Shown: positions 1-64,000 of the stretch, piece after piece
How the letters are laid out: each line of letters starts with the position of its first letter
How positions within the stretch are numbered: position 1 is the stretch's first letter
NCBI GenBank assembly: GCA_048213135.1
Contig: PS015097.1
Coordinates: 326,678-390,677 of the forward strand
Source of the DNA: Reclinomonas americana ATCC 50394
Lineage: Eukaryota
Direction of reading: 5' to 3'
DNA length: 64,000 nt
The notes under the pieces: generated by a model
The model's input: only the letters and a program-made list of their open reading frames with translations
The model's database searches: none
What the model was told of the DNA's origin: nothing
Position numbers and translations under genes: made by a program

Positions 1-91
1 AGAGAGAGAGAGAGAGAGAGAGAGAGAGCGGGAGGACAAGGAGTGGATGAGTGAACGAGTGCAGTGACGACTGCAGATAGTCAGAGAAAGA

Positions 92-126
<35 letters not shown>

Positions 127-419
127 CAGAAGAGATAGTCAAGGGTCTGCAGATAGTCAGGCAGAGACAGAATGAAGGACTCGATGAGACAGGGAGTGTA
201 TGAGAGAGAGACAAGTGGGAAGACAGGGAAATAGAGAGAGAGATGTGAGTGGAGAGAGACACGGGAGAGGAAGGGAGACGTGGAGAGGAGGAAGGAGATG
301 AGTGAATAAGTGACAGTCAGACAGAAGAGACCGAGCGGATGAGTGACAAGATGAGAGAGAGAGAGAGGCAAAGGCCAGCAGAGCACTCCCTCCCTTCTCT
401 CCATTCCCCTCCCACACAC

Positions 420-1197
420 CTCTCTTCATGCGCAGTTCCACCAACGCCTGCTCGCCCTCCCGATCGATTCTGTGCAGGTTGGCCACGGCCTCCACCACAT
501 CGTCCACTGCGCGCGAGTGCACCTGCATGTCGCCGCACAGCAGCTGTGTGGCGAATCGTTCCAGCAGATCGCCGTCGAGAACTTGTCGCATGTTGGCGTC
601 GACTTCTTCGCTGTTGCCGTTGCTGGTCAGTGAGGGCACGAGGTCGATGAGCAGTTCGTCGACGTGGCCAGTGGAGGAGACTGTGAGGGAGAGTGCAGGA
701 AGAGGGAGGGAGGGAGTGAGTGGGGGAGTGTGAGTGAGTGTGAGAGAGTGAGTGAGTGAATGAATGAGTGAGTATCTGAGAGATACAGAGAGAGAGAGAG
801 AGTGAATGAGTGAGTGAGTGAGTGAGCNNNNNNNNNNNNNNNNNNNNNNNNNNNNNNNNNNNNNNNNNNNNNNNNNNNNNNNNNNNNNNNNNNNNNNNNN
901 NNNNNNNNNNNNNNNNNNNNNNNNNNNNNNNNNNNNNNNNNNNNNNNNNNNNNNNNNNNNNNNNNNNNNNNNNNNNNNNNNNNNNNNNNNNNNNNNNNNN
1001 NNNNNNNNNNNNNNNNNNNNNNNNNNNNNNNNNNNNNNNNNNNNNNNNNNNNNNNNNNNNNNNNNNNNNNNNNNNNNNNNNNNNNNNNNNNNNNNNNNNN
1101 NNNNNNNNNNNNNNNNNNNNNNNNNNNNNNNNNNNNNNNNNNNNNNNNNNNNNNNNNNNNNNNNNNNNNNNNNNNNNNNNNNNAGAGAGAGAGAGAG

Positions 1198-1295
<98 letters not shown>

Positions 1296-1463
1296 ATATG
1301 CAGAGACTGTTGACTTACTTGCTGGTGATGCACTTTGATGAAGAAGAGAGGCACGCAGGGCGTAGCATTCACGTTCGGCGTCGGCGCGTGAGGGTATGCG
1401 TACGCGGAGTGGTCCGCCGAGTGCGGAGGGGCGAAGAAAGGTGAGGGAGAGGGATTCGCGCAT
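420..1463 (-). CDS. Hypothetical protein, first two exons; gene probably continues leftwards out of the window
   Basis: ATG at 1463; exon 1 (MRESLSLTFLRPS...HQSASPA) ends at a GTAAGT donor near 1319; exon 2 at about 420-680 (..EEVDANMRQVLDGDLLERF...VELRMKR) has a CAG acceptor and GTGTGT donor; the intervening intron contains an N-gap. No family recognised. Confidence 0.5.
1200..1294. repeat. (GT)n microsatellite
   Basis: Directly visible. Confidence 0.95.
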
Positions 1464-2609
1464 GATTGCGCGCACGATTTGAGATGGAGATGTCGATCGG
1501 ATGGATGGTTGAAGGGACTCTTATCTCGCGGACGGTGGTTGCACAGAGCATGGGGGACAACTTGCCATTAGCTACCTGCAACGGCGAGCTGCTTGTGGTT
1601 GAGAATTAGGTGAGAAACTGGAGTACAAGTGGTGTTCGAATTCGGGTTTGGAATTCGAAACGGTCTGGCCAGCTGGGTTCTGGCGAGCTTGGCCGGCCTC
1701 GGGACCTCCTCGCGGACAGAAGAGAGCGTCTCTACGATAACCCGTGCAAAATCGCGTGTGCCGTGACAGAAGATTGGAAAATGGTGCCGAAGAATTCAAA
1801 TTGCGATTGGTTGCAGCCAGTTGAGCGAAATCGGTCTTGTTGTAGTGCCACGGAAAACCAACTCTGCTTGGACTTCCTGCGGCTGTTTTTGACAACAACA
1901 ACAATTCATTCACCAAAGCAAGATATCTGCGAGTTTACATTTCGCTTGCTTGCATGATGCGTGTANNNNNNNNNNNNNNNNNNNNTTTCGCGCGATCGCT
2001 GCCCGCCGCGACGTGTGGTTTGGTCCGTAAACATGCAGGCCACCTCTCGTCATACACGACCATCGCATCAAGCTGCTTGGCCTGCTACAGCAATTCATAC
2101 AGCTGTGTTGCTGTTTGGGTTAGTAAAGTTGTTGTTGTTGTTTTGCATCCGGATGCATGCGATTTTCTTGCACTTTCGCGGTGGATGAAAACTTCAAGCG
2201 GGAAAATGCAACGAATGCTGCACCTGGTACAGCAATGCCTCGACATGCCATGGCACGCCTCGGACTGCAAATCACCTGTGCGCAAGAAATACCGGATCCT
2301 GCCGAATGTTTGATTTTCCCCCGGCACTCACACCCAATCTCCTCCCTCATCTCCCCACATCTCTCTTCACCGGCCTCCTCACCTTCTCCATTCCCCACCT
2401 TGTCGGTTACCGTAGATGCCTACCATCATGTTCGAGTTTGCCACAAACGTCGCATGTCCTCCCGCGGGAAGTCTCTCTCGCGACACAGACTGCACGCTCT
2501 TGCCGCGCTCTGCCTTTTTGCAGGCAACACTCTCATTACACACAGTCTCGGCGATTGCGCTGTCTGCTGCTGCTGCTGCTGCTGGTGACAGAGTTCGCAC
2601 CACAACGTC

Positions 2610-5600
2610 ATGGTAATGGACGCTCAATCATCACTCCACACAAGACACACACAGACACGCGCGCACACTACATTCACACTCACACACACTAACGTACGCA
2701 CACTTTGTCTCTCTCTCTCTCTCTCTCTCTGTCTGCATAACTCGCATATTCTCACGTTGAGCATCACAAGAAGAATGTGTCTCTCACTCTCCTCATCTTC
2801 CCCTCCTCTCTCTCACACACACAGGGCGACTCACTCACACTCCAGCTGTCGCCTGAGATGCACGGCGTTGATGCGGGCGATGTGGCTTCAGTTGCGTCGC
2901 CTATTTATCTGTCTGTCTGTTTGTCTTTTGTGACATGTGAGCGCGTCACTCCACTGAGAGCGCGCGCGTGTGTGTGTGAGAGAGAGAAAGACGAGAGTGT
3001 CTGTGTGTGTGGCCTCTCACCTCCCAGCTCTTTGAGTGTGTGAGTGAGGATGTGGAGGATTAGGCGCGCGCGTGCTGTCTTTCACGGGCATGGGCATGTC
3101 GCCCTCGCTCTCCGTGTCACACACGCGCTCACTCTTCTGGCTCGTGATGCACGAGTCTTTGCTCTGTTTGTGTCATGATTCTTCATGTATTGTTCGATAT
3201 TTTCCGATCATTATCCGCGCCTCAAGAGATTTTTAACTTTTTTCTGTGTCTTCTGTGTGTGTGTGTGTGTGTCTTGTGTGCAGCCGGCACCGCCCACATT
3301 CATGGTGTTTCCGAGCAGTCGATTAGCGCAGCAATTTCGCGGCGAGAAGCGAGGCGAGCTGGACCCGGTTCGTTTTTTTCTTTCCTCCGCGCGTTTGTCT
3401 TTCTTTCCTGCGTCTCACACTTGGTCGCCCAGAACATCACCCTCGCGCCCTTTGATCACGAGTCACCGCCCGGCAACATTCAAGTGTTCCACGCCGGCCG
3501 CAACATTCGTCTGTCCATTCAGCGTGTGGTCCGCGAAGCCTTTTCGCCGTGCTTTGTGTTTCTCCTGGAGAGCAGTTGCGTGTGTTTCTGCTGTTTGTGG
3601 ATTGCACAGGCGTATCCGTCTCTGACGCACGCACAGCGTTCACACGAGGTCCCAACCCGCATCTCGCCGCTCCGTTTGTAGTGGAGACGGCCACGGCGCC
3701 GTATGACACGCGCGGATACATTGAGCGCACGTTTTACACGTCGTACCGCGACACCAAGACGCCGCCGATTATTTTCTCGTTTGCCGCCGACAACACGCGC
3801 CCCGATCGTTCCGAGTTGGTGGTGCGCGTCGGTCACTGCACGGGCTACTCGAAGCAGTCGGCGATTTTGTACATTTGCGTCATCTCTGCCGATGGCTCGC
3901 TGGCGGTGGTGTCCGAGGCGTTCCGCACGTCGCGCCGGAAACCGCCGAAAATCAACGAGCTGCCGCCGTTCATCGACGTGAACATTACGCAGTTCATTGC
4001 GCCCACCGTGTACGACAGCATGTCCACACGGAAATGGGTGCACGGTCAGTTCGACTATCAGAATCCACGAGGTGAGAAATGATCAACGAAGTGGTGGTGA
4101 CGCTGATCTTTGCTCCCCCTCTCGCTGTGCTCTCCTTCTCGCTGTGCTCTCCTTCTCGCTGTGCTCTCCCTCTCGCTCTGCTCCCTCTCGCTCTGCCCCC
4201 TCTCGCTCTGCCCCCTCTCGCTCTGCTCCCCCTGTCGCTCTGCTCTCCCTCTCGCTCTGCTCTCCCTCTCGCTCTTCTCCCCCTCTCTCTGTTCCCTCTC
4301 TCTGTTCCCTCTCGCTCTGCTCCCTGTCGCTCTGCTCCCCCTCTCGCTCTGCTCCCCTCTCGCTCTGCTCCCCTCTCNNNNNNNNNNNNNNNNNNNNNNN
4401 NNNNNNNNNNNNNNNNNNNNNNNNNNNNNNNNNNNNNNNNNNNNNNNNNNNNNNNNNNNNNNNNNNNNNNNNNNNNNNNNNNNNNNNNNNNNNNNNNNNN
4501 NNNNNNNNNNNNNNNNNNNNNNNNNNNNNNNNNNNNNNNNNNNNNNNNNNNNNNNNNNNNNNNNNNNNNNNNNNNNNNNNNNNNNNNNNNNNNNNNNNNN
4601 NNNNNNNNNNNNNNNNNNNNNNNNNNNNNNNNNNNNNNNNNNNNNNNNNNNNNNNNNNNNNNNNNNNNNNNNNNNNNNNNNNNNNNNNNNNNNNNNNNNN
4701 NNNNNNNNNNNNNNNNNNNNNNNNCCCTCCTCCCTCCCTCCCTCCCCTCCCTCCTCTCCCCTCCCCTTCCCCTCCCCCTCCCCCCTTCCCCTCACACCCC
4801 CCTCCCTTTCCTCTCTTGCAGAAGCCTCGGCCGACATTGGTTCGGTGGCCTTCCACTCCCCACTGGTGACCTCGCCCATGGGCGTCGGACCGATGCACTA
4901 CGCACAGTCGGTGATGCTGCCGGCGTACTCACAGTCGGCACCGGCGACCTCGAACCTCATGCACTACATGGGCGGCGGCGGCGGCGGCGGTGCCAGTGCC
5001 GCCGGCATGATGGCGGGCGCGGCGGCCGGCATGGCCGGCGTCGGAGTCGGCGCCGCGGTCATGTCCCATCACCACCTCCATCACCACCACCCCGGTTTTC
5101 ACACCGGCAGCGGCAGCTACGCCTCGAGTCACGCCGAGTCCATTGACGAGGACGAGAGTGGAAGTGGTATCGGTGGTGGTGGCGGCGGTGGTGGTGACGA
5201 AAGCGACATGCTCTACGCACACGGAGGACCGAGTGACTACTCGCAGCCGCTCGTGTCGCTTCCGCCACAATTCAGCATGCGCAACGGTCTCCGCATGCCG
5301 ACGGTGAAGAACCCGCGAGGCGGCGACGGCTCTCCAACCGCCGCCATGTTGGCGACTGGCCACTACTCGACAACGACCACGACGACCACCACACCCACCG
5401 CATCCTCATCGGTCACCGCAGTCGCCAACAGCCCCAACATGTTCACCGGGCCGTCCATTCCTGGCGCCTTGATGGGACCGCCTGGATCGACCCGCGCCGT
5501 GGCCGCCGTCTCCATGTCGATGGGACCGCCGCCACCCATGACGCCACCTCGACAGAATCGTCACGCGCCGCCGTTTGTGGCGCCCATCCCCATTCCGATT

Positions 5601-6478
5601 GGCGGCTCTGGTGGACCCGGCACTCCAGGCACGCCGTCTTCGGTGCCTGGCACACCGTCGTCGCCTGCTCTCGGTGAGCACCCGTTCCTGTTGATCCTGA
5701 TTGCTGTTATATGTTGTGGCTGACGCGCAGTGCGTGCAGGTCGATCGGATTCCTGGGGTGACTTGGCGGGCACGCCGACCAGTCGCGGCGCGGGTGCGAA
5801 TAGTGGCGCCGATCCGAGTCGCCGTTCGTCCAGTTCGTCGTCGTCGCCGCGCCCGGACGGCGAAAGTGCTCTCGGAGAGGGAGTGCTCGGCGACGAGCTG
5901 GAGGGCTTTGAGCCGCCGCGAACATGGGGCGGTCGTCCGTTTTCCGTGTTTCACACGTTCGGCAGCGAGGGCGGGTCGTCGCCGCCGCCGCCTGTGTTGG
6001 CCGGTGGCGGCGTGTTTGGCCAGCACGCACAACATCACCATCATCACCACCACCACGACGACCACTTTGACGGCAGTGCGATGGAGATGCACATGGATCT
6101 GGGTCAGGAGGATGACCATCTTCGTAGTCAACAGCCACAACAACATCACCACCATCACCACCACCATCATCACCATCACCTCGATCAGTCACATGGTCGA
6201 CCTGTGCTGTCCACGGGTGGTGGTGGCGGTGGAGGAGGGGGCGTCGGTGGAGGAGGCGGCGGTGGTACTGGTGGCGGAGTGCTGCACGAGGTGCGACCAA
6301 GTCAGTTGTGTTGTCGACGTATGGACGTCTCACTCATTGTTCCTCGGGTGCAGCGTCACGGATTCGGTGGTGGCGACCTGTTCCCCTCCAGTGAGGAGTA
6401 TTACCACCAGGAGCCGTTGACTCCCGTGTTGCCCATGGAGTCCAGCGGCGGCGAGCAAGGTATGTGGATCTCGGAAAA

Positions 6479-6549
<71 letters not shown>

Positions 6550-7077
6550 NNNNNNNNNNNNNNNNNNNNNNNNNNNNNNNNNNNNNNNNNNNNNNNNNNN
6601 NNNNNNNNNNNNNNNNNNNNNNNNNNNNNNNNNNNNNNNNNNNNNNNNNNNNNNNNNNNNNNNNNNNNNNNNNNNNNNNNNNNNNNNNNNNNNNNNNNNN
6701 NNNNNNNNNNNNNNNNNNNNNNNNNNNNNNNNNNNNNNNNNNNNNNNNNNNNNNNNNNNNNNNNNNNNNNNNNNNNNNNNNNNNNNNNNNNNNNNNNNNN
6801 NNNNNNNNNNNNNNNNNNNNNNNNNNNNNNNNNNNNNNNNNNNNNNNNNNNNNNNNNNNNNNNNNNNNNNNNNNNNNNNNNNNNNNNNNNNNNNNNNNNN
6901 NNNNNNNNNNNNNNNNNNNNNNNNNNNNNNNNNNNNNNNNNNNNNNNNNNNNNNNNNNNNNNNNNNNNNNNNNNNNNNNNNNNNNNNNNNNNNNNNNNNN
7001 NNNNNNNNNNNNNNNNNNNNNNNNNNNNNNNNNNNNNNNNNNNNNNNNNNNNNNNNNNNNNNNNNNNNNNNNNNNNN

Positions 7078-7113
<36 letters not shown>

Positions 7114-7231
7114 ATGACGAGAGTGAAAGAGAGAGAGAGAGCACGCAGAGTCGACCTTGTCTCTCTCGCTCACTCTCTCTACTTCTCACACATACACTGT
7201 CTCTGTCTGTTTCATGCTCTCTCTCTCTGTT

Positions 7232-7279
<48 letters not shown>

Positions 7280-8538
7280 TGCGTGTCTCCCGTGAACTTA
7301 CTTCCTCTTTCTTTCTCACTGTCAATCTCCAACTGTACTGTCACTTTGTCTGTCACTTTCTGTGTCTCTCTTTTATCTCTTTTATGCATGTCTCTCTCGC
7401 TTGCTGTCTTCTCTCCTTCAGTCTCTTTGTCTCTGTCTTTCCGTGTCTCTCACTCTCTCTTTTTCTCACTCTTTATCTCTGTCTCTCTCACTCTCCTCTC
7501 TCTCACTCTCTCTTTTCTCTGTCTCATTTTCTCTTGATGTCTCTCTCTCACTCACCCCACTCTCTTCCTATGTCACTCTTGTCAATCTCCTTTACGGGCA
7601 TGTCTCTCTCGCTCGCATTCTTTCTCTCCTTCAGTCTCCTCATCTTCTCTGTCTCTCCGTGTCTCTGTCTCTCTCTCTCTCGCCCACTCTCTCCCCTCTC
7701 GCTCTGCATGTGTCTCTGTCTTTTCTCTTGATGTCTCTCTCTCACCCCACTCACTTTCTCTGCCTCTCTGTTTGTCTCTTTTACATGCGTCTCTCTCGCT
7801 CACTTTCTTTCACTTGTTCAGCCTCCTTATTTTCTCACTCTCTCTCTCTGTATGTCCCTGTCGGTCTTCCTCTCCGCGTCTGTCTCATTCTGTCTACGTG
7901 TCTCTCACTCTCTCGTCTCAGTCACTGTCCTCTTTTGTCTGTCTCTTTTCCCGTGCATCTCTCTTTTCTCTTTCTCTCTCTCTCTCTCCCTTCCCCTCCC
8001 CTCCCCTCCCCTCCCTCCCCTCCCTCCCTCCTCCTCCCCTCCCTCCCCCCCCCCCCCTTTTTGCGTCTCACAATGCGGCAGGTGGCGAATCGAGCGGCGT
8101 GCAACACGCGTCGGATCTCGCCGAATGGCACATGCGAGTCGACCCGGCGGAGAAGCTGAGCAAAGGCCACCTGGTTGGCGTTCACAAGAAAGGTGCGGGG
8201 AGAGGAACAAAGAGAGGCTGGCTGACCTGTCTGCGGTTTCTCAAAGAAAAAAACATGCATGGGTGAACGCAGGTGCCATTTCCAAGCGCACAGCCGGCTG
8301 TTTGTGGCTCGCCATTGTGGCCTCGGATCCACTACTCACCGGCACGGGATATCGCGAGAATGTGCGACTGGAGGATGGCAATGCGGTGGCATACATCGGG
8401 CAGGCACCGTGCTATGTGCGAGCCACTGGTCCACCTCGCACCGGCGACCTGCTTACCGCCTCTGGTTTCAACGACGGCACCGCCCGTGTGTTGGGCTTTG
8501 GTGAAGCCACGCCAATTCCACCAGTCGGTCGAGTACTC

Positions 8539-8633
<95 letters not shown>

Positions 8634-9510
8634 GTCGTCGTCGTCGTTCGGTTGGTTGGGTGGTGGTGGTGGTAGTCGTACGTACGACGTACGTACGTAG
8701 TAGGTAGGTAGGTAGGTCGGTTACGTTGGTACGTAGTNNNNNNNNNNNNNNNNNNNNNNNNNNNNNNNNNNNNNNNNNNNNNNNNNNNNNNNNNNNNNNN
8801 NNNNNNNNNNNNNNNNNNNNNNNNNNNNNNNNNNNNNNNNNNNNNNNNNNNNNNNNNNNNNNNNNNNNNNNNNNNNNNNNNNNNNNNNNNNNNNNNNNNN
8901 NNNNNNNNNNNNNNNNNNNNNNNNNNNNNNNNNNNNNNNNNNNNNNNNNNNNNNNNNNNNNNNNNNNNNNNNNNNNNNNNNNNNNNNNNNNNNNNNNNNN
9001 NNNNNNNNNNNNNNNNNNNNNNNNNNNNNNNNNNNNNNNNNNNNNNNNNNNNNNNNNNNNNNNNNNNNNNNNNNNNNNNNNNNNNNNNNNNNNNNNNNNN
9101 NNNNNNNNNNNNNNNNNNNNNNNNNNNNNNNNNNNNNNNNNNNNNNNNNNNNNNNNNNNNNNNNNNNNNNNNNNNNNNNNNNNNNNNNNNNNNNNNNNNN
9201 NNNNNNNNNNNNNNNNNNNNNNNNNNNNNNNNNNNNNNNNNNNNNNNNNNNNNNNNNNNNNNNNNNNNNNNNNNNNNNNNNNNNNNNNNNNNNNNNNNNN
9301 NNNNNNNNNNNNNNNNNNNNNNNNNNNNNNNNNNNNNNNNNNNNNNNNNNNNNNNNNNNNNNNNNNNNNNNNNNNNNNNNNNNNNNNNNNNNNNNNNNNN
9401 NNNNNNNNNNNNNNNNNNNNNNNNNNNNNNNNNNNNNNNNNNNNNNNNNNNNNNNNNNNNNNNNCGGTACGTACGTACGTCGTCGTCGTACGTCGTCGTC
9501 GTACGTACGT

Positions 9511-9574
<64 letters not shown>

Positions 9575-9578
9575 ACGT

Positions 9579-9641
<63 letters not shown>

Positions 9642-11480
9642 ATTCATCGCGCAAGCGTTTCTATACAACACTCATCCCTCGTTAATTCTCTCTGCTCATA
9701 GCCGGTGGAATCGGAGCGCGCTCAGAGATCCACTACAGGCTCATCGCCCCCGTCATCCCCACCGCCATCGTCGTTGCTGGTCAATGTGCCACCACTGCCG
9801 AGGAGTCACATCCCGCTGGCGGAGGACGCCGCGCAGGCGCTGCTGCAGTCGTTGACGGGTGGTGGCAGTGGTTCGGGTGTGGATGTGGTGGCTCTTGTCG
9901 GCTTGCCGGGTTCTGGGAAGAGCACCTTTGCGTCGGCTGTGGTGCGGCTACCGCAGGTCGCTGCGGTGTTCACGGATGGAGTGTTTTGGATTCGTGCCGG
10001 TCGCAATGCGGACCCGCTGGTTCTTCATCGTCGCTTGTGCGACGTGGCCTCGCTGCGTGCAATATCCGAGCAGGCCACAGATGTGGATAGTTCGCGTGAC
10101 GAGCTGCGACAGCGACTAGAGGGTCGACGCTGCTTGGTGAGACGTTCATTGACAGTGTGTGCTTAGATATGCGTAGATCACTGAACGAGTCTGGCAGATT
10201 GTGGTCGACGACGTGTGGGAGTCCATTGTGTTGTATTCGTTGTCGCTCGGCCTGCCGGGTGTGACATTGCTGGTGACCACGTCCCTACGAGACACGGTGC
10301 GAGCTGCCGGTGCCGCTGTCATCAGCATGCCTGTGATGAGCGTGGAGCAGGGCGTCGAATTGCTGCGTCTGGTCGGCGATCGCACAGACAGTTGTGTTCA
10401 CTTGCCTCCTTTGTTTGTGTGGCGTTGCGTTATTGTTGACTCGTGTGTGTCACAGAAGCGTGGGACGATCCAGCCAATCCACTGCGCCTGCTCTTCCACG
10501 TGTGTGCGACGCGCCTCGTGCGACGATGCGGTGTGCTGCCGGCCGCAGTGGTGGCACTGGGCATGCACCTGCGTGACCGCCCGCTGGAGGAGTGGGACGA
10601 GTGTGTGCACATGCTGGAGTGTGTGTGCACGTCGCCATTTTTCGACGCCGAAAGTGCCGTGTCGTCAGGAGTGGCTCCCACGTGCGCCACTGCGGAGCTG
10701 AGCGAGGAGATTCGTCAGCGAATCGGGCGTGAACTGTTCCCCTTTGATGCACTGCTCGGTACGCTCGACGCGGCCTCTCGCCGTGCCTACCTCTCCCTGG
10801 CTCTGCTGCCGGCATTCCAGCTCATCAGTGGTGAGTACCCCTTTTTCCCCCCGCACTGGTTGCACGAGGGAGGTCTCGCTTCTCACCAAGCAAACAGAGA
10901 CGGTGCTGAAGAGCATGTGGGAATCGATTGGACGATTCAGCAAACTCGTTCGGTCGCTGGAGAGCTGCTGCCTGTTGGAGCGAGTTATGGTCAGTGGCAG
11001 TGAGCGTCACTCGACGACGACCACGATTGCCACGTATGCGCTGCGCTGTCCGCTGCAATGGGTGGCGCTCAAGTCTGCATGGCACTCAATGCCATCGCTG
11101 TGTGCCGGCGTCACCATCTCGCCGCCATTGGCGACCGTGCTCGCAGCGCTGCCGGAGGTGGCCACCAGTGACACGAGCATGGCCACCGACTGGGAGCAGG
11201 CACGACGGTCCGTTTCGGCGGGGTGTCTTTTGCCGCTCCCCGAGCAGGTGAGTTCGTATGTGCGAGAGAGAGCTGAGGAGATAGGAAAGGGACGTGCTCA
11301 TTGAGTCGTTGATTGCAGCCGGCGACTGTCAGAGCCGATGGGATGGCTCTGCTGACAGCCGAACTTGTGGCCCTCGGCGGCGCGCACATGCGCAAGACAC
11401 AGTCGGACCGCAGCATGCTGTCGGCTTCCGTGCGTCGTCGTTCGTCCTTTGATCAAGATCTCCCACTCGGTCGTTCGTAG
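2610..11480 (+). CDS. Multidomain protein: putative Ig-fold (CSL/CudA/Rel-like) DNA-binding domain + His/Gly/Pro-rich region + Peptidase_G2-like autocleavage domain + NB-ARC ATPase
   Basis: Reconstructed exons 2610-2612 (ATG only), 2825-2890, 3284-3367, 3433-3523, 3610-4071, 4822-5673, 5740-6459 (possible in-frame intron about 6290-6353), 8082-8192, 8273-8540, [N-gap], 9702-10136, 10198-10390, 10456-10830, 10898-11247, 11319-11480 (TAG). Splice phases agree at every junction except 8540/9702, which spans an N-gap. Motifs: LAQQFRGEKR...VSEAFRTSRRKP; SDLAEW...GDLLTAS..G.A..VGRVL; GLPGSGKS, LIVVDDVW, LLVTT, CGVLPAAV. Confidence 0.7.
4115..4377. repeat. Intronic short-unit repeat (CCCTCTCGCTCTGCT)n, about 15 bp
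   Basis: Directly visible at the start of the intron before an N-gap. Confidence 0.9.
6481..7275. repeat. (GA)n tract, N-gap, then (CT)n tracts within one intron
   Basis: Directly visible. Confidence 0.95.
8541..9640. repeat. Compound microsatellite (GT)n-(GTC)n-(GTAC)n flanking an N-gap
   Basis: Directly visible. Confidence 0.95.
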
Positions 11481-11728
11481 AAGACATTATTAGAAGGGAT
11501 CATGGGACTCCCTCGTCCATTGTTTAAGCATTTCTGGAGCCACTCTGGCCCCCTTCCCCCCTTTTTCTCTCTCTTTTTTTGTTGCGTGTATAAGCGTGTG
11601 TGTGTGTGTGTGTATGTGTGTGCGCGTGTGCAGTGAAGAAAATGCAGTCACACTTTGTGTATTTTTCAGGTGTTGCCCGCACCACACCACACGAGCCACA
11701 ATCCACTTCCACACCAGACAAAATGATC

Positions 11729-12533
11729 TCACTGCTCTTCGGTACTGGAGCTGCGGCGACCCCACAGGCGGTACGCCACAGCGCCAAGAATGGCCACGGC
11801 AGCAATGCCGGCGCCAATGAGCGAGTACTTGACAACCTGCGCACGCGACTCGGCCTTGCGCTGAATCTCCTGCTTCTCCACCGTCGTCAGCACGTCCTTG
11901 GCCAGTGCGTTGTGCGATCCTGCGCAAGACCACAGTGAGGTACAGACGACACGGGTATCTAACCCGCGACGAACCATCGCAGTACGGCGGCGTCTTGGTC
12001 TGTGTGTCGAGAGTGAGCATCAGCTACTTCACTCGACAGTCAATCGCTCGCACCTGCTTGCACATGCACAGGTACTTGTCGGGCTCCGTCACCAGCACGG
12101 GCTGGATGCTCGCAGTGGTCACAGTCGAGTGCGATCCATCACAGAACGGCTGCGTGCTGCGGAGGAAGGAAGAATAAGGAGTTGGACGACTCATCACGAT
12201 CAGATGATGCACATGATGCAGATGGCACACCGCACCTGGAGAGTCCGCACGCACACCAGTCTGTTCGCAGAGATAGCACGCACGAGTACACGAGGAGTGA
12301 GTAAGTGAGTGGGGCAGTTGAGTTCGGATTCAAATCTCATCCTCATCCTCATTCGTTCTCTCTCTCTCACACACATACTCTCTCTCTCTCTCTCTCACTC
12401 TCTCTCACACAACATTGTTCCTTGCCCTCGGCGGGAACCGGGGCGTGCGGCTTGCGATCGTAGACCACAGTGCCGGGCTTCAGTGCGGGTGCGGAGGAGC
12501 CTGTTCATGAGAGATGAGAATAGATACACATAG

Positions 12534-12568
<35 letters not shown>

Positions 12569-12594
12569 GCACACACGCAGCTTGACGATGCCAT
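11729..12594 (-). CDS. CDGSH iron-sulfur protein with two CDGSH motifs (CISD3/MiNT-like) and a C-terminal hydrophobic anchor
   Basis: Spliced translation gives WCACGLSSTQPFCDGSH and LCMCKQTKTPPYCDGSH, then YSLIGAGIAAVAILGAVAYRLWGRR near the C-terminus. Exact first-exon boundary is uncertain. Confidence 0.85.
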
Positions 12595-12649
12595 GACTCG
12601 TTTGCGAAGAGAATGCGATTGATGTGGACAGAGGACGACCGAGCTTCGT

Positions 12650-13778
12650 TCACTTCAACACTTCGGGTACGCGGATCTCGCCGACGCTGTACGTCTGCGC
12701 GGTGCCTCCCAGTAGCACGCGATCGCCGTCCAGACGGAGACGAAGGAACGAATAGCCGCGACGCCGCGAGGACTGGCAGGCGCGAACTTCCGAGCGCCCG
12801 AGTCGTGCGGCCCAGAACGGCGCAAGGGTGCAGTGCACCGATCCAGTGGCGGGGTCCTCGGGTATGCCTGGTGGGATTGTGTCAGCATGTAACAAACCGC
12901 ATGAGCAGCAGAGGCGAACCTATCGAGGGAACAAAGAACCGCGACACAAAGTCAACTCCTGCACGAAGAGCAAGCATTTTAGCGCAGGTTCGCGTGCAGA
13001 ACCAGCAGGCTTCCACTCACCCTTGTCGGCGGCCAGTGCCTCCGAGGCCGGGGCGGTGACAACCACTCCAAATGGACGACCCTCCAGAGCGAGAATGGCC
13101 TCCATGTTGGGTTGCAGGCGCTCCAGTTGCTCCTGCGAGCGGACGAGCACCAGCACGTCACGAGCGCCACCAAACACCTGACAGCCTTCCGTGTCATCCC
13201 CAAGGCCCACAGCGGCTAGTGCAGGAGCTGCTTCTGCCGCTGGACTTGGTTCGGAGCGCGGCGGCATCGCAGGAAAGTCCATCCACAACAGGCTGTCGTC
13301 GTCACGTGACACCGTCTGCACGTGCATGTGGTGAGTTCCGCATGCTTCCCCGCTCTCCACCGTGGTCCGCTGCTCACCAGTACGCCACTGTGCCGTGTCT
13401 GGAAGCGCACTTGCGGCCGCGTGTACCCCAGCTCGGTCCACAGTACATGCGCCGCTGCCTGCGTTGCGTGACCGCACAGATTGACCTCGGCGATCGGCGT
13501 CATCCAACGCAAATGGAAGTCCACATCGTCGCGGCCGACAGCCGGTACGATGAACGCGGTCATGGGCATGCTGTTCTCCTCGGCAATGGCCTGCAGAGTG
13601 GCATCGGAGATCGGAAACTCACCTGTGCATGCACGTGCACACTCAGTGGATTGCTTTGGTAATCACAGTCATGACAGTTACCATCGGTGGCAGTCGGTTG
13701 CAGCATACTCACAGCGGCCGGGTTGCCACGAAAGACCTCATCGGCAAAGGCGTCGACAATGACAGACGGCAGGCGCAT
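12650..13778 (-). CDS. PhzF/PBLD family isomerase, paralogue B (altered SET motif)
   Basis: VDAFA...GNPAAV, EVNLCGHAT, DFVSRFF, EDPATGSVHC; five exons splice in frame. Confidence 0.9.
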
Positions 13779-13856
13779 GGCGGATTTTTAACGCTCGGAA
13801 AAACAGACATGACAACTCGACGTGCGACGTTTGCTGCTCATTCACTGCCGCCTCTT

Positions 13857-15013
13857 TCAGCTGACCTCACGTACGCGGATCTCGCCGACGCTGTACGTTT
13901 GTGCGGTGCCTCCCAGTAGCACGCGATCGCCCTCCAGACGAAGTCGGAGGAACGCATGGCCTCGACGCCGCGAGTACTGGCAGGCGCGCACTTCTGGGCG
14001 CCCGAGTCGTGCGGCCCAGTATGGTGCCAGTGTGCAGTGCACCGAGCCGGTGACAGGGTCCTCGGGAACACCTGTGGATCATATCAGCAAGAGCTGTTTG
14101 TCACTGTTGGAGTACAGGAAGAACAACACACCCATGGCCGGGGCAAAGAACCGCGACACAAAGTCACTTCCTGCACACAACAATAGAGAGTAGCGTTCAG
14201 CGCAGGTGCCTCATGCAGAATCAGCACGCTTCCACGAACCCTTGTCGGCGGCCAGTGCCTCCGAAGCAGGGGCGGTGACAACCACCGCAAAGGGACGGCC
14301 GTCGAGAGCGAGAATGGCCTCCATGTTGGGTTGCAGGTGCTCCAGCTGCTCCTGCGAGCGGACGACCACCAGCACGTCACGAGCGCCACCAAACACCTGA
14401 CAGCCTTCGGTGTCGTCGCCCAGGCCCACAGCTGCCAACACGGGCGCGGCCTCGGCCGCCGGACTGGGCTCGGAACGTGCGGGCACTGCGGGGAAGTCCA
14501 TCCACAGCAGGCGGTCGTCATCCTCACCACCACGTGTCACCGTCTGCATGCAATTTTGCAAGGTGGTGAGCTCCGCATGCTTCTTCCGCGCTCTCCACTT
14601 GTCTGCTGCTCACCAGCACGCCACTACATCGCGTCTGGAAGCGCACTTGCTGCTTCGCGTAGTTGAACTCGGTCCACAGTGCATGCGCAGCCGCCAGAGT
14701 GGCATGACCGCACAGATTGACCTCGGCAGTCGGCGTCATCCAGCGCAAGTGATAATCAATGTCGTCGCGGCCGACAGCCGGCACGAGGAACGACGTCTCC
14801 GACAAGTTGTTCTCCTCGGCAATGGCCTGCAGAGTGGCATCGGAGACGGGATACTCGCCTGTGCGCGCACGCAATGAATGACTGACTGCATCCGCCGCGA
14901 TGGTCATCATGGTTACCGTCGGTGGCAGTCGGCTGCAGTACACTCACGGCGGCCGGGTTGCCACGGAAGACCTCATCGGCAAAGGCGTCGACAATCACGG
15001 AGGGCAGGCGCAT
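13857..15013 (-). CDS. PhzF/PBLD family isomerase, paralogue A
   Basis: VDAFA...GNPAAV, NLSETSF, EVNLCGHATLA, DFVSRFFAP, EDPVTGSVHC; same intron positions as paralogue B. Confidence 0.92.
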
Positions 15014-15254
15014 GCTTTCAACCACGTTCGAAATCGGAACTGCTCGCAGGACTGACTGACAACGAAGCAAGCGCAGTTGTCTCCAGTCCACACAGCATCA
15101 AACAAACACCAGTCTTGACGGCGGCAGCAGAGTGTGCGAACTGCAATCTGCATCGCCTGTTGACCACAGCCATCACAGTTCATTGCGTGCGACGCTGCCT
15201 CCGTTGTGACTTTCTCTACGCTCTCCTCCTGCCCCTCACCAATTACAACTATTC

Positions 15255-19006
<3,752 letters not shown>

Positions 19007-19314
19007 TTTCCGATGCGCGAGTGAATGAAGAGAGCGCACGCACGCACGCATGCACACACACAGAGATGCACACACACAAACACACACTCGCTCTTATGCA
19101 CAAAAGAGTGGCAAGCAGCGTTGCACTCACTCACCATTCGCGACACTCAAATTCACGCTCGACAAAGCACACACTCGCACGCACACACACGCAAAGACGC
19201 AGAGAGAAAGCGAGCGCACACAAGAGAGCACAAGCAACCGCGGAACAACGCAATGTGGCGATGATGAAAAACGCGATGTCGACCGAGTGACGGAGTGGAC
19301 GGTCGATTCAGCCA

Positions 19315-19751
19315 ATGTCACAAGGTGCGTGCTCACGTTCTCTCCACGTGTGTGTGCCTCTTGCTGTCTCTCACACACGTGCAGAGTTGTTTCCTGTGCC
19401 GCCTGAGCTGCTGGCATTCAGCGATCCATCGGTGAGCGCGCTCTTCTCTCGCTTGCTGTGTTGTCAACTCGCCCGCGCTCACGTGCAGCACACAGTGGAT
19501 CCCGCACCCGTTTCCCACAGACTATGGACTCGTGAGACCGGTTCGCACACACATACACGCACTCTTCTCTCTCTCCCTGACGACCATCACAGTTGCGGAT
19601 TGTGCGCGTGCGACCGCCGACACCGCCAATGGAGTACGCGCCCGCCGACTTGCAGTCCTCCGGCGGCGTCTGCTACATCAACGAGCGCCAGTACGCACGC
19701 ATCATTGCGCGTCGCAACTATCGCCCTCCACCACGATCTGCACGACGATAA
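19315..19751 (+). CDS. Small (about 83 aa) protein carrying an NF-YA/HAP2-like subunit-association helix but no DNA-binding subdomain
   Basis: Exons 19315-19324, 19385-19431, 19496-19531, 19593-19751 with GT..AG introns of 60-64 nt give MSQELFPVPPELLAFSDPSWIPHPFPTDYGLLRIVRVRPPTPPMEYAPADLQSSGGVCYINERQYARIIARRNYRPPPRSARR*. Not in the ORF track. Confidence 0.62.
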
Positions 19752-19754
19752 TGT

Positions 19755-19992
19755 TCACTCGAGGAGGAAGAGTCGCGAGGAGATGTCGGCGACGATCCAG
19801 TCGATGCCGTCGGCGAGGCCGTCGCCCGTGACGGCACTGCACGGCACAATGTGCCAATGTCTGCTGCCACTGACCGCGCTCTCTTGCAAGCCGAGTGCCT
19901 CGGCGATCTCGTCGCTCGACAGCGCGCCACTCAGGTCTTGCTTGTTGGCAAAGATGAGCAGGGAGGCGCCGGCGAGTTTCTGCGCAAGGAGG

Positions 19993-20031
<39 letters not shown>

Positions 20032-21156
20032 TGAGTAAACATGCGGGGGCAGAAGGAACTGGCACAACACAAGAGCGAGAGGGACAAGGACACTGGCACA
20101 TCACTCACAAGCAAGCGAGGGTGCAACGAAGAGAGATTGACATCGAGAGAGAAGTAAGAGAGGGACAAGGACACTGGTACATCACAGAGTGGCACTCACA
20201 AGAGAGTAAGAGAGTGAGGGTACACCGAAGAGGGAAGGATCCTGATACTACCACGCCTTGGGTTGACGCGAGAGAAGAAGCACAAGGACGCTGGCAATCC
20301 TCTTACGAGCGAGGGCACAACGAAGAGAGAGACAAGGATCCTGATGCTGCCACGCCTTGGGTTGACGCGAGAGAAGAAGCACAAGGACGCTGGCAATCCT
20401 CTTACGAGCGAGGGTACAACGAAGAGGGAAGGAGCCTGATGCTACCACGCCTTGGGTTGACGCGAGAGAAGAAGCACTAAGACGCTGGCAGTCCTCTTGC
20501 AAGCGAGGGTGCAACAAAGAGAGACAAGGATCCTGATACTTCCACGCCTTCCGCTGAACACGGGAGAGAGACGCACCTCCTCCTTGAGCAGATTGTGCAG
20601 CTCCTCGCGACAATCCTGCAGGCGCATACGATCGGCCGAGTCGACGACCCACACCAGACCATCAGTCTGCTCAAAGTAGTTGCGCCAGTATGAGCGGATA
20701 GTCTGCTGACCGCCCACATCCCACACATTCAGCTTGAAGCTGTGCACCAAGCAAGTCAGTGCGTGTGCGATCATTGAAGACAACTGACGCGCGCACGCGC
20801 ACGCAAGATCGTACTTTTTGTATTCCAGTGTCTGGTGGTGGCAAAAGGTGAGTGAGTACGTGAGTCAATGAGTGTTTACAACAAAAGAAGAGTGGAGGGG
20901 AGAGTGGATACCTTGATGTTGAAGCCGAGTGTGGGTGAGATGGTGTCAATGGGCTCGCCGTTGAACTTCTTCACACATGTTGTCTTGCCTGCGTTGTCCA
21001 GACCACTGCCGACATAACACACAGAGAGTGTGAGAGATGAGAGGAGGGGTGTTGCGCTGGTGCGCGCGAAAACACAATGATCGTACAGAACAGCATGAGC
21101 AGGCGCATTTCCTTTTCTTTTTGCTTGAGCTTCTTGAGGATGGTGAGGAGTCCCAT
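19755..21156 (-). CDS. ARL2: ADP-ribosylation factor-like GTPase 2
   Basis: [60 protein letters not shown]; includes a 17-nt micro-exon (TLEYKN). Confidence 0.97.
20215..20550. repeat. Intronic minisatellite in ARL2, about 3.3 copies of a 95-99 bp unit
   Basis: Unit GGATCCTGAT..CCACGCCTTGGGTTGACGCGAGAGAAGAAGCAC.AGGACGCTGGCA.TCCTCTT..AGCGAGGG starts at 20237, 20336, 20431 and (partial) 20528. Confidence 0.9.
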
Positions 21157-21322
21157 GGTTGCTATACACACACGCACTCGCACACTGAAGACAGACGGCA
21201 ACTGAAGAACGATCGGCGGGACATTGCATCATTGCAGGACTTGCCACCATCGTGCCTTTTTCCATCGTTGCTTTCATTACACACACATAGTTTCACCTGT
21301 TTTTTTCTTTTGCGCCTTCTTT

Positions 21323-23378
21323 TCACAATCCATCCTCGCGATACTCCTCCACCAAACGTCGCAGGCGATGTACGCTTCCTGGTCTTTGCTTGGGCACAGG
21401 AGCGTCGGCGACAGTCGCCAGCGGTGGAGTGGGCTTGCGTTGTGGTGAGCGGGAGGGACGACGGGTCGAGTGTGGTGGAGGTGGCGTGCCTGGCGGCTTG
21501 GGAGCGGACGCCGAGGCACCGGCACCGTAGATGGTCGAGGGCGGCGATTGTGGCGGTGAGGGTGACTCGGCCACTCGATCGTCGGGCACTGGCGGCCGTG
21601 TGGCACGGGCGAGTGGGGGAGCCACCGCGGCGACTGCATCTGAGCGTTGTCGCAGGAGGTGAGTGGAAAGAGCCGGCATAAAAAATGAAACAACACAAGA
21701 AAACACCGACCTATCCGTCGATTGCTGACGGTTGGTAGCCTCTCCACAAACTCCCGCTGCTGCGCCTCCTCCCACTTGCTCTGTCGTACGCACAAGGATC
21801 AGCAGAATGTTTCGGCTGTGATGACGTGATGCAACGGCGCACACCTGCAACGTGGACTCGAGTTCACGCATCTCCTGCAGTGTTGGCTCGGCGTCCTCAT
21901 CGGCCTCGACCCTATCCCTGAACTCAATCTCCTTCTCGATGCACTCTTGCACAAACTCAATGTCCTCCATCAGCGTTCTCCTCTCGTCCTCAAAAGCCAC
22001 CCGCAGCGTGTTGACAGCCTGCTGGATCTTGTCGACAGTGAGGTGGTCGCGCAACTGTGTGAGGGGAGGAGAGATCGTCAGGCACGCTTTGTGTTGCGTC
22101 GACGATTCACTCGCGCAGTGACGCACATCGGCCAGTGTTTCCCGCTGTGAGTGACTGGTGGCGGCGCGCGGTGTGTCACGTTCCGTGCCTGTGCGACACA
22201 AACAAAGAATGGAAGTGAGCAAGTAGTGCACGGCAGGCATGCTGCGTGTCGGCTCCGGGACTCACCGCTCAGTGCGGGCGCCGAATCCGGACGGGCGGAC
22301 CGTGGTCTCGCGGTGGAGGGGCGTGAGGGGGGTGATTTGCTGGGTGTCTCGTCGCCCAACACGAATTCCACTGCGCGGAAAGAGAGGGAAAGTCAGGAAC
22401 AGGAGAAGGGGGAAAGGGCGAGGAAGGGGAAGGGGAAGGGAGGGAAGGGAGGAAAGAGGGACAACGAGCTGGAAGGATGATGGAAGCAAGAGGAGGAGAA
22501 CAGGGGGAAGAGGGAGAAGGGTGGAGGGAGGCAGGAAACTGGATTAAAGATGAGCACGTGGCGACTGAGCGAAGCAGAGAGTGCGCGGAGAGAGAGAGAG
22601 AGTAAAGAAAGAATAGAGGGTGAGTGCAACGGAAACAGAGAATGCAAGAGGGACCAAGAGAGAGATAGGAACGGGAGCAAGACGGAGACTGAGTGTGAAG
22701 AACGAGGTGCGAGAAACGTGCATAAAAGAGAAGGGACACGCAGGGAAAAGGTGACTGAGTGTGCAGCAGAAGGTGAGAGCATCGTGTATGCATGAGTGAG
22801 AGAGGTACCCAGAAGAAGGTGAGACAGAGAGAAGCGACGTTGGAGACAGCGAGCAGCAGCTGGAGAAAGCGACTTGTAGAATACGAAACAGACAGCCTGC
22901 TGGCGTGGCGTCTCTGGTCTCAACAGCTGCTCCACCGGCTTTCCCTTCTGCGCTCGCGACAATCACAGAGTGAGTGCGCCAGACGCAAGTGCGGGAGGAA
23001 CAGGGCGGGTGGATGCACCTTTTGAAAGTTCTGCACCAAAATCTTGATCTCGTGTCGCAGGTACTGCTGCACCGGACCACGTGTGTTCAGGAACGACCGA
23101 GTGTTGCGTTTCCTTTCTCTGCGCACGTGCGAGGATCGTGAGTCGAGAGAAGCAGAGAGATAATCAGAGTGACGCAAACCGTTGCAAGTCAATCTCCTCG
23201 CGAAAGCCCGCCAGGATGTCCAGCAGCGCCGTGAGTTCCTCGAATAGTGACTGCGAATGGCGGGAGAATGAGAGGGAGAGAGAAGGAAGAGACAAGAGGT
23301 TATTTGTGATCTTACTCCATGTTGTCACTCTTCGCACAATCACGCACGCATGTCTTTCTACTGCTGCTGTTGTGACGC

Positions 23379-23429
<51 letters not shown>

Positions 23430-23532
23430 CTCAATCGCTCTCATCTGTGATCTTTCAGCTCTCTGCTCATCTTCTTCTCTCATCCTTCTGTTTATTCTCA
23501 CGCCATACTCATACTTCGGAGAGCTGGAGATG

Positions 23533-23563
<31 letters not shown>

Positions 23564-23853
23564 CGCAGGAGGAAGAGAAGAGAGTGCTTGTGAGATGTAA
23601 AGAGGACATGAGTGCGATTGAGAGAGAGAGAGCAAAGGAGGCGTCCGTAGCGTCTCTCTACTTTCTCCTTCTATTCTCCCACTCTCTTTCTCTCTCTCTC
23701 TCTCACAGACACATTCTGGCGTGTCAAATAGACAGAACAGGAAGAGGAAGTGGATGTGTGACGAATGATAAAGAACGCGATTGAGAGAGAGAGAGAGCAA
23801 AGGAGTCGTGCGTGTGTGTGTGCGTCTCTCTCCCACCCTTCTCCTTCTATTCT

Positions 23854-23884
<31 letters not shown>

Positions 23885-23991
23885 ATTCTCACGTTCAGAG
23901 AGAGAAAGAGAGCAGCAAGATGAAAAGCGAGATGTGAAGGATAAAGAGGACACGAGTGCGATAGAGAGAAGGCAGAGAAGGCGTGTCTGCC

Positions 23992-24023
<32 letters not shown>

Positions 24024-24351
24024 TCTCTCTCTCTCTCCCTCTCTCTCACACCCTTCTCCTCCCCTCTCCTCCCTCCCCCTTCTCCCTCTCCCCACCACTC
24101 ACCTCATTCTCCGCCAACAACTTCCCGCCAATCGCCCTCCGCACCTCCGCCCTCTCCGACACCGGCACATCACTCTCCAGCACATTCCACAGCAGCTCAT
24201 GCGCATCGCGAAACGCCAACAGCGGCACCACATCCTCCAACACCTCACTCGACGACGACACAGACGACCGCCCAGACACAACCTCACTGCCTCCTTTTCC
24301 AACAGCAGCGTCACCAGACCACGACGAGATGCGCATGAGACTCGTCGCCAT
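21323..24351 (-). CDS. CCDC24-like coiled-coil protein
   Basis: LLWNVLESDVPVSERAEVRRAIG..ENESLFEELTALLDIL; LRHEIKILVQN; HLTVDKIQQAVNTLRVAFEDERRTLMEDIEFVQECIE..EPTLQEMRELESTL resemble CCDC24 conserved blocks. Confidence 0.7.
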
Positions 24352-24491
24352 CTCTCTCAACGATCAAAGTGACTGGACAATGCAACTGCCGCGAGCCTCG
24401 TCTGTCCCTCATCGACCGTCCTTCGTTGCATTGTGTTTCGTTGCTGCGCCGCCTTCCCTTTGTTGTTGTTGTTGCGATCCGCCGCCCAAAA

Positions 24492-27073
24492 ATGGATGTT
24501 GATATGGATGATCGCTCACCGTGCGGAGCGGCTGCGGAGTGCTCGCGGGTGGATCTTGCGAAACGAGCGTCGTCTTGCGCACGAGGTACTGTGCGTGTGT
24601 GTGCGCTCTCTCCTTGTTGCTCTCCCCTCGTGCTTGTGATCATGCGCGTGCATCGTTGTGTTGCTTTCGTTGTTGGTAATGATGAATGCTGTTGTTTCTC
24701 CCGATGCGCACTGGCTCTCTCCTGCTGCCCTCTCGTTCTTCCTTCTCTGCGACGTGTGATCACACACGCGATTCTTTCTTTGCTCTCTTCGTCGTCCGAG
24801 TGCGTGAGTGTCGTGTGTTGGTGCTGATGTACATCTGCACCTCGCCGCACAGACGTGACCATGATTGAGAGCGCGGCGCTGAGCGAGCCAATGGCCTCGT
24901 TGCACGAGAGCGCCAACAGCTCTGTGTACACGGCGCTGGTGCAGGCGAGTGCGCTGCGGAGAGCTGATGATGACGATGATGATGATTGTGCGACAGTGGC
25001 GGTGGTGGTGAAGCGTGTGCGCATCACCGATCAGGATTCGCTGAGGCGGTATCGTGCGGAGGCTGCGCTGCTGTCGGGTTGCGACCATCCGGGAATCATT
25101 CGGCCACTGGCGGTTGGTGTTCTCGGAAGATTTTTTCCCTCGTCAATCGTTGACTGCTGCTGATTGCCTGGTGATTGCGCAGATTTGCTCGTCGCCGCCG
25201 ATGTATGCGTTGGTGTTGCCGCGTGCGGAGCACGGCAGCCTGTTTGCGGTGCTCCATGACCCGGTCTCACCGCCGCTCTCGTTCCCACTGGCGCTGGCGC
25301 TGGCCGTCGATGTGGCGCGCGCTTTGGCGTATCTGCATGACACAGTGGGCGTGCTTCATCGCGACATCAAGCCCGCCAACGTTGCGTCTCCCATTTCTCG
25401 TCGTGCTTCCCATCTCCCCTCTCATTGCCTGTTTTCCGTGGTCAGATTCTGGTGGATCACGAGTGGCGCGCGATGCTGACCGATTTCGATTGGGCCGAGC
25501 GCATCGACAAGGTGGCGGCGGCGGAGGAGGAGCGTAAAGCCGCGCTGCGCAACGGTGGAACGGCGGCCAAGCGTGCGGCGTGTTCACGGCCCAGTGGTGG
25601 CTTCCACAAGGCCTTCATGATTGGCACACTGCCGTACATGGCGCCCGAGTTGCTGCGAAAGGAGCTGTACACGCCGGCGGCCGACGTCTACAGCGCCGGG
25701 ATTACGTTGAACGAGTTGGTGACGGGCTGCATTCCGTACTCTGATGTGCGCTCCACCACGGTGCAAATGCACACCGTGCTGGAGGCCAACTACAGCGAGG
25801 CCTCGCTGACGGCTGCCATTTGTGCGGAGGGTGTGCGACCACGACTGCCCGACGCCTCCTCGGGGTGCCCCGACGAGTTTCGCGACTTGGTGTGTCGCTG
25901 CTGGTCGGCCGACAAGAGCAAGCGACCATTGGCGCGACAGCTGGTGGACGAGCTCGAATCCATGGCGCGCCAGCACGGCATCGAGTTGTCCACTGTCGGC
26001 CGTGCGCAGTATGCCGCCGAATGTGCTCTCATGGCGCACGCTCCCGCCACACCTGCCTCAGTGCCGCTGCCACTCGACGCAGTTGCCGACGTGGTGGTGC
26101 GCATGCGTTGTAAACTTCCACCGAACAAGTGTGCTTTCTGGTGCTGTGCTCATATCAATTTTTGTGTCGGCAGATGCGACGAAGCGACGACGATGATGAT
26201 GACAGCCGGCTGCTGTCATTAGATGAGTGTGTTGCACGCGTGCAACACTCCAGTTCGCCCCTCTACAGACCACTGGTGCACGGAGGTGCGTGCGACACGG
26301 CAGGTCGCCGTGGCGTCGACTGCATGGAGGACCGCAATGTGGTGGCCAACAACTTTGACGGTGCACCACACGTGCACATGTTTGGCGTGTTTGACGGGCA
26401 CGGTGGTGCCGAGGCTGCCACACATGCTTCCGTGCATTTGACTCGTGTCGTGGGAACGTTGCTTCGTGCGGGATTGCAGCCTGCCGATGCACTGCGCCGT
26501 GCGTTTGTGGAAGTGGACGCGCGGTTCTTGGACTGGGCATCGCTGTCGTCAAACAACGCCGGTTGCACGGCCTTGCTGACGCTGGTGATGGGCAACGTGC
26601 TGTACGTGGCCAATGCGGGCGACTGCCGCGCAGTGTTGAGTCGTGCTGGACAGCCGGTGGTGCTCACCACGGATCACGTGGCGGAGAACACACACGAGCG
26701 TGCGCGAGTGGAGAGCGCCGGCGGTTGCGTGTCTCGCACGGCGGACGGAAAGCTGCGCGTCGACGGAATCATTCAGGTGACCCGGGCGCTCGGCGACCGC
26801 CAACTCAAATCACGCGGTCTCTCGGCCGAACCCGAAATCACCACCGTGGAGCTCACGGAGAACGACGAGTTTTTGGTGCTGGCCACTGACGGAGTGTGGG
26901 ACGTGCTGTCGCCGGAGGTGGCGTTGCACCTCGTGCGAAGCACCGTGAAGCACGCCGACTACGGACCGAAGCGCATCGTGGCCGAGTGTTTCACACGTGG
27001 CAGCACCGACAACATCACCGCACTGGTGGTCTATTTGCAGGGCGAAAGGGGCTTTGAGGTGATGTCCGAGTGA
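24492..27073 (+). CDS. Protein kinase-PP2C phosphatase fusion protein
   Basis: Kinase: VVVK, HRDIKPAN, DFD, PSGGFHKAFMIGTLPYMAPE, DVYSAG. PP2C: MEDR, FDGHGG, ANAGDCR, VTRALGD, LATDGVWD, GSTDN. Confidence 0.92.
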
Positions 27074-27450
27074 AGAATTTATTGCCCTACATACGCGCAC
27101 TCTACGGCGATGGGAGATCACAGTGGATTGCCAACATCAATGGTGTGCGATTTGCGCAGCATTTCTATCACCGATGGCAACGATGCAAGGTGCTCATCGC
27201 TGCGATATTTTCACTCGGCAAGCCTCGACGCAGTCGTTGGCTGTGTTTGCAAACAGCTCGGGAGACCCACGCATCCGCATGGTGATCACGACTATTTCTG
27301 CCCGTTTCCGACCGTTTCAGAATTCACATACATTGCTGCGCGGTGCGGCGCGCGCGAAATCATTATCAAAAAGTACGACCGTTTCTGACCGTTTCAGTGT
27401 TCTCTCACAATTTGCATTGATTTGCGAGCGCAAACAACCTGCTTCTTTCC

Positions 27451-30069
27451 ATGAGACAATCTGTTCGTGTGCTTTCCCTCGTCGCTTTCCTGCTGGCTAT
27501 CTCGCTCCTGGCGGTGCTTGCCCATGGTACGCAGCATTGTGAGGCGCTGCGCTCCTTGTCGCCTTTTACGTTTCTCACCAATTTCCCCTCTTTCCTCCTC
27601 AACAGCTCAAGTAGCACGCCTGCAGGAGTCGCGCGACAGCGAGGACGACTTTGACCACGTGGTGGCGGAGAACGTTGACGAACAAGAATTCGAGCAAGAG
27701 TACGAGCAAGAGCAGGAGGAGGAGGAGGAGGAGGAGAATGATGAGCAATTCGCTAGCTACGACTCGTCAGTGTGCAAAGCCGCTGTGTGGAAGTACTTTG
27801 ACGAGTTGCGTCGCCCCTTTCGCGTCTTCTTCCACACGCATCCTCGTTCCCAACACCGATTTTCTGCAGGGCACGCACGGTTGAGAATGCCACAGACGTG
27901 CTGAGCAAGTGCGAGCTGCCGATTGACCCTGCTGATACCTGCAAGGCTGCTTGGGTGTCATACTTCCTGTTGCGTCCTCACATCTTCCCCGACACTTCCC
28001 CGCCTTCTTATTAATCGCCTCCGTTACTCCCCCTATTTGCAGGAAGGTGCCGGCCGATCCCGTGTGGACGGACAAGGTTCGCAGCATGTGCAAGGGCTGC
28101 ACGGTCGCCATCATCGAGTACTTTGCGTGAGTACCACGAAGGAAAAAACTCTCTCTTTCTCTTCTCGCGTTCTCAGTCTCATTCCTGTTTTATTTTGCTC
28201 AACAGCAAGCCGAGCGATGCGCTGGCTGCCAAGGCCAACTCCGCGTGCAAGACCAACATTCCCTTCACTCCGGCAGCTGCCTGCCGCACCGCGGTGTTCA
28301 AATATGTCAGCTCGTTGCGTCCTGAGCTGTTTCCCGCACTCTTTCTCTTGAGGCTGACATGTGCATGCACACCGCAGAAACTTTGACTCCATCTGGCGCG
28401 ACATGGCCATCTCTACGTGCTACGCGCCCCCCAAGGCCAACAAGTGCGCCGAAGCTGTCGATCGTTGGTTCTTGTGCGTTGATAGTCACTTTCTTTCGAT
28501 GGCACACCCTTCCGATGCTGATCGTGAAACCACAGGGGCGGCACGAACTCGTTCGATGTGGCTGTTGTGGATCCCGCCAAGTTGCCTAGCACCTGGAAGA
28601 CTGGTCCCATGGCCGACGTCCACAAAGCTTTCGAGTCTGTGAGTAATATTTTTTGCTGCTTCGCCTTCGATCCTTTCACACTGCATGTGCTCCAATTTTA
28701 TTGATCCTGGCTCTTTTCTTTGGCATCGTTTCGTGCCGTTACGCTTTCTTCTGTCCATGTCACTCATCAGTACGCGCAATTCGCAGGGCGGCAAAGTGTG
28801 CCACAACTTCAACCTGAACAGCCTCGAGAACCTGTCTCCGTCCACGCTGTGCCCGTACATCACTGACAACAACAACGTTGCCACTCGCTTCATTGTGGAT
28901 TTCCACCTCACCGAGGCCACCAACGTCAAGTTCCGCTGGGGCACTGATACCAACGGTCGTGGTCGAGTTGCGTAGGCATGCATGCACTTTGTTGTTGGCC
29001 TATCACTTTTTGACTCACATGATTGGGCACAGTTGGAGGTCGACGGAGCCTCGCCGCTGCTCCTGGTCACGCAGACGTGGTATAACGGAGACATGGCCGC
29101 CGGTGCCGTGTGGAACGGCGATCTGTCCGCCGGCGACCACCGGTGAGTGACGCCTCTGTGTTGCGCGTCTTTCCATACGTACCTTCTCCTTCTCTAATTA
29201 ATCTCTATGCCCCGACAAAAGCCTGGTGGCCATTGCATTTGATGACTGGTGAGTGACTTCAGAAAACGCAAAAAAACCATGATGAGTATCCCCCGTCCCT
29301 GATTCTCACTCCTTTTTCTCATCCCCGCAGCTGCCTCAAGGGCACTCTTGCAGGCCTGCAGGTCAACCTCAACAACAAGGGATGGGTCAACGCTGCCACC
29401 TTGCGCAAGGCCGCCCACATCACCTCGTGCGTCGTCAATCCAGTGTCTGTTGGAAATAGAACATTTCCTCATTCCACTGCTTCAACAGGCTGTCTCGTCA
29501 GGAGTACTTCTGCGAGGCTGAAGGTGACCGCGTCATCTCGTGCCCTCGCGGATACTTCATTGAGGTTCTGTACGCCAACTATGGTCGAACTCGAACTGCC
29601 ACTCCCACTTCTGGACTGTGCCCGTATCACGATGCGTCCGCTCTTGCGAAGACCGACTGCATCGCTCCCAAGTCGCAGAAGCTCATTGAGGATCGCTGCA
29701 ACGGCAAGAGCAGCTGTGTCATCTGGGCTCAGAACTCCTTCTTTGGCGACCCCTGCGTCGGGTACGTACAGTAGCGCTCTCGATCCTCACTCGAGAAGAA
29801 ACAGAGAGCTGATCGTGACTGTCCTTACCCAGAACCTACAAGTACGTCGACCTGCAGTACAAGTGCACTCGTCAAGCCACCATCCCCGAGTGCTGGAAGC
29901 TGCCAATCAACCCCGAACCGACGTGCGAAGCCGCCTGGAATAAGTTGTTTGCAGGGTGAGTGGAGTTGTACGTGGTTTATGATTGTGTGTGTGTGTGTGT
30001 GCCTGTAGACTTACCAAAGCGTACAAACGAGCAGAAAGGAGGACCTCAATGTTAAAATGCATTATGTGA
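27451..30069 (+). CDS. Secreted protein: signal peptide, Cys helical repeats, PA14-like beta domain, SUEL/rhamnose-binding (Gal_Lectin) domain
   Basis: MRQSVRVLSLVAFLLAISLLAVLAH signal; SUEL motifs ISCPRG..YANYGR..C..RCNGKSSC..FGDPCVGTYKY..YKC. The last exon is uncertain (alternative stop near 29958). Confidence 0.8.
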
Positions 30070-30644
30070 GGGAGAATTGCAAGCCTGTCAAGTGTGCCTC
30101 TCAGTGGCATGACAAGGAGTAGAGTTCAATCGAGTGACTGAATCGATGTTGACGTGTACGAGTTCCACTCTGCCTCTTTGTCGCAATCTGAAATGTAGAC
30201 ATGAGTGTCCGTCTGATGCAACTGCAACGCGCTGCTGCTGTCATCATAACACTCCGCTTACCGAGTATCTTCATGGGCACTACCAATCTCGACGACAACT
30301 GCAGGGGTTTCTGTGTTTTCAACAAATCGAGAAGTGCAATCGCATCAATTCACATCTTCGGCGCTTTCATGCTCACTCACGCATGTGCTTGAAGCTAAGT
30401 CTGGTGGCCCTCCGCTCGTGTGCATTAAGAGACTTGATTCATTTCCATCTTACGTGGACTCCCCACCGCGCAAAACAACACGTTACCAGCCACCATAACG
30501 AGAAACACAGAGTACACATACACACACACACACACACGCGGGAACACACGGAGGGCCGGGGGCCTTGCTTGACTTGTAATAGGTAGATTCTGGCGCCAAG
30601 CACACCATTCCCCCCTCCGTTGCACACACCAGTGCGCGCCGTGG

Positions 30645-33260
30645 TTATTTGAGAAGATTCATGAGAAGTACCATATCTGCAATCGTCATCAACGGGAGAA
30701 ACATTCAGAGGCGAGCGCGAGAGATGACATATAGCAGCAAACAATCGAGAGCTCACCATGCCACCGTGTGTTGTCGTCCAACCGAGTGCGTGCACGGACC
30801 ACTTGCCACACGCGACCATGTTGCTTCAGCTTGATGTCCAGCTTGCCATTCACGTACTTGAGCACTGCATATACCACGAGGAAATGAGTACAAACGAATC
30901 GGCAGTGCACATACACAACAGAGCAAACCTTCGCGGCGTGAGGGTTTGCGCATTTGCGGCAACAGCGGCATGCCATTGTCTACTTCGTTGCCATGCCGAC
31001 CCTTCTTGCCGACCTTGGAGCAGCGGAAACGGCTGGCCACGTCCGACGGCAGCTGTCGTACAAAGCGCTGCTGGATAATCATCGCCGCCACGTTCACCAG
31101 CTCGAGTTCGTCGGGAGTCAGATCGGCCTCGGTGACGGTGTTCTCTGTCGCTGGTCCAGCCGCGTCACCGTCGTCCATGTCGTCGTCGCTGTCGCCCGCA
31201 GCGGCCTTTGCCGCCTTCTTCTTTCCCCGACCGGCGCCGGCGCCAGCACCCTTACGCGCACCGCCCTTGGGCGGCGACGACAGCGACACGGACTCCGGCA
31301 TTGGCACGTCGAGGTCGCAAACCGGTGACGACAGCTCCGCCGCCGTTGCCGCCACTGCCGCAGCCATGCCGGCGGCGGCGGCTGGCGACACCATATGAGA
31401 AGTGGGCGTGGTCACTCCAGTGGTGCTCGACGGAGTGGAGGGCGAGTTGAGGCCGCCATTGGATTTGCGCTTTGGCGGCACCGGTGGCGACTGCAACTGG
31501 AAGCCCTTTGGCAGCTGGAACATGCTCGGATCGGGGTATACCACGCCAACCACGGCTGTGGTGGCTTGTTGCGGGCGACCGCCCCCTCCCGCTGCCGCGG
31601 CAGCTCCTAATGATGCCGACACAGCTTGTTGTTGTTGTTGAAGATGATGCTGATACTGCTGATGCTGTTGCGCCACGGGTAATGAGGGATCGAGCTTCAT
31701 CACGGGCACACCGGCGGCGCCGAGCGGCGGGAACGACGACATCATGTCGCCAAACGGCGCCACACGCGGCATCGCCGACGCTGGTGGACGCACGCTGTCC
31801 CCACCTTCCGCACCTCCTGGCGCCGACGGTGGCGATGGTCCAGCCAACGAAATCACCGGCGCAGTGATCGAGGTGGTGGTTGCGCCATGGCCATTGGCCA
31901 TCGGTGCCGCGGAAGCTGATGCTGCAGTGGCGGCGGCAGCGGCGGCGGCGGCCGCTGCTCCTCCAAGCGACATGAGCTTTCCAGCAGCAGCAGCAGCCGC
32001 AGCCGACGAACTCGGCATCAGCAGCGAGGAATTCGGAGTGCCGCCGCTCATCATCGTTGTCCACGGCAGCATGTAGCCACCAAGAGCCTGTGTCGGGGTG
32101 ATGGGTCCGTCGAGTTGTTGCGAGCGTTGCAGTTCCTGTGGGGCGGAAGAGAGAGAGAGAAAGAGAGTGAGAAGAACAGGTGAGACAATGGCGACGAAAC
32201 GTGCTGCAACCGACCATCTCAAAGTTGCCAGCTGGACTCGGCAGTGCGCCGAATGCGCCAACCGGCGATTGCGGGAGCGGGAAGCCACCAGTGTAGTACG
32301 GCTGTGTGAGAGAAGGAGAGAAGGTGAGCACCGAAATGCGATCCGTTGCGAAAACTAGACAAGAATCCGACAACATGACATCCACAAGAGCCGAGAGCTT
32401 CGACACACGCACCCACACGAAGTGAACACACAGGACAGAGTGCAACAGCAGTGAAAAGACGCGTGCAAGCCAACACTTTGAGTGCCAACCGAAATAGTGT
32501 CCGATACGCAACATGAGGCCACGGAAAGGAGGACGCGGGCGAGAATGGCGTGGAGCCCTGCTGCAGAAAACAAGCCAAGTCAGCACTCTCCTACCCCACT
32601 CGCACCTGACTCCGCCACACGCACAACAAACCAGCAGATTGCCCATGGGTGTCCACGGTGTCGGCACCGAAATGTTATTCCGACGAACCCCAGGATTGAG
32701 CGCCGGATTCTGCAGCACACGCACACATCAGCTCCTCTGCAGGTCGATAGAAGAAGAGCATGCGTACACACGATGCACAAAACACACGCGCGCGGCTGGA
32801 AACACTCTCTCCAGTATCTTGCACCTCTCTCTCTCTCATCTCTCCTCTCTTCTCTCCTCTCTCTTCTCGCAGCGCACATACCTCTGGCGACACATCAACC
32901 GGCAGTCCCGACTGCGAATCATACACGCGCTTGCTGCGTGGTGTTCCATTGCCACCTCCTCCGACAGCAGAACCACCGACGTCGTCGCCATAGACCGACG
33001 ATCCCGCACCTCCGCCGACGGGAGATGAGGCCGCCGAGGAGACACCCGCCACGCTGCCTACTTGCATCTTGCCGTCGTCCACTGCGTGACTGTCGTCGGC
33101 TGCTCCCACCGCTTGCTGGAGCTGTGCGAGGAGGTGCAAATGAGAAAATTGCAATGAAATGGAGTGCGGAGAAGAAGGGAGGCGCACCCGCGGTGAAATG
33201 GGCGGTGACGTCAGCGTTCCCTTGGCTTGATCGTCAATGGCTGCCTCACAGAGCGCCTGT
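30645..33260 (-). CDS. Low-complexity (Ala/Gln/Pro-rich) probable nuclear protein with a basic helical C-terminal domain; 5' end uncertain
   Basis: Large exon at about 30930-32135 with polyA/polyQ tracts, PPKRK and GRGKKK; C-terminal exons give RREVLKYVNGKLDIKLKQHGRVWQVVRARTRLDDNTRWHDMVLLMNLLK*. Confidence 0.6.
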
Positions 33261-34004
33261 GCAGGGGCAGGGCGTGTGTGGTGAGAGAAAAGAGCGATGC
33301 ATCGCGCACGCAGACACACGCGAACAGATTCCAATGCACGCGTGAATGGAGGAGAACGTGACGGAGGCAGGGAGGGAGAAAGAGAGACAGGAGACTACTC
33401 TCACACGGACAGACGCACGCAGGTGAGGAAGTGCGCAAGTGGACGAATCGATAATGGAGTCGCGCATCTCTCCAGTCTCCGCTGACTGCCTCGCGGGCCA
33501 ACTCAACACACGCGCACACACACACTCACATACACACACAGACAGTGCATGGATAATCCCGCGTGCTCCACTCACTCGCACACACAGTCGCGAGAAAGAT
33601 GAAGGGAAACAACAAAGCGGAACGCCTCTCTCAGGTCGGCAATCAGACCAGGAAAAACACTCCGTTATCACGCGCACACGCACACGCATACACAGAGACA
33701 CACACTTATATACAAACAAAGAGAGACGCACCAGAAGGCCAGACATCACCGTCTCTCTCTGTGTTTGTGTGTGGACAGATACGGTGCTGCGAGCTACCAC
33801 CCATTGTCCACATTGATTGTGTGCAGAAAAAAGGTGAGTGCGCCCCTCGCCCCGGTGCATGAGAGTGAGGAATGAAGAGTGAGGGCGGGGGCAAAGGGAG
33901 CAGGCAGCTGCAGGAGAGAAAACAAGCGGTTGTTGTTGTGTTTTTTTGTGTTGGTGCTGATTCACATGCACACCACCTCTGCACACGCACACTCAGCCCG
34001 AGCA

Positions 34005-34222
34005 ATGACGACGACGGTGCGCGAGGCCAAGGAGAAGATCTCGCGTCTGGAGACCTCGGTGCTCTCAGATCGCCGCAACAGCAACGACCTGCTGGAGCTC
34101 TTGTCGATTGCACAGGTTTGGCGGTGTTGAATGTGTGCGGAAGGATAAGGCGTCGCCTGCATCTCCTGCAAGTCGCTCTCTCATTGTGAGAGTGTGTCTC
34201 GGCCCTTGTCTCTCTCTCTCTC

Positions 34223-34262
<40 letters not shown>

Positions 34263-37200
34263 TGCCAAGTCTCTGATGCCGCGTGTGCAGGAGAGCACTG
34301 TGTGCCCTGTCATTGGCGCGGCCATAATCTCGCTCCTCTTCATCTTCAAGTCGCTGATCGAGTCTGGAGACCTGCAAGCGGCCCGCAGTGTGAATGAGAA
34401 GAAGCGACGCAAGTTGCGCGTGAGGAGAGAAGTGCCTCTCCAGTGCCATTATCGAGTCTCACCATGCAGTCCTGCTGCTGCAGGAAGGATGCGGGCATGT
34501 CGGCGGACGCCGTGCAGCAGTACCAGCAGTGGCTACGACAACAATTCGATGCATACGTCGCCACTCTCGCACACAGGCTGCAGTGTGGCGAGCCGACGTT
34601 GGAGGTGGGTGGGCGGGAGGAGATAGAAAAGAGAGAAAGAGAAGCAGATGCCTCGTAGCAGGGAGTCAGAGTGATGAGAACTACCCTGTCACTTTCTGTC
34701 TTTGTGCGTGTCTAGCATATGCTGAGGCGAGTGTGGGTTGACCGGCATGAGCTACTAGACGAGACCACCCCTTCTGGCATTTCACGCTTCTTCTCCCGGC
34801 ATATCTCTTTCTGCCTTACTTCGTTTGCCTGAGTGCGAGAGCGTGCATGGATGGACCTGCATGGCTGTTGGGATTGAGGAAAGAGGCTTGGTTCTCTCGG
34901 ATCGCTCTTCTTCTTCCCACCTGTTTGTCATTCTTTCCCGACATATCTCTTTCTCCCTTATTCGTTTGTCTGAGTGTGAGTGCGTGTATAGATGTGGTGG
35001 CATGAGCTACTGAGGGAGGAAAAAGGCCTGGTTCTCTCGTCGCGCTCCTTCTTCCCACCCCTTGTTTGCTCTTTCACGTCTCATCCAATTCTCAGTTCCT
35101 TTTTCTGGCGTGTAGCACGCGGCTATCTGCATCGCAACTCCTTTTTTCTCTCTTACTCTTTGTCTTTCCGTCACATATCACTGCTGTCAACTTCTTCCTG
35201 CTCTCTCTCACCCGCGACCACTCCACAGGTCACCTGCATGCGCGCTCTGGTGGAGCTGACACAGGCCCAGTGCGCCCAGTGCACACTGTTCTCCGACGCC
35301 GACGTCGTGCTGGCACACGGCACCTTCCGCTACCTCATCGACGGCTTGTGCATGCACTCGACGGCCGTGATTCTGCCACCGGTGAAGGTGTCGGCACTGG
35401 GGCCGCCGCCCGATGCCATCGATGTGTTCTGCGACGAGTACTTGCAGCACTACGACGATGTGCGCTTCTACATGCTGTCGGCAATCGAGCGATTGGTCAC
35501 TGCACGAGTGGACATGGCAGCCGGCGTGATTCCGTCGACAGCCGACGCCGACGAGGCACTGAGTATGGAGCCTGCCGATGTGAGCACAGTCACCATGTCC
35601 CTTCTGCGTCGTTGAGGCTGACCTGCGTGTTGCCTGCCAGCTGGATCACGCCTCGCAACTAGAATTCCCTGTTGTCTCGCACGAGACATTTGGGCGCAAC
35701 GTGTCGCGACTGCTGTTGCACTGTCGCATGTCGGCTGAGCAGAAGGATCTGACGCGCTTCCTGTTTGTCTCCGCGTATTGTTGCGACATGATTGTTTGCC
35801 TGATTAGCCTTCACGACATGGGACGCTCACACTCGTTTGTCACGCTCGGTAGATCAACCCGAGGTCGCCGAGAGAGGCGATGGCGCGAGCGGCAGAAAGA
35901 CGAATGGCGCGTCGAGGAAACGTGCAGTGGCGGAGGTCGACGATCGGCGCGATACAGGTGCCGCCGCACCGGTGTTCCGCTTGTCGTCACACCGCAAGGT
36001 CTCGTGGCTGCAGCTGTGTGCATGCATGTGTACGACATCCGGTGGTGCTCATTTTGCATTCACACGATGTAGGTGTTTGAGCGGGCATGGATCAACTTTT
36101 TGCGTCTGCCTCTGTCAGACGCGGTGCTGCGGCACGTCTTGGAGGTGCTCGACACACTGGTCATCCCATTCTTCAATCATCCTGTGGTCCTCATGGACTT
36201 TTTGAATGAGAGCTTTGACGTTGGTGAGTGGGGTGGCGAGACGGAAGAGAGTGCCTCTTGACATTCACACTCTTTTTTTCACCCGACCTGCAGGCGGTGT
36301 GGCCAGTCTGTTGGCATTGAGTGGCTTGTTTGTGCTGATCAGCAAACACAATTTGTGAGTGGCTGCACTCAAAAAATCATGTGCCTTCCTTTCGTTTTTC
36401 GTTCTCTCATACCGCGATCGCACAGGGACTACCCGAACTTTTATGCCAAAGTGTACTCGTTGTTGGACGCCGATGTGTGGCACTCCAAGTACCGCACGCG
36501 CTTCCTGGAGCTGCTGGACGAGTTTCTGTTCTCGGGGTGAGTGAGCCTCCACGAGTGCGTATCACGACGAACGATTGCGATCTCATGTGTTATTCTCTAT
36601 TCGGCATTACCAGCTACCTGCCACAGTACTTGGTGGCCTCGTTCGTCAAGAAGCTGCTCCGACTGAGTCTCGGCGCCCCGCCGTATGCGGCGTCGTTCAT
36701 CTTGGCCATGACCTACAATCTGCTGCGCAAGCACCCGAACTGCATGTCGCTCATTCATCGTGAGGCGGAGAAGGGTGACAGCGGTGAGTGCTGTTGCATC
36801 TCGTTCGTTGCGCCTGTGTACTGAGACGGGCGAGGTGTGCGTTGCGGCAGCCAAAATACCAGTGGATCCGTTTGACGCCAACGCGTCGGATCCGCAGCAC
36901 AGTCACGCGCAAGAGAGTTCGGCGTGGGAGATCAATGTTGCGTCTTCATTTGTCTGTCTATCTGTCGGTGGTGGGCGAGTGAGTGAGTTGTTGGTTGTGC
37001 GTGCGTACTCACGTGGGCGCACGCACATACAGATGCTGCAAAAGCATTACGCTCCACACGTGGCTCGCTTCTGTGAGACGTTCACGGCCGAATTCAAGAA
37101 GGCCAGCTTCCGCCTTCGTGACTACAGTGAGGTCACCTATTCGTCGGTACGCGCACACATGCAAGTGTCGGATTCTCGCGACCAACCAGCCCCACGCTTA

Positions 37201-37336
37201 CCGTGTTTCCCACCCCTTGCAGATGTTCCTGAAGGAGGTCGAGCGCCGCCTCAAAACCGAAGATGTGACACTGGCCGACGTGGCACCGACTGTGTTGTTC
37301 CCGCCTGCTCTGTGGGATTCTTGGCGGCATGAATAG
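34005..37336 (+). CDS. NOC4L: Nucleolar complex protein 4 (CBF/Mak21 family)
   Basis: YDDVRFY; VFERAWINFLRLPL..HPVVLMDFL; SLLALSGLFVLI.KHNLDYPNFYAKVYSLL..KYRTRF..YLPQYLVASFVKKL; SAWEI..LQKHY.P.V. Confidence 0.93.
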
Positions 37337-37533
37337 CAAACAAGCAGGAATAAATGAAGAATGGCATTACACAGTAGGGTTACACAAGTATTTATGTCTG
37401 TCGTGGAATGTTGGTAGTATGTGTTGTAGTTGGTCGATGAGATGCACGCTATCGCGGCGGTCAATCTCTCTCTTACTTTCTCTCTCACTCTCTCTTGGGG
37501 CACTCTCATCATCGATAAGAGGGATTTTTCTGT

Positions 37534-40500
37534 TCAGGCACGAATCTGCTGCCGACTCGACTCGGAGAAAATGTTCTGCTTGTGTGACTCGAGCAGTGCG
37601 TCCATGAGCTCCTGACGGTCGACCGGCAGCTTGAGCTCGATGCTGCACCGCAACATCAATGAGTATCAAGCAGAGGAGGAGCCACAGTGTCCAACAACAA
37701 AAGACTCACCGGCGTCGGTTGACCGACTTGACAATGGGCGTTCCTGCGCACGATGAAGCATGTTTTCGTTAAGAGGTCATGTATGGCAGAAGAGTGGCGG
37801 CACACAAGAAGAGCTCACCCTTGTACTCGCTGCCTTGCTTGAGGTCCGACAACGGCTTCAGTCGGTTCTCAGCCGACACAGGCGCCACATTCTCCGTCTC
37901 CTCGGAGCTGTCATCGCTGTCACTGCCGCAGTCGTCGGTGGGTCGATTGTCGGAGCGCGGGCGGTCGGGTGTGACCGGCTCCGCGGCAATCTGCGGCTGC
38001 TGCTGTTGCTGCTGCTTGTTTTCTTGCTCTTCGGCGTCGCTGGTCGAGCGCGATGCAACGGACTGCACCGGGGCTGGTGGTGCCGACGGTGCAGGGGCGA
38101 TCCTGGCCTGTGAGGCTCGGCGACGCGGAACGCGCTTTGGCACTTCGCTGATGGGTGGACGCTCCATCACCTCCAGTGCAGCTCTGCAAGGTGGTACGTT
38201 CGGTGAGCAGAAAAAGCCGGCATGACGCGGAACTCGGCAGTCGCGCACGCAACGCAAGCACAGGCTGGAACGCGCGCCACGACTGATGGCCCCTCAGGTA
38301 CTGTCGCACATTGCAGCTCTCGTGTTTTTGCAGAGACACTGACAGGTGGACCAAGTGACCGCGGTAATCTGCGAAGCGGGCGTGTCAGTCACAGAGAGAT
38401 ACAAGAGAAAAAGACAAGAGCTATGTAAGGGAAGCAATCGTACCGGCGCGTTCGTCCGACGTGAAGGCACGGACTAACCGCTTGATGAACTTGGTGTGCT
38501 TCAGGCGGCGTACGATCTGATCACCAGTAACGTGGTCGAGCATGCAGTTGAAAATGGCGGCAAAGTTGTAGTGCAGCATGTTGTTGAATCTGCGACGCAG
38601 GAGGTGAGCGAGTGCGCGTGTGTGCACAGTTGCTGGAAGATTTCTCACCGGTAATCAAAGAACCAATTCACCAAGTTCACCCACATATCGGGAGACACGA
38701 GGGTAATGTTGCGCGAGTTCTCGCACACAAATCGTCTCATGAGAGAGACGAGTGAAAGGCGACGGACACTGAATGCTGTTGGGACAATGTATGCAGAGAA
38801 GCGAATCGACCGGTCAGTGGTTCTGTGCAGGTTGCGAGAGATGCGACAGTCAGCAAACACGACTGAGCGTCAAGCGAGGTGCAGAGGCAGACACACCGAT
38901 CGCGCGACACCATGTGCTGCTCTCGGACCAGGAATTTGCAAATGCTGGTGATCAAGTCGCCATTCATTTCGCTGCAACACGCACAGCAGGTGAGCACTGG
39001 CACGTCTCACAAGGAGAGAGAGACAGAGAGAGACACGCAAATCACTCACCTCTCGTCAACCACCAGCAGCATCATGTCGCACAGGTGTACAATGGACGGC
39101 GAATTCTTCTGGATGCTCTGCGCACGCGTAGATGTCTCATGTGAGCACATACACCACCGCCACTTACATCTTCACGAGTGTCGTACCGTGCGGAACAGAT
39201 CGAGAATGTGACCATGCTGGTTAAAGAGACCGCGGAAGGGTCGCAGGAACGGGAAGTTCTTGTTGCAGTGATCGAACAGGGTGAGGTAGTAGTGCACCAA
39301 CTCGCGTGCCCGCGGTTCGTCTGCAGCGCACGCGGAAAATGAGGTCTCGGAGGTGCAACAGGCACACACACACACAAAGAAACTCACCAGCATTGGCCAC
39401 CTCGCGTTCGAGCTGGAACAGAAAACGCTTGCTGCACATCATTTCGATAAACTGCGATTGCATGAGCAGCATCGTGAAAGCTTGCTGGACCTGTTCGCAC
39501 GATAAATGCCGTCAGTCATCTCCTATGATCGTAAAACAACTCTCTCCCCACTTCGCTCCCCACCTGCGCATGGTGCAGGGCGCCCATGAAGAGCCGCACC
39601 GACTCGCGGTGGTAGACCACGGCCACGGTGGCTTCGGGGTAGCTTCGAGTCAGAGTCTCGAGTGCCTCGTGAAAGTGATGCAGGTTGGCATTGCTGTGCG
39701 GCTGCAGGCATTGCAACAGCTCGTCCACTGCAACTCACAGAGTGAGCCTCCTTCGGTGCGTGGGAGCGAAGAAGAAAGAACTCATTTCTCACCAATCTCC
39801 TCAATGTGGTCGACAATCACCGGGCCCAACGACTTGTTCGGTGTCGACAGCACCTTCATGGCCCTGTACGAGCGCTTCAAGCTGCGGCTGTAGTCCACAT
39901 CCTCCTCGTACGGGTTGACCATCTCGTGCAGCTCCAGATCGCGCCCGTCCACGTCGGGAACGGTGGCGCGACGACTGATCACAGCCGGAATTTTGCGTTC
40001 ACGGCAGTTCTGCGTGGGTCGCGAAACGAACTGGCACAGCAGCCGCAGTGCGTCTACGATCCGCAAGGTAAGCAAGCACTGGCGGAGACGAGAGAAAACA
40101 CACATCATCATCGTCATCAACTCACCCTTCAGTTTGAAGAAATCAGTCATGCGCGGTGTGACGAGCGGCACCGATCGCTCGATATCAAGGAAGCGCGCCA
40201 GCAGCGTACGCATCGCGTCTGAGCGTCGCTCCGGCACACGAACATCGGCGCAGATACGAGCAGGATCGATTGGTCCGCTGCTGTTGATCGGTCCAGGCTC
40301 ACTCACTGCCGGTGGTGCCTCGCTGCTGCTGTCGGCGATCGGTTGTGGCGGAAACGCATCGTTGTTCTCCGGGTCCGTGGCAACATCCTGCGCGTTGATT
40401 GGTATTATTTTTTTGCGGCAACGGTCACACACACGCACTTGCACAACTCGCACAGGGCGCATGCCAAGCACGCGCCCACCCGAAAAACACACACAAACGA

Positions 40501-40870
40501 CAGCCTTCCCACAACGACACGCCTCTCTCACACACACATGTAGGTGTGAAGGAGCGTCAGCAACTCACCCACTGTCCGGCTGCAGTCGCTGTCGATGAAA
40601 TCACTTCTGCACTCGACATGATTGGCGATTTCCTCTCTTGTCTCGTCAAATCTATGAAAAACGGGCTGACAAATGTCCTCGCGCTGCATATCTGTCCACT
40701 CACCCCGAAGTGGCTTGCGGCTGTGCACTACGTACTCTGCATCGTGTCAGACAGCACACGACATCATCATCATCATCGTTGCGCGTTGAGCAGGAAGCGA
40801 GCGAGCGGGGGGAATGGAGAGGGGGTTGTGCGGCATGTCGGTCTGCTCACTCTGCGCTCTTCGTTTGCAT
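37534..40870 (-). CDS. SAPS/SIT4-associated (PP6 regulatory subunit-like) helical protein; 5' end uncertain
   Basis: Many exons in frame; RSYRAMKVLS and WFFDYRFNNMLHYNF resemble SAPS-family blocks (FFxYxWNNFLH); low-complexity tail. Confidence 0.5.
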
Positions 40871-41002
40871 GCAGTCGCGATGTTGCACGAGAGTGGCGAT
40901 ACGTCGACGGTTTGTTGAGCGCAAGACAGGCAGTGTGTGTGTGTGAGAGAGAGAGAGCAAGCATGAATGTGTTGTGTGTGCGTGTTGCTGATTCACATTC
41001 TC

Positions 41003-44000
41003 ATGCAGTCGCCGATTACCGCCGCCGCCGCTGGCGACTCATCGATGGAGGAAGAAGAGGACGAGGAGGCGCGAGCGTTGCAGCTGACAAAGAGGTACGA
41101 TGATGAGAGTGCTTGCTTGTACGGAAGCAAGTGTGTGTGTGTGTGTGCGCGAGTTAGTGACGCATCGCGGCAGGTACAAGCAACTGGGCGATCAGCTGCG
41201 CGTGCTCAACTCCGAGCTCGTCAAGCTGGAGAGCGGCGGATCGCAGAGCAATGTGCAGACGTTTCAGAGTCTGACGGATCAGATCTGTGCGGCACGTCTC
41301 TCGCTGGAGAAGCATCGATCGACGCTGCGCCGATTGCAGGATCAGGCGCGACGGGAGCGCCGAGATGGCGATCGAGAGCGACTGTCGCTGGAGCAGCAGT
41401 GTGCGGTGGCGTGGTCCGAGGTGCACGCCGAGCAGCGGTTTCTCGAGGACGACAAGGCAGAGGTGAGAAGAGGCAGTCGTCGCGTTCGTCACCCGCGTTC
41501 CTCACACCACCACCAGTTGCAAGCTGTGCTGCTTGGTCGTGAGGCCGCCTTTAACGAACTGGTGGAGGCACGAGCGGCCTTGGACGCGGCCGAGGCGCGC
41601 TTGAAAGAGACGCAGCAGCGACAGCTGGGTGGTTCGACGCTGGCCGAGTCGGAGCAAGTGGAGCCCACACGTTGGTCACCCACCCGCGGACCGAAACCGC
41701 TTCCACTCACGCCACCGTCGCCGACGCAGTCCACCACGCCGCGCGCGGCAGCAGTGGCGGCCGCAGCAGCCGCGGCCGCGCCACGTCCGGGCCGTGGTGA
41801 TTTCGCGTCGCCGACGTCCAACGACAGCAGCTCGCAGAGTCCGTCGCAGTCGAGTCCGCTGCATGGCGAGTTCGGCAAGACGTATCCGCACTTTGTCGGT
41901 CTCAACCCACTGGCGCCGTCGACGCAGTGGAATGGGACACTGCCGCACACGAACAAGGCGACGGATGCCATTTCGGCGCCGGTACCGCTGCGTCGTCGAC
42001 CACCGACAGAGATGGAGCGCTCGTTGGATTCGAATTTCATCGGCAGCGTGGCCGACTCTCCGACGCCCGCCACCGTGCTCTCTGTCGACGACGATGGTGT
42101 CTCTGTGTCGCTCATCAGCTCGCCCCCGTCGGTCGAAACTCCCACGTCAGCAGCGGCGGTGCGAGATGAGAAGGGCAGGCCATCGGAAACGGTGTCGTCG
42201 TCATCGACTGTGCGTGCAGTCGGTGAAGTAGTCAATGGTGCCTTGTCGACGCGCAAGCCTGAAAGTGAGAAAGCGCACGCCGCGCAGCAGTCTATTGCGG
42301 CTGATTCAACGCGATCTTCGAGCCGGCCGGCGCAGGACACAGGTGCCGCCCCGGTGCGCGACAGGCAAGGAGCTTCGAGTACAACTACTGCTGCAGCTGC
42401 CGATCCCATGCGATCATCGAGTCGGCCGGCGCAGGATGCTGGTGCCCCCGTGCGCGGTGCTGCTCCTGCGCGCGACAACCAAGGAGCACTCACAGCGCCA
42501 GCAGTAGTAGGATCAGCAGCCGATTCTACACAATCGTCGAGTCGACCGGCACAGGACGTGCGCGGTGCTGCTCCTGCGCGCGATAGCCGAGGAGCATTCG
42601 GCTCTTCTGCGGCACCAGCGGCAGCACCTGCAATTACGACTGTGCAGTCGACTCCTGCGCCGCCGCTCGTGGCACCTGTTGCGTCGGCGGTGCCGGTGAA
42701 GGCGGCCCCATCCATGGATGTTGCGTCGTCGGGAGTGGGCAAACTCGTGCCGACCAGGCACGATACCCACGACGACCCGACCGACATGTCGGCGTCGTCC
42801 ATGGTGGCACTGGAGAACTCGGATGCACTGGCCGACCCAGTCGAGGATTCGCAAATGTTTGACTTGTCGCCGACGTTGGAGTTGTCGCCCATGTCGTCAG
42901 CAGGTGGCACACCGCGAGCGGCAACCGCCGGTACGAACTTCTCCGCCACTGCCACTCACATGGAGCATGACGAGGAGGAGGAGGAGGAGCAAGAAGATGA
43001 GCAACAGGTGGAAGACGACGACGAGGAGGCGGCGGAAGTCGAGGAAGTGGGAGCTGGTCGGCACAGGGAAACCGACGCATATGTGACCGCAACACAAGGT
43101 ACGACATGTCAGAGAGGGGGACAAAGAGAGATAGAGAGAGCGGATGAAGCATGGTGGTATTCACGTGGCGTGTCGGGTGATGCAGGGGGACTTTGGCAGC
43201 CACCACACTCCCGCGCTGGTGTCTCGGGTATGTGTCACTGCTGTTGTGTCGGAGTTGCATGGCTGTCGTTTCTTACTGGTGCGCCGTGCAGCTGTGGCTG
43301 GTCGCGCATCAGCCGACTGGAAGTCGGCGACAGACAGGTCGGCTTCTTCCCACCTGTCAGGTGCGATTGAGTGACCGTTGCTCGTTGTATCTACCTCGTA
43401 TTGACTCTCGTTTCGTGTGCAGGCGCTGCGGCAGATGCCGATGCCAGCATTGAGCTGGACGTGCGTAGTGTTGACGCCAGTGCAGAGTGGCGACCGCTGT
43501 CGCGAACGGCACCGTCGCGCAGTTCGGCCAACGACGATACCGGACGCTGGAGCATGTCCATGTTGCAGGAGATGACACTCGACGAGTCGGTTCTGGCCGA
43601 GATGGCACTGACTGAGTTGGCCGAGGGTCCGACTGCTGTGGTGCGTCGCGACTTTGCCGACTTAGAGCGACGGCGACAGCTGCTGTTGCACTTGCGCGAG
43701 CAACGGCCCCTGTCGAGTGGCGAGCTGCAGGAGGTGGAGGCCTCTGCCCGCAATTCTTCTTCTTCACCTTCAGCGCCACTGCCGAAGCCATCAACGCCAG
43801 CACCGGTGCACACACAGCAGCGACCGCCACCTCCTTCACCACCGCAGCCGTCAGTGGCAACTGTTGTGGCGCCCTCCAGCAGGTCGTCGCTTCCGCGACC
43901 GGCGGCGCACTCGTTCGAGGCTCCGTATGGTGGCAGTCCGGCTCCTGCGCCGGCGGCGTCATTCGGCACGTCTTCAGTGCTGTGGTCGCCGGGCAGTGGA

Positions 44001-45277
44001 CGTTCGTCGCCCATGGCTCCTGCTTCCATTGAGCAGCGGCTGTCTGCCCTGCGTCAGCGAGTTTTCAACCGGTCCCCGACCGTGTCAATGGCGGCGGTGG
44101 TGGACGGCAGCGGCAGCGCAAGACTGCCACCGGCACCGTCGCTGTCGCCACTGCAACGGTACCCGCTGGATATGCCGCAGCAGCAGCTCCCGCCGCCGCG
44201 ACCGCTCTCACCACCAACTGCGTTGTTGCGGTCGCCGCACACGTTGTCGGTACTGGGTCGGCCGCCGTCGCCGTCGCCGGTGAATTACGCGTTTCACTCG
44301 CGACCACCGTCGCCTGGCGTGCGAGTCACCAGCGTGCTGCCGTACACGGACGCACTGGCCTCGCCTCTACCGCAAGCTCCGCCGCCTCCACAGACACCGC
44401 CGCCGACGCCGACCTACTCGTATCGCGGGCTGTCCAAGGTGACCACACCTTTCTCTTCCCGTTGGTGTTACGTGCGAAGCCTTGCCTCACTCGCGTGTCG
44501 CCGCCTTCTGCAGCCGCCACCACCTTCGGTGCCCCCCATGCAGGCTGTTATTGCCAGCGCACCATTCACCGTACGCGGCTCTCGCAGTGGCTCGGTGCAC
44601 AGTATGCCGGCTGCCGTCAGCCGCAGCAGCTCACCCGGCCGTGCCCCATCGCCCGTCAACCAATACCGCCCACAGAGTCAACAAGTGCCGCCGAGTCCGC
44701 GCCGTCAACAACAACAACAACAACAACAGCAGCAGCAGCCGTCGACTCCCTCGCGTGGGGCGTCGCCGATGAAAAGCGAGGCGCACTTTTCGGAGCTGTA
44801 CAAGACATTTTTGCGCACGCGGAGAACGCTGCATACCACGTCGTCGAGGTGCGTGGATGAAAGAGAGAGAGAAAGAGAGAATGAAGGAGGGGCGGGCCAG
44901 GGAGGCTTCGCTCACTTCTCCTCTTCCTGCGCAGCCCTCTGGTGACTGTGGAGAGTCGACCATCGTCGCCCGTGACGGTCAACTCGGTGGCTGCGGTGCC
45001 GCTCCAAGTCGTCACACCGCGATCGCGAAGGAGACGGGGGTCGGCTGCCTCACGACCAAGTGTGCATGAGCAGCAGACGGCCCCGTTGCCGCCTCCTCAA
45101 CTTGGCTACAATGCGGGCGGTGGCGGTGGAACGACGACACCCAGAGAACGCGAGTCAGCTCGGTCGACCGCGGCTCTGGTGGCGTCGGTGGTGATGCACA
45201 TGAAAACGGAGGCCGAGATCAATCGCGAGCGGATACAGGAGAGGAAGCGACGGAAGTCCACATCATGGAAACCCTGA
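41003..45277 (+). CDS. Large Ser/Pro-rich disordered protein with N-terminal coiled coil
   Basis: Long ORFs 41100-43370 and 43371-44945 joined by GT-AG introns; heptad-like region YKQLGDQLRVLNSELVKLE...LDAAEARLKETQ; TGA at 45277. Confidence 0.7.
42297..42600 (+). repeat. Three diverged coding repeats AADxxxSSSRPAQD..GAAPxRDxxGA
   Basis: Visible in both DNA and protein of ORF 41100-43370. Confidence 0.85.
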
Positions 45278-45556
45278 GTGTATAACAACAGTGTGTTACA
45301 GAGTAGAACAGTTGTTGGAACTTTTGTTCCCTTCCCAGATTTCCTCATTGACGGTCACAACAAGAACGGCCCCTGGTGACCGGGTGACGGGTTTCTCGAC
45401 GGAGCAAGGGTAAGGGGTCAAGGGTAAAGGAGTATAGAACACCTTTAAAGTCACACTACAAGGGCAAGGTATAGAAAGATGGGTAGGGAACAAATAATCT
45501 AACAAGGTGTTAACTTGGTTGTCCCACTCGCTCAAGTTACAAAAGTCCGTCTCACC

Positions 45557-46489
45557 ATGTCGCTTGCCGCCAGCGATCCGTCTGTGCTCTACAAGATTGT
45601 GGACTTTTGGTGTGTGCTCTTCAACGTGGTGAAGGCTCATCGTGTGGATTCCTCATTGTGAGCAGGTTTGGAGAGGCTGGATCGGAGACCTATGGCAACA
45701 ACCGGCGCGAGTGGTGGGGCAACTCGTGGGATGAGCCGCTGCGTGAGCAGTTTGGCGAGCAGGCGGTGGAGGCGGTGTTGAGCGGTGAGACAACTTGAGC
45801 TTGTTCTCTCTCTCATTCTCTCTCACTCTCTCTCTCTCTCATTCTCTCTCACTCTCTCTCTCCCTCCCTTCTCTCTCGTGACGAATCTCACACACATCGG
45901 AGGCACGGCAGGCGCCTTTGATGATGTGATCAGCCGCGATCCGCTGGCCGCCCTCGGCGCCGAGCTCATTCTTGATCAGGTACGCGCTGCTCCTCTTTGC
46001 CTCCTGCAGCGCTGCGGTTCCCTCGCTCCCTCCTCAACAACAATGTGAGTATCAGGTGACGCGATGCATCTTTCGCGACACGGCACGCATGTACAGCGGC
46101 GACGCAAAGGCGGCGGAAATCACCCGTGTTGGTGTGGCCAAGGGCTGGCACGACGAGCTGGCACAGCGTTTCACCCCGCACCACCGCTTCTTCTTCATCA
46201 TGAGCCTCATGCACTCGGAGGCGAGTGCCACGAGATAGTGCACGCTGTCGTTTTTGCGCTGAGCTCATCGATCTCTTTCTCGCACTGCGTGCAGGAGGTG
46301 GAAGACCAGCGGCTGCGATTGTCCATGGACGAGTCGCCGGGTCTGGCGGCACGCAATCACGCGCGCATCGTCGAGCGCTTCTCCAGGTTCCCGACGCGCA
46401 ACGCCATTCTCGGCCGCGAGTCCACGCCGGAGGAGGTGGAGTTTCTCGCCAAGGAGTGGACGAGCTTCATGAAGGAGGAGGGATACTGA
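45557..46489 (+). CDS. DUF924 family protein
   Basis: IVDFWFG, LILDQVTRCIFRDTARMYSGD, FFIMSLMHSE..DQ, HARIVERFSRFPTRNAILGRESTPEE. Confidence 0.92.
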
Positions 46490-46562
46490 GCACGCGCGCG
46501 GTGCCACACTGCAGCAAACCACACATGAATGAGACATGATTATGCAATATTATTACCCACAA

Positions 46563-49080
46563 CTAGAGCAGCCCACTGGAGGTGGCGAGCTGCACAACTT
46601 CGGTTTGTTCCATGGCCCACTTTCTCCACAGTGGGCTGCTGCAGAAGCGCGGGAAGCTATCGGCGCGCAGCGTGCGCATGACACTCTTCAACGCCGCGTC
46701 GAACATGTCGAGATAGCCGTTTACCACGTCAGCGACCGACGAGAACGATCCCGCTGCTGCTGGCAAGGACGCCGCGTGCATCTCGTCGCCAAACGCTCGC
46801 CGTACGCGATTCAGAATGCTCCCAGACAGGTTGAGCTCACTTGTGCCTGCATGACAGACGAGGGGAATGAGAAGAGAGAGAGAGAGAGAGAGTGAGAGAA
46901 AAGAGAGGAGAGAGAGAGAGAGTACACGAGGTCTTCGGTTTCGCCTCACCATCGGCCTTTAGAAAATCGTCATAGATGGCTTTCGCTGCACGGTGAACGT
47001 CGGCGACAGTCTTTCGCTGTGGGCCACGAAGAGTGGGCACATATATATAGAGAATGAAGCACCTCGTGAGCACGATCCCACCTCTCGTAATCTCTCCACC
47101 GCATCCACAAAGGCAAGGTTTTCCACACTGCGCACAACAACGGTGAGCAAGGACCGAAAGAGAGAGAGAGAGAGGGAGTCGGCGCACCTGAACTCTTGCA
47201 CAAGGTACCTGCGGCAGTGTCCAGTCACAGACAATGAGAACAAAGGAAGGCACTTCACTCCACACTGCAGTCGGTGGTGACGCAACTGGCGAAACACGTG
47301 TCGCGCCTCGGGCACAGACATGATAAAGTCGAATTGCGCCACCGGCAGCGCCAACAGCGAGTGCTGCAACGAGTCGTGCTTGCCGGTGGTCGTCTCCTTG
47401 GTCTCCCAACACAACAAGAGGCGCCACCGCCCCTGGCCGGCCAGCGGGACCACCACCGGTACGATTACTTGCATGACGGCATTCGACGGGATTAGCACGA
47501 CGAGACTGACGAGGTAGCCGCCGCTGACGTAGCGACTATAGTCCACAAAGATGATGGCGGCACCGGCCACAACAAGCGGTAGGGTGATGGAGGCGAGCAC
47601 GAAGAGTCTGCGTGCAGGCAAAGGAGAGGGTAAATGAAAAAAACGACGGCGGGCACGGGAGACGGAAAGGACAAGAAACGTAGAATTACGCAGAAAAAAA
47701 GAAGGTACACGCAACTCCACTCGATTGGAGAACACGTCACGCACGTGTCGAATGGCAAACGCCATCTGCGACGCCGTCGAATCAGTTGTCGCGCGCGGTG
47801 CGAGAGGCAAGTGGACAAACAAATGAATAGATGGCGTACCACGATTTGCATAAGCGTGAGCACCAGATAGCCGCACGCTGCAGCAAACGAGGCGTACTGG
47901 AGTGCACTGACTGCACGATCGGCAAATGTGCACCAAGTCGTCAATTCGCTGACACTCGCGGTGGCCGCCGGTAGTGCAACCTGCAGCAAGCAAACCGCCA
48001 AAAATATCAGCGCCACGCTGTAACGAGATTGGCGCCTCATCAGACCACGCAACAACTGGCCCGACAAACACGGTCACCAACAGGATTTCAAGCAGCAGCA
48101 GCAGCAGCAGAACACCAAAGAGAAGGGCGACAAAGCTCTTTTCGCTACACACAGGGGTTCAGCCAGCGTCCTCACGAGGGCGGGGGAGAACAACTGACCT
48201 CCAGCGACGCGAACGCTTCAGCTGCATCATGCTCGAGTCGTGCGATTCCGAGCTGGCTCGAGCCCTGCCCGCCTCGAAAACGATCCACAAACGAATGCTG
48301 TGCACGTTCAGTGAGTGATGCAGTCAGAGACACGCTACGTACATCACAAGTCGGCAATGCACGGAACGCTCGGAGCTGCGTGCGGAGCAGTCAGAAAACG
48401 AAACGACGGTCACGACTCTTGACTGGGGTGGATCACACACCACGGGCACCAGCAGCAGGCCCTGGAGGAAGACAATGTACGACAGCGAGATGAGCCACGG
48501 CTGCGGAGGAAACGCTGCGCTGTGAGTTGCGTGCTGCTGGTGAACACGAGAGCACCACGAAAGCACAGACCGATGCGGATGACCTGAACACAGCGAGCCG
48601 GCCGAGGGCTTCCATCTCTGGCGCACTGGCGGTGAGGAAGCCGATCGAGAGGATCGCAAGAACGAGCTGTTTGTGCGGGAAACAAGTGAGAGGGCCGGGA
48701 GTGGATGAGAGTGTGTGCGTGATCGTGCATGCAGACCTGGATCCACAACAGCATGCGTGATCGGGCGCGCATCATCATGGCGTGCTCTCGGCGGGTGAGG
48801 AGCACGTGCACAATGACCACGAGGCCGAGAAGCGTCAGTGACAGCGGATGCACGCTGTGTGTTCGGGTTGGTGTGGTCGGTCAGGAGGAGGAGAAGATGC
48901 GACGAATGATTGAAAGGGATGCGCTTGTGATCGCACGTGTGTGTGTGAGCGTGCGCGCGTGGATGTGTGTGTGCACACTCACACATGGGCAACATCAACA
49001 GACGAGTCCAGCAAGCCACTATTCTGCAACGTGTAGGCCACCTGCCACCGGAACTCGCAGTCCGCAAACTGCCCAGACAT
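46563..49080 (-). CDS. Multipass (7TM-like) membrane protein with C-terminal RGS domain
   Basis: Several hydrophobic segments, then RGS motifs FRQYLVQEFSVENLAFVDAV, AKAIYDDFL, ELNLSG, MFDAALKSVMRTLRADSFPRFCSS. Confidence 0.88.
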
Positions 49081-49244
49081 CGTGGCGACAAAACGAGCGT
49101 GATAGCACAGCTTCCCTCCCCTCCGTGTGCTGGTACGTGCAGCCGGCGATGTTTTCACTCTCGGTTTGTACGAACTTGTCCCACTGTCGCTGCGAGGCTC
49201 TCCTCGACGTTAACAACTTCTTTTCTTTTACTTAATAACATCTT

Positions 49245-50163
49245 CTAGCCGCCTGGCGTATCCGCGGCCCCCAACAGCGGCACCTTGAGTGAGGCCGAGC
49301 GGTCTCGCTGACCCGCCGTGACCACCACATCGGACGCCACAATGCCCGTGGTGAGCAGCGGCACCGGGCCAGGTGACAGTGTGGTCTTCCGTTGTTGCAT
49401 CTCAACGCCGGGAAGGGAGACCGCAGAACGGTCCACATCTGAAGGGCGTGTACGCACAATGGTCAGGGCGACGTGGGTGCATGGAGTCCTCACTCCCTCG
49501 CTCTATAGATCTCACCACTGTCGTCCACCTCCGATCCACTGTCGTAGGCCTCGGTGCCATTGGTGCGGGTGAGACTTCGCCGCCGTCGTCGACGGCAGAA
49601 TCGCACAACCCAGCGACCGTAATCGTAGAGAATTGGACTTGCCAGCACCAACGACGCGAAAAGCAGCAGAATGAGGCACGTCCAGTTCTTGAAGCCTTGC
49701 GATGTCTGCGAGGTGAACACGGTGGCAATGACGACCAGCGTGCCGAGACCGACCGTCTGCGCCAAGTGGCAAGCATGAGCACAAACATCGCCATCGTCAC
49801 CATCATCATCACCATCGCGGCGTACCTCCAAAATGTTGTCAAGACGTCTGTTGTAGGCCTGAATCCACAGATGCACCGCCAGGAATCCCACACAAACCAG
49901 CCACAGCGAGAGCGAGAGCGTGTTGAGGCTGCCGACAGCGGCGAGTGGATACTGAACGGCCAGGAGAATGATACGGCGCGTCAATTGGTACCCTGGGTGA
50001 CACATGGTGGGTGAGGGATCGCGCACACGGATAAGTTGGAGCGGCATACCTTGGTACCACACCACCTGCGGTTTGAACTGGCTGTACATGCTGCCGTACA
50101 GGCGCATGGTCTGCGAGTGATGTTGAGAGAGGGAGAAGGAGTTTGAGGGGACGAGAGAAGAAG

Positions 50164-50195
<32 letters not shown>

Positions 50196-53100
50196 GAAGA
50201 ACAAGAACAAGAAGAGGAAGAGGAAGAGGAAGAGAAGAAGAAAAAGAAGAACAAGAAGAGGAAGAAGAAGAACAAGAAGAGGATGAGGAAGAGGACGAGA
50301 GAAGAGGAGGAGGAGAAGAAGAAGAAGAACAAGAAGAGGAAGAGGACGAGAGAAGAGGAAGAGGAAGAGGAAGAGGAAGAGGAAGAGGAAGATGCAGAGG
50401 ATAGGTGACCTTTAAGAGAGAGAGAGAGAGAGAGAAGAAGAAGAAGAAGAAGAGAGAATGGACGACAACAAACGTGCAGCAACAGCCCAAGAGCTGCCGT
50501 CACACCGCGGAAAAACAAGGAGGCAAAGAAAGCAGAGGAAACATGCAGTGCAGTGGCGCTGACCAACAACTGCAGATAATATCACACCAGACATGCACCA
50601 AGGGAATTGAGAGAGGATCAAAGCAGCACACACTGAAAGAGATGCCGTACACAGGAGACAGACTAAAAAAAGAAGAGAGAATGCACGTTTACCAACACGT
50701 GGAGGAACTGTTGCACCGACCCCACAGCAGACGGAAAGATGCGGAGAAGATGAGACAAGCGCACTGAAAGGAAACGAGTGGAGAGCATGAGCGTTGATTA
50801 ACAGGAAACAGCAGTCGTGCCAGTGGCCTAAAAAATCTCGGACCATTTCCTTGCCTCAACCCTTCTGCTACTGTACCAGCAACGCACCTTTTCGTCATCC
50901 AGTCGACGCTGTCGCCGCAAGCGGAGAGTGAGAACGACGATGAGAATGGGGGCGGCCAGCAAAACGAGGCCCAGTATGACAAAGACGGCAATGAGTTTCA
51001 TCCACCTGCACACAGAGCGCGCCGTCAGCACCATGTATTCTAAAAAAATGCAACATCGCGCGGTAACGGGCACGCAACACTCCCTCGTAGCAAACGATGC
51101 TCGGCGAGAAGAGCATCAACTGCGACTGGCCAACCTTGGTGCACGCGAAAAACATAATCGCGGTGTCGACCAGGCCTTCGTAGGCGCCCACCAAAAGCAC
51201 AACGGTGGTGGTGGCGTAACGGAACGGCGTACCCACACGACCAAACCAGCGCACAAAGCGCGTCCAATACTGACGTCGATGCTGGAAGCGGTGGTCTTGC
51301 ACGCACCACCGGTTCATGGCGACGGCCAGGAGCTTGTGCGCGGCAAACGTGATCCACACCAAGGCCAGCGACATGAGCGGCGACAGGATGCGCAGAATGA
51401 GATCGCCAACGGCCGTGATTTGCAGCGGACAGCCGGCGTGAATGCGCGGAATGCGGAAAGACATGAGCGAAGTCAGCGCCTCCAGCTCCACTTCCGGATA
51501 GAAGAGCAGAGCGGTTGTTTGCAGAGTGAAGATTAGCATTTCGGCACTCGCTGTGGCGAGGGGGGAGGTGAGAGAAGGCGGTGAGGGGGGAGCGCGCGGG
51601 CAACAACACAGACACACACAAAGAGAGAGAGAGAGAGAGACAGGTACCAACCTCCACTGCCACCGCCCTGGAAGAAAACGTGCACGATAATGACAAAGCC
51701 CCACATGCGCGCAAATACCCACAGCCGGGCCAGGTGGCTGGTGCTCTCGCACTCGATACACTCGCCCTCCCAGTGCGAGTATCCGTCCTGCCACAACGTG
51801 GTGAGCTCATGAGCATGCCGCCATCCCTTCCTCTTCTCTACGTGACGCACCGCACATGCACCACACATGGGTGAGCTGGGCGACCGATGTGATGTCGTCG
51901 TACAATAGTTGGTGCCGGGAGCAAATGCCTCGCCGCCAGTGGCACAGTAATCGTAGGGGCACAAGTAGACGTGGAGAGCGCCGTCGGGAGGTGGCAGCAC
52001 GATTCCTGAACTCGGACCGCGGACAGTAGCTGGCTGGAACTGCCAGTCGGCAGACACCGGGAACGACCAGTACCCGGACTGCACAAACAGATCGGTACCG
52101 CCCTGGCACTGCACGTGCGGTGGACAGGAAACACACTGCTCGCCAAACACCGGCAGCGAGTACTGGCCCTTCGGGCACGACACGCAGCCTTGACCTGTCT
52201 GGTACGAGTATCCTGCCGGGCACGCTGTAACGTTCATCGTCATCAGCGGCGGATTCACAAACGTGCCGCCAGAGCTCATGCTGACTTGAATGGCAAAGCC
52301 GTCTGGCACAGATCGACTACCGGAGCGCACGTGAGAACGCGACGTCATGGTGGTGGTGGTGGTGTTGGCGTCCGCTACCACAGTCAGATCGAAAGTGGCG
52401 ACTCCATCACGTGTGGCCTGTGACTGCTGCTGATCCTGTAGTGGAGATTTCAGCACGTTGAACAAAGGAGAAGAGATCGTTTGTGAACACATTCGCAACT
52501 CCCGAATTGCAGGCGCCACAAGCAACATCGAACAGCATGCCATCGAGAGTGGACATGAGTTGACCAAAGCTGTCTTCCGCTTGCACGAGGACGACACGTG
52601 GCGTAGCTGACGACGGGTACGACACGGAGCTGTTGCTGGTGGACTCTTGCACGTTGACCGTGTAGATTGCTGTGCGAGAAGTCAACATACGAGGAGGAGG
52701 GAAAAGGGGAAAGAGAGAGGAACAAAAGAGATAAGAGGAGGGGGAGAGGAAGAGAAAAGATAAAGGGAGGAAGAGCGGCAAAGGAGAGGAAGAAAAAAGA
52801 GGAGAGGGAGAGGGAGAGGCGGAGAAGGAGTGGAGAAGGAGAGGAAGAGAAAAGATTAGGGAAGGAGAGCGGCAAAGGAGAGGAAGAAAAGAGGAGGAGA
52901 GGGGGAGGAGGGAAAGGAGTGGAGAAGAAGAGGAAGAGAAATGTTAAGGCAAGGAGAGCGGGAAAAGGACAGAAAGAGAGGAGAGCGGGAAAGAAGAGGA
53001 GGAAAAAGAGGAGATATCGACAACTACCGCCAGTAATATCCTCTCTATCTCTTTTCTTCCTTCTCTCTCCGTCGCGCTGCTGCAATGCTAGACAGAAACA

Positions 53101-56100
53101 CAAGCGAGGCAAGGGACAGACAGCAGCTGCGCCTTCTCTCCTTTCTAAAACGAAACCCCCTCCATATTGCTCAACTTGTGGCTCCCTCAACGCCCCAGCT
53201 GGCCATGTTGCCGTCGAACGCAAACCGATGAGCGGCGGCCCATTGCGGCCATCCACCGGCCAGTTGCACGGCCTGTACGAGTGGATCGAGAGTCTGCGGA
53301 TCGCTGTCGCCGTTCCAGAATATGCCGCCGCCGCCGCCCTGCCCCAGCAAATGCAACATGTCGGGCGGCGCATTGGCGGTGTTCCCGGTGAAGGTCAGGC
53401 CCGACAAAGTCGCTCCAGCCGGTGTGGCGGGATACGCGGGCAGCGTAAAGTTGAGCGACATTCCGCCACCGCGGCTGTTGCTCACATTGTCCGCGAAGAG
53501 CGAGTTGAAGAAATGCAGAATTCCACTATTCGAGATGGTCATGCCGCCACCGTCTCCGTTCTCGGCCACGTTGGCAACCAGCTGACATGCGGTGATGTTC
53601 AGGATGCCGCTGCCGCCAAAGAACAGGCCGCCACCGGCACCGAGGGCACGATTGTTGTTGATAAAGGACGCGGACAGGGAGACTCGAGGCGAGTCAGCCA
53701 TGTACAACGCACCGCCGGAGATGGCTCGATTGCCGAGAAACGAAACTGATGTTGCGTCCAATTTGGCGCTCTCGGCCATGCCCACTGCTCCTCCACCGCT
53801 GCCGCCGAGCGCAGTGTTGACGGAAAAGCGTGTCCCGACGAGCTTCGAGCTCGACCGTCCCGAGAGCTCGACCGCACCTCCGCTGAGACCCGATTGGCCA
53901 TTCGACAGAGTGCTGTAGTCGTCGAGCCAGTAGCAGAAATCGTCGACCACAAGGTGGCCACCGGAGGAAACAGCGTTGTTGTTGAAAAAGGTGGCGTTCA
54001 CGGAGACGAACACGCTGCGTTGGACCAAATTCAAGGCGCCGCCGGCCAGCGTGGCATTGTTGCCGGAAAATGTGCTGTTGGCCACTGTCACATAGGTGCG
54101 ACCCTCGGCAAAGATGGCACCGCCGTCGGCCAGCTCAGCTACGTTGTTGAGCAGCTCACTCTCCGAAAAGTCGTGTGTGCACTGCTCGCCGGCAAACACG
54201 CCGCCACCAAAGCTCGCACTGTTGCCCACCACGCTCGCACCATACCAACTCGTCGTCGAATACGAGGCACTGTAGGCTCCGCCACCAAAGAAGACGGCTG
54301 CATTGTTGCTGACCACGCCTGCAATTGTTGTATTCATGAGGCCGGCCAGATAGAAGCCACCGCCCAGCGTCAGCGCCGCATTGTGCGTCACCGACGAGTC
54401 GCTGCTGATGCTGAGTGTCGAGTCACCAATGCCATACACACCGCCACCCACGTCGCCAAAGTTATCGGAGAGTACGGTGGCGGAGAGCAGACGCACAGCA
54501 ATGTCGTCGCTCGTGATGGCCAGTCCGGCACCGAACTTGGCCAGATTTTGCATCACAGAGCAGCCAACAATGTCCACGGACGACTGCGGCTCCGATACGA
54601 GCACACCTCCTCCCACGCCACTAGAGGCCACATTCAAGGCCACGATCACCGCCGACAATGACGACTGATCGGCGATGGCCAGACCGGCTCCGCCAGTGTC
54701 AGCCTGATTGCCAGTCACAGTCGACGTGCGGAGCGTGGCACCGTTGGCCACCACCGCACCGCCTCCCACTGCAGCCGGACCATGCACCACGTTCTGGCGC
54801 AACGTACAGCTCGAGCCGACGCTGCCTAAGCCCAGCATCGCACCACCGCCGCCACACGTACGCCCGGCATACACACTGTCGATGGAGAGCGTGACAGAAT
54901 TCGACACGAAATTGCACCACGTCACCGACGCGCCTTTGATGGCGAACACGCCGCCACCTCCGCACTGATCGCCCGCAGCGTACGACGTGCCACTGGTCGA
55001 CGCAACGTCGGCAGCCAGGCCACCGATACCAGCATCAACAACGGAGTTGGCGGAGAACGAGGAAGACTGGACGGCCGTGTAGGGGCCAATCAGCATCAGG
55101 CCACCGCCACCATTGTTCGGGCTCGCAGTGCCGTCGAGCGAGGCATAGTCACCGCCTCGGCCATCACGCACGGACTGATTCCTCGTGAACGTGCAGTTGG
55201 CGACAAGCAGTGGCTGCTGCACCTGGTGTGTGAAACACTCGAGACTGAGCACAAAGACAAAGCAACAACGAATGGCTCGTATGTACGCATGCATGCCTGT
55301 GCAAAGGCTCCTGACAAGGTCGGGGACACCATCAGCAGGGCACCACCGCCGCTGTAGCCGCCATTGGAGGGGCCTACGGTTGTCGAATCACCACCAGCTG
55401 CGTTCGACATGGAGAGGTTGGAGTCGAACTGGCATGATCGCACGGTCTGTCGCATGACCAGAGGGTGAGATGGTGCGTGACGCATGCAAGAAAAAGGCAC
55501 AAAAAACCACGTACGCACCACGGGGCCAGAGGGTTCGGTTGGCCGGGTGGAGATTAGCACGGCGCCACCGCCGCAAAAGTAGGAGGCGGAGAGCGCCGAG
55601 GCAACTTTGCGATTGATTCCGTTGCCGGCATTGTTACCGCCGCTCCCTGAATGCGAGGGGGCGGGAGAAGGGGGAATGAGGAGAAGGGGGGATGAGGAGA
55701 AGGGGGGATGAGGAGAAGGGGGGATGAGGAGAAGGGAGAAGGAGAACGGAGAAGCGACAAGGGGAAGTAGAAAGGGGAAGGAACAGGGGGAAGGAACAGG
55801 GGGAAGGAACAGGGGTGAAGGAACAGGGGTGNNNNNNNNNNNNNNNNNNNNNNNNNNNNNNNNNNNNNNNNNNNNNNNNNNNNNNNNNNNNNNNNNNNNN
55901 NNNNNNNNNNNNNNNNNNNNNNNNNNNNNNNNNNNNNNNNNNNNNNNNNNNNNNNNNNNNNNNNNNNNNNNNNNNNNNNNNNNNNNNNNNNNNNNNNNNN
56001 NNNNNNNNNNNNNNNNNNNNNNNNNNNNNNNNNNNNNNNNNNNNNNNNNNNNNNNNNNNNNNNNNNNNNNNNNNNNNNNNNNNNNNNNNNNNNNNNNNNN

Positions 56101-57727
56101 NNNNNNNNNNNNNNNNNNNNNNNNNNNNNNNNNNNNNNNNNNNNNNNNNNNNNNNNNNNNNNNNNNNNNNNNNNNNNNNNNNNNNNNNNNNNNNNNNNNN
56201 NNNNNNNNNNNNNNNNNNNNNNNNNNNNNNNNNNNNNNNNNNNNAAGGAACAGGAGGAACGGAACAGGGGGAAGGAAAAGGGGAAGGAGAAGGGGAAAGT
56301 AACAGGGGAAGGAGAAGGGGGATGGAACGGGGGGGATGGGGAGATGAGGGAAGGGAGATAAGTGGGATGAATAAGAAGTGAAAGGAGGATGGATATGAAA
56401 CAGGAGAGAAGGAGAGAGGCAATGAAGAGACAGACGGAGACGGGATACGGGGAGCACCGAGTGAGGCAATGAGCGCGGACTCAGACGCAGTGAAGGACAG
56501 AGGCAACTGGCGGAAAACAGGGAGAATGCAAACGCGAATGCACACCGTTTCCGACAGCCTGGTTGCCTGTGAATGTTGAATTCGTCATCTGCGATGTGGA
56601 GGAGAGAGTGAGAAGCGAATGCGTGAGACAAAAGGATTGACCATCGAGCCACCAATTTAGTACGCAACTGTAATGGAACTCTGGTCAAATGGCAGAAACA
56701 CGAGCACAGCTCCGCCGCCAGAGATGCTCGATGAGGAGTCGCCAGAGAGGCCGTTAGAGTTGCCACCGACTCCATTGTTGAGGGCCATGTTGTTCGCAAA
56801 CGTGCAGTTGGACATTGTCGCCTAATACGCACATGTCAGTAAGAAGCAACTGGTGTATGCAGTGTGATTGCGGAGTGAACGCACCGGCCCAAGAGGGTAC
56901 AGCATAATTGCACCGCCACCGTTCTGCCCGACGGTTGACACGCCGGAGATGTCGTTGAATGATCCTGCGTGCGCCACATGGTGTCATGATCAGACTCCAC
57001 TGCGTAGCGAGCAAAGAACACACTAGCATGTCATCTGCGCACCGCCACAACCGCATGCTACAGCCGAATTATTAAGGAATCGGTTGTTAGTGATGCTCCC
57101 CTGCACATGAGACGGTAAGCATCTCCCTATGAAGCACGTGTGTAAACATGAGCTGCATATTTCAAACGCACGGTCCCAAAGCCAAAGATCCACGCAGCGC
57201 CACCCCCCGCAATACCGGCATTAGCGTCGCCAGTGGTGGAGTTGTTGCCTGTACATCAATTGAGCCATGAGTACAGATCACCAGGATGCCACTGAAACTT
57301 GCCGACACACCTCCGCTGGCCACCTGCCAGACTCGATTTCCGGTAAACGTGCAATTGTCGAGTGTGAAGGTCGGCTGTGACGGGCAGCGCACGGAGAGAC
57401 GTAAATGCAACGAGCAGTGTGTGGGGAAAAGAGAGAGAAGAGAGAGAGAAGAAAAGAGAAGAGAAAAGAAAGAAGAAAAGGGGAGGCAAAGAAGAGAGCG
57501 AAGAGAAGAGTGGAGTAGAGAATTGTGAGAAGGGAAGAAGAGAAGGGGAGGCAGAAAAGAGAGCGAAGAGAAGAGAAGAAAAGAGTGGAGCAGAGAAGAC
57601 GGGAGAAGGGGAGAAGAGGAGAGAGAGAAGAGAAGAGAGGGAGAAGGAGAGAAGAGGAAAAAGAGAGGAGGATCCGAAGAGAGAATGAGCGAGTGCAAGA
57701 GCAAATGCGAGCTCGCGGCGGACACAC

Positions 57728-57762
<35 letters not shown>

Positions 57763-60700
57763 GAGTTATTGCGCACAGACACAACAAGCGAGCATTGCAC
57801 GCAACAGTGCCGGCGAGGTTAGTTTTCAGCCACACAAAGAGGCCACCGCCACCAACGTAATTGGAAGTCGAGCTGCTGTCGACACCACGAGCCACTGTGT
57901 GTGGCGTTGGGGGTCAGTACAGACCGTGCGTATGATTGATTAGTTGCCACACCACCACACTCGCTCAAGTACACCAACCAGAACCACCATTGCCCAGCTG
58001 CTGGACAACGTTACTGGAGAATGTGCATCCGGCGACACTCACAGCCGGCTGCGACAGGTAGGGATGATGAGAGCAAGCGACAGGCAGCACTCGCAGTCAC
58101 AAGCACTGACCACAGCCGTATCCTGGAACGAAAAGAAGAAAAACCCGCCACCGCCTGATCCTTCTGATTCACTCTGGCATGTCCCGGAATTAGTGCCTGT
58201 GAGCATCGCACAAGCTCCTTAGCAAGGTACACACAGCTCAGAGCAGACGGACTCTGGAAGGAGAACCTCCATTTCCGACGTTTGACACTAGGTTGGACGT
58301 GAAGTTGGTATTGACCACCGATACGGTGGTCTGCGAGCACAGCAGAGGACAGAGTTAAGCGCGCCGAAACAAGAGATGAGCTTGGGTGCGATAACATACC
58401 GAGTAGTAGGCTGATATCCACACGGCACCGCCGCCGTGTGTGCCAGTTGAAGAGTCGGAGGAGTCGACATTGTTGTTGCCTGATACGAGAGGTGAGAAGG
58501 GAAAGGGGAGAAGGAAAACGGAGAAGGAAAGAGAAGATGAGAACAGAGTAGAAGGGAAAGTGGAGAAGGGGAAGTGGAGAAGGGAAGAGGAGAGAGGAAA
58601 AGCGGAGAAGGGAAAGTGGAGAAGCGAGAGTGGAGAAGGGAAGGAGGACAAGGAAAACGGAGAAGGAAAGAGAAGAGAGGAGAACAGAGAAGAAGGGAAA
58701 GGCGAGAATGGACACGCGAGAGCGGAAATGTGAGAGTGGAGAATGGAAGGAGGGAAAGAAAGAATCCAGAAGGGAGGGATGCGTGACACAGGACAGAGCG
58801 AGAGCGAGAAAAGCAGCGTATCCACACACGCAAGCGTGGAGAACGGAAGGAAGAAAAGAAAGAGTCCAGAAGGGTGGGATGCGTGACAGAGGGCCAGGCC
58901 GTGCTATACCAAGCAGAGCGAAAACGAGGAAAGAAGCGTATCCACACACGCAGTAGAAGCGTTCACCCCCCTCAAGAAAGCACTGGCAGCAAAGGGACAG
59001 ACCGGAAGTAACGGAGGCCGAAGAGGGAATATCGAGAGAGGTGGACAGTGCGAGGAGAGGCGGTTTGACCAGCAACACATACTTACTAACACCGAAGGAA
59101 ACTTCGTGACAAGAAGCGACACCAATGATGCCTCGTGTAGGATGCAAGGAATATTCGGCTGAGTGGGCAAATGGTAGCAACGCACCTCCGTTCCCGCTGT
59201 TGGTCACTGTGTTGTTCACGAACTGGCAATTGCCGATGGAAGCCGTGAACTGCGAGGGTCCCCACGGAAGAGAAAAATGTACATGATGAGACATGGAGAC
59301 GACGAACACGCGCGATCACACAGGCACAGGTGCGCACCGGCACGGCAGACATTATCCAAACACCACCGCCACCACAATACCCGCCAGAAGATGATCCCGT
59401 GGTGTATGCCGTGGCTGTGACGAGCAGCATGTGCCAGTCGGTCAACGAAGAAAGACAACAAAAAAAAGCAGACCTCGACTGGCGGAGCACGCAACCACTG
59501 GTAGAGCTGGAACCACCGTTGCAAACGCCATTCACATTATTATTGACAAACACGGAGTCGACAATCGACTCTGTCGGTTGCACCGCCTGCGCATGACGGA
59601 TGGTGAGTGCGCCGCGCGCACCGGAGAGACACCCTCGTCATGCGTACCAGTGCACTGCCTTGCGGAGCCATGAAGACCACATATACGGCACCACCGCCGC
59701 CGCCACCGCCTGCAGCATCCTGGGAAGCGCCCGTGTTCAACTGACCTCCGTTGCCCGAGTTGGAGACACTGTTGCCGGAGAAGATTGATCCCGAAATCTA
59801 TGCAAGAACGGACATTTTCCTTGAGAAAGGGGAGCAACAATGTGCAACGCTGCGCAATCCACGTACCAGGTGCGACTGGGAGACACGCGCAAAAATCGCT
59901 CCACCGCCGACAAAAGTATAGCGAGCGGAATCGATTGAATTGATCAACGAAACAGCGATCGTGTTTCCAGATCCGGAATTTGAGTTGCCACCGTTGGCTG
60001 CGCCGGTTACCGTGTTGCGCAGAAATGATGACTGCAACACCTGAGAGACGTACGCAAGGCCCGACACGTAAAAAAAAAACAGGAGGACAGCATTAACCGA
60101 TGGGGACAACGCCGGCGCAACTTGGTGCACGCCAGCAGGCGTGTGGAACACGGCACCGCCACCGCAGATGGCACCGGAGCTGCCGTCGTTGTTGGTTTTT
60201 ACCGGACCGTTGCAGCTGTTGCTGACGCTGTTGTCGCTGAACTGCGACTGTGTGATCTGCGCAATCGACGAGATCAGGGGGGAGAAAGGGGAAAGGAGAG
60301 GGAGAAGGGGGAAAGGGAAGGGGAAGGGGAAGGGGAGGGAAGGGAAGGGTAGAGAGGGGAAGGGAAGGGAACGGAAGAGGAGGGAAGGGTAGAGAAGGGA
60401 AGGGATGAGATGGGAATGGAAGGGAAGGGAAGGGAAGGGAAGCGAAGGGAAGGAAGGGAGAGAGTGAGGCAGGGAGAGAGACAGGGAGACGGAGAAATGG
60501 CGAGAACGGGGGGAGACGGAATGAGCTGCAGGGAAGGAATGACGAGGAGACAGAGATGAGAGAGAAAGAGCGAGAAACGAAGAGAGGGAAGAGGGAAGGG
60601 CAGGGAGAGAAGGAATAAGACGAGGACACAAGGGGAGTGGGAGAGGGCGAAGAATAAGAAGGAATAGGGTGCACAAAACTCGGCATCTCAGTCGCCATCA

Positions 60701-62543
60701 GGCATCTCACAGACAGCAAAGATATCAGAACAAACTACTCAATCCCACTGCCTCTGGCTACCTCTCCCCCATCGCACAGATCAAGCACGCAGAAATAACG
60801 TACTCAACTCATGTCCTCCACAACACACATCAGACAAACCCCTCTCAAAACACACCTTGAGCAGTGCCGTATCAGCAAATGACTGGAAGAACACGGCACC
60901 ACCGCCCGCTCGCCAGCCACCACTTGTGTCCACACCAGAGGCGAATGAACACCGAGTGCGGCACACAATGCTGTTGGCGCTGGTGGAGACTTGGTTGTTG
61001 CTGAAGGTGGAGTTGAAGAACGTGGCACTGAGCATGGTCGAGAGCAGCACGCCACCACCTCCCACATACGTCTGGCCGCCGGGAGTTGCCGTGTCACCGT
61101 TTCCGCAGTTCACCACCACGTTGTTACGCCACGTACTGCTCGAGTCGGTGTACGAGACCGACGACGCTTGCATGGACCCCAGGAAGAGTGCGCCGCCACC
61201 GTTGAACTGTCCGGGAAGCCCGCGTGCCGTGTTGCTGTCAAACATGCACTGCAATGTACTGACCGAAAAGAGCGCCGTGCCAACAGCAAGCACCGCACCG
61301 CCACCTCGATAACTGATCGAATTGGTGGTTGTGGTGCCGGTGGCGTCCACGGTGTTGTTGAAAAATGTGCAGCGCTGCAGAGACACACAGAGAAAGCGCG
61401 GCTCCGCTTGCATTCGCTCCGAGTTTTGCGCAGGATGTAAACGAAGAGTCCATCACCGTCACCTTGAGAAACTTGCCGTTCAACGAAATGGCGGAACCCG
61501 CCAAACCTCCAGCGGTGGATGTGATGCGAGAGAACACGCAGCCAGTGACCGATAGCAGCGGTTGCGTGGTGGAGGGCGCAGCTGTCGAGTCGAGCGAAAT
61601 GGCACCGGCTGTTGCGTCGGCAAATGTGCAGCTGGAAAAGGTCAGTTGTGGTGAGACAACGGCCGCGGTGCCCAGCGGAGCCGTCCAGATGACTGGCGCC
61701 TTCGTGGAGCCTCCACTGAACGAGAGGCCAGACAAAGTGACTTGCGCAGCCTGCGTAAAGTTGAAGGCGCTGAAGGAGCCGGCGAGGATGGTGGGGGTCA
61801 TTGCGTTGTTGGAGGGGGAGACAGAGACGGAGCGGCCTGTGGGAAGAGAGTGGTGAGTCAAGGAGAGGGAAGAAAAGGCGGACATCGAACTGGACAGTAA
61901 GCACGCCAACTTGGATCCAAACAAACTCACCAACGACGGTCAACTGAGTACCGGCCTGCGTCACGTTGTAGAGACCGCCAAGCATCAGCACGGACAGTGA
62001 CCACGCCGTCGACTGCGCGTCAAACGACTGCGTGGATGAGCACGACAGCACCGCCGCGGAGAGGGCACAGGCGTTGTCGGCCGTGAGGCCACAGGCTGCG
62101 GCATTCGTTGAACCGGTCGGCGACACAAAGACTGCAGGAAGGCGTCAGCGAGAGATGAGGGAGAGGGGACAGAACAGGCTCATCTAATGCAATCATATCA
62201 ATCCCCGCTCTCCACACAACTCACCCGTGCACACAGTAGCCGCCGTCGAAACAGCGCTGGACTCGTACACTCTTGCGGGCGCTGGCGCTGGCGGTGACGG
62301 TGACGCGCGGACACTGAAATCGTCTGCTGGACCAGCCGCAGCCGCCGACACGCGGTCTGTCTCGCGGTGGACTGCGTGCGTTCGTATGCGAGTGCGGCGG
62401 GCAAGCAAGTCGCCAGAGTGCAACTCGAGGAGACGATCGCTCAGGCGCGGCGGTAACTTCTGCGCTTCACTCGAGGAGATGAAGAGGCAGCTGATGGTCA
62501 CCAGGCCGAGAAGGAGAAGGAGAGGCGCAGAGAGGCGCGCCAT
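49245..62543 (-). CDS. Giant surface protein: signal peptide, Pmp-like GGA(I/V)/FxxN beta-helix repeats, Cys-rich (ephrin-receptor-like) linker, multipass TM C-terminus
   Basis: ATG 62543 (MARLSAPLLLLLGLV); dozens of FxxN..GGA(V/I/L) units (e.g. ORF 53171-55294); CPAG..C..CPKGQYS..C..CP..C.GG; TM exons 49600-51750; TAG at 49245. One N-gap lies inside an intron. Confidence 0.82.
50155..50455. repeat. (GAA)n/(GAGGAA)n intronic microsatellite
   Basis: Directly visible. Confidence 0.9.
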
Positions 62544-63162
62544 GCCGAGAGTGGCAGGCTTACAGAAGAGGGCGCTTGCTTTGCGCGCGCTTGATGACGA
62601 CAGGGTGTGTGAGAAGCATGCTAGCAGGACACGGACCGAACAACATCCGCGCGCGCTTCGCCACAGCTTACGGCTTGTTGGAAACCTCGGGTGTGTGCCG
62701 CGCATGGCCGTTTGCAGGTGGTACGTCGACGTACGCGTCAAAACTGGCTTGCAATTGTCGCGCAACTGCAGCGACGTTGACAGCGCTAGCTGCAGGCCAA
62801 ACGAGTCGCATATTGCAGTGTGTGCGGTACTAGAGAATTTATATCACGGACTGAACTGCAGTGGCAGTTTATGAAGCTCAGTAGTACAGCGAGCGCTCGA
62901 GCAATTAATATCAATTGATATCGACGTCGCGAAGTGCAGTCGAAGTGATGCACGTTGACGAGGTTCGCCGACACGGAGAGAAAGAGAGTGAGATCGCAAT
63001 CATCTGGGGTGTGACTTCCCTGCAAGCGACCCTGCGGAGGACAAGTGTTCGGAAAAACGAGATTCGCAAAATCGAACACGCACGCACCGCACCCACACGC
63101 ACACACACACGCAACAATCAAAGAAGCACCATCACCCTTCCAACCCCTTGTAGTGAACAACA

Positions 63163-63357
63163 ATGTCCACCAAACATGGTGAGTGGTGCCGTGCTGGCTT
63201 CAGCTTCATACTCTCCTTTGTTGTTTGTCTGATTGTTTCTCCGCCTCCCTCTTCGCAGTCACCTCTCGTCTCCTGGTGCCACTGCTGTGCGTCATCATCC
63301 TGCTCGTCGGCGTCTCGCATGGTGAGTCGCACGACGTGCGTGGATGTACTCGCGGGC

Positions 63358-63403
<46 letters not shown>

Positions 63404-64000
63404 GGCGGACGGCGTCGCGTCGCGCGCACCATGTCGCCCGATCTTAAACTGTTTCTGTGTGACCAGGTGTGCCTTTGCCGGTCAGGCAAATCTCCACCGG
63501 CTTCAAGGGGACGTCCATTGCGCCGCCGGTGGGTGCTGGCGTCACGTTCTCGCAAGACGACCACTGGAGTGTCACTGTGAACGGCCAGACCACCAAGGCC
63601 TACGTGAGCAACCCTTCGATGTGCTACACGGGGACGACCATTTGCTGGGACGCTCCCTCCACGGCCTCTGCGTGGGTGACTCCATGTGAGTAGATCTCTC
63701 TCTCTCTCTTCCCTTATGCTTCGAATTACCTCCTCTCCTTTGTTGAGCAAGAACTAAAACACTTGTTCCGCTCACAGCCAGCAGCAGCACGGCCCCCTAT
63801 GCGTGGGACAACAAGACATTGCAGTACACCACCAGCTTTGACATGACGGGCTACGATCCGAGCAAAACAATCTTGCAGATTCGACTTGAGGGAGACGCAG
63901 CTTCTGCCTCCCCGTCGAGCGCCTTTGTGCAACTGACGCCTGCCGGCACCACAAATCTACTTGCAGTGCCCTATCCCTCGTGGTTGGGTGATAACTCGTA
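63163..64000 (+). CDS. Secreted/surface protein, N-terminal part (runs off window)
   Basis: MSTKH|VTSRLLVPLLCVIILLVGVSHG signal-like segment, then exons (QISTGFKG..CYTGTTICWDAP) with GT-AG boundaries. Confidence 0.55.

Follow-up and report, generated by a model that had tools for sequence, protein, structure and literature searches.

Does a locus in the 64,000-nucleotide window analysed here, that is, the whole stretch of DNA under study, encode a self-cleaving chaperone domain of the phage tail-spike kind and an NB-ARC ATPase in one polypeptide chain, and what would such a protein do? The best explanation, which on balance we hold to be right, is one spliced gene on the + strand (3302-11480) for a protein of about 1,370 amino acids, in which an N-terminal domain, a linker, a G2-like autoprotease, a Ser/Pro spacer and an NB-ARC region without a sensor follow one another and which would be an autoprocessing precursor. 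What is observed directly in this explanation is which domains these are and how the exons are arranged. The host is an intron-bearing, GC-rich microbial eukaryote.

Gene organization

Twelve exons on the + strand, separated by GT-AG introns, give a single open frame that starts with the ATG at 3302 and stops with the TAG at 11478-11480. The splice sites are canonical and the phases consistent over 11 introns, and there is no frame-breaking stop in any conserved exon. A first-pass annotation of this DNA had placed the four main parts in this order on this strand, and tblastn, Pfam, the homologue profile and the exon phases agree with it; its gene region, which began at 2610, reaches too far upstream. 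Because the start methionine of the homologue P0042 aligns with the ATG at 3302, the coding start is placed there.

The homologue P0001 aligns collinearly with the 5' part of the gene in three tblastn pieces (3257-3367, 3433-3573 and 3663-4070; joint E 1.1e-56). These pieces mark exon 1 (3302-3367; 22 codons, donor GTTCGT), exon 2 (3433-3574), which belongs to the conserved N-terminal domain (53% identity to P0001 over 47 residues; 86.9 bits with the profile of this domain), and exon 3 (3637-4071; donor GTGAGA), which holds the core of the domain (55% identity to P0001, E 2.9e-42; 286.8 bits) and has a second in-frame acceptor that would start it at 3610. The linker of 527 amino acids is encoded by exon 4 (4822-5673; pyrimidine-tract CAG acceptor, donor GTGAGC), a Gly/Ser/Pro/His-rich low-complexity segment, and by exon 5 (5731-6459; donor GTATGT), which contains poly-His and poly-Gly runs and is weakly similar, at the level of low complexity, to the His-rich linker of P0001. 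Both exons are entered and left in phase 1. The four successive junctions from exon 3 to exon 7 are all in phase 1 with canonical sites, and the exon phases agree from the N-terminal domain as far as the G2-like domain. Gly (19%), Ser (12%), Pro (10%), His (8%) and Ala (8%) are abundant in the linker of about 530 amino acids, which is probably disordered. The enrichment in His, Gly and Pro noted at first reading is thus real, but Met, named with them, lies outside the eight commonest residues in the composition count.

A chaperone domain related to phage G2 autoproteases

The motif HAS|DLAEW lies at 8105-8128 in exon 6 (8082-8192), with the predicted scissile bond between the Ser codon at 8111-8113 and the Asp codon at 8114-8116, and the domain carries on across an 80-nucleotide intron into exon 7 (8273-8540, or 8273-8532 with an alternative donor). 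As a query on its own against 1.84 billion representatives, exon 7 retrieves 36 proteins with 28-50% identity (E 4.6e-8 to 7.6e-4), and a Pfam scan of 30 of these homologues at E<=0.01 finds PF11962 in 25. A family profile was built from these 30 homologues, exon 6 having been left out of the search that found them. In a local search, exon 6 matches upstream positions 11-48 of this profile (E 2.5e-9, 29.0 bits), collinear with exon 7; with exactly the 80-nucleotide intron taken out, the two exons line up with the profile in one run, and the joined domain reaches 104.8 bits. The boundary-motif residues Asp, Ala and Glu, conserved to at least 90% among the homologues, are all kept here, and so is every family-conserved residue of the core.

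The fold points in the same direction. An AlphaFold2 model of part of the homologue P0014 has a pLDDT of 77 (87-97 in the residue blocks from 41 to 130), and its only Foldseek matches at E<=0.001 are the C-terminal fragment of phi29 gp12, 3gqh_A (6e-5), and pre-mature gp12, 3suc (9e-5). At the sequence level, the family profile matches the chaperone domain D4 of Dpo31 (E 0.023) and 3gqh (E 0.13) weakly, and neither exon on its own reaches PF11962 at E<=1. The Peptidase_G2-like assignment proposed for the HAS|DLAEW domain is supported by PF11962 in the homologues, the collinearity of exon 6 and the matches to the gp12 fold. A true kinship of the domain, in which Ser|Asp-x-Ala-Glu has been kept, with the phi29 gp12 D4/Peptidase_G2 autoprotease is well supported.

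Two features of the family are missing. Nothing in the available sequence corresponds to the tail of the domain (profile positions 117-155); either a hidden exon within an assembly gap encodes it or the domain is truncated. The strand-rich neck conserved 5' of the cleavage site in the homologues is absent, and low-complexity sequence adjoins the site.

The NB-ARC region and its probable junction with the chaperone domain

Exon 8 (9702-10136, with an alternative in-frame start at 9728) encodes a Ser/Pro-rich spacer and the N-terminal part of an NB-ARC. Against PF00931, whose cut-off is 23.5 bits, its frame reaches 29.9 bits (E 4.1e-7) over profile positions 6-104, and it includes the P-loop at 9900-9923. 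The next two exons continue the profile collinearly. Exon 9 (10198-10390) adds Walker B and the segment after it, and the stop-to-stop frame that contains it, 10177-10698, matches PF00931 positions 104-173 at E 0.035. Exon 10 (10456-10830) contributes a GLPL-like motif, and the frame around it, 10440-11000, matches positions 182-222 at E 0.34; exact exon 10 alone matches no Pfam family at E<=0.1. Exon 11 (10898-11247), placed by its splice sites and matching no Pfam family, forms the C-terminal region, and exon 12 (11319-11480) ends in the stop codon. A motif scan shows an intact P-loop and Walker B and finds no MHD motif. A search of the C-terminal exons and of + strand frames as far as 13 kb detected no repeat family, and hence no WD40, TPR or LRR sensor, and the earlier description of an NB-ARC without a sensor holds. 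The nearest relatives of the region are two proteins named at source as TPR repeat proteins (36-38% identity), with Pfam entries for TIR, NB-ARC and TPR.

Judging from the sequence, the G2-like domain is likely to be fused to the NB-ARC in one gene because the first NB-ARC exon lacks a methionine and because two splice choices are in frame. The join is unproven because a gap of 727 N (8738-9464) lies in the intron between them. As the first-pass annotation had warned, exon 7 ends in phase 2 at 8540 and exon 8 starts in phase 0 at 9702, and the best-looking donor (GTGTGT at 8541) is out of phase with the first AG (9700-9701). The GTACTC donor at 8533, offered there as a way out, does restore the frame and gives one open reading frame without an internal stop. 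A second in-frame junction, between the donor at 8541 and the AG at 9726-9727, also gives one open reading frame with a single terminal stop. No in-frame ATG occurs in the two G2 exons or in exon 8, the frame of which opens directly after a TAG.

The phase difference between the best donor and the first acceptor would also be expected if there were two adjacent genes, one for the N-terminal domain, linker and G2-like domain and the other for the NB-ARC, with the last exon and stop of the former and the first exon of the latter in the gap. We judge this arrangement unlikely. In its favour, the family tail is missing from the visible sequence, the G2-like domain lies near the C-terminus of its open reading frame in 30 of 39 bacterial loci, and no detected G2 homologue carries an NB-ARC (among the families listed, 25 of 26, and in the 39 bacterial loci). 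However, about 730 nucleotides and simple repeats would have to find room for UTRs and an intergenic promoter as well as the last exon of one gene and the first exon of the next. The GT, CGT and ACGT repeats on both flanks suggest that the gap is further repeat, and two other intron gaps of the gene are likewise flanked by similar simple repeats. Two in-frame splice options join exons 7 and 8, and the visible exons already account in full for the core of the fold that the P0014 model gives with high confidence, whereas the tail models poorly.

Three N gaps lie inside the locus, in introns of the predicted gene (one of 347 N in the intron 5' of exon 4), and GC-rich low-complexity DNA opens several frames by chance, three of them longer than 230 codons at about 5400-6400. 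These features might mean that the locus is a pseudogene, or that the scaffold joins pieces which do not belong together, so that the architecture would not be expressed as such. Such decay or mis-assembly is highly improbable in view of the stop-free conserved exons, the G2 core with all its conserved residues, the intact P-loop and Walker B, and the canonical splice sites with consistent phases over 11 introns.

Possible roles of the N-terminal domain

The N-terminal domain of about 215 amino acids is conserved in three database proteins, P0001, P0041 (E 1.7e-32) and P0042 (E 7e-29), and is strand-rich in a weak model. Pfam gave no DNA-binding family at E<=10, and sequence and profile searches of the PDB gave no match to a DNA-binding fold. 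The AlphaFold2 model has a pLDDT of 42, and Foldseek returned nothing for it at E<=0.001, the best rows having E of at least 0.14 and being mostly antibody-type chains. Language-model features of the P0001 domain fall on clusters of beta-sandwich transcription factor DNA-binding domains (COE1_DBD 0.82, LAG1 0.81, SPT23/MGA2 0.78 and P53 0.76), all below the bar of 0.9, and the same search with P0041 gave no usable match and did not reproduce these clusters. With this weak language-model lead (0.76-0.82) as the only one, the DNA-binding domain of p53-like fold proposed at first reading was not substantiated. By sequence comparison, the domain is lineage-restricted and without a recognised family.

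If the N-terminal domain were a DNA-binding domain and the linker an activation region, NB-ARC oligomerization would trigger the G2 cut and free a soluble latent transcription factor, a membrane-free convergent counterpart of MYRF. This role is improbable. It would parallel the architecture of MYRF, whose chaperone domain is reported to form a trimer, cut the chain and so release the DNA-binding fragment at the N-terminus (PMC3742443). The language-model clusters of P0001, the acidic tract and then basic cluster that come after the domain in P0041, and the lack of an evident signal peptide or membrane anchor also speak for it; hydropathy over 19-residue windows peaks at 1.75 and 1.71, within the N-terminal domain and the NB-ARC. 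However, the Pfam, PDB and Foldseek results and the sub-threshold, unreproduced features argue against it. The wheels formed by NB-ARC proteins usually have 4- to 8-fold symmetry, which does not fit a 3-fold chaperone and counts against the preferred reading as well.

STAND proteins commonly combine an N-terminal effector with an NB-ARC, and the N-terminal domain bears no recognisable DNA-binding signature. The fused gene might accordingly encode an NLR-like immune or cell-death protein, its N-terminal effector being matured or released by G2 processing and its NB-ARC acting as the switch, as the TIR, NB-ARC and TPR entries of the closest NB-ARC relatives would suggest. This role, too, is improbable: sensor repeats were not found in the frames searched, the N-terminal domain matches no effector family, and the order is atypical in that the effector would lie far upstream and the NB-ARC at the C-terminus.

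Under the preferred reading of one autoprocessing precursor, the G2-like domain would assemble as a trimer, on the model of G2 and S74 chaperone domains that have been solved and assayed, and the trimer would cut the chain at Ser|Asp. The cut would leave the N-terminal domain with the linker on one side and the chaperone domain with the NB-ARC on the other, and the two halves of the precursor would have different fates. We infer the cut itself, its control by nucleotide-driven NB-ARC oligomerization and a nuclear action of the freed fragment; that the NB-ARC gates cleavage is conjecture.

Comparison with known systems

NB-ARC and other STAND ATPases include Apaf-1, CED-4, plant NLRs and the bacterial regulators AfsR and MalT, and there are bacterial precedents for a DNA-binding domain combined with a STAND ATPase. 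The protein described here has the Pfam NB-ARC, P-loop, Walker B and GLPL-like motif in common with them. In contrast to them, it has neither a detected WD40, TPR or LRR sensor nor an MHD motif, and its NB-ARC is C-terminal and preceded by an autoprotease domain.

The closest relatives of exons 6 and 7 are bacterial and archaeal proteins (28-50% identity) in which a fibre, adhesin or propeller is followed by the G2-like domain and a coiled coil. The core motifs are conserved as here, the G2-like domain lies near the C-terminus, the passengers vary and include FG-GAP, YadA head and beta-propeller modules, and the end is a coiled coil. Neither the 30 G2 homologues scanned (among the families listed, 25 of 26) nor any of the 39 bacterial loci shows an NB-ARC or the same architecture. 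A phage tail-spike self-cleaving chaperone domain next to an NB-ARC, and probably fused to it, was found described nowhere among the titles and abstract openings listed, in agreement with the initial impression of novelty.

In phages, D4 of Dpo31 and gp12 is described as a trimeric auto-chaperone, which is removed so that the mature protein lacks it (PMC13317679). The phi29 gp12/Dpo31 D4 domain (PF11962, MEROPS G2) and the domain described here have in common the family fold, from the Foldseek matches of the modelled homologue to 3gqh_A and 3suc, and the Asp-x-Ala-Glu boundary motif. The phage domain ends a trimeric beta-helix spike, whereas low-complexity sequence without the conserved neck lies upstream here. 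Unlike D4, the domain is split over two spliceosomal exons in a eukaryote, its visible part lacks the last 35-40 family profile positions, and an ATPase follows it.

MYRF and Dictyostelium MrfA consist of an Ndt80-type DNA-binding domain, a Peptidase_S74 ICA domain and a transmembrane segment. Like them, the gene described here is eukaryotic and encodes an N-terminal module followed by an intramolecular-chaperone domain of the phage tail-spike kind, and a cut at a Ser|Asp-type boundary after trimerization is predicted by analogy with MYRF. However, the chaperone is of the gp12/Peptidase_G2 type and not S74, the Pfam search gave no Ndt80 match, there is no clear membrane segment, and a linker of about 530 amino acids separates the N-terminal domain from the cleavage site. 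Where MYRF and MrfA have a membrane anchor after the chaperone, this protein probably has an NB-ARC.

Gene structure and genomic setting

The window consists of eukaryotic nuclear DNA, with spliceosomal GT-AG introns and long GT, CT, GA and CGT microsatellites. It contains six N gaps of unequal sizes, from 20 to 727 nt (828-1183, 1966-1985, 4378-4724, 6550-7077, 8738-9464 and 55832-56244). The gene under study is modelled from sequence and homology as 12 exons on the + strand, read in a single frame with one stop at the end. Exons 1 to 3 are placed at 3302-3367, 3433-3574 and 3637 (or 3610)-4071, exons 4 and 5 at 4822-5673 and 5731-6459, and exons 6 and 7 at 8082-8192 and 8273-8532 (or 8540). 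Exon 8 would span 9702 (or 9728)-10136, the latter being a GT-compatible end, and is followed by exons 9 to 12 at 10198-10390, 10456-10830, 10898-11247 and 11319-11480. Depending on the splice choices, the predicted protein is 1,369 to 1,379 aa long. The first-pass annotation placed the coding start at 2610, which is too far upstream: homology runs from the ATG at 3302, which aligns with the start Met of P0042, a database protein matching the N-terminal domain (N-domain).

Eight of the predicted introns are short (35-80 nt), and the other three are long (750, 1,622 and 1,187 nt), each with an N gap. These three gaps have like simple repeats on both flanks (CT-rich, GA and GT/CGT/ACGT), which suggests breaks of the assembly at microsatellites and not a loss of coding sequence. 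Between exons 3 and 7, every predicted junction is in phase 1. Exons 4 and 5 would encode a linker of 527 aa that is rich in small and polar residues (G 19%, S 12%, P 10%, H 8% and A 8%). Because three frames stay open for more than 230 codons at about 5400-6400, an open frame by itself is weak proof that the linker is coding; the linker frames were picked by keeping the phase with strong splice sites on either side. They show a low-complexity resemblance to the linker of P0001, another N-domain relative.

A PhzF-like exon on the - strand (12923-13618; Pfam, E 6e-7) lies directly downstream and bounds the 3' side of the NB-ARC gene, and an MCM_OB exon is found on the same strand at 17058-17789 (Pfam, E 6e-17). 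On the + strand at 25341-27070, a full PP2C phosphatase frame (E 1e-58) comes after, and overlaps with, a frame for the C-lobe of a protein kinase (Pkinase, E 7e-17); the two may belong to one kinase-PP2C fusion or to separate, closely packed genes. A 738-aa open frame on the - strand (53174-55387), which matches no Pfam family at E<=0.001, is rich in short Gly/Ala/Ser/Asn motifs resembling beta-helix/adhesin repeats. A similar composition is seen in further - strand frames at 58-62 kb.

A Peptidase_G2/gp12-type domain in exons 6 and 7

The domain starting HAS↓DLAEW had been proposed to be Peptidase_G2-like, and homologue annotation, family profile scores and a homologue model all bear out a Peptidase_G2/gp12-type identity. 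Exon 7 alone (88 aa) has 36 matches among 1.84 billion representative proteins, with E values from 4.6e-8 to 7.6e-4 and identities of 28-50%, mostly near the C-terminus of the matched proteins. Thirty of the 36 were aligned, leaving out P0027 and the multi-stretch repetitive P0003, P0011, P0017, P0024 and P0029. Peptidase_G2 (PF11962) is detected at E<=0.01 in 25 of these 30 homologues and in 5 of 10 in an earlier batch. The window frames containing exons 6 and 7 (7976-8263 and 8224-8560) match nothing in Pfam at E<=1, so PF11962 is not reached directly. The Peptidase_G2 relationship of the predicted domain is significant, through intermediate homologues only.

The flanks of the homologues carry a strongly conserved motif just upstream of the part matched by exon 7, and this motif is found in exon 6, which had played no part in the search. 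Scored against a profile of the 30 homologues, exon 6 gives 29.0 bits, the exon 7 frame 68.7 bits and the spliced domain 104.8 bits, the alignment of the spliced domain over the 80-nt intron having no more than short gaps. This collinearity confirms both the predicted splice and the homology. The boundary motif Ser-Asp-Leu-Ala-Glu lies at 8111-8125, and in the family alignments A1 and A4 conservation of its Asp, Ala and Glu is 90% or higher. The Ser↓Asp-x-Ala-Glu residues of this motif we take to be catalytic, following MEROPS and the gp12 literature. Other near-invariant residues of the family core are present with one exception, a Gly-Asp pair that is Gly-His in the window; P0010 and P0014, the two homologues closest in this motif, also have Gly-His. 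P0010 and P0014 also have the window's Trp-His version of the boundary motif, and their N-terminal regions are Cys-rich with no family match. Although both lack an NB-ARC and the N-domain, these two proteins may be the closest relatives of eukaryote type.

An AlphaFold2 model of part of the homologue P0014, not of the window protein, was built from 31 aligned rows (pLDDT 77, pTM 0.70), with pLDDT of 87-97 in the core and 55 or less in the family tail. In Foldseek, its only matches at E<=0.001 are the C-terminal fragment of phi29 gp12 (3gqh_A; E 6e-5, TM 0.49/0.54) and pre-mature gp12 (3suc; E 9e-5). This homologue model points to the gp12 D4 fold for the G2-like family. By sequence, the family profile has weak matches to D4, the chaperone domain of Dpo31 (E 0.023), and to 3gqh (E 0.13). 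According to passages of PMC13317679, D4 of Dpo31 and gp12 works as a trimeric auto-chaperone, and the mature protein no longer contains it. Exons 6 and 7 wholly cover the high-confidence fold core. Profile positions 117-155, the family tail, match no frame of 7900-11500; the tail may lie inside the N gap or be absent. The homologues also have a conserved strand-rich segment before the cleavage site, and low-complexity sequence takes its place in the window.

The G2-like family is widespread in bacteria. A degenerate motif scan of prokaryotes returned 39 loci, 30 of which, from several phyla, have a G2-like domain, the other nine being chance matches; the protein P0020, used as a single prokaryote query, gave no matches. 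At one locus (L012:1432-5314, + strand) in a Saprospiraceae genome, two adjacent ORFs (637 and 663 aa), both with a G2-like domain at their end, form a tandem duplication. Two copies are located on different contigs in Wenzhouxiangella sp. 15190, and one Acidobacteriota contig carries two copies (L007 and L010).

An NB-ARC without Pfam-visible sensor repeats

The exon 8 frame matches PF00931 at 29.9 bits (curated cut-off 23.5; E 4.1e-7) over profile positions 6-104, and the exon 9 and exon 10 frames continue collinearly over positions 104-173 and 182-222. The NB-ARC assignment of the first-pass annotation is thus sound. Under the definitions that we assumed for the P-loop, Walker B, GLPL and MHD motifs, a scan of the NB-ARC region found a P-loop, a Walker B and a GLPL-like motif and no MHD-type motif. 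The last exons and all + strand frames up to 13 kb, about where an opposite-strand gene begins, match no Pfam family, so that the claimed absence of sensor repeats holds as far as such repeats are visible to Pfam. Among longer proteins, the NB-ARC exon search gave only two matches, each of 1,321 aa and 36-38% identical. Both are named TPR repeat proteins by their source and have TIR, NB-ARC and TPR Pfam entries.

Probable fusion of the G2-like domain with the NB-ARC

The G2-like domain is probably fused with the NB-ARC in one gene, as judged from the exon sequences around the 727-N gap (8738-9464). The exon 8 frame opens right after a TAG and has no Met, and so must be preceded by another coding exon. 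An in-frame ATG is also missing from the G2 exons, and reading through past the donor at 8541 yields a translated GT repeat. Two pairings across the gap are in frame, namely donor 8533 with acceptor 9702 and donor 8541 with the AG at 9726-27, and the flanks of the gap mirror each other in repeat type. Against fusion, the best-looking donor and the first AG are mutually out of phase. The missing G2 tail would fit a hidden exon, as a single gene would allow, or a hidden gene end, as two separate genes would have. No homologue found in the G2, NB-ARC and bacterial loci searches has the same architecture. A blastp search of the three NB-ARC exon translations and the proteins P0039 and P0040 against the 1,715 ORFs of the 39 bacterial loci gave no match at E<=1e-3. 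What the first-pass annotation saw in the sequence is confirmed. Of the interpretation originally proposed for this gene, the two domain identities and the exon logic stand; the G2-to-NB-ARC join, the gating of cleavage by the NB-ARC and the transcription factor identity of the N-domain are not established.

A lineage-restricted N-domain

Three collinear tblastn pieces link 3257-4070 to P0001 with a joint E of 1.1e-56. P0001 (726 aa, from a 2,403-nt contig; 55% identical, E 2.9e-42) is the sole match among 275 candidates in the N-domain search of longer proteins, and a search of proteins of similar length added two short relatives, P0041 and P0042. These matches indicate that the N-domain is real, conserved and lineage-restricted. 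Exon 3 had no relative in a metagenome scan. P0001 is partial: past the N-domain it has a His/Gln/Gly/Ser/Pro-rich region and then ends within the linker, so that it is uninformative on the downstream parts. P0041 was predicted on a contig of 1,478 nt, perhaps by read-through. Beyond its conserved domain, at about residues 165-214, an acidic tract precedes a short basic cluster resembling a nuclear localisation signal.

The p53-like DNA-binding domain claimed for this region finds no backing in Pfam or the PDB. The exon 3 frame has no Pfam family at E<=1. At E<=10, neither P0001 nor the five rows of the N-domain alignment A3 match a DNA-binding family, the only rows being Metal_resist for P0001 (E 6, chance level) and DP-EP for one row of A3 (E 0.13). 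An Ndt80/PhoG DNA-binding domain, as in MYRF and MrfA, was likewise considered and rejected on these same searches. Against the PDB, phmmer with P0001 gave three low-complexity rows at E>=1.5, none of them relevant, and the A3 profile gave no chain at E<=10. An AlphaFold2 model of the N-domain from the five-row alignment (pLDDT 42) is mostly strand, with seven strands and two short helices; with this pLDDT-42 model, Foldseek found nothing at E<=0.001, and the best rows (E>=0.14) are mainly antibody-type chains.

The sole pointer to a DNA-binding fold came from a language-model feature search with P0001, with matches to clusters labelled COE1_DBD (0.82), LAG1 (0.81), SPT23/MGA2_DBD (0.78) and P53 (0.76), all below the bar of 0.9 in a search where shuffled proteins score 0.8 in one third of cases. 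The top match of the N-domain, an unnamed eukaryotic cluster of 230 aa (0.88), is also below this bar. P0041 gave no usable match and did not reproduce the COE1, LAG1, SPT23 and P53 pointers. DNA binding by the N-domain is a lead, not a finding, and the domain forms a small uncharacterised family that deserves a structure.

Possible mechanism and comparison with MYRF

The domain identities and their order are the established part, and the mechanism is drawn by analogy. Chaperone domains of the G2 and S74 types form trimers and cleave the chain at their own N-terminal boundary. By this analogy, the G2-like domain would do likewise, leaving the N-domain and linker on one fragment and the G2-like domain and NB-ARC on another. 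The fullest version of the model is a soluble latent regulator. A nucleotide or ligand cue would make the sensor-less NB-ARC oligomerise and gather the G2 domains, and the resulting cleavage at Ser↓Asp would release an N-terminal DNA-binding domain of beta-sandwich type, with a disordered activation region, for the nucleus. This would amount to an independent eukaryotic domestication of a phage tail-spike auto-chaperone protease, the second, of the gp12/G2 and not the S74 kind. Taken as a whole, this version is unlikely. NB-ARC assemblies are usually 4- to 8-fold and so have no obvious fit to a 3-fold chaperone. Constitutive processing during folding, instead of an NB-ARC-licensed cut, is an equally simple reading.

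If both the fusion and self-cleavage hold, such a phage domain would have been recruited twice, independently, by eukaryotes. We know of no earlier link between irreversible autoproteolysis and an NB-ARC switch, and on the same two conditions the window gene would be the first. It would then offer a simple system in which to ask whether oligomerisation can license an intramolecular protease. The literature matches listed, together with passages of PMC3742443, PMC13317679 and PMC13294678, point to no eukaryotic G2-type domain in a regulator and no G2 and NB-ARC architecture. Among the matches listed for PF11962, peptidase G2 and pre-neck appendage, all are phage, bacterial or unrelated by title.

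No clear membrane anchor of the MYRF type is seen in the predicted protein: among the top hydropathy windows, those at 1.75 and 1.71 fall within the N-domain and the NB-ARC, and those at 1.64 and 1.62 in the C-terminal region and the linker. MYRF is the textbook eukaryotic reuse of a phage tail-spike chaperone-protease, of the S74 family. In the available text of PMC3742443, the MYRF cut frees an N-terminal trimer that goes to the nucleus. MYRF carries an S74 ICA chaperone domain, whereas the window gene carries a predicted G2-type domain whose homologues match PF11962 and the gp12 fold. MYRF is anchored in the membrane by a transmembrane segment, whereas the window protein is apparently cytosolic, its G2-like domain adjoining a STAND ATPase to which it is probably fused. 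In our judgement, the window gene varies the MYRF-like principle with a gp12/Peptidase_G2 domain inside a spliced eukaryotic gene.

Follow-up and report, generated by a model that had tools for sequence, protein, structure and literature searches.

Could a self-cleaving folding domain of the kind found on bacteriophage tail spikes have been taken up into a eukaryotic gene, and what would such a domain do there? This question is raised by a locus near the start of a 64,000-nucleotide stretch of Reclinomonas americana DNA (hereafter the window, meaning the whole stretch analyzed), for which a preliminary description had proposed a domesticated Peptidase_G2-type autocleavage domain interrupted by a spliceosomal intron. 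With a probability of roughly 75%, positions 8082-8540 represent a pair of exons from a genuine eukaryotic gene, encoding the core, about 125 residues long, of a compact Peptidase_G2-type auto-chaperone domain of bacterial or viral-fibre origin.

Exon structure and reading frame

The features of the locus, all on the forward strand, are as follows:

7078..8081, + strand, C/T-rich low-complexity sequence of about 1 kb upstream of exon 1, presumed intron
8082..8192, + strand, exon 1: last part of the conserved segment preceding the predicted cleavage site, then S-D-L-A-E and the initial strands of the domain
8111..8125, + strand, Ser-Asp-Leu-Ala-Glu codons, aligned by hhalign onto S691-D692-F-A-E695 of phi29 gp12
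8193..8272, + strand, spliceosomal intron of 80 nt, GT..AG, shifting the frame by 2
8273..8540, + strand, exon 2: bulk of the beta-rich domain as far as V-G-R (translation P0002)
8541..9701, + strand, presumed intron, or an interval with an assembly gap: repeats, a 727-N gap at 8738-9464, and an acceptor at 9700-9701
9702..11003, + strand, NB-ARC ATPase exons with P-loop GLPGSGKST, kinase-2, and GLPL-like regions

The peptides quoted in the preliminary description, together with the intron at 8193-8272, were all located in the sequence and its translation where they had been placed. Codons for SDLAEWH occupy 8111-8131 in exon 1, and AIVASDPLLTG, NAVAYIGQAPCYV, PRTGDLLTASG, NDGTA, and VGRVL are all encoded in exon 2. 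Exon 1 follows a cag acceptor (8079-8081) preceded by a pyrimidine (C/T) tract, starts in phase 1, and ends with the first base of a Gly codon. No in-frame ATG was found in exon 1 ahead of the SDLAE motif and, because the exon also opens at an acceptor, upstream exons must exist. If the intron were left unspliced, the frame of exon 1 would reach a stop at 8264-8266; the GC content of the intron is 0.525, versus 0.618 in the exons. Exon 2 ends at a donor GT at 8541, which is the start of a (GT)46 run. Across the two exons 125 codons can be read, with the 8193-8272 intron as the sole stop or frameshift.

The spliced product was compared with exon 2 alone by alignment to relatives. Exon 2 scored 35.9-43.5 bits against 31 family relatives, while the spliced domain scored 44.9-73.0 bits against the 29 that are untruncated. 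The gain contributed by exon 1 was 20-30 bits against relatives; scores rose from 41.7 to 73.0 bits with P0006 and from 39.7 to 72.2 bits with P0010, and homology was unbroken across the 8192/8273 splice junction. Missing from the visible gene are the conserved strands ahead of the predicted cleavage site and the terminal strand after V-G-R. Furthermore, tblastn with the spliced domain and eight relatives recovered no further domain copy or homologous exon in the window, and a six-frame search of the window with an extended HMM of the bacterial type and an HMM of the Cys-rich clade returned the two exons only (all else at E>2), with no fibre-like exon among the results. The presumed intron at 7078..8081 gave no family-profile match in any frame and is bounded on its left by an assembly gap (6550-7077, 528 N) with (GA)n on both flanks. 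The exons occupy a 1.66-kb island between two assembly gaps, with about 1 kb of low-complexity sequence on either side.

Probable membership of the Peptidase_G2-type family

A search with exon 2 among 1.84 billion representative sequences yielded 36 proteins at E<=1e-3, comprising 31 members of one family and 5 repeat proteins. When the spliced domain was scored with an HMM built from these 31 relatives, which are mostly bacterial-type and do not include the window, it reached 102.2 bits (E 1.9e-24, Z = 1,835,955,588), a match to the family that is far beyond chance. Pfam family PF11962 was detected at E<=1e-3 in 22 of the 31 relatives, and the 25-bit gathering score was reached by 9 of the 31. 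Similar values were obtained for bacterial ORFs (21 matches at E<=1e-3 among 36 scanned of 87, 9 of the 36 reaching 25 bits), and 10 of 22 further relatives matched at E<=0.01. Most family members thus score under the PF11962 gathering score. Scanned separately, the translations of exon 1 and exon 2 hit no Pfam, PHROGs, or NCBIfam family even at E<=10. Peptidase_S74 was absent from Pfam scans of window pieces and 100 relatives, and the motif found here is D-x-A-E.

The family was also compared with proteins of solved structure. Against PDB sequences, hmmsearch with the family profile retrieved the chaperone domain D4 of the Dpo31 tail spike (28nb_A, E 0.01) and the C-terminus of phi29 gp12 (3gqh_A, E 0.087). 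Using hhalign, the family alignment (119 rows, with the window as master) was matched to gp12 residues 671-854 over 89 columns with a probability of 92.3% and an E of 5.6e-7. Exon 2 by itself gave chance-level matches only in a phmmer search of the PDB (E 0.7-0.8), and a word-based search with exon 2 among longer proteins produced 216 candidates, none at E<=0.01. The G2/IMC identity put forward earlier is therefore supported by the PF11962-matching relatives and by the alignment to gp12 671-854; where a lack of any profile or structural match to G2/IMC domains had been named as the observation that would count against it, profile matches and, for a relative, a fold match were found. Of the 35 columns conserved at 80% or more, the window retains 24, among them D, A, E and five near-invariant Gly/Asp positions, and is substituted at the other 11. 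GC3 is 0.64 in the domain exons and 0.63-0.65 in the NB-ARC exons.

The putative cleavage motif

The preliminary description held that the catalytic residues had been retained. The residues are indeed present, S-D-L-A-E aligning to gp12 S691-D692-F-A-E695, and a catalytic role is predicted for the Glu. Cleavage is predicted between Ser (8111-8113) and Asp (8114-8116), and the Glu encoded at 8123-8125 is presumably the catalytic residue predicted for Peptidase_G2-type domains. Across 118 relatives the motif is highly conserved (D 99%, A 98%, E 97%), D-F-A-E occurs in all 15 Cys-rich relatives, and the P1 residue is small throughout the family (n=115; G 53, A 45, S 10, N 6, C 1). A cut before Asp fits the structural data, since PDB chain 3gqh_A of gp12 begins at residue 692 and Dpo31 D4 is traced from Asp664 (PMC13317679).

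Both D4 of gp12 and D4 of Dpo31 serve as auto-chaperones and are removed (PMC13317679, PMC4690869). Several differences separate these systems from the window. The domain of phi29 gp12, the pre-neck appendage or tail spike of that phage (PF11962; 3suc, 3gqh), has an insertion of about 45 residues, whereas the family of the window is compact; it ends a protein after a beta-helical spike, whereas NB-ARC coding sequence may follow in the window; and gp12 is a phage protein, whereas the domain in the window has a eukaryotic host and is split by an intron. Dpo31 D4, from the marine podovirus Carin-1 (28nb), is a long, gp12-like version at the C-terminus of a depolymerase (PMC13317679).

Predicted fold and trimer of a relative

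To relative P0010 belongs a predicted model in which the domain has a pLDDT of about 90. Foldseek with this model placed 3suc in the first group (E 2.0e-3), along with 3gqh_A (E 3.9e-3, TM 0.48 on the target), and the next match followed only at E 0.24. Three copies of P0010 88-245 gave a trimer score of 0.84, versus 0.00 for the best of 3 controls, in a run of three copies read against a two-copy calibration and made with the alignment not used. That calibration had 21 of 30 solved one-chain pairs at or above the mark, and none of 23 proteins whose solved structure is a single chain. At least 89% of contacts were common to the runs, partner pLDDT was at least 76, and the predicted interface takes in residues 112-126 around the motif. 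Because trimers of gp12 and Dpo31 D4 have already been solved, the pass of P0010 may reflect likeness only.

Relatives and probable origin of the domain

By identity, the domain is nearest to those of bacterial chromosomal fibre-like proteins, which are likewise compact; identity reaches 46-48%, the best value being to P0009, a row outside the Cys-rich group. In GTDB (one genome per species), 80 of 97 confirmed loci were kept, distributed among Bacteroidota, Planctomycetota, Acidobacteriota, Chloroflexota, and other phyla. All 87 bacterial ORFs have the domain near the C-terminus, followed by a coiled coil and preceded by collagen, FG-GAP, beta-roll, or bactofilin-like fibre parts. Motifs common to the bacterial domains and the window include D-[YF]-A-E-W, G-D-V-V-G-V, S-x-x-P-I-V-L-G-N, G-Q-x-P-V-x-V-x-G-P-V, and G-D-x-x-V-x-S-G-x-x-D-G-T-A. 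Unlike the window, the bacterial ORFs contain no intron. At three Bacteroidota loci a small gene for a T9SS sorting domain lies directly upstream.

Phage sequences were searched as well. Among isolated phages, tblastn with the bacterial-type protein P0034 gave no match at E<=1e-3, and tblastn with exon 2 against 50,697 phage records found three weak, unrelated places (among them an endolysin, E 0.02, and a portal protein, E 3). A scan of IMG/VR with a narrow family alignment matched 91 pattern stretches, of which none was confirmed.

In the phylogeny, a branch separates the window and 15 Cys-rich proteins from the other sequences (UFBoot 96, SH-aLRT 97; 66 rows); the same branch had an SH-aLRT of 93 with 136 rows and, with P0010 and P0013, of 95 with 117 rows. 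EukProt entries from Picozoa occur in three clusters of the Cys-rich clade. The Cys-rich relatives carry the domain internally, with no fibre ahead of it, and in P0042, P0046, P0049, P0054, P0061, and P0064 it is followed by a TM-like segment. The Picozoa-type N-terminal block matched no Pfam family at E<=10 and yielded no Atlas lead and no relevant PDB sequence match. A possible likeness of this block to a CG-1-like DNA-binding motif was dropped, as nothing supported it.

The branch of the window is the longest in every tree (1.85-2.47), and the window scored 82.0 bits with the HMM of the Cys-rich clade, below the 102.2 bits obtained with the mostly bacterial-type HMM. Given this long branch, the best identity to P0009, and the lower Cys-rich score, membership of the clade could be long-branch attraction. 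With that reservation, the sequence comparisons place the domain in a Cys-rich, eukaryote-associated clade nested among bacterial fibre-like C-terminal domains. Such a nested position indicates a bacterial donor, or a viral one with such a fibre gene, in line with the horizontal transfer from a phage or bacterium that had been suggested initially.

Eukaryotic neighborhood and downstream NB-ARC exons

The proposal of an intron-containing eukaryotic gene holds, both the intron and the eukaryotic context being real. Elsewhere in the window at least six frame-shifted ORFs make up an MCM gene, and Arf and PhzF-like genes occur as well. Both assembly gaps sit inside microsatellites common to their two flanks. 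Specifically, within 8541..9701 the sequence to the left of the gap consists of (GT)46, (TCG)n, and (ACGT)-like repeats, and the sequence to the right has, in mirror order, (ACGT)-like repeats, (CGT)31, (GT)30, and the acceptor at 9700-9701.

NB-ARC (PF00931) was detected at 9702-10163 with 29.9 bits (cutoff 23.5, E 4.1e-7, profile positions 6-104), and the next two ORFs extend it at profile positions 104-169 and 182-222 with weaker scores. The introns among these exons are short (40-65 nt, e.g. 10137-10176). The first NB-ARC exon opens at an acceptor with no ATG ahead of the P-loop. Joining 8540 directly to 9702 breaks the frame (phase 2 versus phase 0); a putative donor at 8545, within the (GT)n run, would keep exon 2 in frame with 9702. 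The NB-ARC exons may belong to the same gene as the G2-type exons. Among longer proteins the NB-ARC exon had two TIR/NB-ARC/TPR relatives only, neither listing PF11962, and a word-filtered search, which gives weak evidence on this point, found no precedent for a fusion of G2 with NB-ARC.

Alternative explanations

A bacterial or phage contig wrongly placed in a eukaryotic scaffold could look like a short island bounded by N gaps whose nearest relatives by identity are bacterial-type. The domain is split, however, by a GT..AG intron that shifts the frame and contains an in-frame stop, eukaryote-style microsatellites run on across both gaps ((GA)n at 6550-7077 and mirrored (GT)n/(CGT)n at 8738-9464), GC3 is like that of the neighbors, and no prokaryotic ORF spans the domain. 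Contamination from either source was rejected on the intron, the continuity of the microsatellites across the gaps, and the matching GC3, and is considered highly improbable. It is also rather unlikely that the exons are the decaying rest of a transferred fibre/IMC gene, untranslated or translated only by accident. Decay is suggested by the lack of an in-frame start and of any other visible family exon upstream or downstream, by changes at 11 of 35 conserved columns with the longest branch in all trees, and by an island flanked by kilobase-long low-complexity sequence where NB-ARC introns measure 40-65 nt. Yet 125 stop-free codons persist, the splice sites fit exactly with the alignment preserved, D, A, E and the invariant Gly/Asp residues are kept, and GC3 equals that of the neighboring coding exons, while the absent parts could sit in the 528-N and 727-N gaps.

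If the exons belong to a functional gene, the domain might still act as a folding or oligomerization unit that does not cleave, for example by joining three NB-ARC chains. The homotrimer predicted for P0010 (which may be a memory of the solved D4 trimers), the NB-ARC exon without its own start that is next downstream, and several changed conserved positions agree with such a module, but the intact D-x-A-E, 97-99% conserved in 118 relatives, is hard to explain without selection for cleavage, and this explanation is regarded as unlikely. There is, by contrast, not far from an even chance that the G2-type gene ends and a separate NB-ARC gene begins within 8541-9701, the former following the Picozoa-type plan with its later exons in the gap. 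A TM-like segment after the domain in each of the six Cys-rich relatives of sufficient length, the out-of-frame 8540 to 9702 splice, and the lack of NB-ARC in any relative found and of PF11962 in the two closest NB-ARC relatives are consistent with two genes. Against two genes, the first NB-ARC exon opens at a strong acceptor with no ATG before the P-loop, an in-frame donor is available at 8545, and a gap of 727 N between mirrored microsatellites could, unless undersized, hardly accommodate a 3' end together with an intergenic region, promoter, and first exon.

Proposed mechanism and significance

For a eukaryotic gene with a G2-type domain, the following mechanism can be proposed. The intron was presumably gained after transfer. 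Three copies of the domain would associate and, in the trimer, the conserved Glu (8123-8125) would promote hydrolysis of the Ser-Asp bond (between 8113 and 8114), so that cleavage would part the N-terminal region from the domain and anything downstream. For the protein of the window, expression is presumed and fusion to NB-ARC is possible.

MYRF provides a known precedent for the reuse of a phage tail-spike self-cleaving chaperone domain in eukaryotes and is, to our knowledge, the only well-studied one. Its cleavage depends on trimerization and releases a transcription factor from the ER membrane; the parts of the protein are ordered as an N-terminal effector, a trimerizing self-cleaving domain, a transmembrane segment, and a luminal part. 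The Cys-rich relatives of the window have the same domain order, and cleavage in those of the Picozoa type would release the N-terminal part from a single-pass membrane anchor, as in MYRF. The MYRF domain belongs to the S74 family with a Ser-Lys dyad, a family that differs from G2 in structure and catalytic type, so the two would represent independent recruitments without homology. In a limited literature set, no paper treating Peptidase_G2 (PF11962, IPR021865) in eukaryotes was found.

Since two short exons of a eukaryotic gene encode the core of a self-cleaving folding domain, a eukaryote may have reused this domain as a protein-release switch. In its fullest form, which is doubtful, G2-type domains would be a second eukaryotic recruitment, independent of the S74 domain of MYRF, serving as a trimer-gated switch that frees the N-terminal part of Picozoa-type proteins; here the domain would lie in one polypeptide with NB-ARC, in an NLR-like protein, with N-terminal release or the seeding of oligomerization as its role. 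Even as a relic, the locus would still be a clean, intron-bearing trace of gene transfer from a bacterium to a eukaryote. If the domain is active, eukaryotes would have captured such a molecular switch at least twice, a small, portable self-cleaving trimerization unit would become available for study, and what is released, in the membrane-anchored Picozoa-type proteins and beside NB-ARC, would become the question.

Exon structure and genomic setting

The scaffold of the window is interrupted by six N runs, and the two exons encoding the domain lie on a 1,660-base island (7078-8737) with an N run at each end. The preliminary description had placed here a Peptidase_G2-type domain (PF11962, IMC autoproteolytic cleavage domain) split by an intron, and all of the peptide residues it quoted were recovered from the sequence and its translation at the coordinates it gave. 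The features of this region are as follows.

8082-8192, + strand: exon 1, preceded by an acceptor (cag, 8079-8081) and a C/T tract
8193-8272, + strand: intron of 80 nt, GT..AG, frame-shifting
8273-8540, + strand: exon 2, coding for the rest of the quoted motifs
9702 (start), + strand: NB-ARC P-loop exon (PF00931, 29.9 bits against a cutoff of 23.5)
12923-13662 and 14214-14943, - strand: two tandem PhzF-like (PF02567) copies, each in at least two ORF pieces
15392-18364, - strand: MCM helicase gene broken into six or more ORF pieces that differ in frame (MCM_N, MCM_OB, three successive MCM P-loop parts, MCM_lid)
19758-20195, - strand: Arf-family small GTPase exon (PF00025, E 1.6e-17)

Exon 1 encodes the tail of the conserved stretch preceding the motif, followed by S-D-L-A-E-W-H, and its frame, read unspliced, meets a stop at 8264-8266. 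Exon 2 ends at a donor, at the onset of a (GT)46 run. No other exons of the family were detected in the window in any frame. Every relative has strands ahead of the motif; for the window these, like the strand following V-G-R, must be either hidden in the gaps or lost. Both gaps adjoining the exons lie inside microsatellites, the gap at 6550-7077 having (GA)n on either flank (6478-6549 and 7078-7141). Approximately 1 kb of the island (7078-8060) is C/T-rich low complexity with arrays of (CT)n, CTCCC x15, and units of 18-54 nt. Further upstream, two long low-complexity open frames with His/Gly/Thr/Pro runs (4725-5720 and 5724-6548, + strand) matched no family in a Pfam scan.

The setting of the exons is eukaryotic, in agreement with the gene type originally proposed. 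The MCM gene is divided among frame-shifted ORF pieces and therefore contains several short introns, the PhzF-like copies are likewise split, an Arf exon lies nearby, and GC3 is 0.64 in the two exons vs 0.63-0.65 in the NB-ARC exons. The NB-ARC exon begins at an acceptor, without an ATG ahead of the P-loop. The interval between exon 2 and 9702 comprises (GT)46, (TCG)n, (ACGT)-like repeats, 727 N (8738-9464), (ACGT)-like repeats, (CGT)31, and (GT)30. Because these repeats recur in mirror order across the gap (flanks 8541-8737 and 9465-9640), the interval is suggestive of a single microsatellite-filled intron. Splicing to 9702 from the best donor, at 8541, would break the frame; from a donor at 8545 it would keep the frame. 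The NB-ARC part itself is interrupted by introns of just 40-65 nt. The odds that the G2-type domain and NB-ARC are fused in one gene are about even. Within the NB-ARC coding region, a 40-nt GT..AG intron was observed at 10137-10176 and a second of ~65 nt was read from the sequence near 10391-10455.

Homology and family identity

Translations of exon 1 and exon 2, each scanned alone, had no Pfam, PHROGs, or NCBIfam match with a cutoff as permissive as E<=10. An exhaustive phmmer search with exon 2 against 1.84 billion representatives yielded 36 proteins at E<=1e-3, 31 of which align across almost the entire exon, mostly close to their own C-termini; the other five, long repeat proteins in which numerous stretches match weakly, were treated as spurious. 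Splicing the exons raised the scores of 29 family matches (truncated ones left out) from 35.9-43.5 to 44.9-73.0 bits, and the relatives' alignment crosses the splice junction with one single-residue insertion only. Furthermore, an HMM that was built from the 31 relatives and excluded the window scored the spliced domain at 102.2 bits (E 1.9e-24 at whole-library size). The gain upon splicing, the alignment across the junction, and the HMM score show that the intron and the homology are both real.

PF11962 was matched by 22 of the 31 relatives at E<=1e-3, nine reaching the 25-bit gathering score, and by 21 of 36 scanned bacterial ORFs (of 87 recovered), nine reaching the cutoff. The relatives' matches are split over two profile stretches (~30-100 and 160-195) because the founding member, the phage phi29 tail spike gp12, has a ~45-residue insertion that is missing from the compact family of the window. 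By hhalign, the family alignment (master sequence, the window) matched gp12 671-854 over 89 columns (probability 92.3%, E 5.6e-7), and S-D-L-A-E of the window fell exactly on S-D-F-A-E of gp12, whose residues 686-700 include W-S691-D692-F-A-E695-Y-F. Against PDB sequences, the relatives' profile matched the chaperone domain D4 of the tail spike Dpo31 (E 0.01) and a gp12 C-terminal fragment (E 0.087). Stronger matches were Bdellovibrio fibre proteins, through N-terminal fibre repeats and not the domain; the fibre parts of bacterial relatives (alignment A1, profile positions 153-282) resemble 8ond_A and 8ojn_C (E 4e-4), with a repeated ...G.VGIGT..P...LHV... unit.

The close relative P0010, modelled with the family alignment in place of the window sequence, gave a domain pLDDT of ~90. 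Foldseek ranked the gp12 structures 3suc (E 2.0e-3) and 3gqh_A (E 3.9e-3) first, with the next match at E 0.24; all matches lie above the E 1e-3 limit that the tool itself sets. As a lead only, the clusters nearest to exon 2 in a feature-based Atlas look-up were viral ones (0.97) and a Peptidase_G2 cluster (0.95). The PF11962 matches of relatives, the alignment to gp12, and the predicted P0010 fold support the gp12-type identity. Overall, the preliminary interpretation is supported in its main respects, and the domain is best read as an intramolecular chaperone of compact G2 type, cleavage motif intact, encoded by an intron-bearing eukaryotic gene. No paper on the PF11962 family in eukaryotes was found in the literature searched.

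Cleavage motif and predicted assembly

Of 35 columns at least 80% conserved across 118 relatives, the window retains 24 and differs at 11. Those retained include the motif Asp (99% conserved), Ala (98%), and Glu (97%) and five near-invariant Gly/Asp; the D-x-A-E motif thus persists, aligned to D692-F-A-E695. Family members always have a small residue ahead of the Asp (G 53, A 45, S 10, N 6, C 1; n=115); the window has Ser there, like phi29. The gp12 Glu is reportedly catalytic, and ATP is said to play a part in gp12, both points being attributed to Xiang and colleagues in 2009.

By homology, the domain would be expected to trimerise, and the Ser|Asp bond would be cut after trimer assembly. The gp12 chaperone domain is described in PMC4690869 as a beta-stranded type, distinct from S74 chaperones, that is released after folding; PMC13317679 has Dpo31 D4 traced from Asp664 and mature Dpo31 without D4. 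In a three-copy complex test, P0010 residues 88-245 scored 0.84 vs 0.00 for the best of three controls, with at least 89% of contacts in common between runs and pLDDT of at least 76, and the predicted interface takes in residues 112-126 around the motif. Among proteins solved as one-chain pairs, 21 of 30 attain the mark of this test, against none of 23 solved as single chains; the P0010 run used no alignment and, unlike the calibration, three copies. Since solved D4 trimers exist, this pass may reflect likeness to them only.

Bacterial relatives and probable origin

With each prokaryotic species represented by one genome, a scan gave 248 pattern matches, 97 of them relatives, of which the best 80 loci were kept. 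Among these 80, relatives span many phyla, including Bacteroidota, Planctomycetota, Acidobacteriota, Chloroflexota, and Verrucomicrobiota, and the domain is near the C-terminus in 87/87 ORFs, with collagen, FG-GAP, beta-roll, or bactofilin-like parts on its N-terminal side and a coiled coil on its C-terminal side. A small T9SS-sorting-domain gene lies directly upstream of the fibre gene in three Bacteroidota loci; such C-terminal sorting-domain genes in Bacteroidota/Gemmatimonadota occupy L055:775-1281, L057:739-1323, L061:776-1285, and also L045:2-445. Two adjacent ORFs, each ending in a G2-like domain and thus paralogues in tandem, were observed in seven bacterial loci (L040, L041, L042, L062, L063, L064, and L073).

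None of 19 ORFs neighbouring the fibre genes matched a phage-type Pfam family, and the compact form was found in no isolated phage and, in a pattern-limited scan, in no IMG/VR contig. The family is of phage tail-spike type by fold and history, and its nearest kin are bacterial surface-fibre genes. Of the two sources first suggested, phage or bacterium, these results favour the latter, and acquisition from bacteria is most likely.

Placement among Cys-rich relatives

A profile search seeded with exon 2 and the relatives P0013 and P0010 recovered 25 proteins, a subset of which contain 2-5% Cys vs 0-0.5% in the bacterial type. D-F-A-E occurs in 15/15 and A-E-W-H in 13/15 of the Cys-rich proteins, and the window shares with them this His and the Tyr of V-A-Y. 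Three 90% clusters of Cys-rich proteins hold EukProt entries labelled Picozoa sp. COSAG02 or COSAG06.

Phylogeny with homologues, as the preliminary description had proposed, groups the window with this eukaryote-associated clade (SH-aLRT 93-97). A 117-row tree joined P0010, P0013, and the window (SH-aLRT 95), a 136-row tree put the window and the 15 Cys-rich proteins on one side of a branch (SH-aLRT 93), where the window was sister to all 15 of them, and a more careful 66-row search, for which 18 of the 87 bacterial locus ORFs were drawn at random, recovered the window with the Cys-rich proteins (UFBoot 96, SH-aLRT 97), its bootstrap still unsettled. The five repeat proteins, truncated P0021 and P0028, and the near-duplicates P0039, P0040, P0041, P0058, and P0064 (P0059 also in the 66-row tree) were left out. 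This placement could be long-branch attraction: the window branch is the longest in every tree (1.85-2.47), the row most identical to it (46-48%), P0009, is not Cys-rich, and the window scores 82.0 bits on an HMM of the Cys-rich clade vs 102.2 on the mostly bacterial-type HMM. However, an early-branching Cys-rich member keeping ancestral residues would explain all three observations.

Domain architecture of the Cys-rich relatives

A transmembrane-type hydrophobic segment follows the domain by ~35-165 residues in the six Cys-rich proteins whose length allows a judgement (P0042, P0046, P0049, P0054, P0061, and P0064), and the part past it is Cys-rich; no hydrophobic leader was read at the start of P0049, P0054, or P0061. 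The order is thus an N-terminal part, a predicted self-cleaving domain, one membrane segment, and a C-terminal part, identical to that described for MYRF in PMC3742440 and PMC3828593. The MYRF domain, however, belongs to the S74 family, unrelated to the G2-type domain of the window, and S74 was matched in none of the Pfam scans of this analysis. One Picozoa-type subfamily (P0054, P0061, P0062, P0063, and P0110; alignment A6) has a conserved N-terminal block with an invariant R..G.D.W..SGG.KG....W..P..G...RYG, which matched no Pfam family, Atlas cluster, or solved PDB chain. Because it lies upstream of the predicted cleavage site, this block would be the released part.

What the first reader, a model, noticed from the sequence alone, without database searches (positions are those of the whole stretch)
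19315..19751. Hidden NF-YA-like microprotein gene head-to-head with MCM2
Seen: a four-exon 83-aa ORF missed by the ORF track, ending CYINERQYARIIARRNYRPPPRSARR*. Known: the NF-YA/HAP2 A1 helix (YVNAKQYHRILKRR) binds the NF-YB/YC dimer, and DNA binding needs the following A2 block (YLHESRH..RG.GGRF), which is absent here. There is no room for it, because ARL2's stop codon is 3 bp away. Inference: a dominant-negative competitor or alternative adaptor for NF-YB/YC, sharing a ~310-bp divergent promoter with a cell-cycle gene. Caveat: exon 3 needs the second of two nearby acceptors (19495, not 19488); an internal ATG would still give a 40-aa peptide containing the motif.
Basis: partly seen in the sequence, partly recalled or inferred. 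Interest (0 to 1): 0.78.

Follow-up and report, generated by a model that had tools for sequence, protein, structure and literature searches.

The report
Small gene with half an NF-YA domain
Between the MCM2 and ARL2 genes of a jakobid-like protist lies what looks like a real four-exon mini-gene that keeps only the partner-binding helix of the CCAAT-box factor NF-YA and lacks its DNA-reading half, so it may act as a natural blocker of that factor, but whether it is expressed or binds anything is still untested.

Summary
Exons 19315-19324, 19385-19431, 19496-19531 and 19593-19751 (+) join through GT-AG introns of 60, 64 and 61 nt into an 83-codon ORF. Its stop lies 3 bp from the ARL2 stop and its ATG 308 bp from the MCM2 ATG.

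The last exon matches only positions 3-20 of 56 of Pfam CBFB_NFYA (19.7 bits, below the 27-bit cut-off). It keeps 8 of 8 main NF-YB/NF-YC contact residues listed in PMC12101057. No linker, A2 helix or GxGGRF is present, nor within 11 kb downstream.

The three introns resemble the 12 MCM2 introns in donor class, CTNAY branch motif and length. A start codon plus three such introns in frame arose in 1 of 2000 shuffles. In the real window it occurs otherwise only in two true multi-exon genes.

Against a working gene: no RNA run was listed, no homologue was found, the last 15 codons look non-coding, and the genome is not held, so a full-length NF-YA could not be sought.

Verdict: probably a real A1-only NF-YA derivative (about 0.45 functional competitor or adaptor, 0.25 recent relic). 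Binding and dominant-negative action are inference. It is a new variant of a known kind.

The parts
19007..19314 (.). 308-bp divergent spacer between the MCM2 ATG (minus strand) and the candidate ATG (plus strand). It is CA-rich and carries one CCAAT at 19312-19316 that overlaps the candidate ATG.
   Evidence: the CCAAT was read directly
19315..19324 (+). Exon 1, coding part (ATG plus 7 nt)
19325..19384 (+). Intron 1, 60 nt, GTGCGT...CAG, with CTCAC starting 15 nt before the 3' end
19385..19431 (+). Exon 2 (47 nt)
19432..19495 (+). Intron 2, 64 nt, GTGAGC...CAG, with CTCAC at -18. An alternative CAG at 19486-19488 would shift the frame.
19496..19531 (+). Exon 3 (36 nt)
19532..19592 (+). Intron 3, 61 nt, GTGAGA...CAG, with CTGAC at -16
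19593..19751 (+). Exon 4: 52 codons plus TAA, stored as P0001
19629..19703 (+). A 25-codon core from the internal ATG with coding-like codon use. GC3 is 24 of 25 by my own count of the sequence; one search gives 0.84 over the first 37 codons of exon 4. Log-likelihood ratio is +13.8 bits.
19674..19724 (+). A1-like helix segment, residues 28-44 of P0001. It matches Pfam CBFB_NFYA profile positions 3-20 and carries the eight NF-YB/NF-YC contact positions. AlphaFold2 on the single sequence gives a helix at residues 31-41.
19704..19748 (+). 15-codon Arg/Pro-rich tail with non-coding-like codon use (GC3 0.25, log-likelihood ratio -11.5). It stands where the end of A1, the linker and A2 would be.
18720..19006 (-). 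MCM2 exon 1, the head-to-head neighbour
19755..19979 (-). ARL2 last exon including the stop codon, the tail-to-tail neighbour

Best explanation
This is a genuine small spliced gene on the plus strand. It has four coding exons and encodes 83 aa, or a 40-aa product if the internal ATG at 19629 is used.

The gene derives from an NF-YA/HAP2-type gene but retains only the A1 helix, the part that docks onto the acidic groove of the NF-YB/NF-YC histone-fold dimer. It has no A1-A2 linker, no A2 helix and no GxGGRF loop, so it cannot read CCAAT.

The most likely action is that the protein occupies the NF-YA site on the NF-YB/NF-YC dimer, or on a related H2A/H2B-like pair. It would then either compete with a full-length NF-YA or tether its own 56-residue N-terminal part to the dimer.

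- **Shown:** the ORF, genome-typical splice signals, the A1 likeness with all main contact positions kept, the absence of A2, and the gene geometry.
- **Inferred:** transcription, translation, binding, competition, and any link to MCM2 regulation.
For: 1. **A1 likeness.** PF02045 is the only Pfam family hit, covering profile positions 3-20 of 56. The three nearest ESM-Atlas clusters are all NF-YA (score 0.89, 188 of 256 shared features), and 10 of the 10 best family-bearing hits share that family or clan.
2. **Contact residues.** The A1 contacts listed in PMC12101057 (passages) are V238, N239, K241, Q242, R245, R249, R250 and R253. At the same spacing the candidate has I, N, R, Q, R, R, R, R, so 8 of 8 are kept: 6 identical and 2 conservative. 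The contact-plus-core pattern is expected 2.6e-9 times in this window.
3. **Introns.** All 3 candidate introns share the features of the 12 MCM2 introns: donors GTGAG or GTGCG, length 58-86 nt, CTNAY at -15 to -38, and CAG or TAG acceptors.
4. **Shuffle tests.** At least 3 such intron units within 280 nt occurred in 15 of 1000 shuffles. An ATG plus 3 such introns in frame with the core occurred in 1 of 2000 shuffles.
5. **Test on the real window.** 7 of 3690 anchors show this signature. Two are the candidate, 3 lie in MCM2, and 2 lie in a plus-strand multi-exon gene with a SUEL-lectin domain.
6. **Codon use.** The 25-codon core scores +13.8 bits. That is in the top 1.4% of all six-frame windows and within the MCM2 range of 16.2 +/- 5.9.
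7. **Room for a gene.** The genome is compact. The CCDC24 stop lies 166 nt from the ARL2 ATG, whereas the ARL2 stop lies 748 nt from the MCM2 ATG.
8. **Precedent.** A2 or GxGGRF mutants still trimerise and act as dominant negatives (Mantovani 1994, as cited in PMC12101057; passages).
Against: - No expression evidence is available.
- No homologue was found. phmmer found 0 hits among 1.84 billion representatives. Word-based searches for near and for longer proteins found 0. The metagenome scan found 0. None of 30 ARL2-flanking metagenome loci carries an A1 motif or an adjacent MCM2; these relatives are distant, with at most 72% ARL2 identity.
- phmmer against PDB found 0 hits at E<=10.
- The Pfam score of 19.7 is below the 27-bit cut-off. 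A match of the same strength that I take to be spurious occurred among the 136 plus-strand ORFs downstream.
- The last 15 codons have GC3 0.25 and a log-likelihood ratio of -11.5, lower than any MCM2 15-codon window. This suggests a recently acquired, unoptimised end.
- Exons 1-3 score -2.9 over 31 codons. That is above the background of about -0.53 per codon but below MCM2.
- The helix is cut by PPP right after the R253 position, so the last third of a canonical A1 and the K261 and R266 contacts are missing.
- With stop codons 3 bp apart, each 3' UTR must overlap the other gene's coding exon.
- The genome is not held, so it is unknown whether a full-length NF-YA or NF-YB/NF-YC exist to compete for.
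Confidence: 0.45

Rival explanations
1. This is a recent relic. A full NF-YA gene was cut just after A1 by a rearrangement that brought ARL2 alongside. The 5' exons, introns and A1 are still intact only because too little time has passed. The product, if made at all, has no selected function.
For: Codon use drops sharply at 19704, from +13.8 bits over the 25-codon core to -11.5 over the 15-codon tail, with GC3 falling to 0.25. That is what read-through into formerly non-coding DNA would look like. No trace of a linker or A2 follows. No orthologue with the same truncated form was found.
Against: The ORF, all three donor, branch and acceptor sets, and 8 of 8 contact residues are intact. The genome is compact, with a 166-nt spacer next door, so 440 nt of dead gene should be short-lived. 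If this was the only NF-YA, its loss would disable CCAAT reading.
Confidence: 0.25
2. The gene and its A1-type helix are real, but the partner is not NF-YB/NF-YC, or the role is not competition. It might dock on another H2A/H2B-like pair such as NC2 alpha/beta or the Pol-epsilon Dpb3/Dpb4 pair. Alternatively, this lineage may lack a canonical NF-YA and this is all that remains in use.
For: PMC12101057 (passages) raises NC2 and POLE3/4 as conceivable partners for divergent NF-YA copies. The helix is shorter than a canonical A1. The gene sits head-to-head with a replication gene.
Against: All eight contacts kept are those described for NF-YB/NF-YC. No data of any kind exist on other partners.
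Confidence: 0.1
3. The gene model is incomplete. A linker and A2 exon exist but were not joined, because of an assembly error between 19704 and 19755, a very long or nested intron, or a split gene. On this reading the locus is an ordinary NF-YA.
For: The window has six runs of N and the genome is not held, so the rest of the assembly cannot be checked. The tail's odd codon use would fit a breakpoint.
Against: No N lies near the locus. ARL2's C-terminus and stop are complete. None of the 136 plus-strand ORFs between 19752 and 31000 hits CBFB_NFYA at E<=0.05. Motif scans of all six frames of the window found no convincing A2. The 12 MCM2 introns are 58-86 nt, and no strict donor lies in exon 4.
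Confidence: 0.08
4. There is no gene. The region is only the ARL2 3' UTR and the MCM2 promoter, and the ORF, its splice sites and the motif are coincidences picked out of a very large scan.
For: The Pfam score is sub-threshold, and an equally strong hit that I take to be spurious exists nearby. PDB phmmer finds nothing. The finding was selected post hoc.
Against: The motif expectation is 2.6e-9 per window and 4e-6 per 100 Mb. The independent splice and ORF signature occurred in 1 of 2000 shuffles. In the real window it is otherwise confined to two true multi-exon genes. The codon bias lies in the same frame as the motif.
Confidence: 0.07

Closest known systems
NF-YA / HAP2 / HapB (Pfam PF02045 CBFB_NFYA), the sequence-specific subunit of the CCAAT-binding trimer
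   Same: It has an A1-type helix with the eight main NF-YB/NF-YC contact positions at canonical spacing. The nearest protein-language-model neighbours are NF-YA clusters.
   Different: Only profile positions 3-20 of 56 are present. There is no end of A1, no linker, no A2 and no GxGGRF. The score is below Pfam's cut-off. The protein has 83 residues in all, and I did not look for a Q-rich activation region.
Engineered dominant-negative NF-YA (A2/GxGGRF mutants such as YAm29)
   Same: The logic is the same: trimerisation surface kept, DNA reading lost, and the HFD dimer therefore sequestered (PMC12101057 passages; search listing).
   Different: Those are full-length proteins with point mutations in A2. 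Here A2 is wholly absent, the gene is natural, and its activity is untested.
NF-YAr retrogenes of mammals (PMC12101057)
   Same: These are natural NF-YA copies with a degraded DNA-binding part. Their authors discuss them as possible natural dominant negatives (passages).
   Different: NF-YAr are intronless retrocopies that keep the activation domain and an altered A2, and several A1 contacts are changed. The present gene has three introns, keeps all eight A1 contacts and has no A2 at all.
microProteins (miPs), for example the miP1a/b B-box proteins that act on CONSTANS, and the miPFinder candidates
   Same: It is a small, single-interaction-domain protein related to a larger transcription factor. 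miPFinder lists an NF-YA-family candidate in C. elegans (PMC5381583, one passage).
   Different: The larger relative in the same genome has not been seen. The C. elegans candidate is only a computational listing, and its supplementary tables were not read, so its architecture is unknown to me.

Membership tests
NF-YA / HAP2 (PF02045 CBFB_NFYA) | Score at or above Pfam's gathering cut-off (27 bits) | tested here: not met
   19.7 bits, E 0.0013, profile positions 3-20 of 56
NF-YA / HAP2 (PF02045 CBFB_NFYA) | A1 helix carrying the NF-YB/NF-YC contact residues V238, N239, K241, Q242, R245, R249, R250 and R253 | tested here: met
   The candidate has I, N, R, Q, R, R, R, R at the same spacing, so 8 of 8 are kept, 6 of them identical (residue list from PMC12101057). 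AlphaFold2 predicts a helix over residues 31-41 of P0001. The minor contacts K261 and R266 have no counterpart.
NF-YA / HAP2 (PF02045 CBFB_NFYA) | A1-A2 linker, A2 helix and GxGGRF loop, which recognise CCAAT | tested here: not met
   The ORF stops 8 residues after the R253 position. No A2-like motif was found in the window. None of the 136 downstream plus-strand ORFs hits the family.
NF-YA / HAP2 (PF02045 CBFB_NFYA) | Trimer formation with NF-YB/NF-YC | not testable with these tools
   No NF-YB/NF-YC sequence of this or any eukaryote was available under the complex tool's input rules, and the genome is not held. No complex job was run.
microProtein (miP) class | Small size with a single protein-interaction domain | tested here: met
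   83 aa (or 40 aa), with the A1 segment as the only recognisable element
microProtein (miP) class | A larger multi-domain relative encoded in the same genome that it can interfere with | not testable with these tools
   The whole genome is not held. There is no second A1 motif in the 64-kb window.
microProtein (miP) class | Expressed and translated | not testable with these tools
   No RNA run was listed, so no reads could be laid.

The most novel reading that the evidence does not exclude
A free-living jakobid-like flagellate encodes a stand-alone A1-helix microprotein as a natural, gene-encoded inhibitor or re-router of the NF-YB/NF-YC histone-fold dimer. It is transcribed divergently from the MCM2 promoter, so CCAAT-dependent transcription would be damped or redirected in step with replication licensing. 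That would be the first natural A1-only NF-Y antagonist. It would also show that microprotein-type regulation of transcription factors exists in a protist lineage far from plants and animals.
Probability: 0.15. Interest if true: 0.75.

Novelty: new variant of a known kind. Interest (0 to 1): 0.5.

Why it matters
NF-Y is among the most conserved eukaryotic promoter factors. Its dominant-negative forms have so far been laboratory constructs, and natural ones are only suspected, as with the mammalian NF-YAr retrogenes (PMC12101057).

A natural gene that keeps exactly the dimer-docking helix and nothing else would provide:
- a minimal, evolution-tested NF-YB/NF-YC binder;
- a test case for microprotein regulation outside plants and animals;
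- a handle on how NF-Y works in Discoba, where little is known.

It is also a practical warning. Sub-100-codon, multi-exon genes in compact protist genomes are missed by ORF tracks and probably by annotation.

If it proves to be a relic, the interest is modest: a dated snapshot of how a transcription-factor gene is cut by rearrangement.

Tried and rejected
- **RNA evidence.** The look-up of sequencing runs on 18500-20000 listed no RNA holder, so read laying could not be used.
- **Homologue searches with the 52-aa exon-4 product.** All were blank: word-based search for near lengths and for longer proteins (26 candidates, none at E<=10), phmmer over 1.84 billion representatives, metagenome contigs (598 pattern matches, none confirmed), and PDB phmmer. 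The window's own proteins do not seem to be in the protein collection: the best MCM2 hit was 77% identical over the query ORF and 66% over the full length. These blanks therefore say little.
- **Synteny.** 30 ARL2-bearing metagenome loci (at most 72% identity) have no A1 motif, no MCM2 neighbour and no match to the candidate better than E 0.39.
- **A2 search.** Regular-expression scans of all six frames gave only chance-looking hits, for example 43840-43854 in a frame that overlaps a longer ORF, 24 kb away. Pfam on 136 plus-strand ORFs from 19752 to 31000 gave no CBFB_NFYA hit. A non-consensus GT at 19709 joined to the CAG at 19798-19800 (read by eye) only enters the antisense frame of ARL2, with no A2-like motif. 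I rejected that model.
- **Codon log-likelihood ratio for the whole model.** The score is trained on MCM2 and over-fits it. Other real ORFs score -0.2 to +0.3 per codon, so the -0.075 per codon for the full candidate does not decide anything.
- **Rfam.** No RNA family lies in 19000-19800. The only hit in 18000-21500 is a sub-threshold mir-622 match inside ARL2.
- **Structure.** AlphaFold2 on the single sequence gives only a short helix (mean pLDDT 68). It is too small for a meaningful fold search, so none was run.
- **Complex prediction.** Not run. No admissible NF-YB/NF-YC sequence was at hand.
- **CCAAT boxes.** Only one lies in the spacer (19312-19316) and one in exon 4 (19626-19630), which is about the number chance would give. 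I rejected them as evidence.

Full report
**What is in the sequence**

The window is eukaryotic, with about 58% G+C and short introns. On the minus strand lie:
- MCM2, with its ATG at 19006. Pfam finds MCM2_N, MCM_N, MCM_OB, MCM, MCM_lid and WH_MCM2 in successive ORFs.
- An Arf-family gene whose last exon is 19755-19979. It is ARL2: the four best PDB matches are ARL2 at 74 bits, against 52 bits for ARL3, and they run to the end of the chain.

Between them lies 748 bp (19007-19754). That is 83 codons and a TAA. The introns are 60, 64 and 61 nt, all GT...AG. The stop lies 3 bp from the ARL2 stop, and the ATG lies 308 bp from the MCM2 ATG. Using the acceptor at 19488 shifts the frame. An internal ATG at 19629 would give 40 residues. 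Every sequence statement in the finding is therefore correct.

**Is the NF-YA likeness real?**

The exon-4 product (P0001, 52 aa) hits one Pfam family, CBFB_NFYA. The hit has E 0.0013 and 19.7 bits over residues 27-44, matching profile positions 3-20 of 56. That is the A1 part only, and it is below the 27-bit cut-off.

This number alone is weak. Among the 136 plus-strand ORFs downstream, most of which are unlikely to be genes, one scored the same (DUF6931, 19.7 bits, E 0.00098). I take that hit to be spurious. phmmer against PDB also found nothing at E<=10.

Three other results carry the claim:
- **Language-model neighbours.** The three nearest ESM-Atlas clusters are all NF-YA (best 0.89, with 188 of 256 shared features), and 10 of the 10 best family-bearing hits share that family or clan. 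This uses the same sequence information as the Pfam hit, so it is a lead and not an independent test.
- **Contact residues.** PMC12101057 (passages read) lists the A1 residues that contact NF-YB/NF-YC as V238, N239, K241, Q242, R245, R249, R250 and R253, with K261 as a minor contact and R266 as a further one. At exactly that spacing the candidate has I, N, R, Q, R, R, R, R. So 8 of 8 are kept, 6 identical and 2 conservative. The paper itself calls V to I conservative. The positions in between vary.
- **Chance expectation.** Using this window's own six-frame residue frequencies, the contact-only pattern is expected 4.7e-4 times per window. The contact-plus-core pattern is expected 2.6e-9 times per window and 4e-6 per 100 Mb. 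One match is observed.

AlphaFold2 on the single sequence makes residues 31-41 a helix, with a block pLDDT of about 84. I conclude that the segment derives from an NF-YA-type A1 helix.

**Is A2 really absent?**

The ORF ends 8 residues after the R253 position, after a PPP. Motif scans of all six frames found no convincing A2 or GxGGRF block. None of the 136 plus-strand ORFs between 19752 and 31000 hits CBFB_NFYA at E<=0.05. No strict donor lies inside exon 4. ARL2's end is complete, so there is indeed no room for A2.

**Is it a gene?**

No RNA run was listed and the genome is not held. I therefore used the neighbours as a yardstick.

- **Introns.** Spliced alignment of a jakobid MCM2 (P0006) to the window defined 12 MCM2 introns of 58-86 nt. 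Their donors are GTGAG, GTGCG, GTTGCG, GTTGAG, GTGTG or GTTTCG. Eleven acceptors are CAG and one is TAG. All 12 of 12 have a CTNAY motif starting 15-38 nt before the 3' end. The three candidate introns have donors GTGCG, GTGAG and GTGAG, CAG acceptors, lengths of 60-64 nt, and CTCAC, CTCAC and CTGAC at -15, -18 and -16. For intron 2 the motif would sit at only -11 from the 19488 acceptor, outside the MCM2 range.
- **Density of intron-like units.** Complete units occur about once per kb per strand in the window. At least 3 within 280 nt arose in 15 of 1000 dinucleotide shuffles of the spacer.
- **Full arrangement.** An ATG followed by three such introns, stop-free and in frame with the A1 core, arose in 1 of 2000 shuffles. 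At least 2 introns arose in 9 of 2000, and at least 1 in 72 of 2000.
- **Same test on real sequence.** It was applied at 3690 anchors across both strands of the window. Seven anchors reach three introns: 2 are the candidate, 3 lie in MCM2 and 2 lie at 28569 and 28662. The last two sit in a plus-strand series of eight evenly spaced intron-like units between 27969 and 30034. That series includes an exon with a SUEL-lectin domain (E 3.5e-15). I take it to be a real multi-exon gene.
- **Codon use.** The evidence is mixed. With a table trained on MCM2, the 25 codons from the internal ATG through the first half of the A1 motif score +13.8 bits. That is in the top 1.4% of all six-frame 25-codon windows and inside the MCM2 range of 16.2 +/- 5.9. 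The last 15 codons score -11.5 with GC3 0.25, lower than any MCM2 window. Exons 1-3 score -2.9 over 31 codons. The table over-fits MCM2, since other real ORFs score only -0.2 to +0.3 per codon against a background of about -0.53. Only the contrast between core and tail is therefore informative.
- **Room in the genome.** The locus is compact. The CCDC24-family gene stops 166 nt before the ARL2 ATG, so a 748-nt spacer is unusually long unless it holds something.

**What organism?**

The reconstructed MCM2 is 66% identical over 820 residues to that of the jakobid Seculamonas ecuadoriensis. It is at most 55% identical to any of the other 14 hits printed, out of 120 homologues compared. The window therefore comes from a jakobid-like protist.

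It is not an intron-poor one like Andalucia godoyi, where only 12% of 864 genes studied have introns. In that genome overlapping untranslated ends of neighbouring genes, and spacers of 44-691 nt, were reported (PMC7050145, passages). This makes a tail-to-tail overlap of 3' UTRs less odd, although 3 bp is extreme.

**How it most likely works**

Passages in PMC5222873, PMC6652802 and PMC12101057 establish three points:
- The A1 helix docks NF-YA on the NF-YB/NF-YC histone-fold dimer.
- A2 and GxGGRF read CCAAT in the minor groove.
- Mutations in A2 or GxGGRF leave trimerisation intact but abolish DNA binding, and give dominant-negative proteins.

A protein with the A1 contacts and nothing after them should therefore sit on the dimer and block NF-YA, or bring its own 56-residue N-terminal part to the dimer. 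This step is inference. The helix is shortened by the PPP, and the K261 and R266 contacts are missing, so affinity may be lower. No NF-YB/NF-YC sequence was available for a complex prediction.

The main rival is a recent truncation of a full NF-YA gene. The abrupt loss of coding-like codon use at 19704 fits that. The intact ORF, intact splice signals and contacts, and the compact genome argue against long-term decay.

**Comparison and novelty**

The candidate fails membership of PF02045 on score and on the A2 half, but it meets the A1 criterion. It works like the engineered A2-mutant dominant negatives and fits the microProtein concept.

My searches (listings only, apart from the papers named above) showed no natural A1-only NF-YA. 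The nearest cases are:
- the mammalian NF-YAr retrogenes, whose authors ask whether they are natural dominant negatives (PMC12101057);
- an NF-YA-family microProtein candidate in C. elegans, listed by miPFinder (PMC5381583, one passage; supplements not read).

I rate the finding a new variant of a known kind, with interest 0.5. The sequence evidence for a real A1-only gene is good. Expression, conservation and binding are all open.

Noticed in passing
window 19992-20029 and 20212-20550: The last ARL2 intron carries a (GA)19 run and a 95-nt unit repeated 3.5 times in tandem at 88% match. At roughly 600 nt it is far longer than the 58-86 nt MCM2 introns.
   Followed up: partly
window 12923-13662 and 14087-14943 (minus strand): Two tandem genes of the PhzF/PhzC phenazine-biosynthesis-like family lie just downstream of MCM2.
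   Followed up: no
window 21326-22261 (minus strand): A CCDC24-family gene (Pfam E 6.8e-12) stops only 166 nt before the ARL2 ATG at 21156, which shows how compact this locus is.
   Followed up: partly
window 27969-30034 (plus strand): A series of eight evenly spaced intron-like units of 62-82 nt marks a multi-exon gene. One of its exons encodes a SUEL-type galactose/rhamnose-binding lectin domain (E 3.5e-15). The upstream exons have no Pfam match.
   Followed up: partly
window 25045-27070 (plus strand): Protein-kinase domain pieces (25045-26219) are followed directly by a complete PP2C phosphatase domain (26114-27070, E 1.2e-58). This may be one kinase-PP2C fusion gene or two abutting genes.
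   Followed up: no
window 21034-21678 (plus strand): An ORF antisense to the CCDC24 gene gives a Pfam hit (DUF6931, 19.7 bits, E 0.00098) of the same strength as the NF-YA hit. I take it to be spurious. It is a useful calibration of what sub-threshold hits mean in this G+C-rich six-frame translation.
   Followed up: yes
window 43840-43854 (plus strand): A stretch loosely resembling the NF-YA A2/GRF block appears in a 205-aa ORF that overlaps a longer 524-aa ORF in another frame, 24 kb from the finding. I judged it to be chance.
   Followed up: partly
window 15255-15599 (minus strand): The C-terminal part of my MCM2 model still reads through what looks like one more unspliced intron, a run of low-complexity residues before the final conserved block. 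MCM2 therefore probably has 13 introns.
   Followed up: no
window 828-1183, 1966-1985, 4378-4724, 6550-7077, 8738-9464, 55832-56244: There are six runs of N totalling 2391 bases. They also explain the apparent low-GC bins in the composition profile.
   Followed up: yes
window 19253-19290 (plus strand): Several ATGs and a short upstream ORF ending at the TGA at 19288-19290 lie just before the candidate ATG. If the transcript starts upstream of them, they would act as uORFs (read).
   Followed up: no
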